Below are positions 1 through 64,000 of a stretch of 64,000 nt of DNA, one piece after another. Below the pieces are notes generated by a model that saw only the letters and a list, made by a program, of their open reading frames with translations, was not told where the DNA came from and searched no databases. The stretch covers positions 2,874,497 through 2,938,496 of the forward strand of contig OZ257136.1 of NCBI GenBank assembly GCA_965278995.1. Direction: 5' to 3'. The stretch's first letter is position 1; each line of letters opens with the position of its first letter. The translations under genes and the position numbers were made by a program. This DNA is from Gammaproteobacteria bacterium (GTDB taxonomy: Bacteria > Pseudomonadota > Gammaproteobacteria > Ga0077536).

Positions 1-112
1 GTTCGGGTCGCGCTCCTCGCACAACACCTGGTGAATCACGCAGCGTCGAACCATGGTCGATCTCCTTCAGTACCGGTAGGTGAAAAGCAGCAGACGAGTA
101 ATTATTCTTAAT

Positions 113-133
113 GAGAATGATTATCATTATAAT
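113..133. promoter_or_regulatory. Fur-box-like operator. Reverse complement reads ATAATGATAATCATTCTC, which I count as 17 of 19 matches to GATAATGATAATCATTATC. It lies between a leftward partial gene (ATG at 54 on the minus strand) and the GST gene.
   Basis: Direct reading of an AT-rich dyad in the sequence; the consensus is from established Fur literature. Confidence 0.5.
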
Positions 134-272
134 TAACTACGAGTGTCAATCCTACTGAACGCCGGGTATCTGCCTGGTTCGACGTCAAGCACCGCCGCGA
201 CAGCACCAGCAAGCAGCTGTGATACGCTCATGCGCCCTTTCGCCACGACACGCTTATTTCGGAGTACGGAAC

Positions 273-1037
273 ATGATTGACGTTTATTACTGGCCCACGC
301 CTAACGGCTGGAAAGTGACCATCATGCTGGAGGAATGCGGCCTTCCGTATACCATCAAGGCCGTTGATATCGGTGGTGGCGACCAGTTCAAAGCCGATTT
401 CCTGCGCCTGTGCCCGAACAATCGGATGCCGGCCATCGTCGATCACGAACCGCTTGGTGGCGGTGCGCCGCTCGGCATATTCGAATCCGGCGCGATCCTC
501 GAATATCTCGGCGACAAAACGGGCATGTTCCTGCCGCGCGCCGGGGCCGAACGCTACAAAGTGCTGCAGTGGGCTTACTGGCAGATGGCCAATCTCGGCC
601 CCATGATGGGCAACGCCAACCACTTCAAGAACTACGCCAAGAACATTACCGACGATGCCACACAACTTGTCTACGGTACCAAGCGCTTCGTCGGTGAAGT
701 CGATCGTCTATGCGGCGTGATGGATGCGCAGCTCTCGGCCAATCGCTATCTCGCCGGCGCCGAGTACAGCATCGCCGACATTCTGAGCTGGTCGTGGGCA
801 ACCTTGCTCGGGCGCCTTATCGACGAGGCGGTGTGGGACAACTTCCCCAACCTGAAACGCTGGCACGATGACATCAACGAGCGACCGGCAGTGCAGCGCG
901 GCCGTTATGTCGCCAAGGAACTCGGTGAGCGCAAGTTGACGGAAGACGAAGAAAAAGCGCGCCGCGAATTGCTGTTCAATCAAACCAACGAGAAAGTTCG
1001 CAAGCTGCGCGAAGCAGCAGCGCGTTCAAATGCATAA
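273..1037 (+). CDS. Glutathione S-transferase, Nu-class (YfcG/YghU-like)
   Basis: The N-terminus MIDVYYWPTPNGWKV and the motifs NRMPAIVDH and FESGAILEYL closely parallel E. coli YfcG. A GGAG ribosome-binding site sits upstream of the ATG at 273. The ORF track starts at 219, but 273 fits the family N-terminus. Confidence 0.85.
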   Translation: MIDVYYWPTPNGWKVTIMLEECGLPYTIKAVDIGGGDQFKADFLRLCPNNRMPAIVDHEPLGGGAPLGIFESGAILEYLGDKTGMFLPRAGAERYKVLQWAYWQMANLGPMMGNANHFKNYAKNITDDATQLVYGTKRFVGEVDRLCGVMDAQLSANRYLAGAEYSIADILSWSWATLLGRLIDEAVWDNFPNLKRWHDDINERPAVQRGRYVAKELGERKLTEDEEKARRELLFNQTNEKVRKLREAAARSNA

Positions 1038-1039
1038 CA

Positions 1040-1125
1040 GACTGACAAAAAAACATAGCGAGTAAAGGCAGGACAAGGCCGCGCGCTCGCGTAACGCCGT
1101 CATTTCGAGCGGAGTCGTTTTTAAC
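1040..1125. repeat. MITE/REP-like palindromic element, copy A (diverged). It lies between the convergent ends of two genes.
   Basis: It shares the core GCGAGTAAAGGCAGGACAAGGC plus an inverted GAAAAA/TTTTTA end structure with the copies at 17684-17764 and 45821-45899. Confidence 0.45.
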
Positions 1126-1924
1126 GATTGTCGCCGTCGAGCACGCCACCGAGTACGCCAAGCAGCGAGCCCTCCTCGCGGGCGCTGCCGCCGGCGCGCG
1201 GCGCGTAAGCGAGTACGCGGCCGGCCAGACGGGAAATCGGCAAGGACTGCAGCCAGACTCGTCCAGGCCCGGTCAGGGTGGCGAAAAACAGTCCTTCGCC
1301 ACCGAATATCGCTGATTTGAGCTTGCCGACGAACTGGATATCGAAGGTGACCGAGGTCTGATATCCGACTACGCAGCCGGTGTCGACGCGCAGGATTTCC
1401 CCCGGTCCGAGCGTTCTTTCAGCGAGCGTCCCACCCGCGTGCACGAAAGCGAGGCCGTCGCCGTCGAGCCTCTGCATGATGAACCCTTCGCCGCCGAATA
1501 GCGCGGTGCCTAACTTGCGTTGAAATGCGATACCGAGAGCAACGCCGCGCGCCGCACACAGAAACGCATCTTTCTGGCAGATGAAGGTGCCACCGAGCTG
1601 TTTCAGATCGATGGCGACGATACGGCCCGGGTAGGGTGCGGCAAAGGCGACGCGTCGTTTCTGCTGCGTCTCGTTGTGATAGACCGTCGTGAAGAGCGAT
1701 TCGCCGGTAACCAGACGCTTGCCGGCGCCGAGCAGCTTGCCCATGAGTCCGCCCTGCTCGGCAGCGCGTGAACCGTCGCCGAACACAGTATCCATTTCGA
1801 TGCCGTCCTGCATCATCATCATGGCGCCTGCTTCGCCGATGGCAGCTTCGCCGGGATCGAGTTCGATTTCGACGAACTGCATATCGTCGCCATGGATTTC
1901 ATAATCGACCTGGTCCATCGACAT
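1121..1924 (-). CDS. AIM24/TIGR00266-family protein (DUF124)
   Basis: Gly-rich repeated beta motifs (GGEGxF, FGGEGLF) begin at [22 protein letters not shown]. The start is taken at an internal Met because the upstream 91 codons are not family-like. Confidence 0.65.
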
Positions 1925-2080
1925 AGGCTGGCTACTCCTGCTGACTGACTGAGGATTACCTTGGGAGGCAGCTCTATAGTGGAACGCCGACTTGCCGCTG
2001 GCAATGGCATGGCGACTGGCGAAATGCCGGCTGATGCACAACAATGCAGCAAGGCGGTCGCACAGCGGGGAGCTTGGCGC

Positions 2081-2944
2081 ATGGTCGAACAGTCGCGGGA
2101 AAATACGCCGACGTACAAGAGCCTGTCGCCGGCGGCGGTCTGGCAGTTCCAGCAGGAAGGCTACTTCGCGCCACTGCGCATCATGCCAAGCACGCATGCC
2201 GCAGCACTACGGGCACAGCTCGAACGTTACGAAAGTAGTGCGGGCGGCCCGCTATCCGGGCACCTGCGGCACAAGTCGCACCTATTGTTCACCTGGCTGT
2301 GGGATCTGGTGTTCGACCCTCGTATTCTCGATGCGGTGGAAGATCTGCTCGGGAAAGATCTGCTGTGCTGGTCGAGTTCGTTTTTCATCAAGGAGGCGCA
2401 CGACCCGGGCTTCGTTTCCTGGCATCAGGACGCCACCTATTGGGGTTTGAGCAGCCCGGACGTCGTAACCGTGTGGGTCGCGCTGTCGCCCAGCACGCTC
2501 GCCTCAGGCGCGATGCGCGTTTTACCTGGCTCACACCGCGAGCAATTTGCCCATCGCGATACGTTCGCCGAACACAATCTGCTGACGCGCGGTCAGGAAG
2601 TCGCTGTCGAAGTCGATGGCACGCGAGCGGTTCCGCTGCTGCTCAGTCCCGGCGAAGTTTCCCTGCATCACGTCCTGATCGTACACGGGTCTGAACCGAA
2701 CCGCGCCGACGACAGGCGCATCGGCTACGCCATTCGCTACGTTCCGACCCATGTGCGGCAGATTGCCGGTGCCTCCGATTCCGCCACGCTGGTGCGCGGC
2801 GAGGACCGCTATCGTCATTTTGCGCAGGAACAGCCACCTGAATACGATATGAGTCCGGCGGCCGTCGAGCGTCATGCCACGATTACCGCGGCGCAGGCAG
2901 CGACGCTCTATCGTGGCACCGGCAAGGCGCGCTTTCGCGCCTGA
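2081..2944 (+). CDS. Phytanoyl-CoA dioxygenase (PhyH) family Fe(II)/2OG oxygenase
   Basis: The HxD motif (SWHQDATYW) and a distal His ([12 protein letters not shown]) are present. The ORF track begins at 1961; the start is assigned to the Met at 2081. Confidence 0.7.
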
Positions 2945-2965
2945 ATACTCGCCGAAGCCGGGCTG

Positions 2966-3952
2966 CTATTGCATCGCTCCGGAGGCGGCAATCTGATCCT
3001 GCTTTGGCGTGAACAATTCGCCGACATCGACGGCATCGAAGCGGTATTGCTGGCCGCAAAAATCGCAACCGACCTCCACCACTTCTCGTTCGGCGATGAT
3101 GTCGTCGATTTCCGCACGACCTAGCGTCAGCAGCATATTGCCAACGCGCTCACGGCCGCAGCTGCAGCGGAAACGCGTCGACGATGGCGCAAACCTCAGC
3201 AGCGGCTCTTCCCAGAACAGGCGACGTAGTATGGTCTCGACGTCCTGTGTCAGCAGTTCATCGCGACCAAGCGTGGCGCCCAGTTGCGCGATGCGATTGA
3301 AGTCTTCGTTGCGGCCGATCTGGTCTTCGTCAAGGCCGCCGCCCAGCTTGCCGCCGGCAGGCATGCGCTGCAGCAACAGTCCCGCTGCGACGTCATCATT
3401 GGCGGCCAGTACGAGACGCGTGTCGAGTTGTTCGGATTGCAGCATGTAATGTTCGATGACCGCTGCCAGCACTGTCAGGGGTTCGCGCTGATCGCCGTGC
3501 AGCGGCACGATACCCTGGTAGGGTTGTGTTCCGGCGGGCCTGTCCGTTGCATCCAGCGTAATCGCGCAACGACCGTGGCCGCCGACATTGACCATTGCCT
3601 GCAGTCCAGCGTCGTCCGCTATCGGGCCGACCACGGTGGCGGTGGCCCGATAACTGAGATCAGAACGGACTTCGGCGACGGCAAGTTTGACCGGACCATC
3701 GCCATGCACCTGCAGCACCAGCGCGCCGTCGAATTTGATGTTGGATTGCATGAGAATCCCGGCCGCCGTCATTTCGCCAATCAGAGCGCGGACCGGCGCT
3801 GGAAACGCGCCGACCGTTGCACGCCTGGCCAGCGCTTCGCGCCAGCCATGCGTAAGGCGCACGAGCGCGCCACGCACCGGCAGGCCGTCAAATAAAAAAC
3901 GATGCAGATCGGGTGATTCCACGCGGGTCTCCAGCTTGGCGCAGTGACTCAA
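2966..3952 (-). CDS. hslO: Hsp33 redox-regulated chaperone
   Basis: The N-terminal region HRFLFDGLPVRGALVRL is Hsp33-like. The C-terminal zinc centre has CSCGRERV and CDFCGQQY (CxC...CxxC). Confidence 0.85.
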   Translation of the reverse strand: MSHCAKLETRVESPDLHRFLFDGLPVRGALVRLTHGWREALARRATVGAFPAPVRALIGEMTAAGILMQSNIKFDGALVLQVHGDGPVKLAVAEVRSDLSYRATATVVGPIADDAGLQAMVNVGGHGRCAITLDATDRPAGTQPYQGIVPLHGDQREPLTVLAAVIEHYMLQSEQLDTRLVLAANDDVAAGLLLQRMPAGGKLGGGLDEDQIGRNEDFNRIAQLGATLGRDELLTQDVETILRRLFWEEPLLRFAPSSTRFRCSCGRERVGNMLLTLGRAEIDDIIAEREVVEVGCDFCGQQYRFDAVDVGELFTPKQDQIAASGAMQ

Positions 3953-4030
3953 GCGAGCACGACCCGATTATCGCGCGAGATGGCGGTGCCCGCCATGCCG
4001 AGGGCGTAGCGAGCGATAGTCGTCAGGCGA

Positions 4031-4636
4031 TCAGACCGCCAACTTGCGGCGCGATGACCACAGGCCGACGATGGCAAGCGCCAGCAGACCAGCGGAGCCA
4101 GGCACCGGCACAACGCTGGTCTCGTTCAAACGCAGGTCGTCAACCAGAAAATGATTGCCGAAACCGAGCAGCAACTCGTCGATCGCGCCGCTCTGCGCCG
4201 CGAAGAATTTGAACGAACCGTTCAGCCCGGTGGCCACACTCCATACTTCCACGCCGTTATTGAAACCGCTCAACGTACCGAACAACTGATCCGGCCCACC
4301 CGACTCCGGTGGCAGGCTCCATACTTTCGCCCACAAGCCGTCAAACGTGAAGTCGGCACCGCCGTCGGCAGTGATGATGCCGATACCGCCATAGTTGTTC
4401 AGCAGCGTGAACTCGCCACTATGAGCGCCGAAAGGCCAGCTGGAGGAGCTGACCGTGTCAATCCAGTCGAGCCGGTTTTCGCCGCATGGACTGCAGGCGA
4501 AATTGAATCCGTAGTAGGAAGCCGGTATCGGCCCGACGGTGTTCGGACCTGATCCGGGAACGTCATCGAACGTGAGTATTGCAGCCTGCGTGTTGAGGGT
4601 CACGGCAGCAACTGCCAGCAGGAGTAAACGCTTCAT
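4031..4636 (-). CDS. Secreted protein with a PEP-CTERM-like (VPVP variant) C-terminal sorting domain
   Basis: There is a signal peptide MKRLLLLAVAAVTLNTQA. The C-terminus is VPVPGSAGLLALAIVGLWSSRRK, i.e. motif, transmembrane helix, then a basic cluster. Confidence 0.75.
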   Translation of the reverse strand: MKRLLLLAVAAVTLNTQAAILTFDDVPGSGPNTVGPIPASYYGFNFACSPCGENRLDWIDTVSSSSWPFGAHSGEFTLLNNYGGIGIITADGGADFTFDGLWAKVWSLPPESGGPDQLFGTLSGFNNGVEVWSVATGLNGSFKFFAAQSGAIDELLLGFGNHFLVDDLRLNETSVVPVPGSAGLLALAIVGLWSSRRKLAV

Positions 4637-4728
4637 CAGTGTCGGGCTCCATCAAAACTGCTTCCAGAAAAACTGGATGGGAGCAGTTTAGCGCAAGTAA
4701 AACCCGATAGAATTACAGGCCACAAACG

Positions 4729-7287
4729 TTAACACTCAGGCCCGCAAGCACTGTTCGCGGCGGTGGCGGATCGACAGCTGTCGCGCGCGCTGACACTGCG
4801 CGCCCCCCGCCGCCGAACCAACAGGCCGGCGGCGCTCAGCAACAGCCACGCAGCCCCTGGCAACGGCACTGCCTGCACACTCAAGCGCAGACTGGTACCG
4901 TCCTGATTGAGCAGAAAGTTCAAGCCGTCGATGTCGGGCAGTACGACGGCAGTGAAACTGCCGAGCAGACTACCCGCTTCGAACAACAGGAAATCCTGGC
5001 CCGACAACGCCGAAAAGCCGTCGATGAAGACGATGCTGAGTGTACCGCCCAGCGTCAGTTGTCCACCGACAGCCAAGCTGTCGTATTCGCTTCCGCGCGT
5101 AAGACCGGCGATCTCGAGGATGGTCTCATTGCTCGCCTCGAGCACGGCGTCCCCGGCTATCTCCAGCAAGACCGGACTGCTGCCTGGCGACAGTCCGCCT
5201 GCAAACAGACTCACACCGTTACCGTTGATACTGCCGTCGCCGGAATACTGACCGGCAAAGCGGATGTGGGCGGCGGCCTCGACCACGACCTCAGAACGAT
5301 TGACGAAGTTTCCGTTGACATCGAGCGCCTGCCCCGGCGTCACTTGCACCAGCCCATGGTTCTCGATATTGCCGGACAGCGTACCGCCACCTTCGAGGAG
5401 GCCGTTGTCGCCGACGTGCAGCCCTTCGATCGTGCCGAGGACGCCTGCGCCGAGCAGCAGGCGGACCTCGCCGTCACCGGTCCCAAGAGCCAGGGATTTC
5501 ACGGTCACATCCGCTGCCGGACCTCGGATGAGCGTATCGTTCAGAGGGCTCAGTGTGACGTCATGGACAGCGCCCGGGTCCAGCCCGAAACGCCAGTTGG
5601 CGTTGTCATTCCATTCGTGTTCGAGAGCAGGGTCCGGGATAGTCTCACGCCAGAACAATTCCGGTGACCACGCATTGATTGCATGAATACCGCTTTCGTA
5701 AGTCACTTCATAGGCGACGAGCCCGCTGTCGCTGAAACCGTTGGTTTGACCCTCCGGATCGTTGTTGAACGTAATATCGAAGACAATTTCGCCATTCAGA
5801 ATATCGCCTTCGCGGACGACCGTTGCGCGCTCGTTGCCGTCGGAGACCATCAGGATTTTTTGCAGCAGCGGGATCTCGCCTTCTTCCGTCTGTACGGTGC
5901 CGATATTGAGCTCGGCGATGAAAGCGGCCATGGCCGCATTGTTCAGCGCAGGATGCTCGAAAGACGCGAATATTCCGCTCTCGTAACTCTCACCGGTGCG
6001 GGCGACATGCTCGACGGAATCAGGCGAGGCGACAAAGATGCCGAATGGGTTCTCGTCGTCGGTATCGAACAGTTCGACGCGAAACGCGACCTGCTCGTTG
6101 TCGTTCAGTGCCGGGCGCGGCATGGCGCCGTTGTTGTTCTCGGCAAAGCGACCGTAGCGGGCGTCACCGGACGGGACCAGATCACCTTCGCGGACCAGCG
6201 CCATCAAATCGCCACCGGCACGCTTGAGAAAAATCGCGCTGTCATCGAGCGCGCTGCTGCCGGCGAGCGGGGTATCCGGCAGACCGTCCGTGTTACGGAG
6301 CAGTGCGCTGAACGCGACATCGCCATCGTTGTTGATGCGGAGCTGCGAAAACACGGCGAAATCTCCATCGCCGCCGGGGACATCATCGCCCTCCTCGGCC
6401 ACCTGCGAAATCGCGGTGCTGTTATCGGCAACACGATAGACCGCAGTATCCGACAGCGCCGGCGCACCGGCGAGCGTAGCGGAAAAGACCATGCCACCGT
6501 CGTTGTTCATATGCGGCGAGAACACGCCACTCAAGTTGCTGCCGTTGACATTATCTCCTTCGCGCACGATTTCGACCGTGCCGTTCTGACTATCGCGACG
6601 AAAGATGGCAGTGTCGTTTGCGGTACCGGCGGTGGTGTCGCTCAGCGCGGAAAAAAAGCCGACTTCGCCATGGGTCCCGACCCCGAACAGATTGATGCCA
6701 CCGAGATCGCGATATGCGCCGTCGCCGTTCGGCACGTCCTCGCCTTCGGCGCCAGCCAGATGGTAGTTATCGCCGGGCGCGCCGGCATCCTCTTCGACGA
6801 CAATCGCCGTGTTGCCACCGGCCAGCCCGCTGCGCACCGGGAGTTCGAAGGCGACGGTATTGAACGTTCCTGTGACACCCTGCACGACGTCGATCTGCGG
6901 ATCCTCGAGATAGACTGTCGTCAGAAACAAATCGCCGGCGGTCAATCCGGTGCCACTGGCATCGAGCTGGGAATCTTCACGCAGGATTTCCACAATCTGA
7001 TTGACTACCGCGCCAAACAGATCCGTCAGCTGAAAGCGATAGATGCCGCTGTTGTTCGTCGGCGCGACATTGGCACCGCTCTGCCGGGCATTGAACACGA
7101 CTGCGCCGGTGTTGTTGACACTTGGCTCGAGAAAATCGCTGAAGTCGACTCCCACCGACCCGGCAGAATCGCCGAAGCGCGCGATTTCGAACGTGTTGTC
7201 CTCAGCCAGTCCGAGTGCCGGAAGGCTGAGCAGGGCCAGTCCGCAGGCTACCCGACGGCCCCTGATCGAATGCTCGCGGTCGGCCAT
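4729..7287 (-). CDS. Large secreted repeat protein with a PEP-CTERM-like tail (VPLPGAAWLLLSAAGLLVRRRGAR). It contains recurring NN-D/N-G-x-V-AF-x-A-L units.
   Basis: The start is set at MADREHSIRGRRVACGLALLSLPALGLA, which has a signal peptide; the ORF track begins 92 codons upstream. At least nine NNDGxVAF-type repeats are visible. A sorting-domain-like C-terminus is followed by an unusual 22-aa tail. Confidence 0.7.
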   Translation of the reverse strand: MADREHSIRGRRVACGLALLSLPALGLAEDNTFEIARFGDSAGSVGVDFSDFLEPSVNNTGAVVFNARQSGANVAPTNNSGIYRFQLTDLFGAVVNQIVEILREDSQLDASGTGLTAGDLFLTTVYLEDPQIDVVQGVTGTFNTVAFELPVRSGLAGGNTAIVVEEDAGAPGDNYHLAGAEGEDVPNGDGAYRDLGGINLFGVGTHGEVGFFSALSDTTAGTANDTAIFRRDSQNGTVEIVREGDNVNGSNLSGVFSPHMNNDGGMVFSATLAGAPALSDTAVYRVADNSTAISQVAEEGDDVPGGDGDFAVFSQLRINNDGDVAFSALLRNTDGLPDTPLAGSSALDDSAIFLKRAGGDLMALVREGDLVPSGDARYGRFAENNNGAMPRPALNDNEQVAFRVELFDTDDENPFGIFVASPDSVEHVARTGESYESGIFASFEHPALNNAAMAAFIAELNIGTVQTEEGEIPLLQKILMVSDGNERATVVREGDILNGEIVFDITFNNDPEGQTNGFSDSGLVAYEVTYESGIHAINAWSPELFWRETIPDPALEHEWNDNANWRFGLDPGAVHDVTLSPLNDTLIRGPAADVTVKSLALGTGDGEVRLLLGAGVLGTIEGLHVGDNGLLEGGGTLSGNIENHGLVQVTPGQALDVNGNFVNRSEVVVEAAAHIRFAGQYSGDGSINGNGVSLFAGGLSPGSSPVLLEIAGDAVLEASNETILEIAGLTRGSEYDSLAVGGQLTLGGTLSIVFIDGFSALSGQDFLLFEAGSLLGSFTAVVLPDIDGLNFLLNQDGTSLRLSVQAVPLPGAAWLLLSAAGLLVRRRGARSVSARDSCRSATAANSACGPEC

Positions 7288-7501
7288 GGTGCATCCCCTC
7301 AACGCTGCTTTTGTGGTCGATAGCGTACGTCCTGAGGCCGCAACTGCGTAGTTGGAAATGCGGGCATAGCGCGCATTATCGCGCGCCGAAACCGAGGCAG
7401 GACACGGCTGCCAACCCGCCGCTGGCGCCGTTCCCGACAAGGCTCGCGCCCCCGGCCGGCATCGCGCACAATGCCGGTCATTCAGGGCGAGGGGAAAGCA
7501 C

Positions 7502-9139
7502 ATGGTGGCAACGCATTTCGGTGCGATATGGGAGTCGATCGCCAAGGCCGTTCCGGAGGCCATTGCCGTCGCGCAAGGCCAGCGCCGGGTGAACTGGCAC
7601 GATTACGAACAAAATGCCGCACGCATTGCGCAATGCCTGCTCGACGCCGGCCTTGCCCCTCACGCCCGCGTCGGGCTGTACCTCTACAACGGACCGGAGT
7701 ATTGCGAAGCGAATTTCGCGGCGTTGAAGATTCGCGGCGTGCCGATCAATATCAATTATCGTTATCTCGATCAGGAACTGGCTTACCTGCTCGACAACGC
7801 CGATGTCGCGGCGCTGATCTATCACACCTCGCTCAGCGATCGCGTTGCGCGTGTCCGCCATCTCGTACCAGGTATGACCGTCCTGATCGAAGTCGACGAT
7901 GGCCCGGCTGCTGATGGCACACTGCATGTCGACGGCGCGCTCGCCTATGCAACGATACAGACGACGGTCGCGCCGGCCGCACCTATCGCCCCACACGGCG
8001 ATGAGCTCTACATGTTCTACACCGGCGGCACCACTGGAATGCCCAAAGGCGTGACTTACAGCTTGCGTGATTTCACCCATTTCTTCCTCGAATCCTACCC
8101 CACGATGATCGGCCTGCAGCCTTTTGGCGGGCCAGCTGAGCTCGGCGCGAAAGCGCGCGAGATTGTCGATTCCGGCGTGGCCCTGGCGGCAATGTCGGCA
8201 CCACCGCTCATGCACGGCACCGGCAACTGGCTCGGTATGATGGCGCCGATGGCGCTCGGTGGCACCGCTGTATTGCTCGAGGGTCGTGGCCTGGACGCGG
8301 TCGAGCTATGGGATGCCGTTGAACGCGAACGCGTACAGCAGCTCATCATCGTCGGCGACGCTTTTGCGCGGCCGATGTTGCGCGCACTCGACGCCGCCCC
8401 CGGTCGCTGGGATCTCTCCTGTCTGCGCTTGATGTTGTCGTCGGGCGCAATGTGGTCGATGGAAGTGAAACAGGCGCTGCTTGCTCACCTGCCGACGATT
8501 GCGCTTGCCGATGTGCTCGGCTCGACTGAAGGGGGTATGGGCCAATCGATCATGACCCGCGATACACCGCCCGGTGAGACGGCAAAATTTGCTTTGCGAC
8601 CAACCACGCGCGTATTCACCGAGGACGGCCGCGAAGTGCAGCCAGGCTCGGGCGAAATCGGCATGGTCGCAAACGGCGGCCTGGTGCCGCTCTATTATCA
8701 CAAGGATGCGGAAAAATCGGCGCGCACATTTCGCACCGTCGGTGGCCAGCGTTACTCGTTCCCCGGTGACATGGCGACTGTCGAGACGGATGGCTCGATC
8801 ACGCTGCTTGGCCGCGGCTCGAACTGCATCAACACCGGCGGCGAGAAAGTCTTTCCGGAAGAAGTCGAAGAAATTCTGAAACAGCATCCTGCAGTCGAAG
8901 ATGCCCTGGTCTTCGGCGAACCCGACGAGCAGTTCGGCAACCGCGTCGTCGGCGTCGCCTCGCTGGCACCGGGCAGCGTGGCGACTGCCGATGAAGTCAT
9001 TCGATTGGCGCGCGAACGGTTGTCGAGTTACAAATTGCCAAAGCGACTCGCCATCGTCGATCACGTACCCCGCGCGCCGAACGGCAAGGCCGATTATACG
9101 CGGGCGAAACAGTTGTTTGCCGCTGCCCTGGGCGGCTGA
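7502..9139 (+). CDS. AMP-dependent acyl-CoA synthetase/ligase (FadD-like)
   Basis: The AMP-binding motif YTGGTTGMPKG is present, and the C-terminus has PRAPNGKADY. Confidence 0.85.
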   Translation: MVATHFGAIWESIAKAVPEAIAVAQGQRRVNWHDYEQNAARIAQCLLDAGLAPHARVGLYLYNGPEYCEANFAALKIRGVPININYRYLDQELAYLLDNADVAALIYHTSLSDRVARVRHLVPGMTVLIEVDDGPAADGTLHVDGALAYATIQTTVAPAAPIAPHGDELYMFYTGGTTGMPKGVTYSLRDFTHFFLESYPTMIGLQPFGGPAELGAKAREIVDSGVALAAMSAPPLMHGTGNWLGMMAPMALGGTAVLLEGRGLDAVELWDAVERERVQQLIIVGDAFARPMLRALDAAPGRWDLSCLRLMLSSGAMWSMEVKQALLAHLPTIALADVLGSTEGGMGQSIMTRDTPPGETAKFALRPTTRVFTEDGREVQPGSGEIGMVANGGLVPLYYHKDAEKSARTFRTVGGQRYSFPGDMATVETDGSITLLGRGSNCINTGGEKVFPEEVEEILKQHPAVEDALVFGEPDEQFGNRVVGVASLAPGSVATADEVIRLARERLSSYKLPKRLAIVDHVPRAPNGKADYTRAKQLFAAALGG

Positions 9140-9145
9140 GAGCGA

Positions 9146-10312
9146 ATGAAGAAGCAGCGCGCGCCAGCAGGCACGCCGGCATTCGATATACCGCGTTTTT
9201 TGCGTGCCGACTGGCAACGCCGGCCGCGTTTACTCAAGCAGGCCTGGCCGCGCTGGCGCAACCCGCTGACACCCGATGAGCTGGCCGGCCTGGCCTGCGA
9301 ATCCGAGGTCGAATCGCGACTGATCCTGCGCGAGCGTCGACGCTGGCAGCTCGAGCATGGTCCGTTCGCAGCGGCGCGTTTCGATACGCTACCGGCACGC
9401 CGCTGGACATTGCTGGTACAGGCGGTGGACCACTACGTACCCGCGGTTGCCGCGCTGCTCGAAACGTTTCGCTTCATCCCCGACTGGCGCCTCGATGACA
9501 TCATGGTGAGCTACGCCACCGATGGCGGCGGTGTCGGTCCGCATTTCGATCATTACGATGTCTTTCTGCTGCAGGGTCTCGGTCGGCGACGTTGGCGAGT
9601 TGGTCAGCGCTGCACCGGCGCAACGCCACTGCAGCCGCATGCCGATATCCGCCTGCTGGCCGAATTCCAACCTGCAGAGGAGTGGGTCCTCGATCCTGGC
9701 GACATGCTTTATCTGCCACCAGGGTGGGCACACGATGGCGTCGCCATTGGCGATGACTGCATGACGTACTCCATCGGCTTGCGGGCACCGAGTCGGGCCG
9801 AACTCATCGGCCACTGGTGCGACGAAGTCATTGCCGGCCTCGACGAGGATGACCGCTATACAGATGCCGCCGGCCAGGAACACGCACCCCCTGGCGAGCT
9901 GACGCCGGCAACGCTGGCGCGCTTGCGAACGCTGGCCATGTCTGCGCTGAACGATGAAGCACGATTTGCCGACTGGTTCGGGCGCTACACGAGCGAACGC
10001 AAGTATGCCGAAAGTGCCGAGCCTCCGACCCGCCGATTGAGCGCAACCCAGCTGGCGCGTGCATTGGTCCGCGGTGCGGTGCTGGCGCGTGTTGCATCAA
10101 GCCGCTATGCCTTCATTCGCCACGGCCGCGGCTTGGCGCTATACGTCGACGGCGAGCGCTACACCTGCGCCGGCCGGGCCGCCCAGCTTGCTTTGCGACT
10201 CTGCGGCCAGGGCGAGCGCGAGCTGCATGCGGCGGACGTTCCTGCCGGTCCGGCACTCGCGCTTGCCGCGACGCTTCATGCGCGAGGCGCATTGGCGCTG
10301 ATTCGACCCTAG
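9146..10312 (+). CDS. JmjC/cupin-4 family oxygenase (RoxA/YcfD-like ribosomal protein hydroxylase)
   Basis: The cupin core HFDHYDVFLLQGLGRRRWRVG...LPPGWAHDGVAI is present, with a typical length. Confidence 0.65.
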   Translation: MKKQRAPAGTPAFDIPRFLRADWQRRPRLLKQAWPRWRNPLTPDELAGLACESEVESRLILRERRRWQLEHGPFAAARFDTLPARRWTLLVQAVDHYVPAVAALLETFRFIPDWRLDDIMVSYATDGGGVGPHFDHYDVFLLQGLGRRRWRVGQRCTGATPLQPHADIRLLAEFQPAEEWVLDPGDMLYLPPGWAHDGVAIGDDCMTYSIGLRAPSRAELIGHWCDEVIAGLDEDDRYTDAAGQEHAPPGELTPATLARLRTLAMSALNDEARFADWFGRYTSERKYAESAEPPTRRLSATQLARALVRGAVLARVASSRYAFIRHGRGLALYVDGERYTCAGRAAQLALRLCGQGERELHAADVPAGPALALAATLHARGALALIRP

Positions 10313-10392
10313 CAACCTGACGACCGGTCGATTGCACGAGGGCGTCCTCGCATTAGACAATCCTAGTTACGCCATCGGCATAGGGTAATCCC

Positions 10393-10869
10393 ATGAACCA
10401 AGCAACCTCGCCTGTCGCATTCGCGTCCGGCTACAAGACCGACGCCATCCAGTGGCAACGGATTGTCGGTACACCACGCTTCGACTATCCCATCGACTAC
10501 TGGGTTGCCGTGCTAGGAGTACAACCGGAAATCGGCCGCATCGAGTTCCTGAGTAAATGGGAACCGAATTCCTATTGCCACTATCACCGCCATCTCGGCC
10601 CGACCACGGTGCTGGTTCTCGAGGGCGAACATCACGTCATCGAAACCTCGGCCAACGAAACCGTGCACAAAGTGCGTCAGCCGGGTTTCTTTGCCACCAA
10701 CCCGGGCGGCGACGTCCACATGGAATTCGGTGGTCCACAAGGCGCGGTCGTGTTTTTCAGCTGCCAGGCATTGGAAGGCGGCAAACTGTTCGATGTGCTG
10801 GCCAGTAATGGCAAGGTGCTGGTCACGGCGACCATCGACGACTTCGTCAGTGGCAAACTGAAAGGCTGA
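10393..10869 (+). CDS. Cupin-domain protein of unknown function
   Basis: The HYHRHLGPTTVLVLEGEHHV beta-barrel motif is present; there is no further assignment. Confidence 0.45.
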   Translation: MNQATSPVAFASGYKTDAIQWQRIVGTPRFDYPIDYWVAVLGVQPEIGRIEFLSKWEPNSYCHYHRHLGPTTVLVLEGEHHVIETSANETVHKVRQPGFFATNPGGDVHMEFGGPQGAVVFFSCQALEGGKLFDVLASNGKVLVTATIDDFVSGKLKG

Positions 10870-10944
10870 GTCCATCGTCGGCGGCATCGCCGGGGAGCTC
10901 GGTGAGGATAGTTGCGGGGAAATCGTGCGAGGGGAGTACAGCGC

Positions 10945-12096
10945 ATGTCTACCGAAGTCGATACCGCAGGCGCGATTGATGCCGATGGCCACATCCTCGA
11001 ACCACCGGATCTGTGGGAGAAATATCTCGAGCCACAGTATCGCAGTCGTGCCATCCGCATTCGAACGAATGCCGATGGCCTGGAATATCTGGAATACGAC
11101 GGCAAACCGTCGCGCTTGATGCCGCCCGGATTTCCGGGTTCGCTCGGCGGCATGGGCGCACCGGATATCATCCCGTCGGCCGAACGCAGCTATGTTCGTT
11201 CTGCACCTTTCGGCTCGATGGATCCGACTGAGCGCGTGCAGCGACTGGATCAGGAAGGACTGGCTAAAGCCGTGCTTTATCCGACACTCGGCATTCTGTG
11301 GGAGCCCGAAGTGCGCGACCCGGAAATCGCCGCCGCCTACACCCGCGCGTACAACCGCTGGATCATGGATTTCTGCAGCGATTCGGCCGGCCGTCTCGTG
11401 CCGATAGCGCATATTTCGCTGTCGGACCCGGAACTGGCAGCGACAGAAACCGAACGCGCGCTAACGGCCGGCGCAAAGGGAATTTTCTTTCATCCCTTCA
11501 CGTGGACGCGGAAATCCCCGGGCCATGGCGATTACGCGCGCATGTGGGCCATTGCGCAGGAACATGGCGTGCCGGTAGGCCTGCATCCGACCGTGGATCC
11601 GCCGTCACTGGATGTTCATCGACGATTCGATGCGCTGTCCCAGCGCGAGCCTTTCCAATTCACCTGGTATTTCGATGTCCTCGTCGCACAAGGCATGCAG
11701 CAGGCATTCGTGTCCTTGTTTCATTACCGCATTTTCGAGCGTTTCCCGACCATCAAAGTCGTAATACTCGAATCGCAGGCAGGCTGGGTCGGGCAGCTGA
11801 TGGATCGCATGGATGCCGTATCGCAGGGGCCTTTGATGCCGAAAGCGGGAATGAAAGAATTGCCAAGCGTCTATTTCAAGCGTCACTGTTATATATCGAT
11901 CGACCCGGACGAGCGCGCCATCGCCGGCGTGGTGCCGTTCATCGGCGACGACCGTTTTTTCTGGGCCTCGGATTTTCCGCATCCCGACCACACCGCGAAC
12001 TACATGCACGAACTGACCAATATGCTCGCGCCGTTGCCGGAAGTATCGCGCCGGCGAATTCTGTCGGAGAACGTGATCGAGGCATTCAGCCTGTAG
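10945..12096 (+). CDS. Amidohydrolase-2 family (ACMSD-like metal-dependent hydrolase/decarboxylase)
   Basis: Motifs GAIDADGHILEPPDLW and FFWASDFPHPDH are present. A GGGGAG ribosome-binding site precedes the ATG at 10945. Confidence 0.75.
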   Translation: MSTEVDTAGAIDADGHILEPPDLWEKYLEPQYRSRAIRIRTNADGLEYLEYDGKPSRLMPPGFPGSLGGMGAPDIIPSAERSYVRSAPFGSMDPTERVQRLDQEGLAKAVLYPTLGILWEPEVRDPEIAAAYTRAYNRWIMDFCSDSAGRLVPIAHISLSDPELAATETERALTAGAKGIFFHPFTWTRKSPGHGDYARMWAIAQEHGVPVGLHPTVDPPSLDVHRRFDALSQREPFQFTWYFDVLVAQGMQQAFVSLFHYRIFERFPTIKVVILESQAGWVGQLMDRMDAVSQGPLMPKAGMKELPSVYFKRHCYISIDPDERAIAGVVPFIGDDRFFWASDFPHPDHTANYMHELTNMLAPLPEVSRRRILSENVIEAFSL

Positions 12097-12114
12097 CGTC
12101 ACGAGCCGGATGAA

Positions 12115-12552
12115 TTGAACTTGAGCCAACAAAAGCCGATCGAAGTCCGCGCGGCACTGTGGCCGCGTGACGCGCCGGTACTGGCGCACATCCGCCGCGA
12201 GGTATTCGTCCTTGAGCAGGCCGTGCCAGAGGAACTCGAATGGGACGGTGAAGACGACACCGCCCGACACTGGCTCGCGCTGATCGACGGCGTCCCGGCA
12301 GGCACCGTGCGCATGCTGGCGGATGGCCATATCGGCCGCATGGCCGTACTCGCCGCTCACCGCCAACTGGGCATCGGCTCGCGTCTGCTCACTGCCGCGA
12401 TCGCCGATGCGCGGCAGCGTGCATTGATCGAGGTCTACCTGCACGCTCAAGTCCATGCGCTGCGTTTCTATTCTGCCCATGGTTTCGTTGCCGAGGGCGC
12501 CGAGTTCGTGGACGCCGGTATCCCGCATCGGGCGATGCGACTGCGATGCTGA
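12115..12552 (+). CDS. GNAT-family N-acetyltransferase
   Basis: Motif A RMAVLAAHRQLGIGSRLL is present. The ORF track gives a TTG start; the true start is uncertain. Confidence 0.65.
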   Translation: MNLSQQKPIEVRAALWPRDAPVLAHIRREVFVLEQAVPEELEWDGEDDTARHWLALIDGVPAGTVRMLADGHIGRMAVLAAHRQLGIGSRLLTAAIADARQRALIEVYLHAQVHALRFYSAHGFVAEGAEFVDAGIPHRAMRLRC

Positions 12553-12630
12553 AGTTCGCCTGAGCCGATAGCACGCGCGGCTCCTGCTCGCGCTGGTCAT
12601 GACGGCGGCCAGGCTGCTATCGTCGGCTGC

Positions 12631-14946
12631 GTGGAACTCACCGGCCATCAACCGCCCGCTGTCGACGACCCGGTCTTGCGCGATCCGGTCTGCGGCATGA
12701 GCGTGACGGATCAGTCGCCGCATCACCACGTGCATGAGACACGCGCGTTCAATTTCTGCAGTGCCGGCTGCAAAACGCGCTTTATCGCCGATCCATTGCG
12801 CTATCTCGCACCCGAAACGGTAGCGCGGGACGCTGCCGTGCAGCCGCCCGGCACGCGCTATACCTGCCCGATGCATCCGGAAATAATCACTGAGAAACCG
12901 GATGACTGCCCGCTCTGCGGCATGCGCCTCGAGCCGCTGCTGCCGGGTCTGGACGATGCCGCTGATCCCGAACTAGCCGACGTCGAGCGCCGCTTCCTGT
13001 GGAGTCTGCCGTTGACCTTGACCGTGGTCGCGCTGGCCATGTTCGGCCATCGATTCACAGGTATTGCGCCCGCACTGCAGTCCTGGCTCGAAGGACTGCT
13101 GGCTGCGCCGGTGGTGCTGTGGGCAGGTCAGCCGATCTTTACTCGCGCCTGGCGTTCGCTGCTCCAACGCAGCCCCAATATGTGGACCTTGATTGGTACC
13201 GGCACCAGCGCCGCATTCGTCTACAGCGTAGCTGCCACGTTGCGACCGGAGTGGTTCCCGGATATTTACGCCACGATGGGACGTATCGGTGTCTACTACG
13301 AGGCCGCCGCTGCCATCGTTTCGTTGACTCTGCTCGGGCAGATCCTTGAACTGCGCGCACGCGCGCGGACCGGCAGCGCATTGCGCAGCCTGTTAGGCCT
13401 CGCGCCTGAAACAGCAACACGTGTCACCGCCAGTGGAGATGAACTCGAAGTGCCGCTGGCTGAGGTGCAGCGCGGCGATCGATTGCGCGTCCGCCCCGGC
13501 GGCCGTGTGCCGGTCGATGGCCTGGTCATCGAAGGTCGCAGCGCGGTCGATGAATCGATGCTGACAGGCGAACCGCTGCCGGTCGTCAAATGCACCGGCG
13601 ATCGCGTCATTGGCGCGACCATGAACGTGGACGGCACGCTGATCATCGAAGCGACGAGTATCGGCATGGAAACGCTGCTCGCCCGCATCGTTGCCCAGGT
13701 CGCCGAGGCCCAGCGCTCGCGCGCGCCGTTGCAGCGCCTCGCCGATCAGGTCGCGCGTTACTTCGTGTTCGGCGTCGGCACTGTCGCTGTTGCCAGCTTG
13801 CTGGCGTGGGGTCTGTTTGGCCCGGAACCGGCCTGGACTCATGGCTATATCAATGCGATTGCGGTGCTGATCGTAGCCTGCCCCTGCGCTCTCGGTCTGG
13901 CAACGCCGATGTCAGTGATGGTCGCCACCGGGCGTGCGGCCAGCCATGGAATTCTGTTTCGCGATGCAGCGGCGCTCGAGCGTTTGCGCGACGTCGATAC
14001 GCTGGTCATCGACAAAACGGGGACCTTGACTGCGGGTCGCCCAAGCGTCGTACGAGTCGTGGCAATGGTGGGTACTTCAGAGAACGATGTGCTGCGACTC
14101 GCCGCCAGTCTCGAGCAGGGCAGCGAACACCCGCTAGCCGGTGCCATTGTCAACGCGGCGCGTGCGCGCGAACTCATCCTCAGTCGTCCGCTCACCTTCA
14201 CCGTCGAAGCTGGCGCAGGCGTCGAAGGTCGGGTTGGCAACCGGCGTTTGATGCTTGGCAGTCCGACCTACCTGGCTACCGCAGGCGTGGCTATCGATGT
14301 GGCCTCCCTCGATGCGACGACGCGCGTCGAGGGCAGCGAGAGCATCGTCTATCTGGCTGCCGACGGCGTGCTGCTTGGACGTATTGCGCTGGCCGACACT
14401 ATCAAATCCAGCACACCCGCTGCGCTGGCCTCCCTGAAGGCGGCGGGTCTGCGTGTGATTATGGCCAGTGGTGACGCCGAGGTCAGCGCGCAGGCTGTCG
14501 GCAGACAACTCGGTCTCGCCGAGATTCACGGCGGTATGTTGCCGCAACACAAGCGCACGCTCGTACAGCGACTGCAGAACGAAGGGCGCATCGTCGCTGT
14601 CGTCGGCGACGGCATCAACGATGCGCCCGCGCTCGCTCAAGCCGATGTCGGCATCGCCATGGGCACCGGCACCGATGTCGCCATGCACAGTGCTGCCATC
14701 ACCCTCGTTAAAGGCGACCTGCGCGGCATTGCGACCGCACGAGCACTGTCAGTTGCCGCCGTCACCAATATGCGCCAGAACCTCGCTTTCGCGCTGATCT
14801 ACAATGCTATCGGCATCCCTCTCGCCGCCGGCGTGTTGTATCCGTTCACCGGCTGGCTGCTGTCACCGATGTTTGCAGCGGCCGCGATGAGCCTCAGTTC
14901 GGCGTCAGTGATCACGAACGCACTGCGTTTGCGGACTGGACATTGA
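12631..14946 (+). CDS. copA: Copper-translocating P1B-type ATPase with an N-terminal TRASH/YHS-like domain plus a CxxC metal-binding domain
   Basis: Motifs present: [15 protein letters not shown]...CPLCGM, the TGEP actuator motif, the CPC transmembrane motif ([12 protein letters not shown]), DKTGTLT and GDGINDAP. The start codon is GTG. Confidence 0.9.
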
Positions 14947-14955
14947 TTGAGCGCC

Positions 14956-14990
14956 GGATACTGCGCGTTGCGTTTACAAGCGCAGTACCC
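14956..14990. other. Hairpin with a 10-bp stem (GGATACTGCGC / GCGCAGTACC) and a 13-nt loop, immediately after the copA stop. It is a possible terminator or operator but has no U-tract.
   Basis: Inverted repeat read directly in the sequence. Confidence 0.3.
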
Positions 14991-15035
14991 GGCAGTAGTC
15001 TCGGCTGAAGGTTACGGCTGGGGAGGCTCGCACCG

Positions 15036-16271
15036 ATGACCATCGACGACCGCTTGAACAGTCCGGCATTTTTCGCGACCGGAGGTCACTACGCCTTGTT
15101 CGACACGCTCCGTATCGAGGACCCCGTGCATTGGACGATGAGCCCGGACCGTCGTGGCTATTGGTCGATATTCCGTCATGCCGACGTCAAGACCATCTTG
15201 AACGAGCCAGTGCTGTTCAGTTCCGAACGCGAAGGCGTGGCACCTGTCATCGATGCCGAAATGGCGGCTGTCGTCGGCGAAGCCTGGGGTATCGGCGAAA
15301 ATGTCGCGATGATCGATCCGCCGCGTCATGCCGAGTTCCGCCGGGTCATGGCCGCACCGTTTCTACCCAAGGCACTGGCCGACGGCGAGGCACACACCAA
15401 AGCCATGATCGGCGCCATCTTCGATCAGCTGCCAGCACATGGCGAAATCGATCTGGTCAGCGATCTCGCCGTGCGCATTCCAATGGCCGTGATTTGCGAT
15501 ATCCTCAGATTGCCTGACGCCGATCGCGACGACATGTTGCTGTGGGGAAAGATGGCCATAGGCGGTACCGACCCCGAATACCAGCAGGGCAGCGTGGCAG
15601 AGACCGTCAGCCATGGATTCCGCAAGCTCTATGATTACAGCATGGACCGATCGATCGAGCGGCGCGGGTGCCCGTTTTCCGATCCGCTGAGTCTGCTGGT
15701 CAACGCCAAAGTCGACGACCAGGCGTTGACCCCTTCGCAGGTCGCACACAACGCCGTGCAACTGCTGCTGGCCGGATTCGAGACCACTCGCAACGCGTTT
15801 TCCGGCGGCGTGCTCGCGCTGCTCGAACATCCGGCGCAGATGGCGCTGCTGCGCGACGACCCCAAACGCCTGCGCCTGGCTGCAGAAGAATTCGTACGCT
15901 GGTCGGACCCGGTCATTTCACTGATGCGTGTGGCCACTGCCGAGACTGCGATTGGCGGCCAGCGGATCAGGGAAGGTGAGCGCGTGATGCTGTGGTTCCC
16001 GTCAGCCAACCGAGATCCGCAGGTCTTCGACCGGCCGTATGAGTTCGATATCACGCGCCATCCTAATCTGCATCTCGGTTTCGGCGCCGGTCCGCATTTC
16101 TGTCTGGGTGGTCCGCTCGCCAAACTCGAGATCCGTCTGGCCATGGAAGCACTGCTGGAACGTTACGATGGCATTGAGATCACCGGTCCGGTCGAGCGAG
16201 TGCAATCGACGTTTGTCGGCGGTCTCAAACATCTGCCGGTCAAATTGATCCCGCGCCGGTCTGGCACATAG
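15036..16271 (+). CDS. Cytochrome P450
   Basis: The heme-binding motif FGAGPHFCLGGPLA and the EXXR motif (EEFVRW) are present. Confidence 0.9.
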   Translation: MTIDDRLNSPAFFATGGHYALFDTLRIEDPVHWTMSPDRRGYWSIFRHADVKTILNEPVLFSSEREGVAPVIDAEMAAVVGEAWGIGENVAMIDPPRHAEFRRVMAAPFLPKALADGEAHTKAMIGAIFDQLPAHGEIDLVSDLAVRIPMAVICDILRLPDADRDDMLLWGKMAIGGTDPEYQQGSVAETVSHGFRKLYDYSMDRSIERRGCPFSDPLSLLVNAKVDDQALTPSQVAHNAVQLLLAGFETTRNAFSGGVLALLEHPAQMALLRDDPKRLRLAAEEFVRWSDPVISLMRVATAETAIGGQRIREGERVMLWFPSANRDPQVFDRPYEFDITRHPNLHLGFGAGPHFCLGGPLAKLEIRLAMEALLERYDGIEITGPVERVQSTFVGGLKHLPVKLIPRRSGT

Positions 16272-16317
16272 CTGTTCCAGATTCCGGCTCTCGGTGGCAA
16301 TGCTTAATTGCGCTGTC

Positions 16318-17514
16318 TCAAGTGCCGAAAGCACGGGCGAAACGTTCGGCGATATCGTGCAGGCGTGCCAGGGGTTCATTGGCGAATACCAGCCGCAGAT
16401 AATTGGCGGTCTCATCCAGGCCCCAGTTTTCCATCGAAGTCGCGGCGACACTCTCGGCCAGCAGGCGACGCGAAGCTTCAGCGCCGGTCAGTCCAAGACG
16501 GCGAAAATCGATCAGCACCGACCAGCCGCCCTGCGCCGGGATGATGTCGAATTGCATGCGCAGCGCGGCGACCAGGAAGTCGTGCCGTTCCTGCCAGGCC
16601 GCCGTACAATCAGCGATGCCGTCGTCCTGCGCCTCAATTGCGGCGGCAACCGCCTGCTGCGCAATACCCACCGGGCACACCACATTCGAGATGCTGACCC
16701 GGCCGATAACTTCTGCGGCCGACAGCGGGCACACCACCCAGCCAACGCGCCAACCGATCATGCGGTATTCCTTCGACGCGGCACCGACCGTGACCGTCCG
16801 TTCTGTCATGCCTGGAAAGTGCAGTGGATGATGTTGCGGCGTGCCTTGGAATAGCAAACGCTCCATCGCAGTGTCGACGATCATCCAGGCATTGGCTTCC
16901 GTGCAGGCCGCACAGACCGCTCGCCATTCGTCTTTAGTGAACACTGCGCCGCTCGGCATCGACGGACTCATGAGCAGAAACGCTCGCGTTTTTGCCGTGA
17001 CAGCCGAGCGCAGCGTGTCGAGATCCATGCGCCAGCCCTGTGGCCCTGGTGTCATGCGGATATAACGCGGTACACCACCAGCAAGCTTGACGCGATTGAT
17101 CAGCCCGACGTACGTCGGGCTCGTCAGCACCACTTCGTCACCCGGCTCGATCAAAGCGAGCAGGACATTCAATATCCCGTTCAAGCCACCCGCAGAAATA
17201 AAGCACTGCTTGCGCCAGTCATAGTGACCAGAGGCAAGTCCCCCATTGCGTTCGACAAGACCGACGGCGGCACAGCGCAAACGATCGTGGCCGAAGAACG
17301 GCAGATAACTGTTGGCGCTGTCTTCTCGGACCTGCGCTTCGGTCATCGCGAGCGCGACCGGCGGCGGCAGTAAGTCCGTATCGAGATTCTCCAGGCGCAG
17401 CACACGCGGATCGCGCAGCGTATCTGCAGCATCGCCCATACGTTCGACACCGATGGCCGTCATCGCGGCGGTGCGTTGTCCGATGGTTGGAACCGATGGG
17501 GATATCATAATCAC
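16318..17514 (-). CDS. PLP-dependent aminotransferase, class I/II
   Basis: The Schiff-base lysine context SKEYRMIGWRVGW is present, with a typical fold-I length. Confidence 0.8.
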   Translation of the reverse strand: MIMISPSVPTIGQRTAAMTAIGVERMGDAADTLRDPRVLRLENLDTDLLPPPVALAMTEAQVREDSANSYLPFFGHDRLRCAAVGLVERNGGLASGHYDWRKQCFISAGGLNGILNVLLALIEPGDEVVLTSPTYVGLINRVKLAGGVPRYIRMTPGPQGWRMDLDTLRSAVTAKTRAFLLMSPSMPSGAVFTKDEWRAVCAACTEANAWMIVDTAMERLLFQGTPQHHPLHFPGMTERTVTVGAASKEYRMIGWRVGWVVCPLSAAEVIGRVSISNVVCPVGIAQQAVAAAIEAQDDGIADCTAAWQERHDFLVAALRMQFDIIPAQGGWSVLIDFRRLGLTGAEASRRLLAESVAATSMENWGLDETANYLRLVFANEPLARLHDIAERFARAFGT

Positions 17515-17683
17515 CTCCGCGCCGTTATCTTCCCGAGCGGGCCAGTAGGGTGCAAGTCCAGAGCGCTACGGCGTGGAAGATCTGCACCTACATCCGATAG
17601 AACAACGTACTATTCAGAGCAACCTTGCGCATAATGCCTTCAGCTGGTGGCCGTCGAGGAGAATTTTCGATCCTGTTAGCAGG

Positions 17684-17764
17684 GTGGTGAAATAAGTAGG
17701 GAGCGAAGGCAGGACAAGGCGCGCTGGTGCAACGCAGTCATGTCGAGCGCAATAGTTTTTCACC
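17684..17764. repeat. MITE/REP-like palindromic element, copy B (GGTGAAATAAGTAG ... AATAGTTTTTCACC)
   Basis: About 85% identical to the reverse complement of 45821-45899. It has ~12-bp terminal inverted repeats and an internal GCGCTNG/CGAGCGC dyad. Spurious ORFs across copies B and C share the peptide LVKNYCARHD...ARLVLPSL. Confidence 0.6.
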
Positions 17765-17787
17765 AGCCCGTTGGAGCGTAACGACCC

Positions 17788-18075
17788 ATGAACGCTGTCA
17801 TAGTCTTCGTCGCCGCAACCGTCGTCGTCGCACTCTTGGCTTGGATGGCATTCTTGGCTGTACTCGCAGTTATGCGCGATGTGAGTCTTTCCAAGATCCA
17901 GAAAGCTGCCCAAGCCTCGCTGATTATTTTGGTTCCATTTTTCGGGGCATTAATCATTTTGCGGCTCACACATGTCATCTCTCCTGAAGCCATACCACGA
18001 GCATTGGTCCCGTGGCCATTTTCCAGAATAGTGTTCGGGTCGGAGGCCCGCGAAACAAGGACAGACAGAATTTAA
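17788..18075 (+). CDS. Small hypothetical membrane protein (two transmembrane helices) in a low-GC islet
   Basis: The ORF has hydrophobic segments and atypical composition. The call is weak. Confidence 0.3.
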   Translation: MNAVIVFVAATVVVALLAWMAFLAVLAVMRDVSLSKIQKAAQASLIILVPFFGALIILRLTHVISPEAIPRALVPWPFSRIVFGSEARETRTDRI

Positions 18076-18266
18076 TGGGAGAAATAGCTCTAAACGAATA
18101 CGTACAAGGACGCCACGAGCATCTTGACGGTGAGTAAGGTGTAAAGAAAGACCGGGCCAGCCGGGGATGTCCAACTCCGTAACCCAACTGTCGCTAGAAA
18201 ACGGCTAATACTCCTCTGTCCACTCGTAACGCGCCATACATTCGACGCCTACCGTGCTTCCGCCGC

Positions 18267-18584
18267 TCACGCCGCCTGAACTGTATTGATCTCAGCGATT
18301 ATGGCAGCGCATCGTCTCTCCGCGTGCCACAAGTCATAGCGCTGCTGAAGCTGCAGCCAATGATCCGGGCCGTTACCAAAAAGCTTGCCCAACCGCAATG
18401 CCATTTCCGGCGTTACCGGCTGACGCTCTGCAAGTACTGAATGTAGCGAGTGACGTGAGACACCGAGCGCGCGCGCAGCTGCAGACTCCGATAGGCTAAC
18501 GGATGGTAGCGCTTCGTCGCGCAAGACCTCTCCGGGGTGCGTAGGAGCCATCGATGGAACGCTTACCTTGAATGCCTTCACCAT
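18267..18584 (-). CDS. higA: HigA-family antitoxin (XRE-type helix-turn-helix)
   Basis: MAPTHPGEVLRDE...LGVSRHSLHSVLAERQPVTPEMALRLGKLFGNGPDHWLQLQQRYDLW matches the HigA signature. The start may be the Met at 18551. Confidence 0.6.
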   Translation of the reverse strand: MVKAFKVSVPSMAPTHPGEVLRDEALPSVSLSESAAARALGVSRHSLHSVLAERQPVTPEMALRLGKLFGNGPDHWLQLQQRYDLWHAERRCAAIIAEINTVQAA

Positions 18585-18781
18585 CGTTGAACCCTCGAAT
18601 CGGGAAACTGTGGATCGCGAACAATTGTAGATAGCGGCATCAGTCGTGTAAACCAAAAATCGACAGTTATCGACGACTGATCCGACCCTACCAAACTAAT
18701 CAACACGTTCTGTCGACATGTTCGAAGTTTACTTCGCATGCTGAACTGCACAAGGACTGGTCGAGAAAACGAAACGGCCAA
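18585..18781 (-). pseudogene. Putative frameshifted remnant of a higB (RelE/ParE-fold) toxin upstream of higA
   Basis: Two minus-strand frames give HigB-like C-terminal fragments: SITVDFWFTRL, then after a frameshift RFLVYTTDAAIYNC. Compare the WSIRVNDQWRLIFRW...DAYDVDYVDYH-type C-terminus. There is no intact toxin ORF. Confidence 0.3.
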
Positions 18782-18818
18782 TCTGACGTGTACCGATGCA
18801 GATGGCTACAGTCTGTGA

Positions 18819-21407
18819 TCAGTCATTGTCAGGCGCCTGCAGATTGATTTGCCTTAGTGCTTGCTCCGCTTCTGGGCGCGTCGGCTGAATGTGCACCAAT
18901 TCGGTCAACAGTGCGCGGCCACTGTGAGCATCAATGTGAGCAAGGCTCATTGCCATGCGTACAAGTGGGTCGTAAGCAGGGCGGAAATCCGGACTTATCC
19001 GTAACACGGCCAGCAGGGGTTCCCGTACTTGCGCCAGCATGTCCCGTACGTCCGATGACGGTTGCACATTGAGACCAGATTCGATGAATCGATATCGTGC
19101 CTCCCGATACGCAGCGAGGCGGCGATGCCAAGTGTCGCTGGATGAGGCAGTTACCATTTCGTGCGGCCCGATGGAGAATTCCTGCAGCAGCTCGAATAGC
19201 CGCTCGCGCGGGAGCGCATCGGGCACGTACGTAATGCGTGGCGCACGATACGCTACGATCGGACGGTCGTCGGTATTGGCAGGTGCATTGCCGGCGAAGT
19301 GTCTCAGCGCTTTAGGCCCAGCGACGAAACTGCCGAGCAGGGCAAATTCATCGTCTATTCCGAAGTCGGCCATTTCCTGCTGGCGCGCGCCAGCCAGGCG
19401 GGCACGCACTTGACCGACATCGAAGCGACCATCGTCACCGCGTGCAATGAGCCCCAATACCGGCGTCTCGAGGCTGTTACTCGCGAGCAGCGCCCCGCCG
19501 TACGGATACACCGCGATAAATGATTGGACGATGCTGCGCAGCGTATTCAGGTCGAGTTGATGCAGTGGCAACCATTGGCAGAAGAGCCCTTCCTGTGCCA
19601 GCCGCCCGCGAACGGCCGCAAAATGTTCCACGGTGTACAGAGAACCAGAACCGCTGCGCGCTGGATGGAAGTTGTCGGATACGATCACATCATAGAGATC
19701 CGTACTCGTTCGGGTAAATCGCCGGGCGTCTGCCGCAATCAAATGGAGCCGTGGATTAGGGACACCAGCAGAAAATGCGCGGGTGAAATAGCGGGATGCT
19801 TCGATCACTTCCGGTAACAGTTCGACGGCGTCTACTTGCAAGCTCAAGTCTTCTGCCGCCGCCGACGCTGTCATCCCTGTACCAAGGCCCAGAAACAGCG
19901 CCCGTCTGGGTCCGGGGTGCAATAGCAGCGGCAGCAACGCTTGCCGCCCATCGACTCGACGAGTCGCGCTGCTGCCTTCTTGCTGCCGATTATTGATACG
20001 CAAGCGCGCGACACCATCGCGATCTTCGACCACGCTTACCGCAGCCAGGATCCCTTCTTGATAGCTGACGACGTGACCGCCGCTGGGAATTTCGACGAAA
20101 GCCAAAGCCGGCGCCAAAATAGCCAGTGACAGCACCGCTACTGTGGGCATCCATACCATAGGTGTGTACCACGCGCGCGCTGAGGTCACTGCTAAATAAC
20201 TGGCGCTAATCAGCAATAGCGCCAACTTAGGTCCGAAGGCGGGAAACACCAGCAGACCGAAAAGAAGCGGAGCAGCAGTCGCTCCCAGCATGTTCACGCC
20301 GAGTGCACGTCCGAATGTGATGCCAGCCATGCTTGCCTGGGCGCTCAGGTGACTGAACACGGCGCCCATCACCAATGTAGGTAGCCCGAAGGCGAGCAGC
20401 GCCAATATCGCTTCAGCAGCGATGTCCGAGGTCATGCTGGCGCCGAACCCCTGAATCAGCAGCGATTTCACCTGTTCAGCCGCCCATAGACTTGTCGTTC
20501 CTACGAGGCAAGCTGCTGCCAACGCGCACAGCAGTCGATCCCCAAGTAAAGTTGCATCGACGTCTCGCACGTGCCATCGATGATACGCAGTAGCACCGAG
20601 CGCACTACCCACCAGATACACGGCGAGCAACATGGCGAACGTATAAACAGTGTCCTCTGTCACTTGACTCAGCACCCGCACTACGAGCACTTCGTAACCG
20701 ATCCCAAGCAGACCTGTAAGTGTCAGTTGAACAAGGACGCCCCGTCGGACCGTCGGGGACCGTGTCCCCTGGTTCAGTCCTGCGGGCGAACTCTCGCGGA
20801 AGAAAATCAGGCATGCCACAGCGCAAAATACGTTCAGACTTATACAAACGCCTGCGGTACGGGCAAGACCATGATCGGGTATCAACCAGAACGCAGTAGC
20901 GAGTACACCCATCACCGCACCGAATGTGTTGCTGGCATATAGCGCAGCAATAGACCGCGTTTCGATACGCCAATTCGTTGTTAAGCGCTCCATCGCCGGC
21001 AGTGTTGCCCCCATTGCAGCCGTGGCGGGCAGAAGCATGACGAAGGTCCCGCAAAATGCCACTACCCACTGCACCGCCGGCGTCGGTTGTGCGCCAGTGA
21101 TGCCCACCAACCAACCACTGAAGGACGCCATCCCAAACACCAGCACTAAACTCCAGAAGGCGATGATCAGTTCGCATCCCGCGTACCACCACACGGGCCG
21201 ACTGCTGCTTTCGATGCGCTGACCGAGCGCCGAGGCCCCGATAGCCAGGCCACCAAAAAACGCGGTAATCACCGCCAACACGGCCGCGGATTCGTGTCCC
21301 AGCCACAGGGCACACTGCTGCGTCCAGACAATCTGATAGCCAAGCCCGGCAAAGCCGGAGGCAGCCATTAAAAGCAGTGCCGCTCGCGGGCTCAACACAG
21401 GAACCAT
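18819..21407 (-). CDS. Fused polytopic membrane (MFS-like) and spermidine/spermine-synthase-fold protein
   Basis: The N-terminal ~480 aa has many transmembrane helices. The C-terminus has aminopropyltransferase-like motifs (ALFLGLGTGMTA, DVIVSDNFHP). The start is set at MVPVLSPRAALLLMAASG. Confidence 0.7.
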   Translation of the reverse strand: MVPVLSPRAALLLMAASGFAGLGYQIVWTQQCALWLGHESAAVLAVITAFFGGLAIGASALGQRIESSSRPVWWYAGCELIIAFWSLVLVFGMASFSGWLVGITGAQPTPAVQWVVAFCGTFVMLLPATAAMGATLPAMERLTTNWRIETRSIAALYASNTFGAVMGVLATAFWLIPDHGLARTAGVCISLNVFCAVACLIFFRESSPAGLNQGTRSPTVRRGVLVQLTLTGLLGIGYEVLVVRVLSQVTEDTVYTFAMLLAVYLVGSALGATAYHRWHVRDVDATLLGDRLLCALAAACLVGTTSLWAAEQVKSLLIQGFGASMTSDIAAEAILALLAFGLPTLVMGAVFSHLSAQASMAGITFGRALGVNMLGATAAPLLFGLLVFPAFGPKLALLLISASYLAVTSARAWYTPMVWMPTVAVLSLAILAPALAFVEIPSGGHVVSYQEGILAAVSVVEDRDGVARLRINNRQQEGSSATRRVDGRQALLPLLLHPGPRRALFLGLGTGMTASAAAEDLSLQVDAVELLPEVIEASRYFTRAFSAGVPNPRLHLIAADARRFTRTSTDLYDVIVSDNFHPARSGSGSLYTVEHFAAVRGRLAQEGLFCQWLPLHQLDLNTLRSIVQSFIAVYPYGGALLASNSLETPVLGLIARGDDGRFDVGQVRARLAGARQQEMADFGIDDEFALLGSFVAGPKALRHFAGNAPANTDDRPIVAYRAPRITYVPDALPRERLFELLQEFSIGPHEMVTASSSDTWHRRLAAYREARYRFIESGLNVQPSSDVRDMLAQVREPLLAVLRISPDFRPAYDPLVRMAMSLAHIDAHSGRALLTELVHIQPTRPEAEQALRQINLQAPDND

Positions 21408-21438
21408 GATGGAAGTCCGGTAGATAACCGGCCTGGCC

Positions 21439-22086
21439 TCAACCACTGAACTTGATCGTGTAACCCCACGAGTCCAGCTGGGCCGGAATGGCATTGAACG
21501 ACAGCGTGATGCGCTGCTTGCCTTGATTGGGCGGGACCGCGTGCATGAGAAAACTCGGAAACAGTGCAAGGTCGCCGGGGAAAGGCGCTGGACTGATCCA
21601 CTTATCGGCATTGAACTCGTTCGGCGTCATACGTCCGTGGTCATTTTTAAACAGGAAATCCGTGCCGCCTGGAGATTTCATGAAAACGGTCTGCGATCCG
21701 GGATGCGTTGCCGTCAAATACACCACGCCCGAGATGAAACTATTGGCGTGGTTGTGCATGGCCTGCCGACCGCCCGTCTCCAGTACATTGACCCACATCT
21801 CTTTCAGCGACCAACCCATGCGCTCGCCGAAGAGTAAAGCTCCGAAGTCGATAATCTTCGGGGTGATCAGCGCCGCAGCTTTGACGAACAGCGGATTATC
21901 GCTCGGGCGCAGTATCTCGGTGTGGGAAAGATTAGAGGATGAACTGTTGCCACGTGTTGCCAATGTGGAAAAGTGTTCAATCAACCCTTTCACCAGTGAA
22001 TGATCCAACACTGAGGGTGCCCGCATGAAGGGGATGGGGAAGAGCGGGATTACTTCATCCATCTTTTTTTTCATTGGACTTGCCAT
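21439..22086 (-). CDS. Fe(II)/2-oxoglutarate oxygenase-like protein (TIGR02466-like family)
   Basis: The motifs HNHANSFISGVVYL and SFLMHAVPPN give an HxD/H...H arrangement. The assignment is by family resemblance only. Confidence 0.55.
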   Translation of the reverse strand: MASPMKKKMDEVIPLFPIPFMRAPSVLDHSLVKGLIEHFSTLATRGNSSSSNLSHTEILRPSDNPLFVKAAALITPKIIDFGALLFGERMGWSLKEMWVNVLETGGRQAMHNHANSFISGVVYLTATHPGSQTVFMKSPGGTDFLFKNDHGRMTPNEFNADKWISPAPFPGDLALFPSFLMHAVPPNQGKQRITLSFNAIPAQLDSWGYTIKFSG

Positions 22087-22165
22087 TGTCTCTGAATATG
22101 CACCAGTGGCGGGAATAATCGGCAAAACGTTCGTCGATAGTGCAACCCGCAACAGCGTTTGCACG

Positions 22166-23113
22166 CTAGCTTAAAATTGCCGCAACTCGCAGCCACGACC
22201 AGTACGCCGCCAGAGAGCCGATACCGTATAACAACGGAAGGCGGCCGCGCTCGACCAGCGGCCACCGCCGAAGTGCGCGCCAGATTAGCCACGCTGTTGC
22301 TACTGCCAGCAGCTGCCCGATCTCGACACCGATGTTGAAGGTCAGCAATGCGGTTGGCAGATAGTTCTGCGGCAGGCCGACTTCCTTCAGTGCGCCAGCA
22401 AAGCCCAGACCATGCATCAGTCCGAAGAGGAACGCCACTGCGGCGGGCCAGCGTTTCGATAAAGACTGGCGCTGCTGCAAGGCCTCTGCGACGACCAGCA
22501 CTATCGAGAGCGCGATGGTGGCTTCCACCGGGGGCGACCGCAATGTCAGCCAGCCCAGAGCGGCACTTGCGAGCGTAAGGCTATGCGCCGCGGTGAACGC
22601 TGTGATGGTCCACACCAGTTGACGCCGGAAACCGACAAGTACCAACAGGCTGATGACAAACAGCAGGTGGTCGATTCCACCTAAGATATGTTCCACACCT
22701 AATACTGTGTACGCCGAAGCAATCTCACCTCTGCCGCGCCGATCGTCGGCAGAACCGTACAACCGTACCGTCGGCTGGCCCGCCGTCAACGTATAGACGT
22801 GTGATTTTCCGTCCAGCCAGAAGATTTTCACGAGTGCGGCAGAATAACGCTTGCCCACTCCTTTGATTGCCAGCATACCCTGCAGTCCGCCGTCGCCACA
22901 GCGCAGCACATTGGGCTCAGCGCGGCAGCCCTCGGGCCACATCGGCTTCAGATCCGCAATGGCTGCGCCTTTTTCGCTCGCCGTCCATTGCCACACGAAG
23001 GTGCCGTGCGACGTTTCGCGAAGCTGCATCTCGGCCATGCTCATTTCGTGCGCCGCCGCTACGCCGCTCAGCATGAATACCGCCAACAACGCGAAGCGGA
23101 GCAAACCGGTCAC
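22166..23113 (-). CDS. HupE/UreJ-family membrane protein with a ~140-aa N-terminal periplasmic domain
   Basis: There is a signal peptide. The motifs GIDHLLFVISLLVLVGF and LMHGLGFAGAL are typical of HupE/UreJ. Confidence 0.65.
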   Translation of the reverse strand: MTGLLRFALLAVFMLSGVAAAHEMSMAEMQLRETSHGTFVWQWTASEKGAAIADLKPMWPEGCRAEPNVLRCGDGGLQGMLAIKGVGKRYSAALVKIFWLDGKSHVYTLTAGQPTVRLYGSADDRRGRGEIASAYTVLGVEHILGGIDHLLFVISLLVLVGFRRQLVWTITAFTAAHSLTLASAALGWLTLRSPPVEATIALSIVLVVAEALQQRQSLSKRWPAAVAFLFGLMHGLGFAGALKEVGLPQNYLPTALLTFNIGVEIGQLLAVATAWLIWRALRRWPLVERGRLPLLYGIGSLAAYWSWLRVAAILS

Positions 23114-23982
23114 TTCGTGGCGGTCTCGGTTTTCACGTTGTACTTCTTAGCTAACGCGCGCACGGCAGCAGTGCGTTGTTCGGCCATAGTGGCGTCGGTC
23201 CAGTCCTGCAATACCACACCGCGCAGACGCTCGAATACTGCTGGCTTGGATGGAGTCATCAAATCAAGTCGGATCGCGCGCCACCCCTCACGCGTCGAAT
23301 ACGCTCGCCATTCGCCCGTCGGCGATTCTCCGAGCATCTTCGCGAATTCAAGGCCATAGCTCTCAGTGAGGTTCGCCTGCGGTCGCCCCTTGAAGACCCG
23401 CAACCCGGCCTCCGCCTCAGCCGGCGCTCCGGCATTCAGACTTTTGACAAAGGCGCGCACCGTCACTTCAGTGGCGTCGCCGGCGAGCACTGCCTCCTCG
23501 AAATCGTAGCGCGCTGGCTCGTCGTATTGAGTACGGCGTATTTCAAACCATTTGCGTAGGAGTTTGTCGTCGAATGGCGGCAGTTGGACATTCGCATCGA
23601 TGACACTGAGGGCCTTGAAGATTATCCGCTGCCGGATGGCATCATCGCCCTTGTCCACCTGCAGCGCCAACCCTTCACGATAAAGCACCTCATTGTCGAG
23701 CCAGACCTGCCGCAGCGCGTCCAATTCCGCCTTGGTGGGATCCCGGCCGCGCGAAGCCTTGAACACCTGCCTGGATTCCTTGTCGACGTCGGCGCCAATC
23801 ATGATCGTCTGCGGATCATCCACGCTTTCGAGCAAAAAGTGATCGAACGCGAACAGCAAGCCGCCCAGCACGATGAAATGGACGAGCGGCTCGCGCAGCC
23901 AGTTAGGCCAACGCATTTTGCGACGTACCACAGCGGTGTCGTTGAAGAGGGCAGTCGAGAGCGGAGTTGGCATGTTTGTCAT
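23110..23982 (-). CDS. Membrane-anchored hypothetical protein (single N-terminal transmembrane helix; SurA-N/PpiC-like region possible)
   Basis: It is translationally coupled to its neighbours: its stop overlaps the next start, and its start overlaps the upstream stop. The function is not established from sequence. Confidence 0.45.
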   Translation of the reverse strand: MTNMPTPLSTALFNDTAVVRRKMRWPNWLREPLVHFIVLGGLLFAFDHFLLESVDDPQTIMIGADVDKESRQVFKASRGRDPTKAELDALRQVWLDNEVLYREGLALQVDKGDDAIRQRIIFKALSVIDANVQLPPFDDKLLRKWFEIRRTQYDEPARYDFEEAVLAGDATEVTVRAFVKSLNAGAPAEAEAGLRVFKGRPQANLTESYGLEFAKMLGESPTGEWRAYSTREGWRAIRLDLMTPSKPAVFERLRGVVLQDWTDATMAEQRTAAVRALAKKYNVKTETATK

Positions 23983-24708
23983 TCACATCGTAAATGCGAG
24001 CTGGCAGGAAGTCCCGAAGCTGAAAATACCCGTGCGTCTATTCGGAGACGGCAGCAGGCGATCCCGGTCAGCGATCACCATCGCCAAACTGCGCATTCTC
24101 TCCTTGTGCAGCAATCTCAAACCAAAAACGATCAACATCGCCAGCAACGGTGCGGACGGTGCCAGCGGAATCTGACGCGTGCTTGCTCCACTTGCATCAG
24201 CAGTCACCACAAAATCCAGACCGTAGGAGGTCGGGCCGCCGGTCTCCTGCACCCACACGGAATACATACCGCTCGGATGCCCGGCGCCGAAGCCAATGGC
24301 AGGAAGAATGTCGGTACCGACATGCTCATAGCTGTAGTGAGCGAAACCCAGCAGATTCTCGACGCCTGCACCCGAGGGTGACACCGTAATCTGCGGGCCC
24401 GCTTGCAGGGCGATGAACGATGCGCCTCCCGATACGGTCGTGCTGCCCGCAAGAATGAGCGACGTCAGGCTCGATCCAGCAGGCACCGCGAACGTGAAAT
24501 AGTCGCGATCGACTCCCTGCCCGTTATTTCCCGTGGCACCGAGTACGCTATTCACGCCGGGCGTGACGACCAGCGCAGTGGGCGCCAGACCGTTATTGGA
24601 AAAATCACCGTCGCTGTCTTCGTTCCAGACGGTAACGCCGTGTGCCGCAAACGCTCCGCCCACGGCAAGCATCACTGCCAGAAGTTTCGTGCCAGGTCCC
24701 GGTTTCAT
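23983..24708 (-). CDS. Secreted PPC-like-domain protein with an internal PEP-CTERM-like segment (IPLAPSAPLLAMLIVFGLRLLHKER) followed by a ~40-aa extension
   Basis: There is a signal peptide MKPGPGTKLLAVMLAVGGAFAAHG. DRDYFTFAVPAGSSLTSLIL resembles a pre-peptidase C-terminal domain. The sorting-like segment is not at the extreme C-terminus. Confidence 0.5.
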   Translation of the reverse strand: MKPGPGTKLLAVMLAVGGAFAAHGVTVWNEDSDGDFSNNGLAPTALVVTPGVNSVLGATGNNGQGVDRDYFTFAVPAGSSLTSLILAGSTTVSGGASFIALQAGPQITVSPSGAGVENLLGFAHYSYEHVGTDILPAIGFGAGHPSGMYSVWVQETGGPTSYGLDFVVTADASGASTRQIPLAPSAPLLAMLIVFGLRLLHKERMRSLAMVIADRDRLLPSPNRRTGIFSFGTSCQLAFTM

Positions 24709-24780
24709 TGCAGATTGCTCCCAAGAGAAAGGCGCCGCGCGGATTCCGCGCGCCGCCTTTAGTAAGACGCGTGGGAGGGC

Positions 24781-27018
24781 TTACAACGCGCCGAGTATTA
24801 CCGTCCCACCCGTTACCTGGATGTAGATTGGGTTGCTGTAGAACCACAGATCAGCCCAGGCCGCCAGGTCGTTGGCCACATACTTCTGGCCACTGACGGT
24901 TGGCAAGTGTGCGGGGCAACCATCGATCGCTACGCCCGCGTACACCGTGCCGTTGGCGGGGACGGTGGTGCCGGTCACGGTACACGGGATCTTGAGGTTG
25001 GCCGTGTTGCTGGCGTTGGTATAGAGGTCCGGCAACGGGTTGCCGCTGGCATCGGTTTCGAACGGCACGGCAGCAGGCAGGTTAGTGCCGCGCAAGCGAA
25101 CGTACTGGGACGCCGAAACCGCAGGGATGCGGTAAGTCATCTTGAGGTACTGGGTGCCACCCGAACTAACTGCCACCCATGGCGTGGCGCCGTTACCGTT
25201 GAACGTCTTGATAACGGCGGCAGTCGTGTTCTTGGCCGCAGCCGGTACCGTCGCGATATTTGGATTGGCAAGCCAGGTGTTGGGCCAGGCGCCCGAATAA
25301 TCGGCCGTTCCCGGTGTCTTGTAGCCGGTTACCAGGCCCCGAATGACGTCGATGTGATCGAGTACAGGCGCGTTCACGGGCTGATTGACGCCGATTTGAG
25401 CCAACGACGGATTAGCGAAAACGTACGGTGAGTAGTTGGTCCCTGCCGGATCGCGTACGACGACCGACACCACGATTTCTGAACCTGCACGGACGGGGAG
25501 TTTCTCGCCCATCGTCGCGCAGCCGGCTTTATTGTCGATGCCCGTATTACCCGTCGCAGCGGCGATTGCCAGCGCTTCCACTGCCGCATTGGTACGGAAG
25601 GCTGCGCCCGGGTAGGACGCACAAGCAACGAATGCCAGGCGATCGATTAATTGTCCGTTGGCAGTGAAGCTGTTACCTGTGCGCAAGCCATCGACAATTG
25701 TTTGCGGTCTCAGCTTGTCGGCACCGTTGCGCACCATCGCGTAATCACGTTGATACTCACCGGGGTAGAAATCTTGCGTCGATCTGCGATCGTCGGGACT
25801 GAACACCCCGCGGTTGTGCCAGTCGGAACTTGCGAAGAACCAAAAGTTACGCCCTTCTCCGAGCAAGGCATCCCATACGCCACCGACGTAGGCGCCATAG
25901 ACACCGGTACCGCCATAGGTCGTGCCGCCAACGGAATCGACCAGGACGCCGCCTATGTTGTTCCGATTGGGCGAGTACTCGCCTCGATTATCTGAAGCGT
26001 GGTGACCCGGCTGCGTCTCCATGCCGAAAGCGACTTGCGGCGCGGCATTGTTGAAGTTGCGCAGATGCTCAATATTGAAGCCGTTGTTGCCGTCGGGATT
26101 GAACGGCCCGGCGCGTTCGAGGTGGGCAGGGACGTAGTAGCTTCCAGTCGGATGCTTCTCAACCATCCACTTCAATGCTTCGACTGTCTTGTTGTGTCCG
26201 CGCGTGCCGTTACCGGCGCCGCTGGCGGGTACAAGCTTCTTGGCGCTGTCGTTCCAGCTTGGATCGGCCACATTCAGGCTGCCAGTAACAGAGCAATCCC
26301 AGTTGTTGCCTTCACTCGTGCCGGTGGTGTTGCCACGGCTCGTGTCCGTGTCATTGCGGTCGAAGCAGTACTCCCACTGGGCCAATGCCGTAGCATTACC
26401 AAGACCGGTATAGCGAGAGCCGCTCGCGTTCGGTTCGGTCGGCAGAACAGCAGTATCCAGGGCCATCGGAATCTGGCCTGTAATGACAGCCATCGACGTG
26501 TGTTCATGCCCTGGCACAACCGTTTCGACACCGATGAACATCGGCTCGTTCTTCAGTGCGGCCAGATACTCGACGACGGGATACTGGAATTCCTGCACCG
26601 ACTGCCAGCGCCACATATTACGATTCACGCCGCTGCCAGAAACATTGCCCTTGACCGTAACGCCGCTGTTGACCCAGGTCGTTGTCGGCCCTGACCCGGC
26701 GATTAACGGATACGCCGGTGTGTCGAGCGTGGCGTCCTCGGTCAGTGTGCAGTTGCGATTGCCGCTGCCGCCGTGGCCCGCTTGCACGAACCAATCCAGG
26801 CCCCACGGGGTGTCCAACTGGTCGGTCGATTTTTTTATCAGCTTCTGCATCGAAATCGAGCCGTCCGAGCAGGTCGTATGGTTATGAAAGTCGCCCGCTA
26901 CGTATTTGCCTGGCGTCTTACCTGCTGCCTTCGTAACGGTAGGCGCGGTAGCCAGAGCGGTGGTGCCGATAGCCGCGACCGCCGCGAGGGCGATGTGGCG
27001 CTTGAATCCAGTTTTCAT
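24781..27018 (-). CDS. Large secreted PHP-domain metal-dependent phosphoesterase-like protein (745 aa)
   Basis: There is a signal peptide. PHP motifs present: GDFHNHTTCSDGS, PGHEHTS, QPGHHASD and SSDWHNRG. Confidence 0.65.
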   Translation of the reverse strand: MKTGFKRHIALAAVAAIGTTALATAPTVTKAAGKTPGKYVAGDFHNHTTCSDGSISMQKLIKKSTDQLDTPWGLDWFVQAGHGGSGNRNCTLTEDATLDTPAYPLIAGSGPTTTWVNSGVTVKGNVSGSGVNRNMWRWQSVQEFQYPVVEYLAALKNEPMFIGVETVVPGHEHTSMAVITGQIPMALDTAVLPTEPNASGSRYTGLGNATALAQWEYCFDRNDTDTSRGNTTGTSEGNNWDCSVTGSLNVADPSWNDSAKKLVPASGAGNGTRGHNKTVEALKWMVEKHPTGSYYVPAHLERAGPFNPDGNNGFNIEHLRNFNNAAPQVAFGMETQPGHHASDNRGEYSPNRNNIGGVLVDSVGGTTYGGTGVYGAYVGGVWDALLGEGRNFWFFASSDWHNRGVFSPDDRRSTQDFYPGEYQRDYAMVRNGADKLRPQTIVDGLRTGNSFTANGQLIDRLAFVACASYPGAAFRTNAAVEALAIAAATGNTGIDNKAGCATMGEKLPVRAGSEIVVSVVVRDPAGTNYSPYVFANPSLAQIGVNQPVNAPVLDHIDVIRGLVTGYKTPGTADYSGAWPNTWLANPNIATVPAAAKNTTAAVIKTFNGNGATPWVAVSSGGTQYLKMTYRIPAVSASQYVRLRGTNLPAAVPFETDASGNPLPDLYTNASNTANLKIPCTVTGTTVPANGTVYAGVAIDGCPAHLPTVSGQKYVANDLAAWADLWFYSNPIYIQVTGGTVILGAL

Positions 27019-27077
27019 CGAGCCTGCTCCTGTGTGGGTGTTGAGATTGAGAGCGACGAAGAGCCTATCGATTCACG

Positions 27078-27104
27078 GTGACATCGATATGACATATCGG
27101 TGAC
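27078..27104. promoter_or_regulatory. Three direct TGACA repeats spaced 10-12 bp apart (TGACAtcgatATGACAtatcggTGACA), upstream of divergent secreted-protein genes. This is a candidate regulator binding site.
   Basis: Read directly in the sequence; the repeats are phased by about one helical turn. Confidence 0.3.
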
Positions 27105-27260
27105 ACGGCGAGACTGTTTGGCTGGCGACTATCCGATGCAATGGAAGGCCGATGTGTTTCATCGGCTTGTAATACACACGAGAGAATATCCACTCGCACA
27201 CTCGGGCGTCGCGCGTGCGGAATACAAATTATCAATCAGCACTCTGACAGGATACTCACT

Positions 27261-27893
27261 ATGAAACTCAGCCGACTCTTTGCAGTGGCCACTTTGAGCG
27301 CTATGGCTGCCAGCCCAACTTTCGCCGCACAGTTCACTGTTGATTTCGAGAAGAACTGGGACTATCTCGACGGCGACATCAACGGCTACTACAATGGCGG
27401 TACCGCGGCTGACGGAACAACCGGTGCCAATCTCGGCGTTTCATTCGTGGGCGTATCAGGCTTATCCAACGATCTCGACTTCACTTACTACACCGGGGCT
27501 CCATCGCCGCAGGGCACAGCATATGCCCACACGTTCGCGCCTGAAGACCTTGCATTCATGAACGTCGCAGCCGGTGTCGACAACGCGCTCTCGTTCTATT
27601 ATTCGAGCCCGGGCGATGCGCTCGGCGCAGTGAAAGCCTACTCCGGCTTGAATGGCACAGGCACACTGTTGGGCACGCTAGATCTGGCGGCAAATACCAC
27701 TGGTGGCTACGACGTATGGACACTCGTGACGTTCGCGTTCACCGGCACCGCCCTGTCGTTTGATCTCACTGGCAGTGCCAATCTGGTCGGCCTGGACGAT
27801 ATCAGCGCGGTCCCGGTGCCGCCGGCACTGGTCCTGCTGGCTTCTGCCCTGCTCGGCATTCCGGCAGTACGCCAACGGATCAACCGGACGTAG
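27261..27893 (+). CDS. Secreted PEP-CTERM-like (VPVP variant) protein
   Basis: There is a signal peptide MKLSRLFAVATLSAMAASPTFA. The C-terminus is AVPVPPALVLLASALLGIPAVRQRINRT. Confidence 0.75.
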   Translation: MKLSRLFAVATLSAMAASPTFAAQFTVDFEKNWDYLDGDINGYYNGGTAADGTTGANLGVSFVGVSGLSNDLDFTYYTGAPSPQGTAYAHTFAPEDLAFMNVAAGVDNALSFYYSSPGDALGAVKAYSGLNGTGTLLGTLDLAANTTGGYDVWTLVTFAFTGTALSFDLTGSANLVGLDDISAVPVPPALVLLASALLGIPAVRQRINRT

Positions 27894-28016
27894 CCCACCT
27901 ACTCTCAGGCCATGAGAACACCGGCGGAACTGCGGACTGCGTCACCTGCACGTGACGTAGTCCGCAAGTAGCTGCAATTCGGATATTGAATCGGGTGGTA
28001 AATGACGGCGGATGTT

Positions 28017-28982
28017 CTAAACAAACTGCAGCATGACTTCAGCAAGGTGATGAAGCGCGTCGCCCATGACAACAATCTGAATCAGCAAAGCGACCGCAAG
28101 CACGCTCATTGCATGGCTGGTTTTCCAGCTTCGCCATTCCGGTCGTTGCAGGGCGCAGGTTCGCGCGCCAGCATTCAGTGCGTCGAATGTCGCCGAGCCA
28201 ACATTACCTTGAGCCAGCCGCCAACGCGTCATCGCCTCAATCGTAGACACAACCATCCCCACGTCCCCAGTTGCGCGCGAGACCGCATAGTCACACGACT
28301 GTTCGGCGGCAAGGTGCAGTTCGGCGAGCAAGCGCCCACGTCCTGCTGCTGGCCACGTGAGGCTCGCGGTGCTTGCCAGCAGGTTACGTAAATTGTCACC
28401 GCGATAGCAATGCGCGCGTTCATGTAACAGGATGACCTCAACCTGAGCGGGAGTGGCGTGTTCCAGTAACCCGCGCGACAGCAGGATGGTCGGCTTCAAC
28501 ACGCCGATACAGCAAGCGAGCAGGGTATCACTGTCGAGTACCCTGAACGATTTTCCCGTTACAGGTCGCGCCATCCACGTCAGCATGCTGGCGCTACGCG
28601 CACTGCGCCAGATCGCAGCGCTGGTGATTGCAATCGCGGCAAGCAGTAGTGTTGCAACTATCCATGGGATTGCATGCGCCACCGATTCGGAGACTTCCAA
28701 TATCGGCACGTGTCCGCCGCAGGCCTTGCCATGACAATGACTATCGACGATCAGCGTACTCAAGCCCGGCGCAAATACGATGAGCGTAATAACGACAGCA
28801 AGCGTCATTGGATACAGCGCGTAGCAGAACAGATAGAACGACCGTTGAGCAGGGACCAAAGGTCGCATTTTCCTCACGATCCAAGGCACCGCCAGCGCCG
28901 CCAAGCCGCTCAACAGGTACCACAAAGCGAAGAACGCCAGCACGGGTAGTACTACGGGTTCAGCGATCAGCGAGGCGTGCAT
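28017..28982 (-). CDS. BlaR1/MecR1-family M56 peptidase signal transducer (anti-repressor)
   Basis: It has multiple transmembrane helices and the zinc motif HERAHCYRGD (HExxH). Confidence 0.8.
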   Translation of the reverse strand: MHASLIAEPVVLPVLAFFALWYLLSGLAALAVPWIVRKMRPLVPAQRSFYLFCYALYPMTLAVVITLIVFAPGLSTLIVDSHCHGKACGGHVPILEVSESVAHAIPWIVATLLLAAIAITSAAIWRSARSASMLTWMARPVTGKSFRVLDSDTLLACCIGVLKPTILLSRGLLEHATPAQVEVILLHERAHCYRGDNLRNLLASTASLTWPAAGRGRLLAELHLAAEQSCDYAVSRATGDVGMVVSTIEAMTRWRLAQGNVGSATFDALNAGARTCALQRPEWRSWKTSHAMSVLAVALLIQIVVMGDALHHLAEVMLQFV

Positions 28983-28983
28983 A

Positions 28984-29388
28984 TCATTTGACCTCGAGAT
29001 GCGCGCGCAGTGTGTCCAGCATGGCCCGCGCTTTATCGGGTTCGAGTTCGTCGACGAGATTCAGGAACCCGCTGAGCAGCGGCTCGATTCGCCCAGTCGC
29101 AAGGTCCTGCGAAAGATCGTTCATCAAGAGGGTAATTAACGCGGTCCGGTCGAGTTTCGTTACGTACTCAAATGCGCGCCTCTGCTTTTGTCGAGTGAGC
29201 AAATTCTTGCGCGTCAACCGTTCTAACGTCGATTGCACGGTGCTGAGCGTTATATCGCGCGGGTGCAGTGCGTCGAGTACCTCACGCGCAGTCAGTCGTT
29301 CATGGCGCCACGCCAGCTCCATTACCTCGATCTCGAGTTGTCCAAGGCGCGGCGCCCGACTCCGCCGTCGCATCCCTATGAAGTTCAT
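28984..29388 (-). CDS. BlaI/MecI/CopY-family transcriptional repressor
   Basis: It has a winged-helix N-terminus (LGQLEIEVMELAWRHERLTAREVLDAL) and is coupled to the downstream BlaR1-like gene. Confidence 0.8.
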   Translation of the reverse strand: MNFIGMRRRSRAPRLGQLEIEVMELAWRHERLTAREVLDALHPRDITLSTVQSTLERLTRKNLLTRQKQRRAFEYVTKLDRTALITLLMNDLSQDLATGRIEPLLSGFLNLVDELEPDKARAMLDTLRAHLEVK

Positions 29389-29526
29389 GAATTACCGTCT
29401 CGTTACAGTGGCGTTCAAAGTTCGAGGATTAATCGGTTTTCAGGAACGATGCTAAAACAGCACTGTTACAGCAATTACCGCAAGGACCCTGCATGCCTAT
29501 CGCCAACATCATTCGACCGTGTCGCC

Positions 29527-31653
29527 GCATTGCAGTCGCAACTCATGACTAAGGTACGGAAAATCCCGATGCCTGGTACCCAGCATAGAATACATCTGTA
29601 TTTGCAGACTATCCTCTTTGCAGCCGCGTCACCATTGGCGCTGGCCCACGATGCGAGCGATGACGAGATCGTCGTGACCGGGCGCGCGCAGGCTCTGACC
29701 GGCATCGCGAGCAGTGCGGCACAAGGCCTCATCGGTGCGCGCGATCTGGCATCGCGTCCTATCCTGCGCTCGGGCGAGTTGCTTGAAGTGGTGCCCGGTG
29801 CGGCAGTGACTCAACACTCCGGCACCGGCAAGGCAAATCAATATTTTTTGCGCGGCTTCAATCTCGACCATGGTACCGATTTCGCCGGCTTTCTCGATGG
29901 CGTGCCGCTCAACATGCCGACGCATGGCCATGGCCAGGGTTATCTCGATCTGAATCCCATCATTCCCGAGCTGGTCGACGGTATCGCCTATGGCAAAGGA
30001 CCCTACTACGCGGATGTCGGCGATTTCTCCTCGGCCGGTTATGCGCGCTACAGCCTCGCCACACATCTGCATGATCGGCTGCTCGAAGTCGGCGTCGGCG
30101 AGGACGGCTACTATCGCGGAGTCACGGCAGGTTCCAACGCCGTCGCTGCCGGCGAAGTACTGTACGGCTTCGAAGCACAACATTATGACGGGCCGTGGAC
30201 GAAGGAAGAAAATGCGCACAAGCTGAACGGGCTGCTCAAATACGCTCAGGCGTTCGAGGGGCACCTGCTCGACTTGACTCTGATGGCCTACGACGCCAAC
30301 TGGGACGCCACGGATCAGGTGCCCTCGCGCGCGATAGCCGATAAGCGGATTTCCCGTCTCGGCAACATCGACCCGACTCTGGGCGGCAGCAGCACGCGGT
30401 ACAGCGCGAACCTGAGTCTGGCCGGCGGCGACGACGTGCTCGGTTACAAGGCCAATGCCTACGCCGTGTATAGCGACTTCAGCCTGTTCTCGAACTTCAC
30501 GTATTTTCTCGATGATCCGATCAACGGCGATCAGATCACGCAGGCCGATCGGCGCTGGATCACCGGTCTCAATACGGCCTGGACCGGCAGTCACGACATC
30601 CTCGGACTGGCCTCGCGGACAACACTCGGTGCGCAGCTTCGCCACGACCGTATCCTCGATGTCGCGCTGGGTCGGAGCCAGGACCGCCGATTGCTCTCGA
30701 CCGTACGCGACGATCAGGCATCTGAGACCGGCCTCGGCTTTTATCTCTCGAACGAGACCCACCTGACCGATTGGCTGCGCAGCATCGTCGGCCTGCGCGG
30801 CGACCACTACTGGTTCGATGTCACCAGCAGCGCCGCGCAGAATTCAGGCACGGCGACCGACACGCTGGTCAGCCCGAAAGTCAGCGTGGTGCTTGGGCCC
30901 TGGGCCGCCAATGAATTTTATCTCAACTTCGGCCGCGGCTTTCACAGCAACGATGCGCGCGGCACGGTCACGCGCGTCGATCCCGTGACCGGCGATCCGG
31001 CATTACCGGTCTCGCCGCTGGTCCGTTCCGATGGTGCCGAGATCGGCTGGCGCTCGACCGCCATCGCCGGTCTGCAGACGACAGTCGGCGTGTGGTATCT
31101 CGAACTCGATTCGGAGCTTCTGTTCGTCGGTGATGCCGGCAGTACCGAACCTTCGGGTTCGTCGCGCCGCTACGGTGTGGAGTGGAGCAATTTCTATCGC
31201 GCGACCGACTGGCTGACGCTCGATCTGGACGTTGCCTTGACGCAGTCGAAATACCGCAAGGTCGAGGAACACGAAATCCCGAATTCGGTTGGTCGCGTGA
31301 TCACCGCGGGTGCCGTGGTCGATTGGCCGCTGGGATTCTTCGGCTCATTGCGCCTGCGCCATTTCGGCGACAGCCCGCTGATCGAAGACAGTCGCGCCCA
31401 CGCCGAACCGACGACCGTGGTCAATTTACGCGGCGGTTGGCATTGGACGCGGCAGATGGATATCGCGCTCGAAGTGTTCAACCTCTTCGATTCGCACGAT
31501 GCCGATATCAGCTATTTCTTTGCGTCCTGTCTACCGAGCGATCCGGCCGCACAATGTGGCGCCGGCCTGCCGGAACGCGAGGGCGTGGAAGATCTTCACC
31601 TGCATCCCGTCGAACCACGAACTATCCGCGCGACCTTGAGCCTGCGCTTCTGA
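29527..31653 (+). CDS. TonB-dependent outer-membrane receptor
   Basis: It has a signal peptide, a plug domain (DEIVVTGRAQ), barrel motifs and a C-terminal aromatic residue. The start is set at MTKVRKIPMPG. Confidence 0.85.
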   Translation, partial: ALQSQLMTKVRKIPMPGTQHRIHLYLQTILFAAASPLALAHDASDDEIVVTGRAQALTGIASSAAQGLIGARDLASRPILRSGELLEVVPGAAVTQHSGTGKANQYFLRGFNLDHGTDFAGFLDGVPLNMPTHGHGQGYLDLNPIIPELVDGIAYGKGPYYADVGDFSSAGYARYSLATHLHDRLLEVGVGEDGYYRGVTAGSNAVAAGEVLYGFEAQHYDGPWTKEENAHKLNGLLKYAQAFEGHLLDLTLMAYDANWDATDQVPSRAIADKRISRLGNIDPTLGGSSTRYSANLSLAGGDDVLGYKANAYAVYSDFSLFSNFTYFLDDPINGDQITQADRRWITGLNTAWTGSHDILGLASRTTLGAQLRHDRILDVALGRSQDRRLLSTVRDDQASETGLGFYLSNETHLTDWLRSIVGLRGDHYWFDVTSSAAQNSGTATDTLVSPKVSVVLGPWAANEFYLNFGRGFHSNDARGTVTRVDPVTGDPALPVSPLVRSDGAEIGWRSTAIAGLQTTVGVWYLELDSELLFVGDAGSTEPSGSSRRYGVEWSNFYRATDWLTLDLDVALTQSKYRKVEEHEIPNSVGRVITAGAVVDWPLGFFGSLRLRHFGDSPLIEDSRAHAEPTTVVNLRGGWHWTRQMDIALEVFNLFDSHDADISYFFASCLPSDPAAQCGAGLPEREGVEDLHLHPVEPRTIRATLSLRF

Positions 31654-32299
31654 ACGGGCACTGACACAGCGCAGCGAATCCAGTCAGCAACAGGAACCAG
31701 CCACCGGGCACGGGCACGCTCGAAACCGCTTCGTCGACGACAATGTTGTCGAACTGAAGGGCCGCCGACCAGTTCGGCTGAAAGACATCGAGATTGAGTG
31801 CCTGAAAACTGAACGACAACAGACCGACGCGATCAAAGAGCAGGGTTTCCAGCCCCGGCGCACCGTCGGTCAGGGTGACAATCTGCTGCGTTGAACCGCC
31901 GCCGGTGTTGAACGTGAATCGATAACTTGGAAAGATGGGATAACTGAGCCCCTGGTAGTACACCGGTGTGCTGTTCAACACATCAGCTGCATCGAGGCTG
32001 TTCAAGGTGAACGTTCCACCGCCGACTTTGGCAACCGTCGTAATCGCCCCGTTCAATCCCTGTGCGAGCGTATTGTTGCCGGGACCGCCGGCGTTTTCCG
32101 GGTTGTCGTTGGCCCAGATGATATAGAAGCTGCCGGGCTGACCGACGTCAGTGAAGGTGAATCCGCCGTAAGTGAATGGTGACGGACGACTGCCGGTAAA
32201 CGCTGGCAGATGCGGCAGATTTTCGAAATCGATGACGCTCGCGTTAACAGGCGTCACCGCGCAGATTCCGAGTAGCGCCACGAGAGTTGTCAGTCGCAT
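31622..32299 (-). CDS. Secreted PEP-CTERM-like (VPVP variant) protein
   Basis: There is a signal peptide MRLTTLVALLGICAVTPVNA. The C-terminus is SSVPVPGGWFLLLTGFAALCQCPFRSAGSRSRG. Confidence 0.6.
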   Translation of the reverse strand: MRLTTLVALLGICAVTPVNASVIDFENLPHLPAFTGSRPSPFTYGGFTFTDVGQPGSFYIIWANDNPENAGGPGNNTLAQGLNGAITTVAKVGGGTFTLNSLDAADVLNSTPVYYQGLSYPIFPSYRFTFNTGGGSTQQIVTLTDGAPGLETLLFDRVGLLSFSFQALNLDVFQPNWSAALQFDNIVVDEAVSSVPVPGGWFLLLTGFAALCQCPFRSAGSRSRG

Positions 32300-32485
32300 A
32301 TCGTGCACCTGCTGGTTTTCGGATGACCCGAATCGGCACGAACAGTGTAGAGCGCCTGATACAACAGCGCCTACGCCCGAATTGAAAAGTTTTGTGACCA
32401 GCTCGTCCGACGAGTCACTGTTCCGGGTCGCCCTGCAGTGCCCAGGTTGCGGTGTGAGAGCCGCGCTTCGCGACCTTGAAAATAT

Positions 32486-33079
32486 TCAACCTCCGCTCAT
32501 AGCCAACCGATGACTCAGGTGTGCACTGACGGCCGGCCATTCTGACGCGATGATCGAGTACACACAGGTGTCGCGCAAGGTGCCGTTGGCATAGCGCTGG
32601 TGGCTGCGCAATATGCCATCGAGTTTGGCGCCGAGACGTTCGATGGCCCGCCGGCTCTGATGATTGAAAAACGACGTGCGGAATTCGACGGCGATGCACT
32701 CGAGACGCTCGAATGCATCCCGCAGCAACATCCATTTGCATTCCGTATTGAGCGGCGTGCGCTGCACAGCGCCGCGCAGCCAGGTCGATCCGATCTCGAC
32801 GCGCTTATGGTCGGAGTCGATGTTCATATAGGTCGTCATGCCGGCACACCGGCCACCGGCATCGAACACTGTGAACGGCAGCATCCGCCCCTGCGCCTGG
32901 AGGTCCAATCGGCGCGCAATCTCCTGGCTCATCCGCTCCGGCGCCGGCACGCTCGTATACCACAATCGCCACAGCTCGCCGTCTCTCACAGCGTCGATGA
33001 GCCCATCGAGGTGATCGTGAGACAGCGGCTCGAGCCGCGCATGGGTACCACGCAGGTTGATAGATTCAGGCCACGGCAT
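32486..33079 (-). CDS. GNAT-family N-acetyltransferase (RimJ/RimL-like)
   Basis: It has an acetyltransferase fold, with the CoA-binding region around RRAIERLGA. Confidence 0.6.
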   Translation of the reverse strand: MPWPESINLRGTHARLEPLSHDHLDGLIDAVRDGELWRLWYTSVPAPERMSQEIARRLDLQAQGRMLPFTVFDAGGRCAGMTTYMNIDSDHKRVEIGSTWLRGAVQRTPLNTECKWMLLRDAFERLECIAVEFRTSFFNHQSRRAIERLGAKLDGILRSHQRYANGTLRDTCVYSIIASEWPAVSAHLSHRLAMSGG

Positions 33080-33142
33080 ATGGGCGCCTCCCATACTGGC
33101 GCCGAACAATGGCACCACGACCAAACCCAGCAGAAAAATAAT

Positions 33143-33991
33143 TCACTGCATCAACTTGGCATAGCTGTCGAGCAGCGGCAGCACCGTATCGGCTCCTTCG
33201 GACGGCAATGGCAGGATACCGCGCATGGCGCCTTTGTCAGCATGTGCCTTGATCATGTCAGGCTTTACTTCGCGCGCGTAGAACATGCCGAGCGTCAGCG
33301 TCTTCGGGTCGCGACCGATATCGGCGCAGGCTTTGTGGATCGCTTTCAGACCACCGTCGAGATCGTAGGCGCCGCCTATCGGCATCCAGCCATCGCAGAA
33401 TTCAGCGACGTGTTGTGCGGTTTTCGGTCCGGCTGCGCCACCCATCAGTATCGGCGGATGCGGTCGCTGTACCGGCTTCGGCCATGCCCAGCTTTTCTCG
33501 AGTTTGACGAATTCTCCATCGAAACTCGCCTCATCCTTGGTCCACAGTTCCTTCATGACAAGGATGTTCTCGCGCAGGATCTCACGGCGCTTGCTGTAGT
33601 CGAGACCGTGGTTGCGCATTTCCTCGACGCACCAGCCATAGCCGATCCCGAGTTCGAAACGACCGCCTGAAATCATGTCAAGACTGGCAACTTCCTTGGC
33701 CAGCCACAGCGGGTCGCGCTGCGCAACCAGCGTAATGCCGGTGCCTAGACGCAGTTTCGTCGTCACCGCAGCACAGGCCGCGAAAGCGACGAACTGATCG
33801 TGCGAACGCCAGTACTGCTCCGGCAGCGGTGGCGCGCCAGCGCGACCACCCCACGGTGTTTCGCGACTTACTGGAATATGACTGTGCTCGGGAAACCACA
33901 GTGACTCGAATCCACGTGCCTCTACTTCCTTGGCGAGCTCGATGGGCTGGATGGATTTGTCGGTCGGAAAAATCATGACACCGATTTTCAT
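33143..33991 (-). CDS. LLM-class (luciferase-like) flavin/F420-dependent oxidoreductase
   Basis: The TIM-barrel motifs MKIGVMIFPTD and RFELGIGYGW are present. Confidence 0.75.
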   Translation of the reverse strand: MKIGVMIFPTDKSIQPIELAKEVEARGFESLWFPEHSHIPVSRETPWGGRAGAPPLPEQYWRSHDQFVAFAACAAVTTKLRLGTGITLVAQRDPLWLAKEVASLDMISGGRFELGIGYGWCVEEMRNHGLDYSKRREILRENILVMKELWTKDEASFDGEFVKLEKSWAWPKPVQRPHPPILMGGAAGPKTAQHVAEFCDGWMPIGGAYDLDGGLKAIHKACADIGRDPKTLTLGMFYAREVKPDMIKAHADKGAMRGILPLPSEGADTVLPLLDSYAKLMQ

Positions 33992-34075
33992 GGGTTCGCT
34001 CCTGGTTGCGTTCACGTACTTCTCTTCAGGCGAGAAGAGACTCGCCCGTTGCCGCGCCGGCTAGGACCCTGGTCC

Positions 34076-35647
34076 TTAGCGTTTCAAATCCGGCATGACC
34101 TGTTGCGCCAGCATGACTTCGATCAGTTGCGGCCCGCGGTTGGCCATCGCGGCGCCGAACTGGGATTGGAACTCGGCGACCGTCGTTGCGCGAGTCGCCG
34201 GCACATTCATGCCCTTGGCGATACTGCACCAGTCGATGACCGGATTCGAGAGATCGAGCATCGAGAGTGTCTTGGCATTCGGCTCACCGGCTTTCAGGCG
34301 CATCAACTCGACATTCAAAATCGCATAGCTGCTGTTGTTCAACAGCACCACGGTCACGTCAGTCTGTTCGCGCGCCATGCTCCACAGCGCCTGCACGGTA
34401 TACATCGCGCTGCCGTCGGCCTGGAAAGCGACGACTTTGCGCTCCGGGCAGGCGATGCTCGCGCCGAAACTGACCGGCAACCCCTGCCCGATGGAACCGC
34501 CCGTGATCGCGACCCAGTCGTGCGCTGGCGCGCCCTGCGTACGCAGGAAAAGTTCGAGACCGCAGGTGATCCCTTCGTCGGAAATGATGGCGTTTTCGGG
34601 CAGCAGGCTTGCGATGACATCGCCAATCACACCCGGCGTAAGTTCGTTGCCGGAGACCTGCGTTACTATCGGCAACTGTACTGTCGTTTCCGCTGTCGCC
34701 CGCAGGCGATCGGCGACTTCGCCGACAGCCGGCGCAATGTCGTCGTCGATACCGGCCAGTGTCAGCATCGCGCAACTCGGCGGGGCGAGCAGACTGGCGA
34801 CACCCGGATAGGCAAAGAACGCGACCGGCTGCTGCGCGCCGATCAAGATCATCTGTTCGAAATCTTTAAGGAATTCGATGGCCTGTTCGGCAAAGTACGG
34901 AATGCGTGCCAGCGGCACGCGTCCAGCGCCGCGTTCGACCCTGGCGGGGAACGTCTCGCAGAGCAACGTTGCACCGGTTGCACGGGCGATGCGCCCGGCG
35001 CTTTTCAACGCCGCACCGCGCAGCGCGCGTCCACCGAGCAGGATGGCGGTGCGCCGGCCATTGCTGAGCGCGCTGACGACCTGAGCGATTGTCTCCGGTG
35101 CGACGGCATCGAGGCCGATCGGCGTGAGTTTGTCGAAACTCTGATGGGCCGGCTCCCAGGCATGATTGGCCGGTACGATCAGGGTCGCAATCTTGCCGGC
35201 ACCACTGCGTGCCGCCTGCACCGCTTCGGCGCCGGCAGCAGCGAGATCTTCGGCCGATTCCGACGTTCTGATCCAGTTCGACTGCAGTCGCGCGTGACCG
35301 GGTACATCCGACGTCAACGGCGCATTGTACTGATGATGCCAGGTCGCATGATCGCCGACGATGTTGACAACAGCTGAATGCGCCTTGCTCGCGTTATGCA
35401 GGTTGGCCATGCCGTTGGCGTAGCCCGGGCCGAGATGCAGCAGGGTGATGGCCGGTTTGTCGCTCATGCGAGCGTAGCCATCGGCGGCTCCGGTGACGAC
35501 GCCTTCGAACAAGCACAGTATCGGGCGCACTGTGGCGCTCTTGCCGATGGCCGTGACAAGGTGCATTTCGGACGTACCGGGGTTCGCGAAGCAGACTTCG
35601 ATGCCGGCCTCGACCAGCGTATCGAGCAGGGTATGCGCACCGTTCAT
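34076..35647 (-). CDS. Thiamine-diphosphate-dependent enzyme (acetolactate synthase / benzoylformate decarboxylase family)
   Basis: It has an N-terminal pyrimidine-binding domain and a C-terminal GDGS-type motif (FQADGSAMYTVQALW). Confidence 0.85.
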   Translation of the reverse strand: MNGAHTLLDTLVEAGIEVCFANPGTSEMHLVTAIGKSATVRPILCLFEGVVTGAADGYARMSDKPAITLLHLGPGYANGMANLHNASKAHSAVVNIVGDHATWHHQYNAPLTSDVPGHARLQSNWIRTSESAEDLAAAGAEAVQAARSGAGKIATLIVPANHAWEPAHQSFDKLTPIGLDAVAPETIAQVVSALSNGRRTAILLGGRALRGAALKSAGRIARATGATLLCETFPARVERGAGRVPLARIPYFAEQAIEFLKDFEQMILIGAQQPVAFFAYPGVASLLAPPSCAMLTLAGIDDDIAPAVGEVADRLRATAETTVQLPIVTQVSGNELTPGVIGDVIASLLPENAIISDEGITCGLELFLRTQGAPAHDWVAITGGSIGQGLPVSFGASIACPERKVVAFQADGSAMYTVQALWSMAREQTDVTVVLLNNSSYAILNVELMRLKAGEPNAKTLSMLDLSNPVIDWCSIAKGMNVPATRATTVAEFQSQFGAAMANRGPQLIEVMLAQQVMPDLKR

Positions 35648-35658
35648 ATCATTCCTTC

Positions 35659-37644
35659 TCAGCCGCGCAGCTTCTGCGTTGCCACCTCGTCGACAATCAG
35701 GCCCTCGGGATCGAATACCGGATCACCGCTGATGACCACGCCATAGACGTCGCGCGCCGCCGCGAGACTCACGTAACCATCGCGTACGTCCGACACCACG
35801 CGCTCCACCGGTCGCAGCAGCGGGTCGCCCCAGCCACCACCGCCATTGGTGATATAGCGCGAAGTCGCTCCGGCCTGCGTCTTCCATACGGCTTGGCGCG
35901 CAAAGTAGAAATACTCACCGGCGTCGTCGACTGCCAGGGTGGCCGGATCAAGTACGCCGGCTATCGGCGTCGAGCGCGCGTAGACGCTGTCGTCCAGCCC
36001 CAGCAGCGCGTCGGCGCCGCGGACGGCCTCGCCCGAAGGTTCGAACAACCAGGCTGCGCCGGTGCGGCCAGTCTTCCCGCCGTAGACGCCATTACCGGTT
36101 GCCTGCTTGACCCGCAGCAACATGCTGTAGTGTTCGGCGTCGGTTCGCCAGTAGGCATCCTTGATTACGCCCGCGCCGCCGCGATGCAGGCCGGCGCCAC
36201 CGGAATCGATGGCGTATTCCTTGCGCATCATCAGTACCGGCGAATCCTGTTCCATGGCCTCGGTTGCCGGGTCGAGACCGTTGACCATGTAAGTAACGGT
36301 ATAACTGTCGCCGTCGCGTCGCTTGTCGGCGCCCCACGGCCCATGTTCGCCACCGACGGTTGCCACGTTCGCCCAGGCCGATCCATCTGCGCGCCGACCA
36401 TGCGCGTTGTGCACGGCAAGCGAGCCGAAATCGCCGCCGAAAGCGTCTTCGCCGAGCGCACGCCCGAGTTCGCGCAGCATCGCCGAGAGCAGCGTCTGCG
36501 TCGCTTCCCAATACAGCATGATCGCGCCATCCGGCGGCATCGCACTCAAAATGGTGCCAGGCGGTACAACGATATCGATATCGCGGTAAGAGCCAGAACT
36601 GAATGGCGTCTCACGATCGAGCATCAGCTTGAAAGCGGCCCCGATGGCGGTCTTGGCATCCAGCGGTCCTGCGTTGATACAGGTCCGCGCCTGGCGCGAG
36701 GAGCCACTCAGATCGACTTCGACGCGGCTGCCAGCCTTGGTGATGGTGGCGCGCACGACGATGTCTTCATCGTCGCCGATACCGTCGGCGTCGAGTCTGT
36801 CCTCGGCGTGATAGATCCCGTCCGGCAGTCGGGTCAGCGCATCTCGCATCGCTTCGGCCGATACGTCGCAGCAGTAGCGCACCGTGCCGCGAAACGCGGC
36901 TTCCCCATAGCGTTCGATGCTCTCGAGCAGCAAGCGCTCACCGAGCTGAAGCTGCTGGAACATGGTCATGAAATCAGGCTGCAGGACCGACGCGAATCGC
37001 GTGTTGTCGAAGACCAGGCTGAACGTCGACCGGACCGGCTTGTTGTGCTCGAACAGCAGCATCGGCCCGAGCACCAGGCCATTCTCGTAGACATTGGCCT
37101 TGGTGCCGCTGAAACCACCGGGGGCGATGCCACCCATGTCGAGCTGATGTGCACGCACGTTGACGAACGCTATCGGCCGACCATCAAAAAATACCGGGCG
37201 GATGAAACAGACATCGTTGACGTGCGTACCGACCCGATAAGGGTCGTTGCACATCAGGACATCACCCGGCTTCAGGTTCTCGACGCCATATTCCTCGATA
37301 GTGTTGCGAACGGCGTCTTCCATGGTGCCGAGAAAAACGACCAGCGAACTGCTGACCGCGGGCATTGGATAGCCCATATCGGCCGGCCCCGACACCGTGA
37401 TCGCGAAATCGTACCAATCGCGGATGATTGGCGAGAATGCGCTGAACATGAGACCGGTGCTCATGTGGTCGACGGTGTAACGCAGGCGATTGCTGAACAC
37501 CATGGCGGTGAATCGATCGCAGTTGTAGATCGCGCGGAACTGATCTTCAGTCCAGTCGCGCAATCGCGCCGGGCCGCCAGTCGGGGTTTCGCTGAGACGT
37601 TCGGCTGATGTCGTCATGGCTGATCTCGTCGTTTGGGCCGACAA
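35659..37644 (-). CDS. Hydantoinase B / oxoprolinase family protein (acetone-carboxylase alpha-like)
   Basis: It shows a PF02538-type sequence throughout. Its start abuts the stop of the upstream hydantoinase A gene. Confidence 0.85.
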   Translation of the reverse strand: MSAQTTRSAMTTSAERLSETPTGGPARLRDWTEDQFRAIYNCDRFTAMVFSNRLRYTVDHMSTGLMFSAFSPIIRDWYDFAITVSGPADMGYPMPAVSSSLVVFLGTMEDAVRNTIEEYGVENLKPGDVLMCNDPYRVGTHVNDVCFIRPVFFDGRPIAFVNVRAHQLDMGGIAPGGFSGTKANVYENGLVLGPMLLFEHNKPVRSTFSLVFDNTRFASVLQPDFMTMFQQLQLGERLLLESIERYGEAAFRGTVRYCCDVSAEAMRDALTRLPDGIYHAEDRLDADGIGDDEDIVVRATITKAGSRVEVDLSGSSRQARTCINAGPLDAKTAIGAAFKLMLDRETPFSSGSYRDIDIVVPPGTILSAMPPDGAIMLYWEATQTLLSAMLRELGRALGEDAFGGDFGSLAVHNAHGRRADGSAWANVATVGGEHGPWGADKRRDGDSYTVTYMVNGLDPATEAMEQDSPVLMMRKEYAIDSGGAGLHRGGAGVIKDAYWRTDAEHYSMLLRVKQATGNGVYGGKTGRTGAAWLFEPSGEAVRGADALLGLDDSVYARSTPIAGVLDPATLAVDDAGEYFYFARQAVWKTQAGATSRYITNGGGGWGDPLLRPVERVVSDVRDGYVSLAAARDVYGVVISGDPVFDPEGLIVDEVATQKLRG

Positions 37645-39672
37645 TTACTGCTGGCTGCGTTCAATGCTGATTTCACCATAGCGGCCGATGCGGCCGGTCT
37701 GGTGCTGCGTGATGTAGGTCGTCGACAGCGCCTCACGGACGATGGCTGGCCCGACTATTGTGTCGCCGGCGCGGAGATCATTCCGCGCATAGACCTGCAC
37801 TATCTGCTCGGCGTCGCTGACATAGCGCAGCACGCTGGTACCGACGCTGCGCAGGGGTGCGCCCTCACGCGGGGCCAGTTCCGCGTAACGCACCTTGTCG
37901 GTCTTGACCACGGCGCGCACACGGTACGTTACGCCCTGTACGGGAATCGACTCGAAGCGATTACCGTTGCGCTCGAAATAAGCGTCGTGAAAATTCGCGA
38001 TCATGGCCGCAATCACCTGCGCATCGATGCGGCCTTGCGGTACGGCGATGAACGGCGTTTCCCAAGTCTGCCCGACGAGCTGGCCGTCAAACGAGCGGAC
38101 GAACTCGATGCCAGGCTTGTCACCGACACGCTGACGGAGTTTGTCCTCGAGACTGTCGAAGACTTCGCTGATCGCGGCAGCCGAGTCCACGCTCAGTACC
38201 GTGTAGGCGCTCTGGCTGATGGAATAAGCTTGATCGGCGCTCAACAGACCAAGCGCTGAGAACAGCCCCGGATGCGGCGGTACGATCACGCGACGAACAT
38301 GGATCAGGTCAGCGATGGCCGGCAGCAGCAACGGCCCTGCAGCACCGTAAGCGACCAGCGTGTAGTCACGCGGATCGATGCCGTTCCTGATCGCGATGTT
38401 GAAGATGCCTTCGGCAATGTTGTTCAAGCCGATGTCATAGGCATACCGCACGCGCTGTTCGAAAGTCAGCGGCGTATCGAGGCGCTCGAAAGCGCGGCGA
38501 GCCAGTTCGACGTCAAGGGCCATGCGGCCGCCCGCGAAACCGGCCGGGTCGATGATGCCGGCCAGCACACAGACATCTGACATCGTTGGCTGCAGTCCGC
38601 CGCGACCATAGCAGGCCGGGCCTGGATCGGCACCGGCGCTTTGCGGGCCGACGGTGATGTCGCCGCTGGGCGCAATCGCAATGATGCTGCCACCACCGGC
38701 ACCGATGCTCGAAATATCATTGGACAGCGCGTTGACGACGAGATCGTGCTCGAGTTCGAAAGTCGTGTTGACGAACGGTTTACCGTCAGTGACGAGGCTG
38801 ATATCGCACGACGTTCCGCCGATATCCGCACACAGCAGATTACCCTCGTCGATCATGGCGCCAAAGTGCGCGCAACCGACAGTACCGGCAGCCGGCCCGG
38901 CAAACACGATGCGGAACGGTGCCGCCATTGCATCCGCGGCCGGCACCAGGTTGGCGGTGCAATCGGCGAAATTGAGCTGGCCGGCAAAACCGAGATCGCG
39001 CAGACCGGCATCAAGTCGATGCGAGTAGTCGTCGTAGATGATCTTCATGAAGACATCGACCAGGCTGGTCGACGCGCGAGCATATTCCTTCGCCAACGGA
39101 GAAATTTCGCTCGAAACCGAGCACGGAATATCGCCGAGCTCTTCGCGTACGAGTTCGCGCAGGCGCCGCTCGTGGCTGTCGTTGATATAGGCGTTCAACA
39201 GACAGATGGCGACGCCTTGGACCTGGCAGCGACCGAGCACGCGGATCTCGGCGCGCGCCTGCGCTTCATCAAGCGGCGTAAAGACATCGCCCTCGGTGGT
39301 CATGCGTTCGAGCACCCCACGACGCAGGTAGCGCGGCACCAGCGGCCGCGCGGCATCGCCGAAAGAACGGCGCCAGCTCGGGTCGGTCAGCGCCGCGGCC
39401 GGTCGCCAGGTACGCCCGATATCGGGAATATCCCGATGACCAATGGTGGTCAGAAATCCGATCTTCGGTAATTTGCGCGTGATGATCGCATTCAAGCCGT
39501 GGGTGCTTGCATGGTTGAACACGCGCGCGCTGTGCACACCGAGTTCGGCTGCCCCTTCGATGACGCTGCGATCGACTTCGCGCACATTGGTCGAGACTTT
39601 GGCAGTGCGAATCTCGCCGTTCTGGAACGACACCACGTCGGTGAACGTGCCACCTACATCGACTGCCATCAT
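37645..39672 (-). CDS. Hydantoinase A / oxoprolinase family protein (acetone-carboxylase beta-like)
   Basis: The N-terminus MMAVDVGGTFTDVV has an ASKHA-fold ATPase motif, and the length is typical. Confidence 0.85.
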   Translation of the reverse strand: MMAVDVGGTFTDVVSFQNGEIRTAKVSTNVREVDRSVIEGAAELGVHSARVFNHASTHGLNAIITRKLPKIGFLTTIGHRDIPDIGRTWRPAAALTDPSWRRSFGDAARPLVPRYLRRGVLERMTTEGDVFTPLDEAQARAEIRVLGRCQVQGVAICLLNAYINDSHERRLRELVREELGDIPCSVSSEISPLAKEYARASTSLVDVFMKIIYDDYSHRLDAGLRDLGFAGQLNFADCTANLVPAADAMAAPFRIVFAGPAAGTVGCAHFGAMIDEGNLLCADIGGTSCDISLVTDGKPFVNTTFELEHDLVVNALSNDISSIGAGGGSIIAIAPSGDITVGPQSAGADPGPACYGRGGLQPTMSDVCVLAGIIDPAGFAGGRMALDVELARRAFERLDTPLTFEQRVRYAYDIGLNNIAEGIFNIAIRNGIDPRDYTLVAYGAAGPLLLPAIADLIHVRRVIVPPHPGLFSALGLLSADQAYSISQSAYTVLSVDSAAAISEVFDSLEDKLRQRVGDKPGIEFVRSFDGQLVGQTWETPFIAVPQGRIDAQVIAAMIANFHDAYFERNGNRFESIPVQGVTYRVRAVVKTDKVRYAELAPREGAPLRSVGTSVLRYVSDAEQIVQVYARNDLRAGDTIVGPAIVREALSTTYITQHQTGRIGRYGEISIERSQQ

Positions 39673-39697
39673 GCTCGTACTGCTCCTGGTGCAGGAT

Positions 39698-39928
39698 TCA
39701 TCGGATGGAATCAGTCATCAGACGGACGTGCCCCAATCGATGCCACTTCTCACGGCTCATCGAGTGCAGACACTTGCCGCATTTGACGACCATGTACCAG
39801 CCGCCTTCGGACAACACCGGATAGCGCTGGAGGGCCTCTGCGCCGCAGGCCGCACAGGGGCCCGCAATCGCTTCGCGCGTCTGCACCGGCGCCAGTTCCA
39901 CAGGCCGGGGAAACGAAAAATTGCTCAT
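39698..39928 (-). CDS. Small zinc-ribbon protein (CxxC...CxxC). It may be a small subunit of the hydantoinase-type complex, reminiscent of acetone carboxylase gamma.
   Basis: MSNFSF...GPCAACGAEAL...VVKCGKCLHSM gives two CxxC pairs. An AGGAG ribosome-binding site is present, and the gene sits 25 bp upstream of hydantoinase A. It is too short (76 aa) for the ORF track threshold from its true start. Confidence 0.45.
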   Translation of the reverse strand: MSNFSFPRPVELAPVQTREAIAGPCAACGAEALQRYPVLSEGGWYMVVKCGKCLHSMSREKWHRLGHVRLMTDSIR

Positions 39929-40216
39929 CGATGAAACTCCTGAAGCGCGGCGCGAGAAGCCTGGAGCGCCACACAATCGAACGGAACCGAGCGGACTCTG
40001 CGCCCCGACGGCTATGCCGGGTGATATCGACAGGCATTCTTGCATATGCCTTCGCGGGCCGACAACCTGCAGCACCACGCAGGAGCCCGCGCTGCAGCGA
40101 CCGCTGACCGGTGGAAATAAACGTGCTGAGCAGGGACAATTGACCGTGTCCCCGTGAGTGTCGCCACGACGTCTGCGCCGGGTTCATCGAAGACTACATA
40201 GGGGGAGCCTGCATTC

Positions 40217-41503
40217 ATGAAGTTTCATTGGTTCAATCTGATGCCGTGGCCGCATCTGCCGGACGATTTCACCGCCAAGCATCGCAGCGTCTGGGTCGAT
40301 GTCGATTCGCGCCTGTTCGATCCGGTCAAAGCGAATCGCATCTACAACGATTACCTCGACCTGCTCGAACTGGCCGAGGATGTCGGCTTCGACGGCCTCG
40401 GCATCAACGAACATCATCAGAATGCCTACGGCCTGATGCCCTCGCCGCAGCTCATGGCGGCGACTCTGTCGCGCCGCACCAGCAGGGCCGCCATCCTGCT
40501 GCTGGGGCAGTCACTGGCGCTTTACGATCCGCCGACGCGCGTCGCCGAAGAAATGGCGATGATCGACTGCATGTCCGGTGGTCGGTTGATCTCCGGCTTT
40601 CCGGTCGGCAGCTCGATGGACGACAACTACGCCTGCGGCGTCAATCCCGCCACGTTGCGCGAGAAATATCACGAAGCGCACGACCTCGTGCGTCGCGCGT
40701 GGTCCGATCCGGATGTCTTCGCCTGGAACGGTAAACATTACAAGCTGCGCTACGTGAATCTGTGGCCACGACCGATACAGAGTCCACCGCCGATCTGGAT
40801 CCCCGGCGGCGGTTCGCTCGAGACGTTCGATTTCTGCGCAGCCAATCACTATAACTACAGCTACCTGTCGTTCTCCGGTTATATCCGCGGCGCCCAGTTG
40901 ATGGACGGCTTCTGGCAACGCATGGAACAACTCGGTGCCGAATTTAATCCTTTCCAGGGAGCTTTCGCCCAGCAGATCTGCGTCGCCGAAACCGATGCCG
41001 AAGCGCAGCGGTTATATGAAAAACACGCGCGCTACTTTTTCTCACGTTGTCTGCATGTGCATCCGGGTTTCGCCGATGCGCCCGGCTATCGCACCGAGCC
41101 GACCATCCGCGCCGGCCTCGCGTCGCAAATGGCCGGCCAGTCGTCCGCGTTGAATCAGGCGGCGTCGCTGTCATGGCGCGAAATGATCGACAAAGGCTAT
41201 ATCGTCGCCGGCAGTCCGGACAGCGTGACCGAACAGCTCGACAAGCTGGTGACGACCTTGAAAGTGGGACATCTGGTCTGTCTGCTGCACTTCGGCGACA
41301 TGCCAAATGATCTCTGCCGTCACTCGACTGAAATGTTCGCAGCCCGCGTCATGCCGTCAATGAAATCACGCTGGAGCGAGTACACCGATCACTGGTATCC
41401 GAAACCGATGCCGGCCGCCGACAGGGCGGTGCCGCGCACCGTCACGTCACCGGCGACAGCACTTCAGGGCGCGCGCACGCCACGCATCGCGGAGGCCGGC
41501 TGA
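40217..41503 (+). CDS. LLM-class flavin-dependent oxidoreductase (luciferase-like monooxygenase)
   Basis: It has the bacterial luciferase fold. It is divergent from the hydantoinase operon. Confidence 0.8.
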   Translation: MKFHWFNLMPWPHLPDDFTAKHRSVWVDVDSRLFDPVKANRIYNDYLDLLELAEDVGFDGLGINEHHQNAYGLMPSPQLMAATLSRRTSRAAILLLGQSLALYDPPTRVAEEMAMIDCMSGGRLISGFPVGSSMDDNYACGVNPATLREKYHEAHDLVRRAWSDPDVFAWNGKHYKLRYVNLWPRPIQSPPPIWIPGGGSLETFDFCAANHYNYSYLSFSGYIRGAQLMDGFWQRMEQLGAEFNPFQGAFAQQICVAETDAEAQRLYEKHARYFFSRCLHVHPGFADAPGYRTEPTIRAGLASQMAGQSSALNQAASLSWREMIDKGYIVAGSPDSVTEQLDKLVTTLKVGHLVCLLHFGDMPNDLCRHSTEMFAARVMPSMKSRWSEYTDHWYPKPMPAADRAVPRTVTSPATALQGARTPRIAEAG

Positions 41504-42300
41504 TGGAACTCGAGACTCTGCAGGCCGGCCCGCAGCGGCACACGGTCTGGTATTACCGTGCCGGTACTGGCAAACCGCTGCTGTATCTGCATCATCTGCT
41601 CGGCATCGCGGGCTACGAACCCGCGCTGGCGCGGCTGGCCAGCCAGTTCGACGTGATTGCCCCGATACTTCCGGGCTGGGGACCCGCCAAGGATCAACTG
41701 CCCGATTTCGATGACGGCCCGCTCGACCTGACGCTTCATCTCAGCGACGTTCTCACAGCACTCGCACTGCCTTCGGCGAATGTGGTCGGCATCAGTATCG
41801 GCGCCTGGCTGGCGGCAGAACTGGCAGCCATCATGCCCGGCCGCGTTCAGCGCCTCGTCCTGGTCAACCCGCTGGGACTGTGGCTGGATGGCGTCGGTGG
41901 CGAGGATCCCTTTGCTCAGCATCCCGGCTTCCCGTCGCAGGTCCTGTTTTCCGAGCCGGACATGCGCAAACGTTTTCTGATCGACGGTCGCGACAAGATG
42001 GATGCGCACGTCGATGAGCTGCTCGCACTGCGCGCCAGCGCCAGATTCCTGTGGCCGATACCGGATACCGGCGTCAACCGCCGGCTGGCGCGCATTCAGG
42101 CGCCAACGCTGGTGGTCACCAGCGGCAAGGATCCGATAGTTCCGCCGGCCTATGGTCCGGCCTGGCGCGATGCCATCGCCGGTGCACGCTTGACGACACT
42201 GCCAGGCGCAGGGCACCTTGCCGAACTTGAGCAACCCGAGGCCTTTGCAGCATTGGTGAGCGATTTCGTTTACAACGAAAGCGTCGCTGCAGTGGCCTGA
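41503..42300 (+). CDS. Alpha/beta-fold hydrolase
   Basis: The nucleophile elbow GISIGAW and oxyanion HHLLG are present. Its start overlaps the upstream stop. Confidence 0.8.
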   Translation: MELETLQAGPQRHTVWYYRAGTGKPLLYLHHLLGIAGYEPALARLASQFDVIAPILPGWGPAKDQLPDFDDGPLDLTLHLSDVLTALALPSANVVGISIGAWLAAELAAIMPGRVQRLVLVNPLGLWLDGVGGEDPFAQHPGFPSQVLFSEPDMRKRFLIDGRDKMDAHVDELLALRASARFLWPIPDTGVNRRLARIQAPTLVVTSGKDPIVPPAYGPAWRDAIAGARLTTLPGAGHLAELEQPEAFAALVSDFVYNESVAAVA

Positions 42301-42326
42301 ATACTGTCAATCCGAGGGGAAATGAG

Positions 42327-42755
42327 ATGAGTGAGACCTACAAGGGCAGCTGCTTTTGCGGCGCCGTACAGATTGAAGTCACGGGCGCGCCGGCGGCCAT
42401 GGGCTATTGCCATTGCGAATCGTGCCGGCACTGGTCGGCAGGCCCGATCAATGCGTTTTCGCTGTGGGCCCCGGAGGGCGTCAAGGTAACCCAGGGCGCG
42501 GACCAGATTGGCACTTATGCGAAAACCGACACCAGCCATCGCCAGTGGTGCAAAGCCTGTGGGGGTCACTTGATGACCAAGCATCCGGGCATGGGTCTGA
42601 TTGACGTCTATGCGGCCATTTTGCCGAGCTTGAAATTCGAGCCGATGGTGCATGTGTTCTACGGCGAAAAAGTCGTCAGCATCAAGGATGGTCTGCCCAA
42701 AATGGCCGATGTCCCGGCTGAGATGGGCGGCTCGGGCAACACTTTGCCGGAGTGA
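42327..42755 (+). CDS. GFA-family (glutathione-dependent formaldehyde-activating / CENP-V-like) zinc protein
   Basis: CFCGAV...CHCESCRHWS...CKACGGHL gives the Cys pattern of the GFA family. Confidence 0.75.
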   Translation: MSETYKGSCFCGAVQIEVTGAPAAMGYCHCESCRHWSAGPINAFSLWAPEGVKVTQGADQIGTYAKTDTSHRQWCKACGGHLMTKHPGMGLIDVYAAILPSLKFEPMVHVFYGEKVVSIKDGLPKMADVPAEMGGSGNTLPE

Positions 42756-42780
42756 TCGCAACAGGTGGCGCGCAGAGTTC

Positions 42781-44859
42781 TCAGGCCACCTGGCGCGTGC
42801 CGACATTGGCGCGTACGCCGTAGCCGCCGGTAACGGTTGCTGCGGCCATCTGTGGCAGCTCGGCGAGCGGGCGTGGGCGCCCGACGCCGTAGCCTTGTGC
42901 GAAATCGACGCCGACTTCGGCCAGACGACGGAGGATGGCGTCGTTTTCGACGAATTCTCCGATAGTCAGCATGCCCATGGCGTGACCGACCTCATTGATC
43001 GAGCGCACGATGGCCAGATCCATCGCGTCGTCCAACATATCGCGCACGAAAATGCCGTCGATCTTCAGGTAATCGACCGGCAGATTTTTCAGGTACGCGA
43101 AGGATGACAACCCGCTGCCAAAATCATCCAGTGCAAATCGACAACCGAGCGCTTTCAGCGCATGGATGAACACGGTTGCCCGCTCGAGATTGGCGATCGC
43201 GGCCGTTTCTGTCACTTCAAAACAGATTTTGGACGGCGGCACACCGGATTGCATGAACTGCTCGATGATGTAGTCGCGACTGTCGTCATCACACAAGGTC
43301 AAGGCAGAGAGATTGATGCAGCACATGTTGAGTTCAGCGAGGCTGGCGGGATGGCTGGCCAGCCACGCGAAAGCCGTTCGCATCACCCAGCGGTCGATCT
43401 GAGGTGAAAGATTGTAGCGTTCCGCCGCCGGCAGGAACGCACCCGGCGCAACAATACTGCCATCGGCTTCGCGCAGACGGATCAGGATTTCATAGTGAAC
43501 GCCATGCCCACCGCTGGCACCGGTGCTGACGATAGGCTGGGCATAGAGTTCGAATTCGTTCCGCTCCAGCGCCTGCGTGATGCGCGATACCCATTGCATC
43601 TCGCCGCGCCGGCGGGCGAGATCGGCGTCCCCTTCGTGATAACAATGGATGCGATTGCGACCGGCATCCTTGGCCGCGTAACAGGCCGCGTCGGCGCGCC
43701 GGAATACTTCGGAAATATCATTCACATCGGCGCCCACAGGAACGAGCCCGATGCTGATCCCGAGCTTGAAGGTTTTGTCTTCCCACGCGTAACGAAACTC
43801 GGCGACCCGCTGGCGAAGCCGTTCCATGACGACCTGCGCCTGCGGCATCGAACAGCGTTCCATGAGAATACCGAACTCGTCACCGCCCAGGCGCGCCAGG
43901 GTGTCGCTGCGCCGCAGCTGTGTTTCGATCAACCGCGCGAGCTGACGCAATAACTCATCGCCGGCAATGTGTCCGCAGGTGTCGTTGATGACTTTGAACT
44001 GATCGAGGTCGACATAGGCGAGCACATGCTCGGCGTCCATCGTAGAGCCAGTCGCCAGTACCTCGGCAACGCGCTGCTCGAAATCGCGACGGTTGAACAG
44101 GCCGGTCAGATGATCATGACGGGCCTGGTGTTCGAGCGCGGTTTCTGCCATTACCCTTTCGGTCACATCGACAATCAAGCCGTTGAAACGCAGCGTGCCG
44201 TCGCCAGCCTGCGGCTCGGGCGCCGAACGCCCGCTCAGCCATTTTTGATTGCCGGATTGTGTCGCGACTCGGAACTCATGCGACCATTCGCTACGCGTCG
44301 AAACAGCCATCGCAATACTGCGCTGCAGTTCAGGCAGGTCTTCCGGCACCACGTGTCCGAGCAGATATTCAAGACTGACATTGCCGTAATCCGGATCACC
44401 ATCGACCAGCGCCATGACGCCGCGACTGACGAACGTGAACCCCGCAGTGCCATCGGCTGCACTCTCGTACTGGAACACTGCGCCCGGAACGGCATCGGTT
44501 ATCGATTGCAGATTCGCTTCGCGCCCTCGCAGCGCCAACGTCGTACGCATATGACCGAGAAAATACCAGCTGACCAGTGCAATGGCGGACCAAGTCGCGA
44601 AAAGTCCGAGCAGGCCGGATGCCGAACCCGAACCAGCCGGTGCCAGGGCGACACCGAGTAGCGCGAGCGCACTGACCCCGGCGCCAACGCGCAGGATCAA
44701 TCTGCGGGAATCGGAGCGGGCAACCAGGCACAGTGGCACGAGGTATAGCGGTGCCAGCGCTGCCTCCTGGCCGGTGGCGAGCGCGAGCACGAACACCGCG
44801 GCGCCGGTGGCTGTGGCCCACCGCGCCTCACCAGATAGACCGGCCAGGATGGCCCGCAT
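42781..44859 (-). CDS. Membrane-anchored PAS-GGDEF-EAL cyclic-di-GMP signalling protein
   Basis: The GGDEF motif is RLGGDEFGILM. The EAL motifs are EVTETAAIAN and FALDDFGSGLSSFAYL. There are N-terminal transmembrane helices. Confidence 0.85.
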   Translation of the reverse strand: MRAILAGLSGEARWATATGAAVFVLALATGQEAALAPLYLVPLCLVARSDSRRLILRVGAGVSALALLGVALAPAGSGSASGLLGLFATWSAIALVSWYFLGHMRTTLALRGREANLQSITDAVPGAVFQYESAADGTAGFTFVSRGVMALVDGDPDYGNVSLEYLLGHVVPEDLPELQRSIAMAVSTRSEWSHEFRVATQSGNQKWLSGRSAPEPQAGDGTLRFNGLIVDVTERVMAETALEHQARHDHLTGLFNRRDFEQRVAEVLATGSTMDAEHVLAYVDLDQFKVINDTCGHIAGDELLRQLARLIETQLRRSDTLARLGGDEFGILMERCSMPQAQVVMERLRQRVAEFRYAWEDKTFKLGISIGLVPVGADVNDISEVFRRADAACYAAKDAGRNRIHCYHEGDADLARRRGEMQWVSRITQALERNEFELYAQPIVSTGASGGHGVHYEILIRLREADGSIVAPGAFLPAAERYNLSPQIDRWVMRTAFAWLASHPASLAELNMCCINLSALTLCDDDSRDYIIEQFMQSGVPPSKICFEVTETAAIANLERATVFIHALKALGCRFALDDFGSGLSSFAYLKNLPVDYLKIDGIFVRDMLDDAMDLAIVRSINEVGHAMGMLTIGEFVENDAILRRLAEVGVDFAQGYGVGRPRPLAELPQMAAATVTGGYGVRANVGTRQVA

Positions 44860-45009
44860 GATTCTTCGCCCCGCCTATCGCTGATGATGCATCGGCGCCG
44901 ACCATTGTGCGTCCGATGTCCCCTTGCTCATCGATAGCGACTTGAGCGCTCCAATCTTGAGCAGACCTCACGCACGACAATCACGCGGCCGCACGATTGT
45001 GGCCCGGAT

Positions 45010-45786
45010 TCAGCTTCCTCCGAACAACCCGCCGTCTACCGGGAGGACAACGCCGGTGACATAGGCTGCTGCGCGCGAAGCGAGAAAAATCGCCGGGCCG
45101 GCCGCGTCATCCTGGCCGCCCATGCGCTTCAGAGGCACATTCGAGACTACGGTGTCCTGACCCATGGATGACACCATCGGTTTCATCATGTCGGTCAGAA
45201 ATGGTCCCGGCGCAATTGCATTGACAGCAATATGCCGAGCGGCGAGACGCGCGGCGAGCATGCGGGTCAAGTGATGCAGAGCGGCTTTCGACGCCGCATA
45301 GGAGAAGTTTTCGAATAATGGCGTATGCAGACCATCGACCGAGCCGATGTTGATCACGCGAGCCGGATCCTCAGCGCTGGCCGCACGCTCCATCGCCGGC
45401 AACAATTTCTGCAGTAGAAAGAAAGGGGATTTGAGGTTAAGCGCCATGACCTTGTCCCAGCCTGATTCCGGAAACGCATCAACAGTCGCACCCCACGTGG
45501 TGCCTGCGTTGTTGACCAGCACATGCAGGCGCTCCTCGCGCCCCAGCAACGTTGCTGCCAAGCGCTCGACTTCGCTCATCTGGGCGAGATCCGCAGGCAG
45601 TGAAATACAGTCGCCGAAAGCGGCGAGCTCTACCGCAGCAGCGTCGCAGGCCGCGGCTTTTCGCGAACTGATATATACCCGCGCACCGGCCTCGAGATAA
45701 CCGCGCGCAATCATGTAACCGATGCCGCGCGAGCCGCCGGTGATCAGCGCCACTTTACCGGCCAGTGAAAATAGTGCCGTACTCAT
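45010..45786 (-). CDS. SDR-family oxidoreductase (3-oxoacyl-ACP-reductase-like)
   Basis: The motifs TGGSRGIG, NAG and YAASKAAL (YxxxK) are present. Confidence 0.85.
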   Translation of the reverse strand: MSTALFSLAGKVALITGGSRGIGYMIARGYLEAGARVYISSRKAAACDAAAVELAAFGDCISLPADLAQMSEVERLAATLLGREERLHVLVNNAGTTWGATVDAFPESGWDKVMALNLKSPFFLLQKLLPAMERAASAEDPARVINIGSVDGLHTPLFENFSYAASKAALHHLTRMLAARLAARHIAVNAIAPGPFLTDMMKPMVSSMGQDTVVSNVPLKRMGGQDDAAGPAIFLASRAAAYVTGVVLPVDGGLFGGS

Positions 45787-45820
45787 ATCGCGAGATCCTC
45801 AATCAATCGAAAAGCAGGTT

Positions 45821-45899
45821 GGTGAAAAACTACTGCGCTCGGCATGACGGCATTGCACGAGCGCGCCTTGTCCTGCCTTCGCTCGCTACGTTTTTCACC
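45821..45899. repeat. MITE/REP-like palindromic element, copy C (GGTGAAAAACTAC ... TACGTTTTTCACC), directly abutting the terminal attC of the cassette array
   Basis: Its reverse complement is ~85% identical to copy B, and the core CCTTGTCCTGCC is shared with copy A. Confidence 0.6.
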
Positions 45900-45902
45900 A
45901 GC

Positions 45903-45972
45903 CTGCTAACGCGTCGAAGAGCGGCGTTGGAGCGCGCAGCGCGGAAGCGGCCGCTCGATTGGCGGGTTAAGT
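45903..45972. other. Integron attC site 1. It is the most diverged member of the attC family, with an inverse core TAAC and a core GTTAAG.
   Basis: It runs from GCCTGCTAAC to CCGCTCGATTGGCGGGTTAAG and is aligned to four other copies. Confidence 0.6.
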
Positions 45973-46612
45973 GCCGCGGTCTGCCAAACTAAGTGCAACA
46001 CCCTCATCGATCGCGGGTGGAGAACCGGCGTTACTGTCGGCTTCCTCGTCCGCCAAGACGGGGTTGTAAACATGACATACCACCAGCTCTCCGATAATGA
46101 ACAATACGTCATCGGCAGGCTTTGCCGCCAGCGGCGCAGCCTACGCTAAATCGCCTTTGCAGCGGGCCGTGCATCATCAGCCGCATACTCAAGCGGAACG
46201 CCACCCAGCACGACGGCCACTACCGGCCTGAAAAGGCCCACCAATATGCTGTCGCCAGGCGTCGTCGCAGCCGCCGTAATCGACACCATGGTCCATGTGA
46301 CTGGAAGCCCCATGGCCCGCGCGCTGCCCAGCCAATCGCGGCAGATTGCTCGGCAAGCGCCATATCAGCGAGCGTTCTAAACGCGTCGAGCGCGTGACCG
46401 GCTTCCTCGTCATCAAAAAGCGCAAAGCCCGCACCATGGCGCAAGCGGCCCGCGCCCTCACTCGCGCTATCCCACAACTCGATGCACGCTTCACGACCGT
46501 CACGCTCGACAACTTGACAACCGACCGCGCGAGCGGCTCGGATTTAAAACACCCGCCGAAGTATTCTTCGGCCCGTCCTAACGGTGCTGCACTTCAAAGT
46601 GGAATTCAAGCC

Positions 46613-46819
46613 TCAGTGCGAGGCCAGTTCTTCACGGACAATTTTGCGCACCAATTCTGGGGAGAGAACCTCTTCGCCCGAGCTGACGTGCGCTTTAAGT
46701 GCCTCGTTGATCAATGTCTGGTAGCCCTTACCAGACTTCTCCGACCGCAGTTTGAACTGTTGGAGAATTTCGTCATCAAGATAAATTGTGATACGAGTCT
46801 TTCCAAGCGGCGAGATCAC
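46613..46819 (-). CDS. BrnA-like ribbon-helix-helix antitoxin (COG3514 type) in a gene cassette
   Basis: It is a small protein (KGYQTLINEALKAHV) encoded downstream of a BrnT-like toxin, in the toxin-first order typical of BrnTA. Confidence 0.55.
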   Translation of the reverse strand: MISPLGKTRITIYLDDEILQQFKLRSEKSGKGYQTLINEALKAHVSSGEEVLSPELVRKIVREELASH

Positions 46820-46889
46820 TGCACCACGCTTGGCCTTCGAAAAGTCATATTCCTTTTTTTTAGTTCCGTCGCTCTTTCGGCTCGGCCAT

Positions 46890-47117
46890 TCAAACGGAGA
46901 TCAATCTGATATTTGCGCCACGGGGCGCCCATTTCACGACCATTAACGAATTAAAGAAGTTCATTCCTAAACTAACGAAACGCCGCTCGCCTTCGACGAA
47001 GGCGTCTTCCATTGTCAGGGCGTGGGGATCAATTAACACTCCGTCTCGTTTCGCGAGAGAAACCCCATGCTTCTGACGATTCGCTTCGTCCTTGGTCGGG
47101 TCATACTCGACGCTCAT
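46890..47117 (-). CDS. BrnT-like (DUF497/COG2929) ribonuclease toxin in a gene cassette
   Basis: MSVEYDPTKDEANRQKHGVSL...ERRFVSLG matches the BrnT family pattern. The start is internal to a longer ORF in the track. Confidence 0.55.
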   Translation of the reverse strand: MSVEYDPTKDEANRQKHGVSLAKRDGVLIDPHALTMEDAFVEGERRFVSLGMNFFNSLMVVKWAPRGANIRLISV

Positions 47118-47175
47118 TGAGTATGCACATTGTGCATATGGCGGAACAGAGGAGACGTTGAGAGGGTCAGTCTGA

Positions 47176-47244
47176 GGCCTAACGCGCCGATGATTGGCGG
47201 AGGAGTGCGCAGCACGAAGGCGTCCGCTCCATGGCTGGTTAGCC
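47176..47244. other. Integron attC site 2 (GGCCTAAC ... CGTCCGCTCCATGGCTGGTTAGC)
   Basis: It belongs to the same ~68-bp family as attC sites 3-5, with an imperfect internal dyad and unpaired bases. Confidence 0.7.
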
Positions 47245-47248
47245 ATCG

Positions 47249-48034
47249 CTACGGGAGTAGACCCAGGGATTGCAGACATGACCGACTGAGCTTCTCTCGC
47301 GTTGGACCCATTTCTGCATTCTTCATGTCCATGTTCAGGGCGAAGGGATAATTTATCCCACCGGAATTTACCCACCCGACCCACCAGCCGACACCTTCGT
47401 TCGGATAGTTCTGCCACCCAGACTTCGCCCAAAGGCCCCAGCCTTTGCCCTTGTCTTTGAGAAGGATTTCCTGGGTTTGAGTTTGCACCGTTTCGCTCAC
47501 CGGGAGACGATGAGCTACAAGCTTCGCAATGAAGCTGACCTGTTCGATTGCGCTGATCTGCAGTGGACCATCTAACCAGAATCGGTCTACTGCTTGGCCA
47601 ATCGTTTTATTCCCATAGTCGAAATACTCTAGCGCTTCGGCCATCCGGTTCAATCCGATTCGTCGGGCAAGCGTTTGGTATATCGCTACATTGGATAACA
47701 CGATTGCTTCGCGGAGGCTCATGTTCCGCTCCCATTCCTTGACTGGTTGCGGTTGCCCTCCGTATTCGAGAACCTCGTCAACGTCTTTGACGGCACCTAC
47801 GGTGAGTCCTATAAGCGTATTCGCGATCTTGAAGGTCGAGGCTGGGACGAACTGAGTGGTTGCGCGCTCTTGGTTGTAGCCAGTCATCTCTCCGGTTCGT
47901 GGGTCGAGGACAACAAAGGTGCCTGCTACGTTCGCTAGCCGAAACTGCTCGGCGAGATCGAGGTTCTCGGTCCACTGCGCCAAACACCGCAGCGGCACCA
48001 AGACCAACAAGAGAGCGGAAAGTGCTCTAATCAT
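47249..48034 (-). CDS. Class D (OXA-type) beta-lactamase gene cassette
   Basis: Motifs present: STFK, YGN, a KSG element, WWVGW and the omega-loop element QISAIEQVSF. A signal peptide is present. The stop lies 5 bp from attC site 2, and the start is 12 bp from the split attC site 3. Confidence 0.8.
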   Translation of the reverse strand: MIRALSALLLVLVPLRCLAQWTENLDLAEQFRLANVAGTFVVLDPRTGEMTGYNQERATTQFVPASTFKIANTLIGLTVGAVKDVDEVLEYGGQPQPVKEWERNMSLREAIVLSNVAIYQTLARRIGLNRMAEALEYFDYGNKTIGQAVDRFWLDGPLQISAIEQVSFIAKLVAHRLPVSETVQTQTQEILLKDKGKGWGLWAKSGWQNYPNEGVGWWVGWVNSGGINYPFALNMDMKNAEMGPTREKLSRSCLQSLGLLP

Positions 48035-48045
48035 TTTGATTGCGA

Positions 48046-48104
48046 TGCTTAACGTGCCGATGAGCGGCGTTGGAGTGCGAAGCACGGAAACGTCCGCTCG
48101 ATTG
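48046..48104. other. Integron attC site 3, left portion, interrupted by the IS insertion
   Basis: GCTTAACGTGCCGATGAGCGGCGTTGGAGTGCGAAGCACGGAAACGTCCGCTCGATTG matches the family, then diverges abruptly at about 48105. Confidence 0.65.
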
Positions 48105-49483
48105 ATGAAATGGACTCCTCCCGCACTTTTTGCGCCGGCATCAGTGTGCCAAAGTAGGGTTGTAACACGTCTACTTGCTCAGCTCAGGAGGAGTCCACCC
48201 ATGAAGTCTAAGATTATTGCTGTCGACCTGGCAAAGGATGTCTTCGAAGTCGCCGTCGCCGATCTCGATCACCACATCGTCGAGCGTCAGCGCTTGTCGC
48301 GCACGGCCTTCAGTCGCTTCATCTCGACACAACCGGCCGCGTTGGTGCTGGTCGAGTCGTGCGGCACCGCCCACTACTGGGCACGCCATGCCCAGGCCGC
48401 CGGACATCAGACCAAAATTATCCCGGCCCACTATGTCAAACCGTATCGCCGTCGCGGCAAGACCGACCGCGCTGACACCGAAGCCCTGCTTGAAGCCCAC
48501 CGTTGCCAAGGCATCAAGCCGGTCCCGCTGCGCTCCGTCGAGCAACAACAAATTCAACAACTCCACCGGGTGCGTGAGCAATGGAAGCGCACGCGCACCC
48601 AGCGTCTCAACGGACTGCGTGGGTTCTTACGTGAACTCGGCTTGGTTATTCCCGAAGGCGCCAAGCTCGCGCAACGGCGAGCTCATGCGTTCCTCAACGA
48701 CGACGCCATTCCGCCGCCCTTGAAGAGTGTCTTCACGCGCCTGCTCGAAGAAATCAAAACCCTCGAGAGCGACATCGCCGCCGTCGAACGACAGCTCAAG
48801 GCCCTGACCCAAGCCAATGCCGGCGTACAACGGTTACAGACCGTCGCCGGTGTCGGTCTGTTGACCAGTACCGCCATGGTCGCCGCCGCTGGCTCACCGC
48901 ATCATTTCCCCGACGGGCGTCATTTTGCCAGTTGGCTTGGCCTGACCCCACGCGAGTACAGCTCTGGTAATCAGCCGGTCCTCGGGCGGATCTCCAAGCA
49001 GGGCGACTGGGATCTGCGCATGCTGCTCACCCATGGCGCGCGCTCAGTGCTCACCAGGGCCAAGCAACTGCAACGCGTCGGAAAGACCCTGACCCGTCTG
49101 CAACAATGGGCCTGCACGCTCGAACGGCGGGTCGGTCATAACAAGGCGACCTGCGCCATCGCCAACAAGCTCGCTCGGATCTGTTGGGCCGTATGGAAAT
49201 CTGAAACCGACTTCGACGCTAACCGCGCCGCCGCTTAACCCCTCAACCCGTTTGCGTAGAGACTATCGCGTTCATGACATTTTGGTTGGACCAGTACCGA
49301 TGAAAGCCGATAACCAGCTTGCTCAGCCAAGAGCATTTCGATCGATTGGCACTCGGTGCGCGGATCTTCATGATGGCCCGGCCTCGACCAACGAGAGCCA
49401 CAGCGAGGCCGGATACACGACTGCAAACGACACCAACCGTCAGCAACGCACCTTCGTCTCTACTTGTGGGAGGAGTCCATACA
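48105..49483 (+). mobile_element. IS110-family insertion sequence of the attC-targeting IS1111 group (about 1.38 kb), inserted in attC site 3
   Basis: It carries a DEDD transposase ORF. Subterminal repeats CTACTTG-N-GGAGGAGTCCA lie near both ends (48171-48200 and 49457-49480). The flanks reconstitute an attC site. Confidence 0.65.
48201..49238 (+). CDS. IS110-family (DEDD) transposase
   Basis: The N-terminus MKSKIIAVDLAKDVFEVAV is present. The C-terminal Transposase_20-like region has VAGVGLLTSTAMVAAAG. An AGGAGG ribosome-binding site is present. Confidence 0.85.
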   Translation: MKSKIIAVDLAKDVFEVAVADLDHHIVERQRLSRTAFSRFISTQPAALVLVESCGTAHYWARHAQAAGHQTKIIPAHYVKPYRRRGKTDRADTEALLEAHRCQGIKPVPLRSVEQQQIQQLHRVREQWKRTRTQRLNGLRGFLRELGLVIPEGAKLAQRRAHAFLNDDAIPPPLKSVFTRLLEEIKTLESDIAAVERQLKALTQANAGVQRLQTVAGVGLLTSTAMVAAAGSPHHFPDGRHFASWLGLTPREYSSGNQPVLGRISKQGDWDLRMLLTHGARSVLTRAKQLQRVGKTLTRLQQWACTLERRVGHNKATCAIANKLARICWAVWKSETDFDANRAAA

Positions 49484-49510
49484 GGCTGGTTAGGCATCGC
49501 GTAGGTTAGC
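49484..49510. other. Integron attC site 3, right portion (GGCTGGTTAGG, with a second GTTAGCC copy)
   Basis: It matches the 3-prime ends of the other attC copies immediately after the IS right end. Confidence 0.5.
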
Positions 49511-49955
49511 CCCGGCGTACGGCCAAGAACGCCCCGGCCGACATTAAAACCAGGCCGACAAGTCTTTGTAAAGATAGCGTGTGCACCTGTGCGCCCAGTA
49601 GCCCAAATTGGTCTATGGCGGCCATTGAGATGAGCTGTCCGAGCAGGACAAATGCCACAGCATTGCCGACACCGAATTGTGGAGCTACCCAGGTAACGCT
49701 TAAAACGTAGAAGGCGACGAAGACACCCCCTAAATAGAAATAGAACGGGATTGATGCTTTGGGCGAAAGTCTCAGGCCACCTCCTACGGTGAACAGGAAA
49801 GCGAGCGAAACGCATAATGCCACCAGAAACAATACGGAGGCGGCGAAAGACGGGCTACCGTACGTAGAACCTAATTTGGAACTAAGCGCGGCCATAACAG
49901 GAATGCCTATACCCGTAGTAACCATAAGACAAGCAAAGAATAGTTGGTTTGCCAT
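49506..49955 (-). CDS. Small DMT-superfamily (EamA/DUF606-like) membrane protein cassette
   Basis: It is 149 aa with 4-5 transmembrane helices. Its stop lies within the attC core. Confidence 0.55.
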   Translation of the reverse strand: MANQLFFACLMVTTGIGIPVMAALSSKLGSTYGSPSFAASVLFLVALCVSLAFLFTVGGGLRLSPKASIPFYFYLGGVFVAFYVLSVTWVAPQFGVGNAVAFVLLGQLISMAAIDQFGLLGAQVHTLSLQRLVGLVLMSAGAFLAVRRG

Positions 49956-50080
49956 AGGTCGAACTCATCTAGTTATTCAAGGTGTAGGACGACAAGTTGA
50001 GGCGCGCGGACATTCAATGCAGCTCTTTGTAAATCTACTCGCGCCTTGAGAATGCGGCAACACCAACTATGCAGCGCGAT

Positions 50081-50150
50081 GCCTCAACGCGCCGATGAGC
50101 GGCGTTGGAGCGCGAAGCACGGAGGCGTCCGCTCGATTGGCTGGTTAGCT
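50081..50150. other. Integron attC site 4 (GCCTCAACGCGCCGATGAGCGGCGTTGGAGCGCGAAGCACGGAGGCGTCCGCTCGATTGGCTGGTTAGC)
   Basis: Family alignment. Confidence 0.7.
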
Positions 50151-50474
50151 GTCACTTCGTATTGCAACTTCGATATAGCTGCCGTTCGTGGCCGACGCAA
50201 TTGCGTCAACTACTGAGGCGATGGACGTTTGGATCCGCGGCCAGCTTGTCGTAGTTAACACGACGATCGAGATTTGGCGGGTATCGAGGTTCTGCTGGTA
50301 CTTCAGGTTCTGGTCTGTTGTTACCAACACATCGAATCCGTTCGCTTCGGCTTGACTCAAAAGGTCGCCATTCTGCAGAGAACCCCAGCCTCGCTCATAG
50401 GCCGTTTCAATTTCATGGGAACCGAGGTGCTTGCGAAGAGGAACTGGTGTTCCCTGATCAAACAGGATCCGCAC
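50145..50474 (-). CDS. DUF5615-type PIN-like putative toxin
   Basis: MRILFDQGTPVPL...DVLVTTDQNL matches the family. It is coupled to an upstream DUF433 partner. Confidence 0.5.
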   Translation of the reverse strand: MRILFDQGTPVPLRKHLGSHEIETAYERGWGSLQNGDLLSQAEANGFDVLVTTDQNLKYQQNLDTRQISIVVLTTTSWPRIQTSIASVVDAIASATNGSYIEVAIRSDS

Positions 50475-50693
50475 TCACGCGACTTCCAGGGATCGAGCTG
50501 CGTGTTCAAGGACTTTTCGAGCTTGGTCTAGGGTAACTCCGGGAAACCACTCCAGAAATTCTGAGATCTGGGCGCCGTCCTCAAGGTTTTCGAATAGCGC
50601 AGATACCGGAACCCGTGTGCCCCGAAACACCCACGCGCCGCTCACCATGTCTGGATCGCGATGGACAGCAGCGCATGTGGACCAATCAATCAT
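50475..50693 (-). CDS. DUF433 (COG2442) putative antitoxin
   Basis: GAWVFRGTRVPVSALFENLEDG is the DUF433 signature. Its stop overlaps the DUF5615 start. Confidence 0.5.
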   Translation of the reverse strand: MIDWSTCAAVHRDPDMVSGAWVFRGTRVPVSALFENLEDGAQISEFLEWFPGVTLDQARKVLEHAARSLEVA

Positions 50694-50733
50694 GAGTTGA
50701 TGCTACGCCAGGTCTGCACGGGGTTCAACGTGA

Positions 50734-50803
50734 CAGCTAACGTGCCGATGAGCGGCCTTGGAGCGCGAAGCGCGGAAACGTCCGCTCGATTGGCTGGTTA
50801 GAG
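50734..50803. other. Integron attC site 5 (AGCTAACGTGCCGATGAGCGGCCTTGGAGCGCGAAGCGCGGAAACGTCCGCTCGATTGGCTGGTTAGAG)
   Basis: Family alignment. The BrnA-like gene stop lies in its core. Confidence 0.7.
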
Positions 50804-51076
50804 CGAGGCTTCTTTGAACGCACGAAGCACCGCATTGATGCGAGTCTGATAGCCTGGACCTTGAGATCTAAACCACTCAAGAACATCCGCGTCTACGCGC
50901 AGCGCGATTGATGCCTTTGGCGGGATTGGCTTTAGACCCCTGCGGACTATACCGCCGACGATATGCTTGACCTTCGCCTCGGGATGCTCAGGAGATAGCT
51001 TAATGTCGCGGCCGCTTTGCGCACGTACCCGCGCCCAATCAGTTTTGGAGGTTTTCGAAGAGGATGCTTTCTTCAT
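50798..51076 (-). CDS. BrnA-like antitoxin, second copy
   Basis: GPGYQTRINAVLRAFKEA is present. It overlaps the upstream BrnT-like gene. Confidence 0.5.
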   Translation of the reverse strand: MKKASSSKTSKTDWARVRAQSGRDIKLSPEHPEAKVKHIVGGIVRRGLKPIPPKASIALRVDADVLEWFRSQGPGYQTRINAVLRAFKEASL

Positions 51077-51314
51077 TTCGGGTAGCCTTACGGGATGAGA
51101 TGACGTGGATTTCGGTTGAAGTCTCGGTATGAATTATTGATGTTGTTACCCCACCGAGGAAGCCAAGCGTTACAAAACGCTGCTCTCGGTACACAAAGCG
51201 ATTATCTTCGAAGGTAAACGTTGGCCCTTCAAAAACCCGCGGGGTGTCAACGAAATCAAAGCCATGTTCTTTAAGGTTAGTGCGGCGCTTTGGTTCGTCC
51301 CATGTGAATCGCAT
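51039..51314 (-). CDS. BrnT-like (DUF497) toxin, second copy
   Basis: MRFTWDEPKRRTNLKEHGFDF...QRFVTLG is present. Confidence 0.55.
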   Translation of the reverse strand: MRFTWDEPKRRTNLKEHGFDFVDTPRVFEGPTFTFEDNRFVYREQRFVTLGFLGGVTTSIIHTETSTEIHVISSRKATRNEESILFENLQN

Positions 51315-51365
51315 GCATCTAATGTATATACACTATGTAGATTCGTCAATCCACGACTGCGCCTC

Positions 51366-51452
51366 GCTCTAACATTCAGTAGCCATCATCCCAACCTTAT
51401 TACGCTCGTCAATCTGACGTTGAATTCCAGGTCGGAGTTAAGGCTACAGTCG
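51366..51452. other. Possible degenerate sixth attC site (CTCTAAC ... GGAGTTAAGG)
   Basis: It has an inverse-core-like TAAC and a core-like GTTAAG about 80 bp apart, with short internal inverted repeats. The call is weak. Confidence 0.25.
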
Positions 51453-52020
51453 AGTGCGAATCGGTGCGAGTGAGATGTTCAATTTTTACATCAGCAATTT
51501 GTAGTATGAGGTTGCCAGCGCCGCCAGTCATTGGCGGGAGTAGAACGCGATGATATACGTCAAACTGAAGTGATCGAAGCTACGTCCGGCCTTGCTGGAG
51601 CGCAGGTTGGCGTTCGTTGCCCGGCACGATTGTGATCGCGTATCCGGTGAATGGTTCGGAGCTACCAGGAGCTGGCTTTTTGGTTGCCTTCTATCGATCG
51701 TGTGGGTTCGGCTGTCCGAGTGCGTTAGTACCGCATTCGCACGGAGCGGGCTTACCTGTATTGGAACTGCGGCCGCGACTACGAACACCAGGAGGTGCCG
51801 CTTTACGGCATTTCAATGGCAGTGAACAGCGCCAGTACTATTATCCATATGACAGCACTGACCAGGAGGGGAGTTCTTCCGACACCCACCGCCATGCGCC
51901 ATTACTGCCGCACTGATGATCAGGAATATCGTTACGGCGAATAGAAACTTGATCACACTGTGATTGAGGATATGGTCGTGCAGGGTACGCAGAATCAAGC
52001 GTTGTATGCGCCGCACTATC

Positions 52021-52992
52021 TCATGTCCCGCCGTCGCTGAATTCAGGCTCCATCGGCACCACACAAGGTGCGGGCTGCTGATTGAACATCAGTCGCAGCA
52101 CGTCGGGGCGCGAATAATGGCCAACGGGGTCGGCCGCAGCTTTGGCAAACATGATAGCGCCCAAGTCGATGTCAGCGATGACGAGGCCTTCGACATCCGG
52201 CGCGAGTGGTGCGCACAAAGGGGCGCCATCCGGCCCGAACAGCCGTGAATGGCCACCGCCGACTCGCAACAGTTCACGCTTCGGCTGCGTATCGCATAGC
52301 AATTCGACTATCGCCGGCGATACCACGGCGCACGCGGCCAGCACGAAACATTGCCCTTCGGCAGCATAGATCTGGCTGGCAGCGACATTGAGTTCCGGGC
52401 CGAGCGCGTAAGCGGCGCCGACATACAGACTGAAGCTCGGCCAGCAGGCGATGTGAATTTGTTCGTGCTGCGCATACATCGCGTACTTGGTCAGCGGCTG
52501 CAGATGTTCCCAGCAGCACAATTGACCGATGCGCCCGAGCGGCGTGGCGCAGACTTTGAGATGGCTGCCATCGCTCTCGCCGAACAGCGTCCGTTCGACA
52601 TGTGTAGGCTTCAGCTTGCGTCGACGGATAATCAATTCGCCGTCCGCGCCATACAGCCACTGCCCCATGTACAGACTCCCGCCATCGCGTTCAGCGACGC
52701 CGACCGAGACCGTCATGCCGTTGCGCCTCGCTGCAGCGCCGAGTGCGAGGTCGTGCCGACTGCCCGCTACGATCGAATTGGCGTGATAACGCCCGACCAG
52801 CGGCATCGTCCAGGCCGGTGCATCCAGCCACAGAAAGAACGGGTAGCCTGGTATCCACGTTTCCGGAAATGCGAGCAGTTCGACACCGGCCCGCCCAGCT
52901 TCGTCGATCAGTGCGATGGTCTTCTCGACACTTGCTTCAAGATCGAGATACGCCGGCGCTGCCTGCACTGCGGCGACCTTGATGGTGCTCAT
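52021..52992 (-). CDS. Nitrilase / carbon-nitrogen hydrolase family
   Basis: The catalytic motifs FPETWIPGY and GQLCCWEH give the Glu-Lys-Cys triad context. Confidence 0.85.
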   Translation of the reverse strand: MSTIKVAAVQAAPAYLDLEASVEKTIALIDEAGRAGVELLAFPETWIPGYPFFLWLDAPAWTMPLVGRYHANSIVAGSRHDLALGAAARRNGMTVSVGVAERDGGSLYMGQWLYGADGELIIRRRKLKPTHVERTLFGESDGSHLKVCATPLGRIGQLCCWEHLQPLTKYAMYAQHEQIHIACWPSFSLYVGAAYALGPELNVAASQIYAAEGQCFVLAACAVVSPAIVELLCDTQPKRELLRVGGGHSRLFGPDGAPLCAPLAPDVEGLVIADIDLGAIMFAKAAADPVGHYSRPDVLRLMFNQQPAPCVVPMEPEFSDGGT

Positions 52993-53026
52993 TGTCTGCT
53001 CCCCGTGCGTGCGCGAGCGGCGGCGA

Positions 53027-53821
53027 TCAACCGCACTGTCCGGCGCAGAATGTATCGAGTACCGGATCGGATTGCATGCGCATCACGGCCTGGGAATAGA
53101 TGGGTATGCCGAAACGATAGTGGCCCGCAGGCAGCCGATCAGGCAGTTCCGGTGCGCAGGCTGCACCGAAGGACGCGGCCGGTTTACCGACAGAAGCGAA
53201 AGTCGTGATGATGCGATTGACGAACGGCACCACGAGTTCGTAGCAGATACCGACATGAACCTTGATCAGATTGGCATCCTGTACCGATTGCTGAGAAGTC
53301 GGATCGGTCGCCGAACTGCGATACATGAGGTTGTCGTTGGGGATACGCGTGGTACCGGCGACAGTGACGCCGTGCTGTCCGAGAAAAGATTCCTCACGCG
53401 GGTTGATCAGCAGAATGCGTGCGTAGCCGTCGCTCAACATATCGCGGACGCGCTGCCGCGCGCATTTAACATCATCGAGATCCGGTTCGCCGTCGTGGCC
53501 GGTAATGTCGTCGAGGCTCGCAGGCCCGGTGCAGACTTCGCCGGCCATGGTGACGTAAGGCGTCGTATAGAGCGGCGCGAGCGAACGCGCAAACGCGAGC
53601 TCCATGGCCCACATGCGTGCATTGTTCAGTGCACCGGCGCGTGCAGTTTCGAATGCGGCGTAGTTCAGCGTCGTCTTCGCCTGGTAGATCAGCCCGAACT
53701 GAACCGCCCCAAGGATCAGCATCAACAGTACCGGCATGACGTAGATAAACTCGACCATCGCCTGCCCACCAGCATGACCCCGTGCCTGGGCGCCGCCCCG
53801 ATTGCGGGCAACGCTAGCCAT
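53027..53821 (-). CDS. TadE/TadG-like pilus assembly protein
   Basis: The N-terminus has AMVEFIYVMPVLLMLILGAVQFG (TadE-like domain). The true start may be internal. Confidence 0.55.
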   Translation of the reverse strand: MASVARNRGGAQARGHAGGQAMVEFIYVMPVLLMLILGAVQFGLIYQAKTTLNYAAFETARAGALNNARMWAMELAFARSLAPLYTTPYVTMAGEVCTGPASLDDITGHDGEPDLDDVKCARQRVRDMLSDGYARILLINPREESFLGQHGVTVAGTTRIPNDNLMYRSSATDPTSQQSVQDANLIKVHVGICYELVVPFVNRIITTFASVGKPAASFGAACAPELPDRLPAGHYRFGIPIYSQAVMRMQSDPVLDTFCAGQCG

Positions 53822-54431
53822 CTTCCGGGACTACCGCTGGCACAGCAGCCGGCGCGGATGCTTTGGGCACGGCGGGTACCGGCGCCACCGCAGGACCAGC
53901 GACCTGCCCTTTGCCATCGTCGTCGAGGATTTCCAGGATGGCGGCATAAGCATCCGCAGCTTGGCGACGCGTCGGATCGTCACCAGTCACGTGCACTTCC
54001 ATCTTGTGAAAGCTGTTCGCTGCCTGGCGCAATTGCACGATGCCCATGTTGAACCAGGCTTTCGCAAGCTCGGGTTCGCGCACCAGCGCTTCGCGGTAGG
54101 AAGCGACCGCGAGATCGGGACGGTCGGTACGCGCGTAGATATTACCGAGCTTGAACCAGTGATCGGCTTCCTGCGGGATCTCGCGGACCAGCGCGACATA
54201 ATGCGTTTCTGCCGCCGCCCAATCGCCCGCCGTATAGCTCTGCTGGGCGCGTTCGCGGATGACCTTGATATCGACTGCCGTGTCGTCCACCACGGGATCC
54301 GACGCGTTTCGCTGCGGCGCGTTCTGACAGGCGGCCAGCAGCAGCGTAAGTATGGCTGCGGCAACTCGCGCGCTTACGCTCTGCACCACGCGCCTGCGCT
54401 CGTCCGGGCCATGCAGATTCTCGCTGGCCAT
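53814..54431 (-). CDS. TPR-repeat lipoprotein (TadD-like)
   Basis: It has a lipobox LLLAACQ and TPR-like helices (WFKLGNIYARTDRPDLAVASYREAL). Confidence 0.5.
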   Translation of the reverse strand: MASENLHGPDERRRVVQSVSARVAAAILTLLLAACQNAPQRNASDPVVDDTAVDIKVIRERAQQSYTAGDWAAAETHYVALVREIPQEADHWFKLGNIYARTDRPDLAVASYREALVREPELAKAWFNMGIVQLRQAANSFHKMEVHVTGDDPTRRQAADAYAAILEILDDDGKGQVAGPAVAPVPAVPKASAPAAVPAVVPEDG

Positions 54432-54434
54432 ACT

Positions 54435-55322
54435 TCAGCTCTGGGCCAGGAACTTCATCACTATCGGGAACGCGAGCACGATGAAGGTGACAGGGAAAAT
54501 GAACAGGATGAGCGGGCCGACGAGCTTGATCGGCGCTTCCATGGCCAGTTTTTCGGCGCGCTGGAAACGTTCGTTGCGCCGCTGCTCGGCTTGAACGCGG
54601 AGCACGGTGGCTAGACTGGCGCCCATCTTTTCCGCCTGCACGACCGCGCTGACGAAGCTGGTGACTTCAGTGATATCGAGCCTGTCGGCCATGCGGCGCA
54701 ATGCGTCGGCGCGCGTCAGTCCAGAACGCAGGTCGCGCAGCACGATGGCGAATTCGTTCCGCAACGGTCCGGGCGGGGCCTTTTCCATCGACTGCGCCAG
54801 CGCACCCGACAGGTTGAGGCCCGCTTCGACGCACATCGTGATGAAATCAAGGTAGATAGGCATGCTGCGGATGACAGCAAGTTCGCGGCGTTTGCGCGTG
54901 TCCGCCAGCCATACGTTGGGAAACAGAAATCCGAGCAGCGGCGCAAGCAGGATGGCAAGCGGGAACGACTTGCCCATCACCATCAGACAGACCCAGATGA
55001 TCGGCGGCAAAATGAGCGCCATGAAGAATTGCAGCGCAACGAATTGTTCGGCGGTCAGCAGATAACTGACGCCGGTACGTTGCAGCCGCTTCTCGGTATG
55101 TTCCATGTAATCGTAGGGCAGGAACGGGCAGACGAAATTGGCGATGATGCGGATGAACGGCCAGATCAGTTTCAGCAGCGGCGGCAGCGGATCCATGTAG
55201 GACCGATCTTCCTCCTCGACCAGTGTATTGATCCACGACACCAGCAACCAGAAACAGACTGCCGACAGCGCCCACCCGCTGATACTGAGCCAGGGCAGGG
55301 TTCCATCGAGTGATTGATCCAT
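54435..55322 (-). CDS. tadC: Type II secretion system F-domain pilus platform protein (TadC-like)
   Basis: It has GspF-like helices and a position within the tad-like locus. Confidence 0.7.
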   Translation of the reverse strand: MDQSLDGTLPWLSISGWALSAVCFWLLVSWINTLVEEEDRSYMDPLPPLLKLIWPFIRIIANFVCPFLPYDYMEHTEKRLQRTGVSYLLTAEQFVALQFFMALILPPIIWVCLMVMGKSFPLAILLAPLLGFLFPNVWLADTRKRRELAVIRSMPIYLDFITMCVEAGLNLSGALAQSMEKAPPGPLRNEFAIVLRDLRSGLTRADALRRMADRLDITEVTSFVSAVVQAEKMGASLATVLRVQAEQRRNERFQRAEKLAMEAPIKLVGPLILFIFPVTFIVLAFPIVMKFLAQS

Positions 55323-55334
55323 CGTGAAGCCTGC

Positions 55335-56215
55335 TCAGACGTCAATCGAAGTGATTTTCGTGATCATCAGGTAGCCGAGTATTTCCATCACCACGATGAT
55401 GGACAGTACAGCCCAGCCGATACCCGTCGTCCACAGTTTGCTCATCGCTTCGGGTTCGAGGAAATTGAGCAGTACACCGAGCAGCACGGGCAACCCGGTC
55501 ATGACGATACCCTGCAGCTTGCCCTGCGCGGTTAAACTGCGGATCTTGCCTTCCATCGTCGACTTGCGACGCAATGTATCGGCCAGCGATTCGACCGTCT
55601 CGGCCAGGTTACCGCCGACTTCGCGGTTGATGCGGAGTGCTGTCGTCAGCATTCGGAAATCCTGCATCGGGATACGCTTTTCCATGTTCTTCAGCGAGAC
55701 ATCGAATTCGACGCCGAGGCGCTGTTCCTGAGTCAGGATCTCGAACTCCTGACTAATCGGCACCGGCTGCTCATTGACCAGATTGTCGAGCGCTATCGAC
55801 AGACTGGCGCCGGCCCTCAAGGCACCTGAGACCATCGCCAGCGCATCGGGTAACTGGGCTTCGATGCGGGCCAGCCGCTTGTTACGCATCGAGCGATAGA
55901 CATACGTTGGCAGCACCAGAATCAGCACGAACACAGCGAGCGTCGAGACCAGGTCGCCGAGCAGTATCCACACCAGCAGCGGAAGCACGCCGAGCGCAAT
56001 CAGGTTCATGCGGAACAAGCGGTTGGGATCGACGAACATGAACATGTCAGCCATGTTCGACGAGGCCGAAGCGGTGAAATCTTCGCGATACTTGACCATC
56101 TTGGACTGCGCTTTCACGCCGAGAATGATCCAGGCGGTGGTGGCGCACAGAAACATCGCGGCCAGCGCCGCGGGAAACGCGAACGTCGCGACCAGTCTGT
56201 AGAAACTCTCAGCCA

Positions 56216-56216
<1 letters not shown>
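55335..56216 (-). CDS. tadB: Type II secretion system F-domain pilus platform protein (TadB-like)
   Basis: It has a GspF-like domain and is coupled to the cpaF stop. Confidence 0.7.
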
Positions 56217-57961
<1,745 letters not shown>

Positions 57962-57973
57962 ACTGAATCCGCC

Positions 57974-59512
57974 TCAATCAAGCAACTTGAATGCATTACC
58001 GCGCATCGATTCGACGAATTCGCCGAGCTGCTTCTGCTCACGCTGGACGGCATCGACGTTCTCCTGATGTGCGGCGTCGTAGACCTGCGGCGTGACGAAT
58101 ATCACGAGATCGGTCTTGGAATCGCGAAACGCCCGCGACTTGAACAGGTGGCCGATGATCGGGATCGCGCTCAACCCTTTTAGTCCAGTCGTGTCGCGGC
58201 CGAGTTCGCGGTCGACCAGCCCCGACATGACCAATGTCTCGCCGGACTGGATCAGGATGTCGGCGTTCGTACGGCGGGTCAGGAAGCCAGGCGTATTGCC
58301 GACTGCGACGGACTGATCGACGGCGCTGATCTCGGTCTCGACCTTGGCCCGAATGTTGTCCTGCTTGTCGACCTCGGGCTTGATGTTGAGCAGGATACCG
58401 AACTGCTTGAACTCGATGGCAGCGCTGGTCGGCGTGACAATCTCGATCGGCACTTCGCCGCCGGCGAGGAAGCTCGCCTCACCGCCGCTCCGGGCGACCA
58501 GGCGCGGTTCGGCCAGGATCAGGGCATCGCCGGAACTGACCGCCAGATTGATCCGCGACGTGATTTCGGTGGCGATACCGAAATAGCCGAAGCTGGTGTC
58601 GGTTACTGCCGGATCGAGCACGGACAGCGAGTCCGGCGCATTGGCCCCGCCCAGCACGGTCACACCGTTGGTCCGCGAGCCACCGAAACCGGTTTCCGAT
58701 GACAGCGCCGCTGCCGGTCCGGCAAAACTGTTGCTCCAGTTGATGCCGAGATTGTCTGCCGCGCTTTTGTTGAATTCAGTGATCTTGATATGCATCAGGA
58801 CCATCTTGTCGTCGGGCAGATCGACGATGTCCTTACGGGTCAAATCCATCACTTCCTGATAGGCGCCCATGATCGTCGTGATGTTGTCGGCATAGGTGTT
58901 ATCGATAGTGCCAGTCAGCACGATACGGCTGCCGACAAGACGCACTTCAATGCCCTGGATATGCTGGACGAGCTGCTGGACCTCTGAAAGCTTCGTCGAC
59001 AATGACAGATCGAGAATTTCCGCATAGCCCGCTTTGACCTGCGCGACCAGCGCGCTGTAGCGTCCGTCGTACTGACCGGAAACGACTATCTTGTCACCGA
59101 CCACTGCGAGATCGATGCCGGGCACATGGCCAAGCAGTTTCTGCACCTGAGCGAATTTCTGCTGCAGTACCGCGCTGTTGACGGCCAGCGCATAGTCGGT
59201 CGGCTCGACGGTGAACTCGAGTTCACTCTCCTGACCGTTCTTCAACCATAGATGCAATTCGGTGACACCCGGTGCCTCGCCGAAAACCAGCAGCTGGCCG
59301 TTTTTCAGCAGCGATGTACTGATGACGGCGGCATTGCCGACAGCAACCCGATCGACATCGCCAGGTTGCAGGATGCGGATCTCGCCGACTTTCAAATTGG
59401 CCGCCAGGGCGTTCGCCCCGCACACCAGCAATATCGTTGCCCAGAGTATGGTCCGCAGCAGCGCGTTTCGCGTGCGATGACGCAAGTTCAGAGTATCCCT
59501 GGTGACCGCCAT
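57974..59512 (-). CDS. cpaC: Secretin (CpaC/RcpA family) with N-terminal BON-like repeats
   Basis: The secretin C-domain has AEPRLVARSGGEASFLAGGEVPI and GLSAIPIIGHLFKS. There is a signal peptide. Confidence 0.8.
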   Translation of the reverse strand: MAVTRDTLNLRHRTRNALLRTILWATILLVCGANALAANLKVGEIRILQPGDVDRVAVGNAAVISTSLLKNGQLLVFGEAPGVTELHLWLKNGQESELEFTVEPTDYALAVNSAVLQQKFAQVQKLLGHVPGIDLAVVGDKIVVSGQYDGRYSALVAQVKAGYAEILDLSLSTKLSEVQQLVQHIQGIEVRLVGSRIVLTGTIDNTYADNITTIMGAYQEVMDLTRKDIVDLPDDKMVLMHIKITEFNKSAADNLGINWSNSFAGPAAALSSETGFGGSRTNGVTVLGGANAPDSLSVLDPAVTDTSFGYFGIATEITSRINLAVSSGDALILAEPRLVARSGGEASFLAGGEVPIEIVTPTSAAIEFKQFGILLNIKPEVDKQDNIRAKVETEISAVDQSVAVGNTPGFLTRRTNADILIQSGETLVMSGLVDRELGRDTTGLKGLSAIPIIGHLFKSRAFRDSKTDLVIFVTPQVYDAAHQENVDAVQREQKQLGEFVESMRGNAFKLLD

Positions 59513-59547
59513 GTACTGATCCCCTCGCGTGCCGTGTTGTTTGTTGT

Positions 59548-59874
59548 TCATTGCAGTATCGGCAGACGGCCAACTTTGGCCGCACCATCCGCGCTGTTCC
59601 CGCCGGTAATCATCTCGATTGACGGTCCGGCCCGTACCCGCGGTGCCGGCGCAGTGCCGTCCGTCGGTGTGATGATGGCACCGCCGCTCGCAGACTCAGT
59701 GCCCGTGTCGGTGGCCGGCGACTGCGGCAGTTCCGCCGGGCTGGCCGCCGGTGCTTCATCGACTTTTCCGGCCGCCCCTGCGGACAACGCCATCGACCAG
59801 ACGCAGCCAAGCACAGCCCAGCGACACAGCGTCGATATCCGCCGCCGTGATCGATGAATTGCCATCGACTGCAT
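59548..59874 (-). CDS. Small secreted Pro/Ala-rich hypothetical protein between the cpaB-like and cpaC genes
   Basis: It is an ORF with a signal-peptide-like N-terminus; the call is weak. Confidence 0.3.
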   Translation of the reverse strand: MQSMAIHRSRRRISTLCRWAVLGCVWSMALSAGAAGKVDEAPAASPAELPQSPATDTGTESASGGAIITPTDGTAPAPRVRAGPSIEMITGGNSADGAAKVGRLPILQ

Positions 59875-59876
59875 CT

Positions 59877-61826
59877 TCAGTCGCTCGTCTTCAACGTCGT
59901 CGACTTGGCAACGCCATCGGTTGGCGAACCGCCGATGATGAGGTCAATCTTGCGCGCGCCGCCACCTATCGGCGTGCTAGCGGCGACGCTTGCAACCTGC
60001 GCTGCCGTCAGCGTGTGACCACTGCTGTCGACGACATTGCCGGCGGCATCGACTTTCAGTCCGGCCGAGGCGAGCTGTGCTTCACTCAGTACACCGTTCT
60101 TGGTCATGACCAGCGTTGCCGGGTTGACCACATTGCCGGCTTCGTCGACGACTTCACCATTGGCGTTCAAGGTCAAGCCCGCCGCCGCGAGCTGCTCCGC
60201 GTTGATCACTTTGCCGCTGGCATCGGTGACCAGAGTGGTGGGGTCGACGACCTTACCGCTGGCATCGACCAGTTCGCCTTTTTCGTTCATCGTCAGCCCG
60301 GCAGCCGCCAGCTGCGCGGGTGTCAGCAGTTCTCCGTTGGCAGTGACGACCAGCTTGTCGGGGTCGACGACATTGCCGGCTGCATCGACTATCTCGCCCT
60401 TGTCGTTGACGGTGAGGCCCGCTGCAGCGAGCTGTTCAGCCGTCAACAATCGGCCGTCGGCCGTCTTGATGAGCTTCGCCGTGTCGATGACCCTGCCGCT
60501 GGCATCGACGACTTCGCCGCGTTCGTTCACGCTCAATCCCGCCGCAGCCAGTTGCTGGCGAGTGACGATGTCGCCGTTTGCCGTCACGATGACATCTTCG
60601 GCCGAGACGATGTTGCCGTCCTTGTCGACGATTTGTCCGCTGGCATTGACGGTAAGGCCGGCTTTGGCCAGTTGTGCGCGATCGAGCACGCGACCATCGG
60701 CGGCGATGACGAGATTGGCCGGGTCGACAACCTTGCCATCCTTGTCGACAAGTTGCCCTTTGTCGTTGACCGTGAGGCCGGCTTTGGCCAGCTGCTCGCG
60801 GCTCATGATGCGATTGCCGTCGGCGTCGACGAGATTGCCGGCCTGGTCGACGCCGCTCGCAACGGCGACCCGGGTGCGGCGTTCGCCCTCGGCCTGGGCC
60901 ATGGTGAACGCATTACTGAAAAGATCCTGCGCAGACAGCGTCGAAAAGTCAGACAAGCCTTCGTCATTGCGATTGCGCAATAGTGCCAGCAAGTCGCCTT
61001 TGTCGAGTGCTGCGGTAACGAGTGCAGCCTCGCGCGGGCTGACGTCGAGTGTGATGGTGTTGTAGTTGCGTTCGGCACGCGGCTGCGGATAGTTCAGCGC
61101 ATCGAGTTCCTCGCGGTAAGGGTCACGCCCGGTGGCCAGCACACGCACACTCTGAAGCACCGGCAGAATGACATCCTTCGGCAGGGCATTCGCGACGAGC
61201 TGCTGGATCTCGGTATCGCCGGTATTGGCCCCGCGCGCCGCATCGAGCAGTGCACGTGGAATGGCATCACGTAGCTGGCTCGGGATCGCATCGACGAGAT
61301 CGGCGGTGATGAAGCCGGCCGAGAAGCCGGAGAAACCTGAGGGAATATTGACGAACAGATCGATGCGATTGCCGGGACGAATGAAGCCGGCGACGGAATT
61401 GATGTCATCGACCTGGACTGTCATCGCGCGTCGCCCGACCGGCACCGTATCGGAGAAATCGACCGGGAACCCGGTATCGAGATAGCTCTTCAGTATCGGT
61501 TTGCCCGCGCTGACATCAGCCTCGATGACCCGGCCGAGGTACTTTTCGAAATCGCCGGCAGGAACTGCATCGTTGGAGACGAATCCAGCCGGGATCTTGC
61601 GCTGAGACAGGACTTCGCGGCGCAACACGCTGCCTTTCGGGAGGTCGGTGCCGGCAACCAGTACGGTGACCTGCTTGCGGTCGGCACCGGCATATTTTTC
61701 GATCAACGCCGCTTTTTCGCTCTTCAAATAGACATACGAGAGCGCGGCCGCAACCAGCCCGAAAACGATAGCGCCAATCAGTAGCGGAATACCCAGTACG
61801 CTGCTGTTGTCTCGCGGCTCGGCCAT
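59877..61826 (-). CDS. cpaB: CpaB/RcpC-like pilus assembly protein (SAF domain) fused to about seven C-terminal ~40-aa tandem repeats
   Basis: The N-terminus has a transmembrane helix plus a CpaB-like region (RKQVTVLVAGTDLPKGSVL). The C-terminus has repeats of the form AEQLAAAGLTVNDKGEIVDAAGNVVDPDKLVVTANGELLT. Confidence 0.75.
   Translation of the reverse strand: MAEPRDNSSVLGIPLLIGAIVFGLVAAALSYVYLKSEKAALIEKYAGADRKQVTVLVAGTDLPKGSVLRREVLSQRKIPAGFVSNDAVPAGDFEKYLGRVIEADVSAGKPILKSYLDTGFPVDFSDTVPVGRRAMTVQVDDINSVAGFIRPGNRIDLFVNIPSGFSGFSAGFITADLVDAIPSQLRDAIPRALLDAARGANTGDTEIQQLVANALPKDVILPVLQSVRVLATGRDPYREELDALNYPQPRAERNYNTITLDVSPREAALVTAALDKGDLLALLRNRNDEGLSDFSTLSAQDLFSNAFTMAQAEGERRTRVAVASGVDQAGNLVDADGNRIMSREQLAKAGLTVNDKGQLVDKDGKVVDPANLVIAADGRVLDRAQLAKAGLTVNASGQIVDKDGNIVSAEDVIVTANGDIVTRQQLAAAGLSVNERGEVVDASGRVIDTAKLIKTADGRLLTAEQLAAAGLTVNDKGEIVDAAGNVVDPDKLVVTANGELLTPAQLAAAGLTMNEKGELVDASGKVVDPTTLVTDASGKVINAEQLAAAGLTLNANGEVVDEAGNVVNPATLVMTKNGVLSEAQLASAGLKVDAAGNVVDSSGHTLTAAQVASVAASTPIGGGARKIDLIIGGSPTDGVAKSTTLKTSD
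59990..60850. repeat. Imperfect 120-bp tandem repeat (about 7 units) inside the cpaB-like gene
   Basis: The motifs GGGTCGACGAC and GCCGCCAGCTG recur with a 120-bp period (e.g. 60121, 60241, 60361, 60481, 60601, 60721). Confidence 0.7.
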
Positions 61827-61914
61827 GCGTGATGCCCCCTGTCTAGCTGCATTTGTCTTTATTCATCATGGCGGTTATTCACACCGCCGGCGGCTCGTGC
61901 CGCACTATCCCTAT

Positions 61915-62313
61915 TCAGAATGGCGAGATTGCGTCCTGCGCCATCTGTGCGGCGATGTCCCCAAGATCTTCGAAACCGCCGAGCAATGAATCGATATCGC
62001 TGAATGCACTTTGCGCTGAAGTCAGCGGACTCAGCGCAGACGTCACCGCTTCCTGTACCGGGTCGACCGTCAGTCGCGCGAGAGTCTCCTCGTCGACTTC
62101 CGGATCGAGCGCGACATCGTTGATGTATTCGCGCAGTTCGGGCCCGGTATCGAAATCAGGCAGCGGCGACATCGAGAGCGAGTAGGAATAGCTGCGGTAA
62201 TTGTTCTTCAGGACGTCGGCCAGGGCCGCGATGACATCGCCACCCGGACCGAGCAGCGTCATCAGCCCGAAAGCGAGAATGACGGTGTACTCGACCATGG
62301 CCTGGCCGCGCAT
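61915..62313 (-). CDS. TadE-like/pilin-like protein
   Basis: The N-terminus AMVEYTVILAFGLMTLLG is TadE-like. Confidence 0.45.
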   Translation of the reverse strand: MRGQAMVEYTVILAFGLMTLLGPGGDVIAALADVLKNNYRSYSYSLSMSPLPDFDTGPELREYINDVALDPEVDEETLARLTVDPVQEAVTSALSPLTSAQSAFSDIDSLLGGFEDLGDIAAQMAQDAISPF

Positions 62314-62363
62314 GTTGCGCGCTCGATTGCTGTCAGCTGTAGCTCGTGTGGCCGTCACTTTGA

Positions 62364-63083
62364 TCACAGCAGGTCGTGTTCGATGGAGTTTACCACTATC
62401 TGCGAGCCACCACGATCCATCGATTGGATGGTGATGATGACCTGCTCGCGACCACGCGTAAAACTCAACGCGTGCAACTTCCCGTGGCCCATCGCCTGAT
62501 CGATATCTTTACGCCAGGCGGCATAGTGATTGCGATAGAACGTCACGTTGCTGTCGATCGAATTCGCATTGCTGAGCATCGCGGTGCTGGCCGACTTGCC
62601 CGGATCTTCACTCAGGACATTCGATTCGACAGTGGTATCACCCATCGATGGTGGTACCGGCGGTGTGGCCGGAGGCTCGCCCGGTTCAGGTAATCGGCCG
62701 AGCGCAAGATAACCGAAGCTGCCGCTACCTTTCGCAGGCTGCACCTGCACGGTCATCACGTAAGCGTCTTCGACACGCGTCAGCAGATGCCAGGGCGCAA
62801 TCGCGTCAGGTTCATAAGCGACACCGGGCGCACCGGGCACCGGCGGGTCTTTCCAGAGATCCTGATAGAACTGCACGACGTCATCGACGGAATCCTCGGT
62901 CACGAAACCGCGCACTGCCATCTGCCGGCCGAGGATGGTCATCGAATCGGAGATCTGACTCACAGTCGCGCCGTCCGGTGCCGGAAATTCAGGCGGACGT
63001 GCCTCGCTGCCGCCAGCAAAACAGCTTGCCAGCAGACTGAGAAACACGCCGGCGCGGCGACCACGTCGACGGCGTAACGGCAT
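62364..63083 (-). CDS. Hypothetical lipoprotein (lipobox LLASCFAG)
   Basis: It is an ORF with a signal peptide and a lipobox; the function is not assignable. Confidence 0.4.
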   Translation of the reverse strand: MPLRRRRGRRAGVFLSLLASCFAGGSEARPPEFPAPDGATVSQISDSMTILGRQMAVRGFVTEDSVDDVVQFYQDLWKDPPVPGAPGVAYEPDAIAPWHLLTRVEDAYVMTVQVQPAKGSGSFGYLALGRLPEPGEPPATPPVPPSMGDTTVESNVLSEDPGKSASTAMLSNANSIDSNVTFYRNHYAAWRKDIDQAMGHGKLHALSFTRGREQVIITIQSMDRGGSQIVVNSIEHDLL

Positions 63084-63088
63084 TGCGG

Positions 63089-64000
63089 TCACAGCGTACA
63101 CGGCGAATGCGACATCGGCGGGTCGAGTTCCTGCACGGCTTCTTCCCACACGCAGCGTCCGCTGTCATCGCAGACATGGTTGCCGAGGCGCGCTTCGGGA
63201 TCTTCGCCTTCGACCGAGAGCCGGTCGGGATGCACGACGTCGCCGTCGACATATCCCAGCCACAGATGACCTTCCGGTGCCGCCAGCGGCGATTTGACCA
63301 GCGGATCGGGTGGACCAGGCGGATCGCAGCGCGAAAGTTCCGGCGCGATGAAGCTGATCAGATCCCAGATCTCGCTCAAACCCGGCAGATTGAGCAGTTC
63401 GTTGACCAGGGTCGACGGCGTCGTGCCACCGACCTGCAAATAGGTATGCGCGGTGCCGCCAGCGTTCCAGCCGTCGGCGACGACGCCGGCCTTGGCGCCG
63501 AAAGCGAGCAGACTCTCGGTGGTATCGGGGCGCGTTGCCAGTGCATCGCGCAGCACCACGCCACCTTTGTAGACCGTTGCCATGGCGTCGAAATCGACGT
63601 GACTGTAGCCGTCGGTGTTCATCGCGCTGAACCCGGCACTGCCGGCGAACGGGTCGCCCGCGCCAGGCAGCGTCGAGCCGTCTGACTGGTTATTGCGCGA
63701 GAACGAATCGAGCAGATTGATGATGGCGCCGACTGCGTCGAAACCGATCTGCACGATATCGACAATCGTATTCAACCACGACCCGACATCGACGCCGAAA
63801 ATGGTGATGGTCGGCGTGTCGTCGTCGGTTTCGACGACCGTCATATCGAGCGAACCATCGAAAAACGGCAGACCACGATGATCGACCCAGCTTGCCCGCG
63901 GAACGTAAGGCGTGCCGGCATCCGTGGCCAGCAACACCGGGATCGCCGACGGCGAGCCGCTGCCGTCGTCGACTTCATTGCCGACATCGGACATCAAACG
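63089..64000 (-). CDS. Hypothetical protein, partial (it continues beyond the window end)
   Basis: The ORF runs off the window; it is Gly/Asp-rich with no recognised domain. Confidence 0.35.
   Translation of the reverse strand, partial: RLMSDVGNEVDDGSGSPSAIPVLLATDAGTPYVPRASWVDHRGLPFFDGSLDMTVVETDDDTPTITIFGVDVGSWLNTIVDIVQIGFDAVGAIINLLDSFSRNNQSDGSTLPGAGDPFAGSAGFSAMNTDGYSHVDFDAMATVYKGGVVLRDALATRPDTTESLLAFGAKAGVVADGWNAGGTAHTYLQVGGTTPSTLVNELLNLPGLSEIWDLISFIAPELSRCDPPGPPDPLVKSPLAAPEGHLWLGYVDGDVVHPDRLSVEGEDPEARLGNHVCDDSGRCVWEEAVQELDPPMSHSPCTL

What the first reader, a model, noticed from the sequence alone, without database searches (positions are those of the whole stretch)
46613..51314. Three toxin-antitoxin cassettes: two divergent BrnT/BrnA pairs and a DUF433/DUF5615 pair
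Toxin-antitoxin modules are the hallmark stabilising cargo of chromosomal integrons. The two BrnTA copies are clearly diverged paralogues rather than a recent duplication. Both keep the toxin-first gene order characteristic of BrnTA. The DUF433/DUF5615 pair has overlapping stop and start codons.
Basis: partly seen in the sequence, partly recalled or inferred. Interest (0 to 1): 0.5.

Follow-up and report, generated by a model that had tools for sequence, protein, structure and literature searches.

The report
Toxin-antitoxin cassettes in decaying integron
The region is a five-cassette remnant of a chromosomal integron holding two intact toxin-antitoxin gene pairs (BrnT/BrnA and DUF433/DUF5615) and one mutationally dead BrnT/BrnA pair, which is ordinary cargo for such elements.

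Summary
All six ORFs exist at the stated coordinates on the minus strand and hit the predicted Pfam families. Each pair sits in its own gene cassette, bounded by a 62-68 bp attC family that is linked to real integron integrases elsewhere.

Three corrections are needed:
1. The distal BrnT/BrnA pair (46613-47117) is decayed. Intact 90/82-aa homologues show two in-frame nonsense codons in BrnT (R76*, Y86*), which remove an invariant C-terminal Glu. The change that makes Y86* also destroys the BrnA ATG. A degraded IS30-family element separates the pair from its attC.
2. The DUF433 stop and the DUF5615 start abut (TGA|GTG, same frame). They do not overlap.
3. The integron has no intact integrase. 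Only a roughly 26-codon intI remnant with an in-frame stop lies upstream.

BrnTA-2 and DUF433/DUF5615 look intact. They are full length, under purifying selection where measured, and carry conserved internal promoter and operator motifs. The same gene pairing recurs in dozens of metagenomic loci.

Toxicity and the stabilising role are inferred, not shown. These are new members of known kinds, so interest is low. By-products are a divergent OXA-type beta-lactamase cassette and two insertion sequences (IS) sitting at defined attC positions.

The parts
51687..51764 (+). Remnant of the integron integrase gene (intI), N-terminal motif with an in-frame stop: PSIDRVGSAVRVR*YRIRTERAYLYW. It is divergent from the cassettes. 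A GTQNQAL motif in the same frame further on, near the 3' end of the 51693-52031 alignment, may belong to it.
   Evidence: It is the best window hit for four IntI queries. 0 of 1000 shuffles reached the observed local score. No intact tyrosine recombinase was found anywhere in the window.
51373..51686 (-). attI-like spacer between the intI remnant and the first cassette. It ends at the core site GTTAGAG (51373-51367).
   Evidence: Assigned by position. Relatives of the BrnTA-2 cassette carry the same GTTRRRY-type site (GTTAGAGCGAGG, GTTATAACGAGG, GTTAAAGCG) at this position. A promoter-like site lies at 51412-51385. attI function was not tested.
50741..51372 (-). Cassette 1, BrnTA-2. Contains brnT-2 (51314-51039, 91 aa), brnA-2 (51076-50798, 92 aa, overlapping brnT-2 by 38 nt) and its attC (50800-50741).
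   Evidence: - Pfam: PF04365 75.6 bits, full profile; PF14384 66.5 bits.
- Solved structures: BrnT 3U97 E 3e-7 and toxin 7VD7 E 2e-10, both aligned end to end.
- 3530 representative clusters at E<=1e-3, typically about 90 aa.
- Of 48 full-length relatives with enough downstream DNA, 40 have an adjacent BrnA-2-like gene.
51321..51349 (-). Promoter-like site of brnTA-2 (TTGACG, 17 nt, TACATT). It overlaps the palindrome TGTATATACA (51332-51323), the putative BrnA operator.
   Evidence: Found by the promoter scan. TTGAC and GTATATACA are invariant columns across seven related loci whose flanks differ. Operator function is inferred from BrnA autoregulation in B. abortus (PMC5086665).
50088..50740 (-). 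Cassette 2, a VapBC-like pair. Contains the DUF433 antitoxin (50693-50475, 72 aa), the DUF5615 PIN-like toxin (50474-50145, 109 aa) and its attC (50147-50088). The junction is TGA|GTG in the same frame.
   Evidence: - Pfam hits.
- The same 72-aa/109-aa abutting pair occurs in L054-L060 beside different neighbours.
- Homology starts exactly at GTTAGCTG, and TTGAAC-17-TAGCAT is conserved.
- dN/dS is 0.06 for both genes against L054.
- Invariant residues include D6, T52-T53-D54 and E102.
48053..50087 (-). Cassette 3, a YdcZ-type DMT membrane protein (49955-49506). Its attC is split (49495-49484 and 48104-48053) by an IS110-family element (48105-49483; transposase 48204-49238 on the + strand).
   Evidence: PF04657 107 bits; PF01548 and PF02371; NCBIfam transpos_IS110 296 bits. 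The insertion point is GATTG|GCTGG, with subterminal inverted repeats ATGGACTCCTCCC / GGGAGGAGTCCAT.
47183..48052 (-). Cassette 4, a class D (OXA-type) beta-lactamase (48037-47249) with its attC (47244-47183).
   Evidence: NCBIfam bla_class_D_main scored 269 bits (cut-off 250), but every named OXA family model was far below its cut-off. Best plasmid relative is 49.8% identical.
45910..47182 (-). Cassette 5, the decayed BrnTA-1. It contains:
- brnT-1 (47117-46890), 75 aa because of R76* (TGA at 46892-46890), with a second in-frame stop Y86* (TAA at 46862-46860);
- brnA-1, with its ATG lost; the only possible start is GTG at 46819, down to 46613;
- the palindrome TATGCACAATGTGCATA (47138-47122);
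- a degraded IS30-family element (46609-45972);
- the attC (45971-45910).
   Evidence: - All 20-odd close homologues are 90 aa.
- The alignment shows LISV*MAEPKERRN*KKGI against LISVRKAEPKERRNYEKGI.
- The DNA alignment with the intact cassettes L002/L003 shows CGA>TGA and CTATGAAAAAGG>CTAAAAAAAAGG.
- The intact partners are 82-83 aa and overlap the toxin gene by 17 nt.
- The same mutations occur in an independent metagenome contig, L001.
- The IS30 identity comes from L010.

Best explanation
Window 45.9-51.8 kb is a degenerate chromosomal integron in an uncultured-type gammaproteobacterium. All that remains of intI is a roughly 26-codon remnant of its N-terminal motif with an in-frame stop. 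Next to it lie five cassettes on the minus strand, each ending in a member of one 62-68 bp attC family.

**Cassette 1 (BrnTA-2)** is an intact type II toxin-antitoxin operon.
- BrnT-2 is a RelE-like (BECR-fold) ribonuclease that arrests translation.
- BrnA-2 is a ribbon-helix-helix protein. It binds and neutralises BrnT and, with it, represses the cassette's own promoter through the palindrome TGTATATACA.

**Cassette 2** is an intact VapBC-like pair.
- DUF433 (COG2442) is the DNA-binding antitoxin, translated first.
- DUF5615 (COG4634, Mut7-C-like reduced PIN) is the nuclease toxin. Its translation is coupled to DUF433 through the abutting TGA|GTG junction.
- The pair has its own promoter (TTGAAC-17-TAGCAT) about 6 nt upstream of the ATG.

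**Proposed role.** Both modules carry their own promoters, so they are expressed regardless of cassette position. Losing either one would free the more stable toxin. They therefore act as addiction modules that penalise deletion of the array.

**Cassette 5 (BrnTA-1)** is a dead copy of a different BrnTA lineage. The toxin was inactivated first, by R76*, which removes the invariant Glu equivalent to the catalytic Glu78 of B. abortus BrnT. After that the antitoxin start codon could be lost without harm.

**Shown here:** the sequences, family membership, cassette boundaries, the lesions, and conservation of the pairings and motifs.
**Inferred:** toxicity, neutralisation, autoregulation, the stabilising effect and the order of the mutations.
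For: - Family hits.
- attC family and boundaries. The same attC family lies next to full-length intI genes in L021 and L050.
- intI remnant.
- BrnTA-1 lesions compared with intact cassettes. An identical copy is present in L001.
- The catalytic Glu lies beyond the stop. Column E82 is invariant. Glu78 is required for BrnT RNase activity (PMC5086665, citing Heaton 2012).
- DUF433/DUF5615 pairing, the TGA|GTG junction and the cassette boundary are conserved; dN/dS is 0.06.
- BrnTA-2 pairing and its promoter and operator are conserved.
- Literature: PIN-COG2442 was predicted as a TA pair (PMC2701414) and validated for Synechocystis VapBC10 (PMC3834315). COG4634 is classed as a Mut7-C-like PIN toxin (PMC5499597). 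BrnT/BrnA occur among integron cassettes, and TA modules have been proposed to improve the stability of chromosomal integrons (PMC7370490).
Against: - No experiment shows toxicity or neutralisation for any of these proteins.
- DUF5615 scores 0.1 bit below the Pfam gathering score.
- The intI remnant is short, with modest E-values (0.002-0.36).
- PADLOC models give no hit, so a defence role has neither support nor refutation.
- A 68-aa BrnA-1 starting at GTG could still be made. dN/dS of brnA-1 against L002 is low (0.10), but this figure averages over the whole divergence.
Confidence: 0.82

Rival explanations
1. All three modules are functional TA systems. Under this view the 75-aa BrnT-1 is still toxic and a 68-aa BrnA-1 translated from GTG 46819 neutralises it.
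For: The truncated BrnT-1 still covers profile positions 1-70 of 77 and keeps D6, K9 and R46. BrnA-1 retains the RHH part of the profile (33-67). The operator palindrome and promoter region are kept. dN/dS of brnA-1 is 0.10.
Against: Every close homologue is 90 aa. Two independent in-frame stops have accumulated. The invariant Glu (E82), equivalent to the catalytic Glu78 of B. abortus BrnT (PMC5086665), lies beyond the first stop. The antitoxin ATG is mutated to AAA, and the conserved N-terminal MKKEYDFSKAKRGA cannot be translated. brnT-1 has a higher dN/dS (0.24) than brnA-1. The same cassette also carries a decayed IS.
Confidence: 0.08
2. The DUF433/DUF5615 pair is not a toxin-antitoxin system. 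It would instead be a regulator plus a non-toxic nuclease or other enzyme that travels as a cassette for a different reason.
For: No member of the DUF5615 clade itself has been assayed, as far as the searched literature shows (no paper mentions both names). The Pfam score is marginal. No specific PIN structural match was found. Synechocystis VapB10 activates rather than represses its operon (PMC3834315), so the regulation is atypical.
Against: The two small genes are strictly adjacent and co-oriented with a zero-nt spacer, and this is conserved across loci. Both are under strong purifying selection. D6, the TTD motif and E102 are invariant and E43 is nearly so. 9 of 32 relatives also touch PIN_10, the family paired with the DUF433 antitoxin VapB45 (PMC5499597). 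The PIN-COG2442 pair has been validated experimentally in Synechocystis (PMC3834315).
Confidence: 0.12
3. The intact TA cassettes act mainly as anti-phage abortive-infection modules rather than as stabilisers of the array.
For: TA modules of the RelE/ParE superfamily include defence toxins (PMC11980606). Defence functions are over-represented among integron cassettes (PMC7370490).
Against: No PADLOC model matches any of the six proteins, and no defence genes flank them in the array. This reading is compatible with, not exclusive of, the addiction mechanism.
Confidence: 0.15
4. The repeats are not attC sites and the region is not an integron. The TA genes would simply be scattered among REP-like repeats.
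For: There is no intact intI in 64 kb. z-scores for folding of single attC copies are weak, 0 to -1.4.
Against: - The repeats have RYYYAAC...GTTRRRY ends and imperfect internal dyad symmetry, one per gene unit and all in one orientation.
- Homology between related cassettes begins and ends exactly at the GTT core.
- The same repeat family lies beside full-length intI genes in L021 and L050.
- An intI remnant sits at the expected place and on the expected strand.
- The repeats are confined to 45.9-50.8 kb of the window.
Confidence: 0.03

Closest known systems
[quoted passage not shown]
   Same: Both use toxin-first order and an RHH-type antitoxin. BrnT-2 aligns end to end with 3U97 (E 3e-7) and keeps the residues equivalent to Asp6, Glu7, Lys9, Arg41 and Glu78. 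A palindrome sits in the promoter region, consistent with autorepression.
   Different: Sequence identity to the Brucella protein is low. The genes overlap by 38 nt. The module is packaged as an integron cassette with an attC. The second copy (BrnTA-1) belongs to another sub-lineage (DPTKDEAN N-terminus, no Glu7 equivalent) and is inactivated.
PIN-COG2442 (DUF433) VapBC-type systems, e.g. Synechocystis VapBC10 and M. tuberculosis VapBC45 (Rv2018/Rv2019)
   Same: An antitoxin-first bicistron of a roughly 70-aa DUF433 protein and a small PIN-like nuclease, tightly coupled.
   Different: The toxin here belongs to the DUF5615/COG4634 (Mut7-C-like, reduced PIN) clade. No structure or assay for this clade was found. 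It is not a canonical PF01850 PIN domain. The junction is TGA|GTG in the same frame. The module is a mobile integron cassette.
TA cassettes of chromosomal (sedentary) integrons, e.g. the Vibrio cholerae superintegron (higBA, parDE, relBE)
   Same: TA operons carried as promoter-bearing cassettes within attC arrays and proposed to stabilise them.
   Different: The array has only five cassettes. The integrase has decayed and two cassettes are hit by insertion sequences. The TA families (BrnTA, DUF433/DUF5615) differ from the classic Vibrio set, although BrnT/BrnA has been catalogued among metagenomic integron cassettes (PMC7370490).

Membership tests
BrnT/BrnA (type II TA) | Toxin matches PF04365 (DUF497/BrnT) above the gathering score | tested here: met
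   BrnT-2 scores 75.6 bits and BrnT-1 58 bits, against a cut-off of 34.5. BrnT-2 also hits PDB 3U97 and 7VD7; BrnT-1 hits 7VD7 at E 4e-4.
BrnT/BrnA (type II TA) | Antitoxin matches PF14384 (BrnA, RHH) and lies immediately downstream of the toxin | tested here: met
   BrnA-2 scores 66.5 bits and BrnA-1 38 bits, against a cut-off of 26.1. Gene order is toxin-first in both. T/A order is listed for BrnT in PMC11980606.
BrnT/BrnA (type II TA) | Residues needed for RNase activity and toxicity are present (B. abortus Asp6, Glu7, Lys9, Arg41, Glu78; PMC5086665) | tested here: met
   This row covers BrnT-2. D6, E7, K9, the R of EQRF and E81 align with the Brucella residues.
BrnT/BrnA (type II TA), copy 1 as a functional member | Full-length toxin including the C-terminal catalytic Glu, and an antitoxin with a start codon | tested here: not met
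   R76* and Y86* are present, and the invariant E82 lies beyond the first stop. The BrnA ATG is changed to AAA. The same lesions occur in the independent contig L001.
BrnT/BrnA (type II TA) | Toxin arrests growth, antitoxin neutralises it, and the complex represses its own promoter | not testable with these tools
   Support is indirect only: a conserved TTGAC and GTATATACA palindrome upstream of brnT-2, and the palindrome TATGCACAATGTGCATA upstream of brnT-1.
PIN-COG2442 (DUF433) VapBC-like TA | Antitoxin matches PF04255 (DUF433) | tested here: met
   53.6 bits against a cut-off of 23.6. There is a weak hit to the DUF433 structure 2GA1, E 0.044.
PIN-COG2442 (DUF433) VapBC-like TA | Partner belongs to a PIN-like nuclease family (DUF5615/COG4634, Mut7-C group) | tested here: inconclusive
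   PF18480 scores 23.7 bits against a gathering score of 23.8, E 5e-5. 30 of 32 close relatives hit PF18480 and 9 of 32 hit PIN_10. Homologues are named 'DUF5615 family PIN-like protein'. However, the AF2 model (pLDDT 89.9) gives no specific PIN match in the PDB. PMC5499597 states that no Mut7-C-group structure was known.
PIN-COG2442 (DUF433) VapBC-like TA | Conserved, tightly coupled two-gene arrangement with the antitoxin first | tested here: met
   The 72-aa and 109-aa genes abut in the same frame in the window and in L054-L060, beside different neighbours.
PIN-COG2442 (DUF433) VapBC-like TA | Acidic active-site residues are conserved | tested here: inconclusive
   D6, D54 (TTD motif) and E102 are invariant and E43 is at least 90% conserved in 32 relatives. 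Their assignment to the PIN catalytic tetrad is by analogy only.
Integron gene cassette | The unit ends in an attC with an RYYYAAC...GTTRRRY pairing, and homology with other copies breaks at G|TT | tested here: met
   attC coordinates are; hairpins. The cassette homology boundaries fall at GTTAGG and GTTAGCTG. Relatives of BrnTA-2 have GTTRRRY upstream and other attC types downstream.
Complete integron | Intact intI adjacent to attI and the array | tested here: not met
   No tyrosine recombinase ORF was found in the window. Only a remnant with an in-frame stop lies at 51687-51764. The same attC family lies near full-length intI genes in L021 and L050.

The most novel reading that the evidence does not exclude
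The DUF433 and DUF5615 genes lie in the same reading frame, separated only by a TGA that is followed directly by the GTG start, and this arrangement is conserved in every relative examined. It could be more than simple termination-reinitiation coupling. Occasional TGA read-through would produce a covalently fused antitoxin-toxin protein. That would give a built-in way to set the toxin:antitoxin ratio, or to make a single-chain form resembling the BrnT-BrnA fusions reported elsewhere. No evidence for read-through was obtained; only the geometry is shown.
Probability: 0.06. Interest if true: 0.45.

Novelty: new member of a known kind. Interest (0 to 1): 0.2.

Why it matters
The main value is in annotation. 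The region documents a small, decaying chromosomal integron in an environmental gammaproteobacterium, in which two self-promoted TA cassettes remain intact next to the dead integrase while a third has eroded. This fits the established idea that TA cassettes help to hold integron arrays in place, and that a toxin must be inactivated before its antitoxin can be lost.

The region also offers clean, testable representatives of the unassayed DUF5615 (Mut7-C-like PIN) toxin clade with its DUF433 partner. None of this challenges current understanding.

Tried and rejected
- **Intact integrase.** A motif scan and tblastn with IntI1 and three IntI proteins from related loci found none, only the remnant.
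- **Naming the organism.** A homologue search with the hydantoinase gave only 'MAG: Gammaproteobacteria bacterium' at about 80% identity. The genome scan with the attC pattern returned 50 MAG contigs from many phyla but not the source.
- **Identifying 45985-46612 directly.** Pfam on its ORFs, blastn against plasmids and tblastn against plasmids were all negative. It was resolved only through L010, which carries an intact IS30-family transposase.
- **NCBIfam and PADLOC.** Neither has models matching the six TA proteins.
- **Rfam.** Nothing was found in 45.5-52.5 kb.
- **Heaton 2012 (PMC3320955).** The paper is not held, so the catalytic residues are cited from the review PMC5086665.
- **dN/dS of brnT-1 against brnA-1 (0.24 against 0.10).** This points to relaxation of the toxin but is not decisive on its own.

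Full report
**1. What is in the sequence**

Between 46.6 and 51.3 kb all the relevant genes lie on the minus strand.

| Gene | Coordinates | Length | Pfam family | Score |
|---|---|---|---|---|
| BrnA-1 | 46613-46819 | 68 aa | PF14384 | 38 bits |
| BrnT-1 | 46890-47117 | 75 aa | PF04365 | 58 bits |
| DUF5615 | 50145-50474 | 109 aa | PF18480 | 23.7 bits (gathering score 23.8), E 5e-5 |
| DUF433 | 50475-50693 | 72 aa | PF04255 | 53.6 bits |
| BrnA-2 | 50798-51076 | 92 aa | PF14384 | 66.5 bits |
| BrnT-2 | 51039-51314 | 91 aa | PF04365 | 75.6 bits |

- The marginal DUF5615 score is rescued by context. The protein has 5967 homologues at E<=1e-5, nearly all 105-110 aa, some named 'DUF5615 family PIN-like protein' or 'predicted nuclease of predicted toxin-antitoxin system'.
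- 30 of 32 aligned relatives hit PF18480, and 9 also touch PIN_10.
- BrnT-2 aligns end to end with the solved Brucella abortus BrnT (3U97, E 3e-7) and with toxin 7VD7 (E 2e-10). It has 3530 representative clusters of relatives, typically about 90 aa.
- The two BrnTA copies are indeed old paralogues. The toxins are 24% identical over the full alignment and 31% over a local one; the antitoxins are 38% identical over 37 aa.

**2. Cassette context**

A 62-68 bp repeat follows each gene unit in one orientation. Its form is (C/T)TAACCAGCCAAT(C/G)GAGCGG...CCGCTCATCGGCGCGTTA. It has RYYYAAC/GTTRRRY ends and an imperfect hairpin. With crossover at G|TT, the map on the minus strand is:

| Cassette | Content | Coordinates |
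|---|---|---|
| C1 | BrnTA-2 | 51372-50741 |
| C2 | DUF433/DUF5615 | 50740-50088 |
| C3 | YdcZ-type DMT protein | 50087-48053 |
| C4 | OXA-type class D beta-lactamase | 48052-47183 |
| C5 | BrnTA-1 | 47182-45910 |

- The attC of C3 is interrupted between GATTG|GCTGG by an IS110-family element at 48105-49483.
- The repeat is a genuine attC family. It occurs in 50 MAG contigs. In L021 and L050 it lies beside full-length, divergently oriented intI genes that are 53-55% identical to IntI1.
- Homology between related cassettes begins and ends exactly at the GTT core.

**3. The integrase is gone**

- No tyrosine recombinase ORF exists in the 64 kb window.
- The plus strand at 51687-51764 encodes PSIDRVGSAVRVR*YRIRTERAYLYW. 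This is the conserved IntI N-terminal motif (LDRVRxxxRxxHYSxRTExxYxxW) with a stop in place of His. It sits exactly where a divergent intI should start.
- It is the best window hit for all four IntI queries: E 0.002, 0.005, 0.2 and 0.36. 0 of 1000 shuffles reached the observed score.
- The nitrilase gene begins at 52021, so most of intI has been deleted.
- The array is therefore a fossil integron, effectively an attC cluster lacking an integrase. The evidence for the remnant is modest but positionally coherent.

**4. BrnTA-1 is a pseudogene pair**

- All of the roughly 20 close homologues of BrnT-1 are 90 aa; the window protein is 75 aa.
- Read through its stops, the window sequence gives LISV*MAEPKERRN*KKGI against the consensus LISVRKAEPKERRNYEKGI.
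- DNA alignment with the intact cassettes L002/L003 (about 90% identical, same attC family on both sides) shows two changes. The first is CGA>TGA, giving R76*. The second is CTATGAAAAAGG>CTAAAAAAAAGG, which creates Y86* and at the same time converts the overlapping brnA ATG into AAA.
- The intact partners are 82-83 aa and overlap the toxin gene by 17 nt. In the window the only available start is GTG 46819, which drops the conserved MKKEYDFSKAKRGA N-terminus.
- Column E82 is invariant in the family. It aligns with Glu78 of B. abortus BrnT, one of five residues needed for RNase activity (PMC5086665). It lies beyond the first stop, so the 75-aa product should be inactive.
- brnT-1 has a higher dN/dS against L002 (0.24) than brnA-1 (0.10).
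- The same lesions occur in an independent metagenome contig, L001, so they are not sequencing errors.
- Inference: the toxin died first, which then allowed loss of the antitoxin start.
- The cassette is also split from its attC (45971-45910) by 638 bp (46609-45972). My own searches could not assign this segment. It is 79-81% identical in three pieces to an IS30-family element in L010, which encodes an intact 323-aa transposase. The window copy has two internal deletions.

**5. The two intact modules**

*DUF433/DUF5615*
- The junction reads GCG TGA GTG CGG. The stop is followed directly by the start, in the same frame, so the codons abut rather than overlap.
- The identical geometry and gene sizes recur in L054-L060, next to different neighbours.
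- Cassette homology begins exactly at GTTAGCTG. The 45-nt leader holds a conserved TTGAAC-17-TAGCAT ending about 6 nt before the ATG.
- Both genes show dN/dS of 0.06.
- Invariant residues in DUF5615 include D6, T52-T53-D54 and E102, and E43 is at least 90% conserved.
- The AF2 model is confident (pLDDT 89.9, alternating beta/alpha) but has no specific PDB neighbour. This agrees with the statement that the Mut7-C-like group lacked any known structure (PMC5499597). It leaves the PIN-fold claim resting on sequence.

*BrnTA-2*
- Eighty metagenomic relatives were recovered. Of 48 full-length ones with enough downstream DNA, 40 have an adjacent BrnA-2-like gene with the same overlap.
- Alignment shows invariant TTGAC and GTATATACA motifs upstream of the ATG, a GTTRRRY site further upstream and various attC types downstream.
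- The promoter scan picks up TTGACG-17-TACATT at 51349-51321.

**6. Mechanism (inferred)**

- BrnT is a RelE-like ribonuclease that blocks translation. BrnA is an RHH dimer that forms a 2:2 complex with BrnT and represses the operon (PMC5086665, PMC11980606).
- DUF433 (COG2442) proteins were predicted to be the DNA-binding antitoxins of PIN toxins (PMC2701414). This was shown for Synechocystis VapBC10, where VapC10 arrests E. coli growth, VapB10 rescues it, and ClpXP degrades VapB10 (PMC3834315).
- COG4634 is classed as a Mut7-C-like PIN toxin (PMC5499597).
- TA modules are a recognised and over-represented cargo of integron cassettes, BrnT/BrnA included, and have been proposed to improve the stability of chromosomal arrays (PMC7370490).
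- Nothing here tests toxicity, neutralisation or stabilisation.

**7. Verdict**

- These are new sequence members of well-known kinds, in a typical setting, so interest is low.
- The organism could be placed only as an environmental gammaproteobacterium.

Noticed in passing
window 47249-48037 (-), cassette 48052-47183: An OXA-type class D beta-lactamase carried as an integron cassette. It passes the generic class D model (269 bits, cut-off 250) but is far below every named OXA family cut-off (best is OXA-50-var, 252 against 600). It is at most 49.8% identical to any plasmid-borne OXA. The STFK, YGN and KSG motifs are visible in the translation.
   Followed up: partly
window 48105-49483 (+), transposase 48204-49238: An IS110-family element with subterminal inverted repeats ATGGACTCCTCCC / GGGAGGAGTCCAT. 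It is inserted inside the attC of the YdcZ cassette between GATTG|GCTGG. From memory, this resembles the attC-targeting IS1111-attC group. The only plasmid match is to IS110-family elements such as ISPpu24, at 66% identity over 21% of its length. About 245 nt of non-coding DNA follows the transposase gene; no Rfam hit.
   Followed up: partly
window 45972-46609 (+ strand element); L010 954-2028: A degraded IS30-family element with two internal deletions and no ORF. It is inserted between the brnA-1 stop plus GGC and the TTAAC (R'') of that cassette's attC. In L010 an intact copy (323-aa transposase) sits at the same relative position, GGC|IS|CTAAC, in the attC of an unrelated cassette. This suggests an IS30-family element that targets the 5' edge of attC sites.
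   Followed up: partly
window 51687-51764 (+), possibly to ~52031: An intI remnant with an in-frame stop, truncated by the neighbouring nitrilase gene (52021-52992, minus strand). The integron is integrase-less.
   Followed up: yes
window 51813-51965 (-): A small ORF (50 aa from an internal start) with a hydrophobic N-terminus and a His/Cys-rich tail (HGGG...CCHMD...HCH). It lies over the intI-remnant region. It has only a weak sub-threshold hit to the PtrA N-terminal domain (E 0.002, 18 bits against a cut-off of 31). It may be spurious.
   Followed up: no
window cassettes 1-3 (49.5-51.3 kb) versus cassettes 4-5 and flanks: The exact sequences of BrnT-2, BrnA-2, DUF433, DUF5615 and YdcZ are absent from the 15-billion-protein collection. 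The SDR, nitrilase, OXA and BrnT-1 sequences are present, on a 5.7 Mb NCBI contig. This could reflect index gaps, or strain-to-strain differences in the integrase-proximal cassettes. It was not resolved.
   Followed up: partly
L004-L053 (genome-contig hits): This attC family occurs in MAGs assigned to many phyla: Acidobacteriota, Nitrospira, Nitrosomonas, Chloroflexota, Competibacteraceae, and even a Klebsiella pneumoniae MAG. Many hits are on very short contigs. This suggests either wide cassette exchange or binning artefacts.
   Followed up: no
L002, L054, L056-L060: Related arrays carry other small two-gene cassettes, such as DUF4258 (RelE-like) plus a 72-aa partner and DUF4160 plus DUF2442, as well as repeated F420H2-dependent quinone reductase cassettes. 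TA-like pairs are therefore frequent in this attC family.
   Followed up: no
window 49506-49955 (-): A YdcZ-type DMT inner-membrane protein (PF04657, 107 bits) carried as a cassette between the TA cassette and the OXA cassette.
   Followed up: no

Follow-up and report, generated by a model that had tools for sequence, protein, structure and literature searches.

The 64-kb stretch of gammaproteobacterial DNA analyzed here (hereafter, the window) carries a gene that the first-pass annotation assigned to the class D (OXA-family) beta-lactamases and described as a single-gene cassette in a mobilisable context, adjacent to an insertion sequence (IS). The locus raises the question whether the encoded protein is indeed a class D beta-lactamase, whether the gene is a true integron cassette and whether it can still move. 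The evidence taken together makes it very probable that the gene encodes a secreted, stand-alone class D beta-lactamase of an unnamed environmental lineage and that it is a genuine cassette stranded in a decayed chromosomal integron. The gene and its cassette comprise the following features:

47249..48034, minus strand: coding sequence of the class D beta-lactamase (ATG at 48034, stop codon TAG at 47251-47249; 261 aa plus stop), with residues 1-19 as the predicted signal peptide and Ser66 and Lys69 as the catalytic residues
47183..48052, minus strand: OXA gene cassette, 870 bp, beginning with the TT of the upstream R' (G/TTAAGC) and ending with the G of its own R' (G/TTAGGC)
47177..47244, minus strand: 68-nt attC that closes the OXA cassette (R'' GGCTAAC, 47244-47238; R' GTTAGGC, 47183-47177)

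The signature elements of class D listed in the first-pass annotation (STFK, SxV, YGN, WxDGxLxISAxEQ, KSG and WWVGW) are all found, in order, in the translated ORF: STFK at residues 66-69, SNV at 114-116, YGN at 140-142, FWLDGPLQISAIEQ at 152-165, KSG at 204-206 and WWVGW at 217-221. Across 55 relatives, S66, K69, S114, N115, G141, N142, W153, K204, G206 and the WW.GW motif are invariant, and R246 is nearly so. The Ser/Lys carboxylation motif, the absence of which had been named in advance as evidence against the assignment, is thus in place, with Ser66, Lys69 and Trp153 among the invariant positions. In alignments with the OXA-10 and OXA-13 chains, W153 (within FWLDG) falls on the tryptophan of FWLEG, and W153 and V116, the apparent equivalents of Trp154 and Val117 (OXA-10 numbering), are predicted to support the carboxy-lysine. 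The N-terminus, MIRALSALLLVLVPLRCLA followed by QW, resembles on inspection a Sec signal peptide, with a hydrophobic stretch and a CLA/QW site; the signal peptide proposed earlier is retained on this basis as a prediction, and the region has low pLDDT in the AF2 model and lies outside every PDB alignment. A lipoprotein reading of the LRC sequence was rejected, also by inspection, because Arg at position -1 is unfit for a lipobox. In comparisons with four homologues, all exactly 786 nt long and with an identical start position, dN/dS of the OXA gene is 0.09-0.28, that is, the gene is under strong purifying selection. The 278-aa gene call of the database (GTG at 48085) was discarded, given that it begins within the preceding attC, beyond the cassette, and that the homologues are all 786 nt long.

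At the family level, the protein scores above the curated cut-off of the NCBIfam model NF012161, bla_class_D_main (269.4 bits vs 250, E 2e-80; model positions 2-235 of 236), and the top NCBIfam matches, among those listed, are all OXA families. The best 60 sequence matches in the PDB (E 1e-46 to 4e-52) and the best 50 structural matches retrieved by Foldseek with the AF2 model (pLDDT 93.6, pTM 0.88) are without exception class D beta-lactamases. The assignment is far better than chance would allow. The modelled fold superimposes on OXA-85, OXA-10, OXA-48 and OXA-163 with TM scores of 0.86-0.96, and on FUS-1/OXA-85, OXA-10 and OXA-48 with TM scores of 0.88-0.95 and rmsd of 1.5-2.3 Å; sequence identity to OXA-48 is 37%. 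The sensor domains of BlaR have the class D fold as well, and the sole Pfam match of the protein, Transpeptidase PF00905 (E 3e-33), is a generic domain, so a BlaR1/MecR1-type sensor domain or a fragment of a penicillin-binding transpeptidase had to be considered. This alternative is effectively refuted by the searches, in which the best matches are class D beta-lactamases and not the penicillin-binding or BlaR-sensor proteins that the first-pass annotation had named as the result to watch for, and by the passing of the curated class D equivalog cut-off. The ORF, moreover, stands alone: its 261 codons lie within the cassette ends and include a predicted signal sequence of their own and neither a membrane nor a zinc-protease domain, and the attC sites on either side, one 18 nt upstream and the other immediately past the ORF, set a cassette boundary that excludes a fused upstream transducer.

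The same searches bear on the question, left open in the first-pass annotation, whether the protein is a variant of a known OXA or a novel lineage. When scored against curated cut-offs (OXA-50, -837, -60, -1206, -5, -10, -23, -48 and others), it reaches that of no named OXA subfamily: all 24 subfamily models among the best 25 NCBIfam matches are far below, the best score among the matches listed being 252 bits vs a cut-off of 600 (OXA-50-var). In PLSDB, none of the 72,556 plasmid records contains a protein at least 60% identical, and identity to annotated plasmid genes does not exceed 49.8%. The relatives of the OXA clade that are 60-86% identical come from metagenomes only, none from a known plasmid. 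One unclassified Gammaproteobacteria MAG that encodes a 74% identical homologue also has a protein in the same 90% cluster as one protein of the window. HMM scores, motifs, structure and context all point to the OXA identity proposed earlier, and by sequence the protein is an Ambler class D (OXA-type) beta-lactamase, presumably hydrolytic, of a lineage outside the named families. Because the best named-family models remain far below their cut-offs, the spectrum of no characterised OXA enzyme can be transferred to it.

The OXA cassette is the fourth in an array of five, with an attC spacing of 870. The rest of the array, apart from the interrupted attC described below, is laid out as follows:

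51672..51764, plus strand: N-terminal remnant of intI (IDRVGSAVRVR, in-frame stop, YRIRTERAYLYW), divergent from the cassettes
50798..51314, minus strand: cassette 1, BrnT/BrnA toxin-antitoxin pair (attC 50739-50801; start of cassette 1 near 51371, at a GTTAGAG core)
50145..50693, minus strand: cassette 2, DUF433/DUF5615 pair, likely toxin-antitoxin (attC 50086-50148)
49506..49955, minus strand: cassette 3, YdcZ-type DMT membrane protein (PF04657, E 1e-30), its attC split by the IS
46613..47117, minus strand: cassette 5, another BrnT/BrnA pair, which immediately follows the OXA cassette
45975..46600, plus strand: IS30-family remnant, frameshifted and internally deleted (NF033563, E 1.4e-5 with hand-spliced frames)
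45904..45970, minus strand: last attC (R' GTTAGCA), the end of the array, with an SDR gene adjoining

Repeat finding reveals a 63-nt family with five copies at 45.9-50.8 kb, each directly 3' of a stop codon. The copies have R'' (RYYYAAC) and R' (GTTRRRY) cores, imperfect L''/L' arms and an extrahelical base; they are 75-92% identical to each other and lie in one orientation, as do the cassettes. The gene sits between the copies at 47181-47243 and 48051-48104, and the claim that it is bracketed by attC sites holds, as does that of a single-gene cassette: one ORF is tightly bounded by the upstream R' core and its own attC, with a leader of 18 nt ahead of the ATG and an attC (GGCTAAC...GTTAGGC) that begins 4 nt past the stop codon. 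Both the leader and the 3' spacer recur in homologous cassettes. A covariance model recovers five of the five attCs at 67-94 bits, having been built from those same sites; in the rest of the 64-kb window it yields only weak opposite-strand echoes of two attCs, and it is too host-specific for other attC families, missing most sites of two metagenomic arrays (L082, L084), which were therefore read by eye. A strict attC pattern (GCCTAAC...GTTAGGC) has no matches because the cores vary, and neither the array nor the IS matches an RNA family in Rfam.

Repeats that are mutually so similar are what would be expected of host-specific elements, and the window is without an intact integrase, so that the gene might be seen as an intrinsic chromosomal gene amid species-specific REP-like repeats. 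This is very improbable given the attC-type cores and arms, the single orientation and the placement of each copy after a stop codon; furthermore, an IS of an attC-specific type has hit one of the repeats at the canonical position, and the N-terminal remnant of intI lies at the expected end and on the expected strand. The gene and its repeat unit, finally, are found between other neighbours in two further arrays, and homologues occur in arrays with other attC types. The two arrays (L096, from activated sludge, and L097), both from metagenomes, contain orthologues 80-86% identical at the amino acid level together with an attC of the same type (81-82% nucleotide identity), and more distant relatives (52-76%) likewise lie within cassette arrays (L084, L086/L087, L094, L095). 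That the gene and its attC type appear in different array contexts is evidence that the cassette was once mobile. By its sequence organization, the OXA gene is a bona fide integron gene cassette.

A more speculative thread concerns the attC itself. In the homologous cassettes, the 5' leader and the R'' end are kept and the attC bodies are unrelated; in one array (L088), the coding sequence is 86% identical in nucleotides and the attC diverges right after the R'' core. These patterns hint at replacement of attCs at the core site, which, if true, would bear on how cassettes gain their attCs.

The attC immediately upstream, that of cassette 3, is interrupted:

49484..49500, minus strand: 5' part of the split attC (R'' GCCTAAC plus spacer)
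48105..49483, plus strand: IS of the IS1111-attC type, 1380 bp including one ambiguous junction G, no target duplication
49465..49480, plus strand: right subterminal inverted repeat of the IS, TGTGGGAGGAGTCCAT
48201..49238, plus strand: IS110-family (DEDD) transposase, 345 aa (Pfam PF01548 and PF02371)
48110..48125, plus strand: left subterminal inverted repeat of the IS, ATGGACTCCTCCCGCA, similar to the ends of ISPa62
48047..48104, minus strand: 3' part of the split attC (L''-loop-L'-R', R' GTTAAGC)

The IS that the first-pass annotation had placed adjacent to the gene is indeed next to the cassette, although it sits inside the upstream attC and splits it. When the two halves are rejoined, the consensus is restored with no duplication, and the site forms the best hairpin of the array (-27.4 kcal/mol). 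The inverted repeats lie 3-5 nt from the ends of the IS, and the transposase scores 295.9 bits against NF033542 (cut-off 140). On these sequence features the IS is assigned to the IS1111-attC group of the IS110/IS1111 family; it is new in that its transposase is only 49.9% identical to the best named relative.

Is the cassette, then, still mobilisable, as originally claimed? That it is a true cassette stands, whereas the mobilisable context is overstated: only a remnant of intI is left, the IS interrupts the upstream attC, and the attC of the OXA cassette folds poorly. The intI remnant, about 24-30 codons at the expected place on the plus strand, is followed by a nitrilase gene, the remainder being missing. 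It is the best match of IntI1 to the window in tblastn (E 0.36 over 24 aa, weak by itself), and Pfam Phage_int_SAM_4 matches it with E 0.0065 when the stop is replaced by H, below the gathering score. The box II motif of tyrosine recombinases is absent from all six frames of the window, and no intact intI was found there beside attI and the array, so the window does not contain a complete functional integron; an intact intI could be present elsewhere in the source genome. No attC copy of the array diverges more than that of the OXA cassette, which is a weak hairpin: its canonical fold has -12.3 kcal/mol vs -24 to -25 in the orthologous cassettes and is not its minimum-energy structure (stability was judged by forced canonical folds across orthologues, single-sequence DNA-folding z-scores being uninformative). 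The IS30-family remnant lies in the next cassette, between the BrnA stop codon and the last attC. The decay of the integron comprises reduction of intI to a short N-terminal remnant, entry of a putatively RNA-guided IS of the IS1111-attC type into the attC immediately upstream of the OXA cassette, arrival of what is now an IS30 relic in the next cassette and loss of hairpin stability in the OXA attC. As a result of this decay, the OXA gene would currently be stranded, and moving it would require an integrase acting in trans and, if excision is to be clean, the IS would have to be lost.

Expression of the gene is doubtful. The cassette contains no promoter, and its 18-nt leader has no recognisable Shine-Dalgarno sequence; the only promoter-like site nearby is a weak 9/12 match in the left end of the IS at 48234-48205, of a kind not clearly enriched over shuffled sequences, and the IS separates the gene from the promoter region on the attI side.

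For the OXA-cassette protein, we infer hydrolytic activity, spectrum, export and expression, and the mechanism proposed here follows the chemistry established for OXA enzymes. Once the protein is exported by Sec, Ser66 of the STFK motif would react with the beta-lactam ring in the acylation step; Lys69, which would be N-carboxylated by CO2 and enclosed by a hydrophobic pocket with Val116 and Trp153 among its residues, would serve as the general base for both acylation and deacylation; and Ser114, Lys204-Ser-Gly and Arg246 would position the substrate. The spectrum likely comprises penicillins and oxacillin-type drugs, and weak turnover of carbapenems is possible.

A class D-fold protein could also bind beta-lactams and hydrolyse them poorly or not at all, or have another role, and not be a resistance determinant; the low-activity chromosomal homologues of the YbxI type provide the model. 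A Nostoc YbxI class D protein is among the close structural matches (rank 41), no characterised OXA family fits, the expression signals are weak, and cassettes of chromosomal arrays mostly have unknown or non-resistance functions, the neighbours here being toxin-antitoxin pairs and a membrane protein. Such a role is nevertheless improbable for a protein with strong purifying selection and with catalytic and carboxy-lysine-supporting residues that are all invariant in its clade. In addition, the nearest named families (OXA-50, OXA-60, OXA-837, OXA-1206) carry annotations as active oxacillinases or carbapenemases, and novel integron-borne class D genes from environmental integron amplicons reportedly lowered the carbapenem susceptibility of E. 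coli, as summarized in PMC6598227 (citing PMC5732528). An active, secreted beta-lactamase is therefore the preferred reading.

A bolder extension of this reading, rather unlikely in our estimate, is that the gene represents an unrecognised integron-borne class D family that circulates in environmental arrays, including those of activated sludge, perhaps with intrinsic carbapenem hydrolysis. The hints at the latter are weak: the short beta5-beta6 loop equals that of OXA-24 in length, and two of the named families that score closer, OXA-60 and OXA-1206, have a carbapenemase annotation. Grafting the OXA-24 loop gave OXA-10 carbapenemase activity. Should carbapenem hydrolysis prove true, the lineage would be a pre-clinical reservoir open to capture by class 1 integrons.

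Class D beta-lactamases in integron cassettes are a main route of OXA resistance into pathogens. To this known kind of resistance reservoir, the locus adds an unnamed lineage, with identity below 50% to every named OXA family and shown to be a mobile cassette in several environmental arrays, which is useful for resistome surveillance and is a candidate for functional testing. It further provides a clean example of the decay of a chromosomal integron, with deletion of intI, insertion of an IS1111-attC element, an IS30 relic and erosion of an attC, and adds a new attC-targeting IS in which putative guide segments covary with the target. The occurrence of OXA genes as cassettes, novel environmental ones included, is well documented (PMC7148499, PMC6598227, PMC7370490); the findings hence extend known categories, come as no surprise and leave the current understanding unchanged.

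Among known enzymes, OXA-50 and OXA-50-like (NF000432 and NF047495) are the best-scoring named models of the matches listed, aligned end to end over residues 5-261, and share motifs and length class with the OXA-cassette protein, which scores 250-252 bits against cut-offs of 580-600 and accordingly is not a member. The closest annotated plasmid gene is the OXA-50-like gene of Azotobacter chroococcum (49.8% identity). Unlike OXA-50, a resident chromosomal gene of Pseudomonas aeruginosa, the gene studied here is a cassette with its own attC. The best solved-structure match, by sequence as well as by fold, is FUS-1/OXA-85 of Fusobacterium nucleatum (PDB 4IED; sequence E 3.6e-52), to which the modelled fold corresponds with TM 0.90/0.95 and rmsd 1.8 Å at 38-39% identity, the OXA-85 family model giving 184 bits vs a cut-off of 550. 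With OXA-10, the model aligns at a TM score of about 0.88-0.94 and identity is only 35-36%; the beta5-beta6 loop (KSG to WWVGW) lacks three residues relative to OXA-13/OXA-10, whereas no gap is needed to align it with the engineered OXA-10loop24 variant. The arrangement of the 870-bp cassette is the one found in the OXA-10 and OXA-2-type cassettes of class 1 integrons, although here it lies in a decayed chromosomal array and not in a mobile class 1 integron. This layout, in which one promoterless class D gene is closed by an attC, is the classic one (PMC7148499).

The IS shares with the IS1111-attC group (ISPa62, ISKpn4, ISPst6, ISPa25) a DEDD transposase, subterminal repeats AATGGACTCyyCCC, the lack of target duplication and a long non-coding region downstream of tnp (the sources are PMC11187229 and the ISPa62 copies of p1160-VIM, the latter compared directly). 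Its insertion point, 5-6 nt 3' of the AAC of R'', and the orientation of tnp, counter to that of the cassettes, are those of ISPa62 in p1160-VIM, where the sites compared are the attCs of aadA1 and catB3 in a class 1 integron. The ISPa62 transposase is the best named relative mentioned above; the target of the new IS belongs to another attC family, and the candidate guide segments in its non-coding region, at 49311-49350, differ in a way that matches the target. The array as a whole, a same-orientation, toxin-antitoxin-rich series of cassettes with no functional integrase, resembles a CALIN (reportedly the terminology of Cury et al. 2016) or degraded sedentary chromosomal integron. Unlike a CALIN, the locus keeps a recognisable N-terminal remnant of intI and the attI-side region: it is at a stage intermediate between the complete integron and the CALIN.

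The open reading frame of the class D (OXA-type) beta-lactamase runs on the minus strand from an ATG at 48034 to a stop codon at 47251-47249 (261 codons), exactly as delimited in the first-pass annotation. All the class D motifs claimed there are found in the encoded protein, in the same order:

STFK, residues 66-69
SNV, residues 114-116
YGN, residues 140-142
FWLDGPLQISAIEQ, residues 152-165
KSG, residues 204-206
WWVGW, residues 217-221

The proposed signal peptide is likewise predicted, by inspection, from the n/h/c pattern of the Sec type at the N-terminus (MIRALSALLLVLVPLRCLA/QW), a region that is disordered in the AlphaFold2 model and covered by no PDB alignment. In the public database, the identical protein (entry P0001) is called as 278 aa from a GTG at 48085. 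This start was rejected because the GTG lies inside the preceding attC and every homologue compared is exactly 786 nt long and has its start codon, ATG or GTG, at the equivalent of 48034; the 261-aa form is therefore the real one, and the extra 17 residues (window 48035-48085) are almost certainly an annotation artefact.

The protein passes the curated class D equivalog model of NCBIfam, NF012161 (269.4 bits against a cut-off of 250, E 2e-80); Pfam detects the generic Transpeptidase domain only. Its sequence matches in the PDB are class D enzymes without exception, led by FUS-1/OXA-85 (4IED; E 3.6e-52), with OXA-10, OXA-23 and OXA-48 at ~1e-48. The AlphaFold2 model, built from an alignment of 55 homologues (mean pLDDT 93.6, pTM 0.88), superimposes on OXA-85, OXA-10, OXA-48 and OXA-163 with TM 0.86-0.96 and rmsd 1.5-2.5 A at 35-39% identity. 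Among the 55 relatives, S66, K69, S114, N115, G141, N142, W153, K204, G206 and WW.GW are invariant and R246 is nearly so, and comparison with four homologous genes yields dN/dS of 0.09-0.28. Given these HMM, PDB, fold and conservation results, the alternatives considered in the first-pass annotation, namely best hits to penicillin-binding or BlaR-sensor proteins or a missing Ser/Lys motif, do not apply: the matches are to class D enzymes, with S66 and K69 invariant. A fused BlaR-type protein was also ruled out, since the boundaries of the cassette lie 18 nt before and 4 nt after the reading frame.

Whether the gene is an OXA variant or a novel lineage had been left to placement by BLASTP or HMM search, which, beyond class D itself, favors the latter. 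The NCBIfam listing comprised NF012161 and 24 further rows, all named OXA subfamilies, and none of these 24 models came near its own cut-off (highest scores: OXA-50-var, 252 bits against 600; OXA-50, 250 against 580; OXA-837, 237 against 575; OXA-60, 217 against 550). No protein at least 60% identical is present among 72,556 plasmid records, where the best match is an OXA-50-like gene of Azotobacter chroococcum (49.8% identity); unnamed class D genes of Providencia plasmids (47.7%), OXA-60-like genes of Ralstonia (about 43%) and OXA-48 (37%) are more distant. A collection of 5.8 billion proteins contains the identical sequence on an NCBI contig of 5.7 Mb and an ENA contig of 7.8 kb. Relatives with 60-86% identity come exclusively from metagenomes or MAGs in this collection, and for named organisms (Isoalcanivorax, Natronospira, Wenzhouxiangella, Methylobacillus, Methylomonas, Vreelandella, Salinisphaera and Microbulbifer) identity does not exceed 57%. 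Because plasmid identities stay below 50% and the closer relatives are metagenomic only, the protein is, judged by its sequence, a distinct, unnamed lineage within class D. Between KSG and WWVGW, the loop has 3 residues fewer than that of OXA-13/OXA-10 and aligns without gaps with the loop of the engineered carbapenem-hydrolysing OXA-10loop24, which is only a hint that its length may bear on the substrate spectrum.

The first-pass annotation described a single-gene cassette between attC sites, and this description holds. A family of 63-nt repeats (75-92% identity to the reference copy) is represented by five copies:

45908-45970, plus strand, repeat copy
47181-47243, plus strand, repeat copy
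48051-48104, plus strand, truncated repeat copy
50086-50148, plus strand, repeat copy
50739-50801, plus strand, repeat copy

Read on the minus strand, each begins at a stop codon or just past it and contains an R'' core (RYYYAAC), an R' core (GTTRRRY), imperfect L''/L' arms and an extrahelical base. A covariance model made from these five repeats recovers exactly those five in the 64-kb window; the only other matches are weak echoes of two repeats on the opposite strand. On the minus strand, the array (cassettes 1, 2, 3 and 5 assigned with Pfam) reads:

attI-side region
50798-51314, cassette 1, BrnT/BrnA
50145-50693, cassette 2, DUF433/DUF5615
cassette 3, YdcZ-type membrane protein, its own attC holding an IS
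48052..47183, minus strand, cassette 4, OXA gene (870 bp)
46613-47117, cassette 5, second BrnT/BrnA pair, with an IS30-family relic ahead of its attC

Toxin-antitoxin pairs thus occupy three of the five cassettes (two different BrnT/BrnA and, as a likely one, DUF433/DUF5615) and could stabilise the array and provide internal promoters. The IS30-family transposase relic (45975-46600, plus strand), frameshifted and with an internal deletion, lies between the second BrnA stop codon and the last attC. The G+C content is 0.51-0.56 over the array (46000-52000) against about 0.60-0.64 in the surrounding chromosome, consistent with foreign cassette DNA. The OXA cassette contains neither an internal promoter nor a clear Shine-Dalgarno sequence. 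Sequences resembling promoters occur in the attI-side region (51412-51385, minus strand) and at the left end of the IS (48234-48205, minus strand, pointing at the OXA gene); such matches are not clearly enriched relative to shuffled sequences.

The closest relatives are encoded in two comparison loci, L096 (activated-sludge metagenome, 86% amino acid identity) and L097 (80%). Both keep the 18-nt leader TTAGGCATCGCAAT[CG]AAA ahead of the start codon and the 3' spacer TAGCGATGCCTAAC, and their attCs belong to one family with that of the OXA cassette (81-82% nucleotide identity, against 80-86% for the coding sequence); their neighbouring cassettes differ from those in the window, which is evidence that the OXA cassette has moved between arrays. 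More distant homologues show other arrangements. In L084 and L086/L087 (69-76% amino acid identity), which lie in arrays of other attC types, the attCs are about 108 nt long and resemble the sites of their neighbours; in L082, the homologue belongs to a long array of small genes, all on one strand, in which the sites are eroded; in L088 and L092, the sites are eroded and the surroundings are not arrays. The Methylomonas homologue (L095, 52%) has a short attC-like site beside it. In Wenzhouxiangella sp. (L094, CP061368.1, 2173-8783; 52%), the attC is split by a group II intron with an RVT_1 plus GIIM ORF and 5' GTGTG, present in three copies within the same array; these are apparently group IIC-attC introns. 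Homologous cassettes retain the 18-nt leader and the 3' end TAGCGATGsCTrAC despite saturated synonymous sites, and their attC bodies (L088 5787-5900, L084 2060-2190 and L086 5742-5860, compared with window 47177-47248) are unrelated; in L088, with 86% nucleotide identity in the coding sequence, similarity ends directly past the R'' core. This pattern suggests attC replacement or homogenisation inside arrays. We consider it rather unlikely that the clade forms an integron-borne family, so far unrecognised, with the potential for carbapenemase activity, or that homologous cassettes had their attC bodies replaced at the R'' core.

The IS reported next to the OXA gene is indeed immediately upstream, but it resides inside the attC of cassette 3 and is not merely adjacent. 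When 49500..49484 is placed directly before 48104..48047, the attC consensus reappears without any duplicated bases and with a single ambiguous G, so that the element spans 1380 bp (48105-49483, within 1 nt). It encodes a 345-aa IS110-family transposase (PF01548 and PF02371; NF033542, 295.9 bits against 140), has subterminal inverted repeats 3-5 nt inward from its ends, and, downstream of tnp, carries 245 nt of non-coding sequence (49239-49483) that yields no match in Rfam. The best named relative of the transposase is that of ISPa62 (49.9% identity), and the ends of the two elements are near-identical (AATGGACTCyyCCC). In plasmid p1160-VIM, ISPa62 is inserted twice inside class 1 integron attCs (aadA1 and catB3). 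Both copies lie 5-6 nt 3' of the R'' AAC and on the opposite strand from the cassettes, as does the IS here. The element thus behaves as described for the attC-targeting IS1111 members ISKpn4, ISPst6 and ISPa25, in which a seekRNA from the region downstream of tnp selects the target (PMC11187229). Its non-coding region holds TCGATTGGC (49342-49350), equal to the uninterrupted attC target across the junction, and TAACCAGC (49311-49318), equal to the opposite strand of the R'' region; in the non-coding region of ISPa62 (L090, 6042-6307), the counterparts are GGCTTGAACG and TAACAAT, for the aadA1 attC that this element targets. These segments resemble seekRNA guides that covary with their targets, the weight resting on the parallel between the two elements because the match of the IS by itself is not significant (137/2000 shuffles).

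The array is a decaying chromosomal integron. No intact integrase was found adjoining it; the flanking gene (52021-52992) encodes a nitrilase-type CN-hydrolase. Beyond lies a Tad/Flp-type pilus cluster (53000-61900) with a CpaF-like ATPase (56216-57961) and a secretin-like gene (57974-59551); among the matches listed for the CpaF protein in GTDB species representatives, full-length identity is at most 63%, with one partial match at 71%. A tblastn search of the window with IntI1 gave a top match of 24 residues (51693-51764, plus strand), precisely at the expected start of a divergent intI. The translation of 51672-51764 (plus strand), IDRVGSAVRVR*YRIRTERAYLYW, contains an in-frame stop, past which there is no similarity; if H is substituted for the stop, Pfam reports Phage_int_SAM_4 (E 0.0065, under the gathering score). 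With moderate confidence, we regard this stretch as a probable remnant of the intI N-terminus, the remainder of the gene being gone. Of the attCs in the array, that of the OXA cassette diverges most (75% identity), and its canonical hairpin (-12.3 kcal/mol) is not the minimum-energy fold, compared with -25.3 in L096, -24.0 in L097 and -27.4 kcal/mol for the rejoined split attC. Owing to its weak attC and the IS-split upstream site, the cassette can at present be mobilised only poorly: its excision would require an integrase in trans together with either loss of the IS or joint excision of ydcZ, IS and OXA as one unit. The mobilisable context proposed in the first-pass annotation is accordingly overstated for the present locus.

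OXA genes are among the classic contents of gene cassettes (PMC7148499), and novel class D cassettes are already known from metagenomic and amplicon surveys (PMC6598227, PMC7370490), some of them lowering carbapenem susceptibility in E. coli according to a passage of PMC6598227 that cites PMC5732528. What is new here, as far as sequence comparison indicates, is a class D lineage outside every named OXA family and an IS of the IS1111-attC type. Since IS1111-attC insertions and integrase-less arrays are, like OXA cassettes, categories already known, the locus extends known kinds.

What the first reader, a model, noticed from the sequence alone, without database searches (positions are those of the whole stretch)
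48046..49510. An attC-targeting IS110-family (IS1111-group) element inserted inside an attC site
attC site 3 matches the family for about 59 bp, then diverges at 48105. The attC 3-prime end (GGCTGGTTAGG) resumes at 49484. The ~1.38-kb interval between them encodes a DEDD transposase on the plus strand, opposite to the cassettes. Near each end there is a direct subterminal repeat CTACTTG-N-GGAGGAGTCCA. This matches site-specific insertion of IS1111-attC-type elements into attC, and it could drive expression or immobilise the neighbouring OXA cassette.
Basis: partly seen in the sequence, partly recalled or inferred. Interest (0 to 1): 0.65.

Follow-up and report, generated by a model that had tools for sequence, protein, structure and literature searches.

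The report
New attC-targeting IS1111 insertion sequence
A 1.38-kb jumping gene of a known kind (IS1111-attC), carrying its own guide RNA that matches the site, sits inside one integron recombination site just upstream of an OXA beta-lactamase cassette; it is a new, uncatalogued member of the group but works in an already described way.

Summary
Window 48103-49483 (left end ±1 nt) is an intact IS1111-family insertion sequence lying inside attC site 3.

- **Excision test:** removing it in silico restores an attC that aligns with its four siblings and folds as a hairpin.
- **Anatomy:** it has a 345-aa DEDD transposase, perfect 13-bp subterminal inverted repeats, 7/3-nt terminal extensions and no target duplication. 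A 245-nt 3' non-coding region follows the gene.
- **Guide RNA:** that region encodes a two-loop bridge/seekRNA (49294-49424). Its loop sequences match the attC flanks and the element's own ends. Across 27 relatives these guides covary with flanks and ends (0/10,000 permutations for each of four relations).
- **Placement:** the transposase falls in the IS1111 clade, sister to ISKpn4/ISPst6/ISPa62 at 46-50% identity. Those elements occupy the same attC position in the same antisense orientation.
- **Novelty:** it is a new member of a known kind.

Splitting attC3 should fuse the YdcZ-like and OXA cassettes into one unit. That is an inference, and no integrase is present in the window. The idea that the element drives OXA expression rests only on a weak promoter-like match; a similar putative promoter was reported inactive in ISPst6.

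The parts
48103..49483 (+). Complete IS1111-attC-type insertion sequence, 1381 bp (1380 bp if the left end is 48104)
   Evidence: attC breakpoints. Terminal architecture matches 57 related copies. Boundary rule taken from ISPa62 in the aadA1 attC and from PMC11187229.
48103..48109 (+). Left terminal extension TGATGAA (7 nt). Within it, TGAAAT at 48106-48111 is the inferred -10 box, preceded by an extended -10 TG, of the promoter formed in the circular junction.
   Evidence: The T-G-A/C-T-N-N-N pattern is conserved in relatives. It is complementary to the donor-loop guide UUCAUGA. Spacing is computed.
48110..48122 (+). Left subterminal inverted repeat ATGGACTCCTCCC
   Evidence: (I1); conserved in relatives
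48171..48197 (+). Internal direct copy of the right-end motif (CTACTTG...GGAGGAGTCCA). GGAGGAGTCCA at 48187-48197 overlaps the ribosome-binding site 3 nt before the ATG and can pair with the left IR.
   Evidence: I13, D17; conserved upstream of the start codon in nearly all relatives; hairpin, -37 kcal/mol, z = -2.3
48201..49238 (+). DEDD transposase/recombinase gene, 345 aa, intact. D9, E52, D89, D92 and S255-G256 fall in invariant or nearly invariant columns.
48205..48234 (-). Outward-facing promoter-like match TTGCCA-18-TAGACT, reading toward the OXA gene. Function doubtful.
   Evidence: literature caveat
49239..49483 (+). 3' non-coding region, 245 nt (the 5' non-coding region is 98 nt)
   Evidence: all relatives have 3' NCRs of roughly 220-350 nt
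49294..49424 (+). Predicted bridge/seekRNA core, 131 nt. Helices: P1 49294-49300/49353-49359; P2 49306-49308/49348-49350; P3 49360-49362/49422-49424; P4 49375-49378/49407-49410.
   Evidence: Alignment A2, RNAalifold, pair counts (90.8% of cells paired, 85 compensatory cells against 15-30 in slid controls), single-sequence fold.
49311..49319 (+). Target-loop 5' guide UAACCAGCU, complementary to the right attC flank GGCTGGTTA (8/9)
   Evidence: I22; 90/125 matches against 58.7 expected; 0/10,000 permutations
49338..49342 (+). Target-loop 3' guide UCGAU, same sense as the left attC flank ...CTCGAT. An alternative register at 49342-49350 (UCGAUUGGC) matches 9/9 across the junction under the 6+3 boundary model.
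   Evidence: 81/105 against 44.1 expected; 0/10,000
49367..49373 (+). Donor-loop 5' guide UUCAUGA, complementary to the left-end extension TGATGAA (6/7)
   Evidence: 111/147 against 89.0 expected; 0/10,000
49413..49417 (+). Donor-loop 3' guide AUACA, identical to the last 5 nt of the right end
   Evidence: 38/40 against 28.9 expected; 0/10,000. ATACA, ATATA, ATATG, AGATA, ATAGA and ATACG mostly track the right end across relatives.
49464..49469 (+). TTGTGG, the inferred -35 box of the circle-junction promoter. Many relatives carry TTGAC at this position (a perfect TTGACA in several).
   Evidence: 17-nt spacer to TGAAAT once the ends are abutted
49468..49480 (+). Right subterminal inverted repeat GGGAGGAGTCCAT
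49481..49483 (+). Right terminal extension ACA (3 nt)
48042..48102 (-). attC3, R'-L'-loop-L'' portion. The R' core GTTAAGC is the reverse complement of 48047-48053. This attC belongs to the YdcZ-like cassette.
49484..49500 (-). attC3, R'' (1L) portion. The R'' core GCCTAAC is the reverse complement of 49489-49495. The IS lies 5 nt from it.
   Evidence: (I2)
47249..48034 (-). Class D (OXA-type) beta-lactamase gene of the next cassette downstream, 261 aa, with STFK and KSG motifs
49506..49955 (-). YdcZ/DMT-family membrane protein gene whose attC is interrupted

Best explanation
An intact, previously uncatalogued IS of the IS1111 family (IS1111-attC type) has inserted site-specifically into attC3. 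It lies 5 nt from the R'' (1L) core, with its transposase gene antisense to the cassettes.

Target choice is RNA-guided. The 3' non-coding region encodes a two-domain bridge/seekRNA.
- **Target loop:** it pairs with both strands of the attC. UAACCAGCU pairs with the top strand of the right flank. UCGAU pairs with the bottom strand of the left flank.
- **Donor loop:** it pairs with the element's own abutted ends. UUCAUGA pairs with the left end, and AUACA with the right end.

By analogy with ISEc11, ISKpn4 and IS621, the element excises as a circle. Abutting the ends creates a promoter (TTGTGG-17-TGAAAT with an extended -10 TG). That promoter expresses the DEDD recombinase and, from the same transcript, the RNA. 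The ribonucleoprotein then recombines the circle junction with a matching attC, without a target duplication.

- **Shown here:** the anatomy, the reconstituted attC, the clade placement, the RNA structure covariation and the guide-target and guide-end covariation.
- **Inferred:** RNA expression, the circle, the activity of this particular copy, and the consequence for the integron. That consequence is that attC3 can no longer fold, so the YdcZ-like and OXA cassettes are locked together as one unit.
For: - **Protein family:** Pfam and NCBIfam hits.
- **Ends:** perfect 13-bp sTIRs and a three-copy motif found only in this element.
- **Excision:** removal restores an attC that aligns with its siblings and folds at -27 to -28 kcal/mol.
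- **Tree:** the NJ tree places the transposase in the IS1111 clade, sister to ISKpn4/ISPa62.
- **Nearest named relatives:** ISPa62 and an ISKpn4-group element sit in class 1 integron attCs. They lie antisense to the cassettes and carry the same NCR modules.
- **Relatives in genomes:** among the 57 related copies the sTIRs are conserved, and most of the non-Terriglobia copies lie next to N5-7-GTTAG.
- **Relatives in metagenomes:** 14 of 16 right junctions read N5-7-GTTAG; the other two read GTTGGG and GTTTAGG.
- **RNA structure:** 90.8% of cells paired and 85 compensatory cells, against 15-30 in slid controls.
- **Guides:** all four guide relations beat 10,000 permutations.
- **Literature:** the architecture and the guide order (top-strand complement 5' of the bottom-strand match) match published seekRNA and bridge RNA descriptions.
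Against: - No expression data exist, and no circle junction or empty site was found (metagenome search for the empty site: 0 hits).
- This exact transposase is on record only once, on one contig, so its activity is unproven.
- The left boundary is ambiguous by 1 nt. The 7+3 model requires attC3 to have had GAT|GG, as attC2 does. The 6+3 model fits the GATT|GG of attC4 and attC5.
- The target guide has one mismatch at the base next to the junction.
- No shared donor/target 'core' of the IS621 type could be identified.
- Permutation tests do not remove phylogenetic non-independence.
- The NJ tree has no bootstrap support values.
Confidence: 0.9

Rival explanations
1. The element is an immobile relic. 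It arrived by the mechanism above but this copy no longer moves, so it is only a scar that fuses two cassettes.
For: This exact transposase is recorded once, on one contig. No circle junction or second identical copy was found. A near relative in another genome (L002) is visibly decayed: its start codon is ACG, it has an insertion of about 90 bp in the donor loop, and its 3' end is lost.
Against: The ORF is intact and every conserved catalytic position is present. The 13-bp IRs are perfect. All RNA helices and all four guides are intact and match their partners.
Confidence: 0.25
2. The IS supplies an outward promoter that transcribes the OXA cassette.
For: A promoter-like site, TTGCCA-18-TAGACT, lies on the - strand at 48234-48205 and points at the OXA start 170 bp away. 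The scan found 2 sites in the region against 0.2 expected. The fixed antisense orientation of this IS group means any such promoter always faces the downstream cassette.
Against: The match is only 9/12. The -35 hexamer lies on the strand opposite the conserved DLAK codons, so its presence may only reflect coding constraint. A putative Pout was proposed for ISPa21 and ISPst6, but activity was not reported for the former and was negative for the latter (PMC3001079). The 1.38-kb insert also separates OXA from any upstream cassette promoter.
Confidence: 0.15
3. The attC is recognised by the protein reading the folded hairpin or its sequence, and the RNA complementarity is incidental (the pre-2024 view).
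For: The attC is a structured site, and the conserved GAUAAC in the RNA matches the conserved GTTA of all attC cores. Part of the match could therefore reflect shared ancestry rather than function.
Against: The variable 5 nt next to GAUAAC track the variable flank bases across relatives (L005 9/9, L018 9/9, L022 10/10). A sister subgroup with a non-attC target carries a matching different guide: CAACGTCCG against the flank CGGACGTTG. Experiments on ISKpn4, ISPst6 and ISEc11 show that the NCR RNA is required, and reprogramming was demonstrated for ISEc11 (PMC11187229).
Confidence: 0.04
4. An IS110-group (not IS1111-group) element, or a different attC-invading element such as a group IIC-attC intron, landed here.
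For: Generic family models only say 'IS110 family'. Group IIC-attC introns also insert near the 5' end of attC in antisense orientation.
Against: There is no reverse transcriptase or intron RNA, and Rfam returns nothing. The long NCR is downstream of the gene, the sTIRs are 13 bp, and the extensions are 7/3. Identity to IS110, IS621 and Piv is only 19-25%.
Confidence: 0.01

Closest known systems
ISKpn4 / ISPst6 / ISPa21 / ISPa62 / ISPpu24 group (IS1111-attC; Tetu & Holmes 2008; Post & Hall 2009; seekRNA shown for ISKpn4 and ISPst6 in PMC11187229)
   Same: - Size (about 1.4 kb), DEDD transposase and sTIRs built on the same GGAGTCCAT core.
- 7/3-nt terminal extensions and no target duplication.
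- Insertion 5-6 nt from the attC R'' core, antisense to the cassettes.
- The same two-module RNA in the 3' NCR: GCCGAUAAC-guide...CG(A/C)UUGGC and GCGCG(G/A)A..guide..AUGGCC...GGCCGGAUA(C/U)ACGA.
   Different: - The transposase is only 46-50% identical, and there is no DNA match above 66% in PLSDB.
- The guide variable bases and end extensions differ: TGATGAA/ACA here against TGCTGTA/ATA.
- It lies in an integrase-less chromosomal attC array, not in a clinical class 1 integron.
- Its close relatives (60-82% identity) are known only from metagenomes and MAGs.
ISPa25 / ISPa111 (diverged attC-targeting IS1111 members)
   Same: They show a similar level of divergence (about 47% identity) and belong to the same larger clade in the NJ tree. 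ISPa25 is reported to target the same attC position using a similar seekRNA.
   Different: They form a separate branch. The NCR of ISPa25 was not available here for direct comparison.
IS621 bridge RNA system (IS110 group; PMC11208160, PMC11208158)
   Same: A DEDD recombinase works with one non-coding RNA that has separate target-binding and donor-binding internal loops. Each loop reads both DNA strands. A circular intermediate carries a junction promoter.
   Different: In IS621 the RNA is in the 5' (left) end, the STIRs are only 2-3 bp, and donor and target share a CT core. Here the RNA is 3' of the gene, the sTIRs are 13 bp, and no shared core could be identified.
Group IIC-attC introns
   Same: They invade attC sites near the 5' end and in antisense orientation.
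   Different: They are retroelements with a reverse transcriptase and a ribozyme, and their outward promoters are documented. None of these features is present here.

Membership tests
IS1111 family (within ISfinder 'IS110') | DEDD (RuvC-like) transposase related over its full length to the IS1111 transposase | tested here: met
   Pfam PF01548 and PF02371; NCBIfam NF033542 at 296 bits. Identity to IS1111A is 35% over 336 aligned columns, against 19-25% to IS110, IS621 and Piv. It falls in the IS1111 clade of the NJ tree. The DEDD and SG positions are conserved.
IS1111 family (within ISfinder 'IS110') | Subterminal inverted repeats of sufficient length (11-13 bp; range 7-17) | tested here: met
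   48110-48122 against 49468-49480 is 13/13, or 15/16 over 16 bp. The repeats are conserved in 57 relatives.
IS1111 family (within ISfinder 'IS110') | Asymmetric terminal extensions beyond the IRs: 7 (occasionally 6) nt on the left and 3 nt on the right | tested here: met
   TGATGAA (or GATGAA) on the left and ACA on the right. The rule comes from PMC11187229. The same layout is seen for ISPa62 in the aadA1 attC (the uninterrupted aadA1 attC sequence used there is recalled from memory).
IS1111 family (within ISfinder 'IS110') | The longer non-coding region lies downstream of tnp | tested here: met
   The 3' NCR is 245 nt and the 5' NCR is 98 nt.
IS1111 family (within ISfinder 'IS110') | No target-site duplication | tested here: met
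   The flanks ...CTCGAT(T) and GGCTGG... share no repeat, and joining them restores the attC.
IS1111 family (within ISfinder 'IS110') | Circular intermediate with a promoter assembled at the RE-LE junction | not testable with these tools
   The sequence is compatible: TTGTGG-17-TGAAAT with TGn once the ends are abutted, and a TTGNNN -35 is conserved in relatives. The circle itself cannot be observed from sequence.
IS1111-attC group | Insertion at a fixed position near the R''/1L (5') end of an attC site | tested here: met
   The IS lies 5 nt from the R'' core GCCTAAC. ISPa62 lies 6 nt from it in the aadA1 attC. Relatives sit at 5-6 nt, and 14 of 16 metagenome junctions lie next to N5-7-GTTAG.
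IS1111-attC group | Single orientation, with tnp antisense to cassette transcription | tested here: met
   tnp is on the + strand and the cassette genes are on the - strand. The same holds in L081 and L082.
IS1111-attC group | Transposase is monophyletic with ISPst6, ISPa21 and ISKpn4 | tested here: inconclusive
   The NJ tree places it as sister to the ISKpn4/ISPa62 group, with ISPa25/ISPa111 as the next branch. There is no bootstrap and only 16 taxa, and at 46-50% identity it lies outside the published >70% group.
Bridge RNA / seekRNA-guided recombinases | The NCR RNA has internal loops complementary to both strands of the target. In IS1111 types the top-strand complement lies 5' of the bottom-strand match. 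| tested here: met
   UAACCAGCU (49311-49319) is followed by UCGAU (49338-49342). Both covary with the flanks across relatives. The order matches PMC11187229.
Bridge RNA / seekRNA-guided recombinases | A second loop is complementary to the donor (the element's ends) | tested here: met
   UUCAUGA pairs with the left end and AUACA with the right end. Both covary across relatives.
Bridge RNA / seekRNA-guided recombinases | Conserved RNA secondary structure | tested here: met
   Five helices with 90.8% of cells paired. 14 of 21 pairs show changes on both sides, and the covariation score is 0.442 against at most 0.124 in slid controls. No Rfam family matched this region at gathering or at E ≤ 10.
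Bridge RNA / seekRNA-guided recombinases | Core nucleotides shared by donor and target at the crossover (IS621-type) | tested here: inconclusive
   No T, AT or TT core model reproduces both observed junctions (reasoned).
Bridge RNA / seekRNA-guided recombinases | The RNA is expressed, binds the recombinase and is required for transposition | not testable with these tools
   This has been shown experimentally only for ISEc11, ISPa11, ISKpn4, ISPst6, ISEc21 and IS621.

The most novel reading that the evidence does not exclude
This element could represent an uncatalogued, environmentally widespread sub-lineage of IS1111-attC. Its relatives (60-82% identity) are seen only in metagenomes and MAGs.

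Its conserved two-loop RNA scaffold appears to have been retargeted in nature, from attC sites to an unrelated repeat in Terriglobia genomes, where more than 20 loci from a single assembly were recovered.

The conserved third IR copy over the ribosome-binding site could be a regulatory hairpin. It would keep the transposase untranslated on read-through transcripts and allow translation only from the circle-junction promoter. I did not find that regulatory device described for IS1111 elements in the papers I could read.
Probability: 0.3. Interest if true: 0.45.

Novelty: new member of a known kind. Interest (0 to 1): 0.3.

Why it matters
- **Annotation:** the 1.38-kb interval should be labelled as a mobile element with a guide RNA, not as a cassette. 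attC3 should be treated as one split site. The YdcZ-like and OXA cassettes then count as a fused unit, which matters for judging how mobile this novel class D beta-lactamase gene is.
- **The family:** the element adds a diverged natural example, with about 60 relatives. Guide-target and guide-donor pairing can be read directly from covariation in these sequences. This is useful raw material for people mining bridge/seekRNA recombinases, but it opens no new question.

Tried and rejected
- **Rfam:** gathering thresholds on the whole window and E ≤ 10 on 48000-49600 gave nothing relevant.
- **Source genome:** look-up of the contigs encoding P0001 and P0027 found nothing on record.
- **Empty site:** a metagenome search for the exact uninterrupted attC3 (CCGCTCGAT-N0-1-GGCTGGTTAGGCATCGC) gave 0 hits. 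The 1-nt left-boundary ambiguity therefore remains.
- **PLSDB DNA search:** it found only a 303-bp, 66% match. There is no close catalogued copy.
- **Shared core:** T, AT and TT models of a donor/target core were tried and rejected, because none reproduces both junctions.
- **Register error:** my first donor-guide test was off by one column and gave a null result. It was corrected.
- **Tetu & Holmes 2008 (PMC2447020):** the paper is not held. The group definition was taken from secondary citations.
- **Integrase:** Pfam scans of the ORFs beside the array, and a tblastn with IntI1 recalled from memory, found no integrase in the window. The only trace is an E = 0.34 hit at 51693-51764.
Full report
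**Observation**

The + strand between 45.9 and 50.8 kb carries five copies of a 63-nt attC-like repeat, at 45908, 47181, 48051, 50086 and 50739 (family D2). Copy 3 follows the family consensus ...AACGTCCGCTCGAT(T) and then departs from it. The missing end of the consensus, GGCTGGTTAGG, reappears at 49484.

The interval contains a single long + strand ORF, 48201-49238 (345 aa). It matches Pfam DEDD_Tnp_IS110 and Transposase_20. It also matches the NCBIfam model 'IS110 family RNA-guided transposase' at 296 bits against a cut-off of 140. The flanking cassette genes are on the - strand:
- a class D beta-lactamase at 47249-48034, with STFK and KSG motifs;
- a YdcZ/DMT-family membrane protein at 49506-49955.

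The motif ATGGACTCCTCC (up to 1 mismatch) occurs exactly three times in the 64-kb window, all within this element, against 0.2 expected. This gives perfect 13-bp subterminal inverted repeats (I1).

- **Excision.** Deleting 48103-49483 (or 48104-49483) in silico joins the flanks into a sequence that aligns column for column with attC1, 2, 4 and 5. It folds, with DNA parameters, into one long imperfect hairpin at -27.1 or -28.4 kcal/mol. There is no target duplication.
- **Clade.** I compared the transposase with ISfinder proteins taken from the supplement of Siddiquee et al. 2024 and with two integron-borne relatives fetched from PLSDB. It is 46-48% identical to ISKpn4, ISPa62, ISPa25 and ISPa111, and 34-40% identical to IS1111A, ISEc11 and ISPa11. 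It is only 19-25% identical to IS110, IS621, IS1000A, ISKpn42 and Piv. A neighbour-joining tree places it inside the IS1111 clade as sister to the ISKpn4/ISPa62 group. A tblastn search of PLSDB gives the same nearest named relatives, ISPa62 and ISPpu24, at about 50%.

**Anatomy compared with the family definition**

Siddiquee et al. (PMC11187229) define IS1111 elements by five features: sTIRs of 11-13 bp, terminal extensions of 7 (sometimes 6) nt on the left and 3 nt on the right, a long NCR downstream of tnp, no target duplication, and an NCR-derived seekRNA. This element has:
- 13-bp sTIRs;
- the left extension TGATGAA (or GATGAA) and the right extension ACA;
- a 245-nt 3' NCR against 98 nt upstream of the gene;
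- no duplication.

The left boundary is uncertain by 1 nt.
- **For the 7+3 model (IS 48103-49483, 1381 bp).** The T before GAT is present in all 57 intact related copies regardless of target. It pairs with the A of the donor-loop guide. In ISPa62 inserted in the aadA1 attC, that T belongs to the IS; the uninterrupted aadA1 attC used for that comparison is from my memory.
- **What this model requires.** attC3 must have had GAT|GGCTGG, with a single T as in attC2.
- **The alternative.** If attC3 had GATT as in attC4 and attC5, the element has a 6+3 layout and starts at 48104.
- **Empty site.** An exact-match search of metagenomes for the uninterrupted site found nothing.

**Relatives**

The exact protein is on record once, on a 5.7-Mb contig. 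A 70%-identical paralogue lies on the same contig. Dozens of proteins at 60-82% identity come from short metagenome contigs.

A scan of GTDB species genomes returned 80 loci. In 57 copies I could delimit the element by its conserved sTIRs, TGGACTCC.../...GGAGTCCA. Most non-Terriglobia copies lie directly next to N5-7-GTTAG(G/A), which is the R'' side of an attC.

A metagenome scan for the right end ACTTGYGGGAGGAGTCCATACA found 16 junctions. Fourteen of them read N5-7-GTTAG; the other two read GTTGGG and GTTTAGG. One (L096) has the same GGCTGGTTAGG flank at the same 5-nt distance as the window.

The two nearest named relatives in PLSDB are ISPa62 in p1160-VIM and an ISKpn4-group element in a K. 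pneumoniae IncN plasmid. They sit in the attC sites of the aadA1 and smr cassettes of class 1 integrons. Both are antisense to the cassettes and lie at the same position relative to R''. This agrees with the published description of the group, 'near the 5'-end of attC and into the antisense strand' (PMC3001079).

**The guide RNA**

An alignment of the last 250 nt of 27 distinct relatives (A2) shows two conserved modules.
- **Module 1:** AAAGCCGAUAAC-[5 variable nt]-hairpin-[5-6 variable nt]-CGAUUGGC.
- **Module 2:** GCGCGGAU-[5 variable nt]-GAUGGCC-hairpin-GGCCGGAU-[variable nt]-CGACUGCA.

RNAalifold predicts closing helices around each module. For my five-helix model, 90.8% of cells are paired, against 25-42% when partners are slid. 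There are 85 doubly changed cells against 15-30 in the slid controls, and the covariation score is 0.442 against at most 0.124. The window sequence alone folds the same way at -46.1 kcal/mol, z = -2.6.

The variable stretches behave as guides.
- **Target loop, 5' side.** It is the reverse complement of the right flank: window UAACCAGCU against GGCTGGTTA, 8/9; L005 9/9; L018 9/9; L022 10/10.
- **Target loop, 3' side.** It repeats the left flank up to the base before the conserved T (window UCGAU).
- **Donor loop, 5' side.** It is the reverse complement of the left-end extension (window UUCAUGA against TGATGAA, 6/7). L008 TCCAT, L067 TACAG and L005 TTCAA each match their own left end.
- **Donor loop, 3' side.** It repeats the last 5 nt of the right end. 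ATACA, ATATA, ATATG, AGATA, ATAGA and ATACG track the right end in 38 of 40 positions.

In permutation tests over distinct pairs, none of 10,000 shuffles reached the observed match count for any of the four relations. These tests do not correct for shared ancestry. The signal nevertheless spans lineages whose transposases are only 45-55% identical to the window's.

The order of the guides, top-strand complement first and bottom-strand match second, is the one reported for IS1111-type seekRNAs. The two-loop target/donor logic is that of bridge RNAs, which Durrant et al. predicted in the right end of 93% of IS1111 elements. ISPa62 and the ISKpn4-group element carry the same modules, and their guides fit their own flanks and ends.

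**Expression logic (inferred)**

When the ends are abutted as in a circular intermediate, TTGTGG (49464-49469) lies 17 nt upstream of TGAAAT (48106-48111), and the spacer ends in TGA, an extended -10. Relatives keep TTGNNN at this position, many with TTGAC and several with a perfect TTGACA. They also keep a T-N-N-(A/G)-A-T hexamer across the left extension and IR boundary. This fits the junction promoter shown for ISEc11.

It is conserved in nearly all relatives and doubles as the Shine-Dalgarno sequence. In the window it can form an 11-bp helix with the left IR (I13, -37 kcal/mol, z = -2.3). A plausible role is to mask the ribosome-binding site on read-through transcripts. I could not test this.

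**Consequences for the integron**

attC3 belongs to the YdcZ-like cassette, and its R' end abuts the OXA cassette. The insertion separates R'' from L''-L'-R', so the folded bottom-strand substrate cannot form. From established integron biology, OXA could then be excised only together with the YdcZ-like gene and the IS, through attC4 x attC2. This is an inference.

No integrase gene lies in the window. The only trace is an E = 0.34 tblastn hit to the IntI1 N-terminus at 51693-51764, at the position and on the strand where intI would be expected.

The suggestion that the IS drives OXA expression rests on a 9/12 promoter-like site at 48234-48205 on the - strand. Its -35 hexamer lies on the strand opposite the conserved DLAK codons. 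A putative Pout proposed for ISPa21 and ISPst6 was either not assayed or found negative.

**Verdict**

The element is a new, apparently intact member of the IS1111-attC type, diverged by about 50% from every named relative I could compare. Its close relatives are known only from environmental assemblies. Its predicted mechanism matches that already demonstrated for ISKpn4, ISPst6 and ISEc11 and for IS621-type bridge recombinases. Interest is modest.

Noticed in passing
window 45896-51400: The five-attC array has no integron integrase next to it or anywhere else in the window, so it looks like a CALIN or decayed chromosomal integron. The only trace is a weak tblastn hit (E = 0.34, 37.5% over 24 aa) to the IntI1 N-terminus at 51693-51764 (+), where a divergent intI would be expected. 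GC content of the array is 48-57%, against 60-65% in the flanks.
   Followed up: partly
window 47249-48034 (-): The cassette-borne class D beta-lactamase reaches the generic bla_class_D_main model (269 bits against a cut-off of 250). It falls far below every named OXA family cut-off; the best are OXA-50-var and OXA-50-like at about 250 bits against cut-offs of 580-600. It therefore appears to be a novel OXA lineage.
   Followed up: partly
window 46890-47160, 50145-50693, 50798-51314 (-): Several cassettes carry toxin-antitoxin modules: a BrnT/BrnA pair, a further BrnT-toxin ORF, and a DUF433/DUF5615 pair. This is typical of chromosomal cassette arrays.
   Followed up: partly
loci L023-L071 (Terriglobia MAGs, e.g. 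OZ253536.1, CBDCKF010000002.1): A sister subgroup (about 49% identical transposase, same sTIR core) occurs at many loci per genome (more than 20 from one assembly) and is not in attC sites. The flanks read ...cttGATGAGA...GATA|CGGACGTTGAGAATTG, and the RNA carries the matching guide CAACGTCCG. This looks like natural retargeting of the same scaffold to a different genomic repeat.
   Followed up: partly
locus L002 3001-4330 (CALOBG010000085.1, about 4.4 kb from L001 on the same contig): This is a decayed copy of the nearest relative (78% identity). Its start codon is ACG, the T before GAT is replaced by A, and an insertion of about 90 bp interrupts the donor-loop 5' guide. The right end is missing. 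Two elements of this lineage therefore occupy one contig of a Gammaproteobacteria MAG.
   Followed up: partly
window 49346-49374 (+): A sigma-70-like match, TTGGCA-17-CATGAT (9/12), lies inside the bridge RNA and spans the end of the target module and the start of the donor module. It may be a by-product of conserved RNA sequence, or an internal promoter.
   Followed up: no
protein P0027 (not in the window): A 70%-identical IS1111-type transposase is recorded on the same 5.7-Mb contig as the window's transposase. The genome therefore holds at least two related elements.
   Followed up: no
window 60027-60860: Tandem 120-bp periodic repeats (5-7 copies, 60-94% identity) lie inside a long ORF on the - strand (59877-61826). 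This is probably a repeat-domain protein.
   Followed up: no
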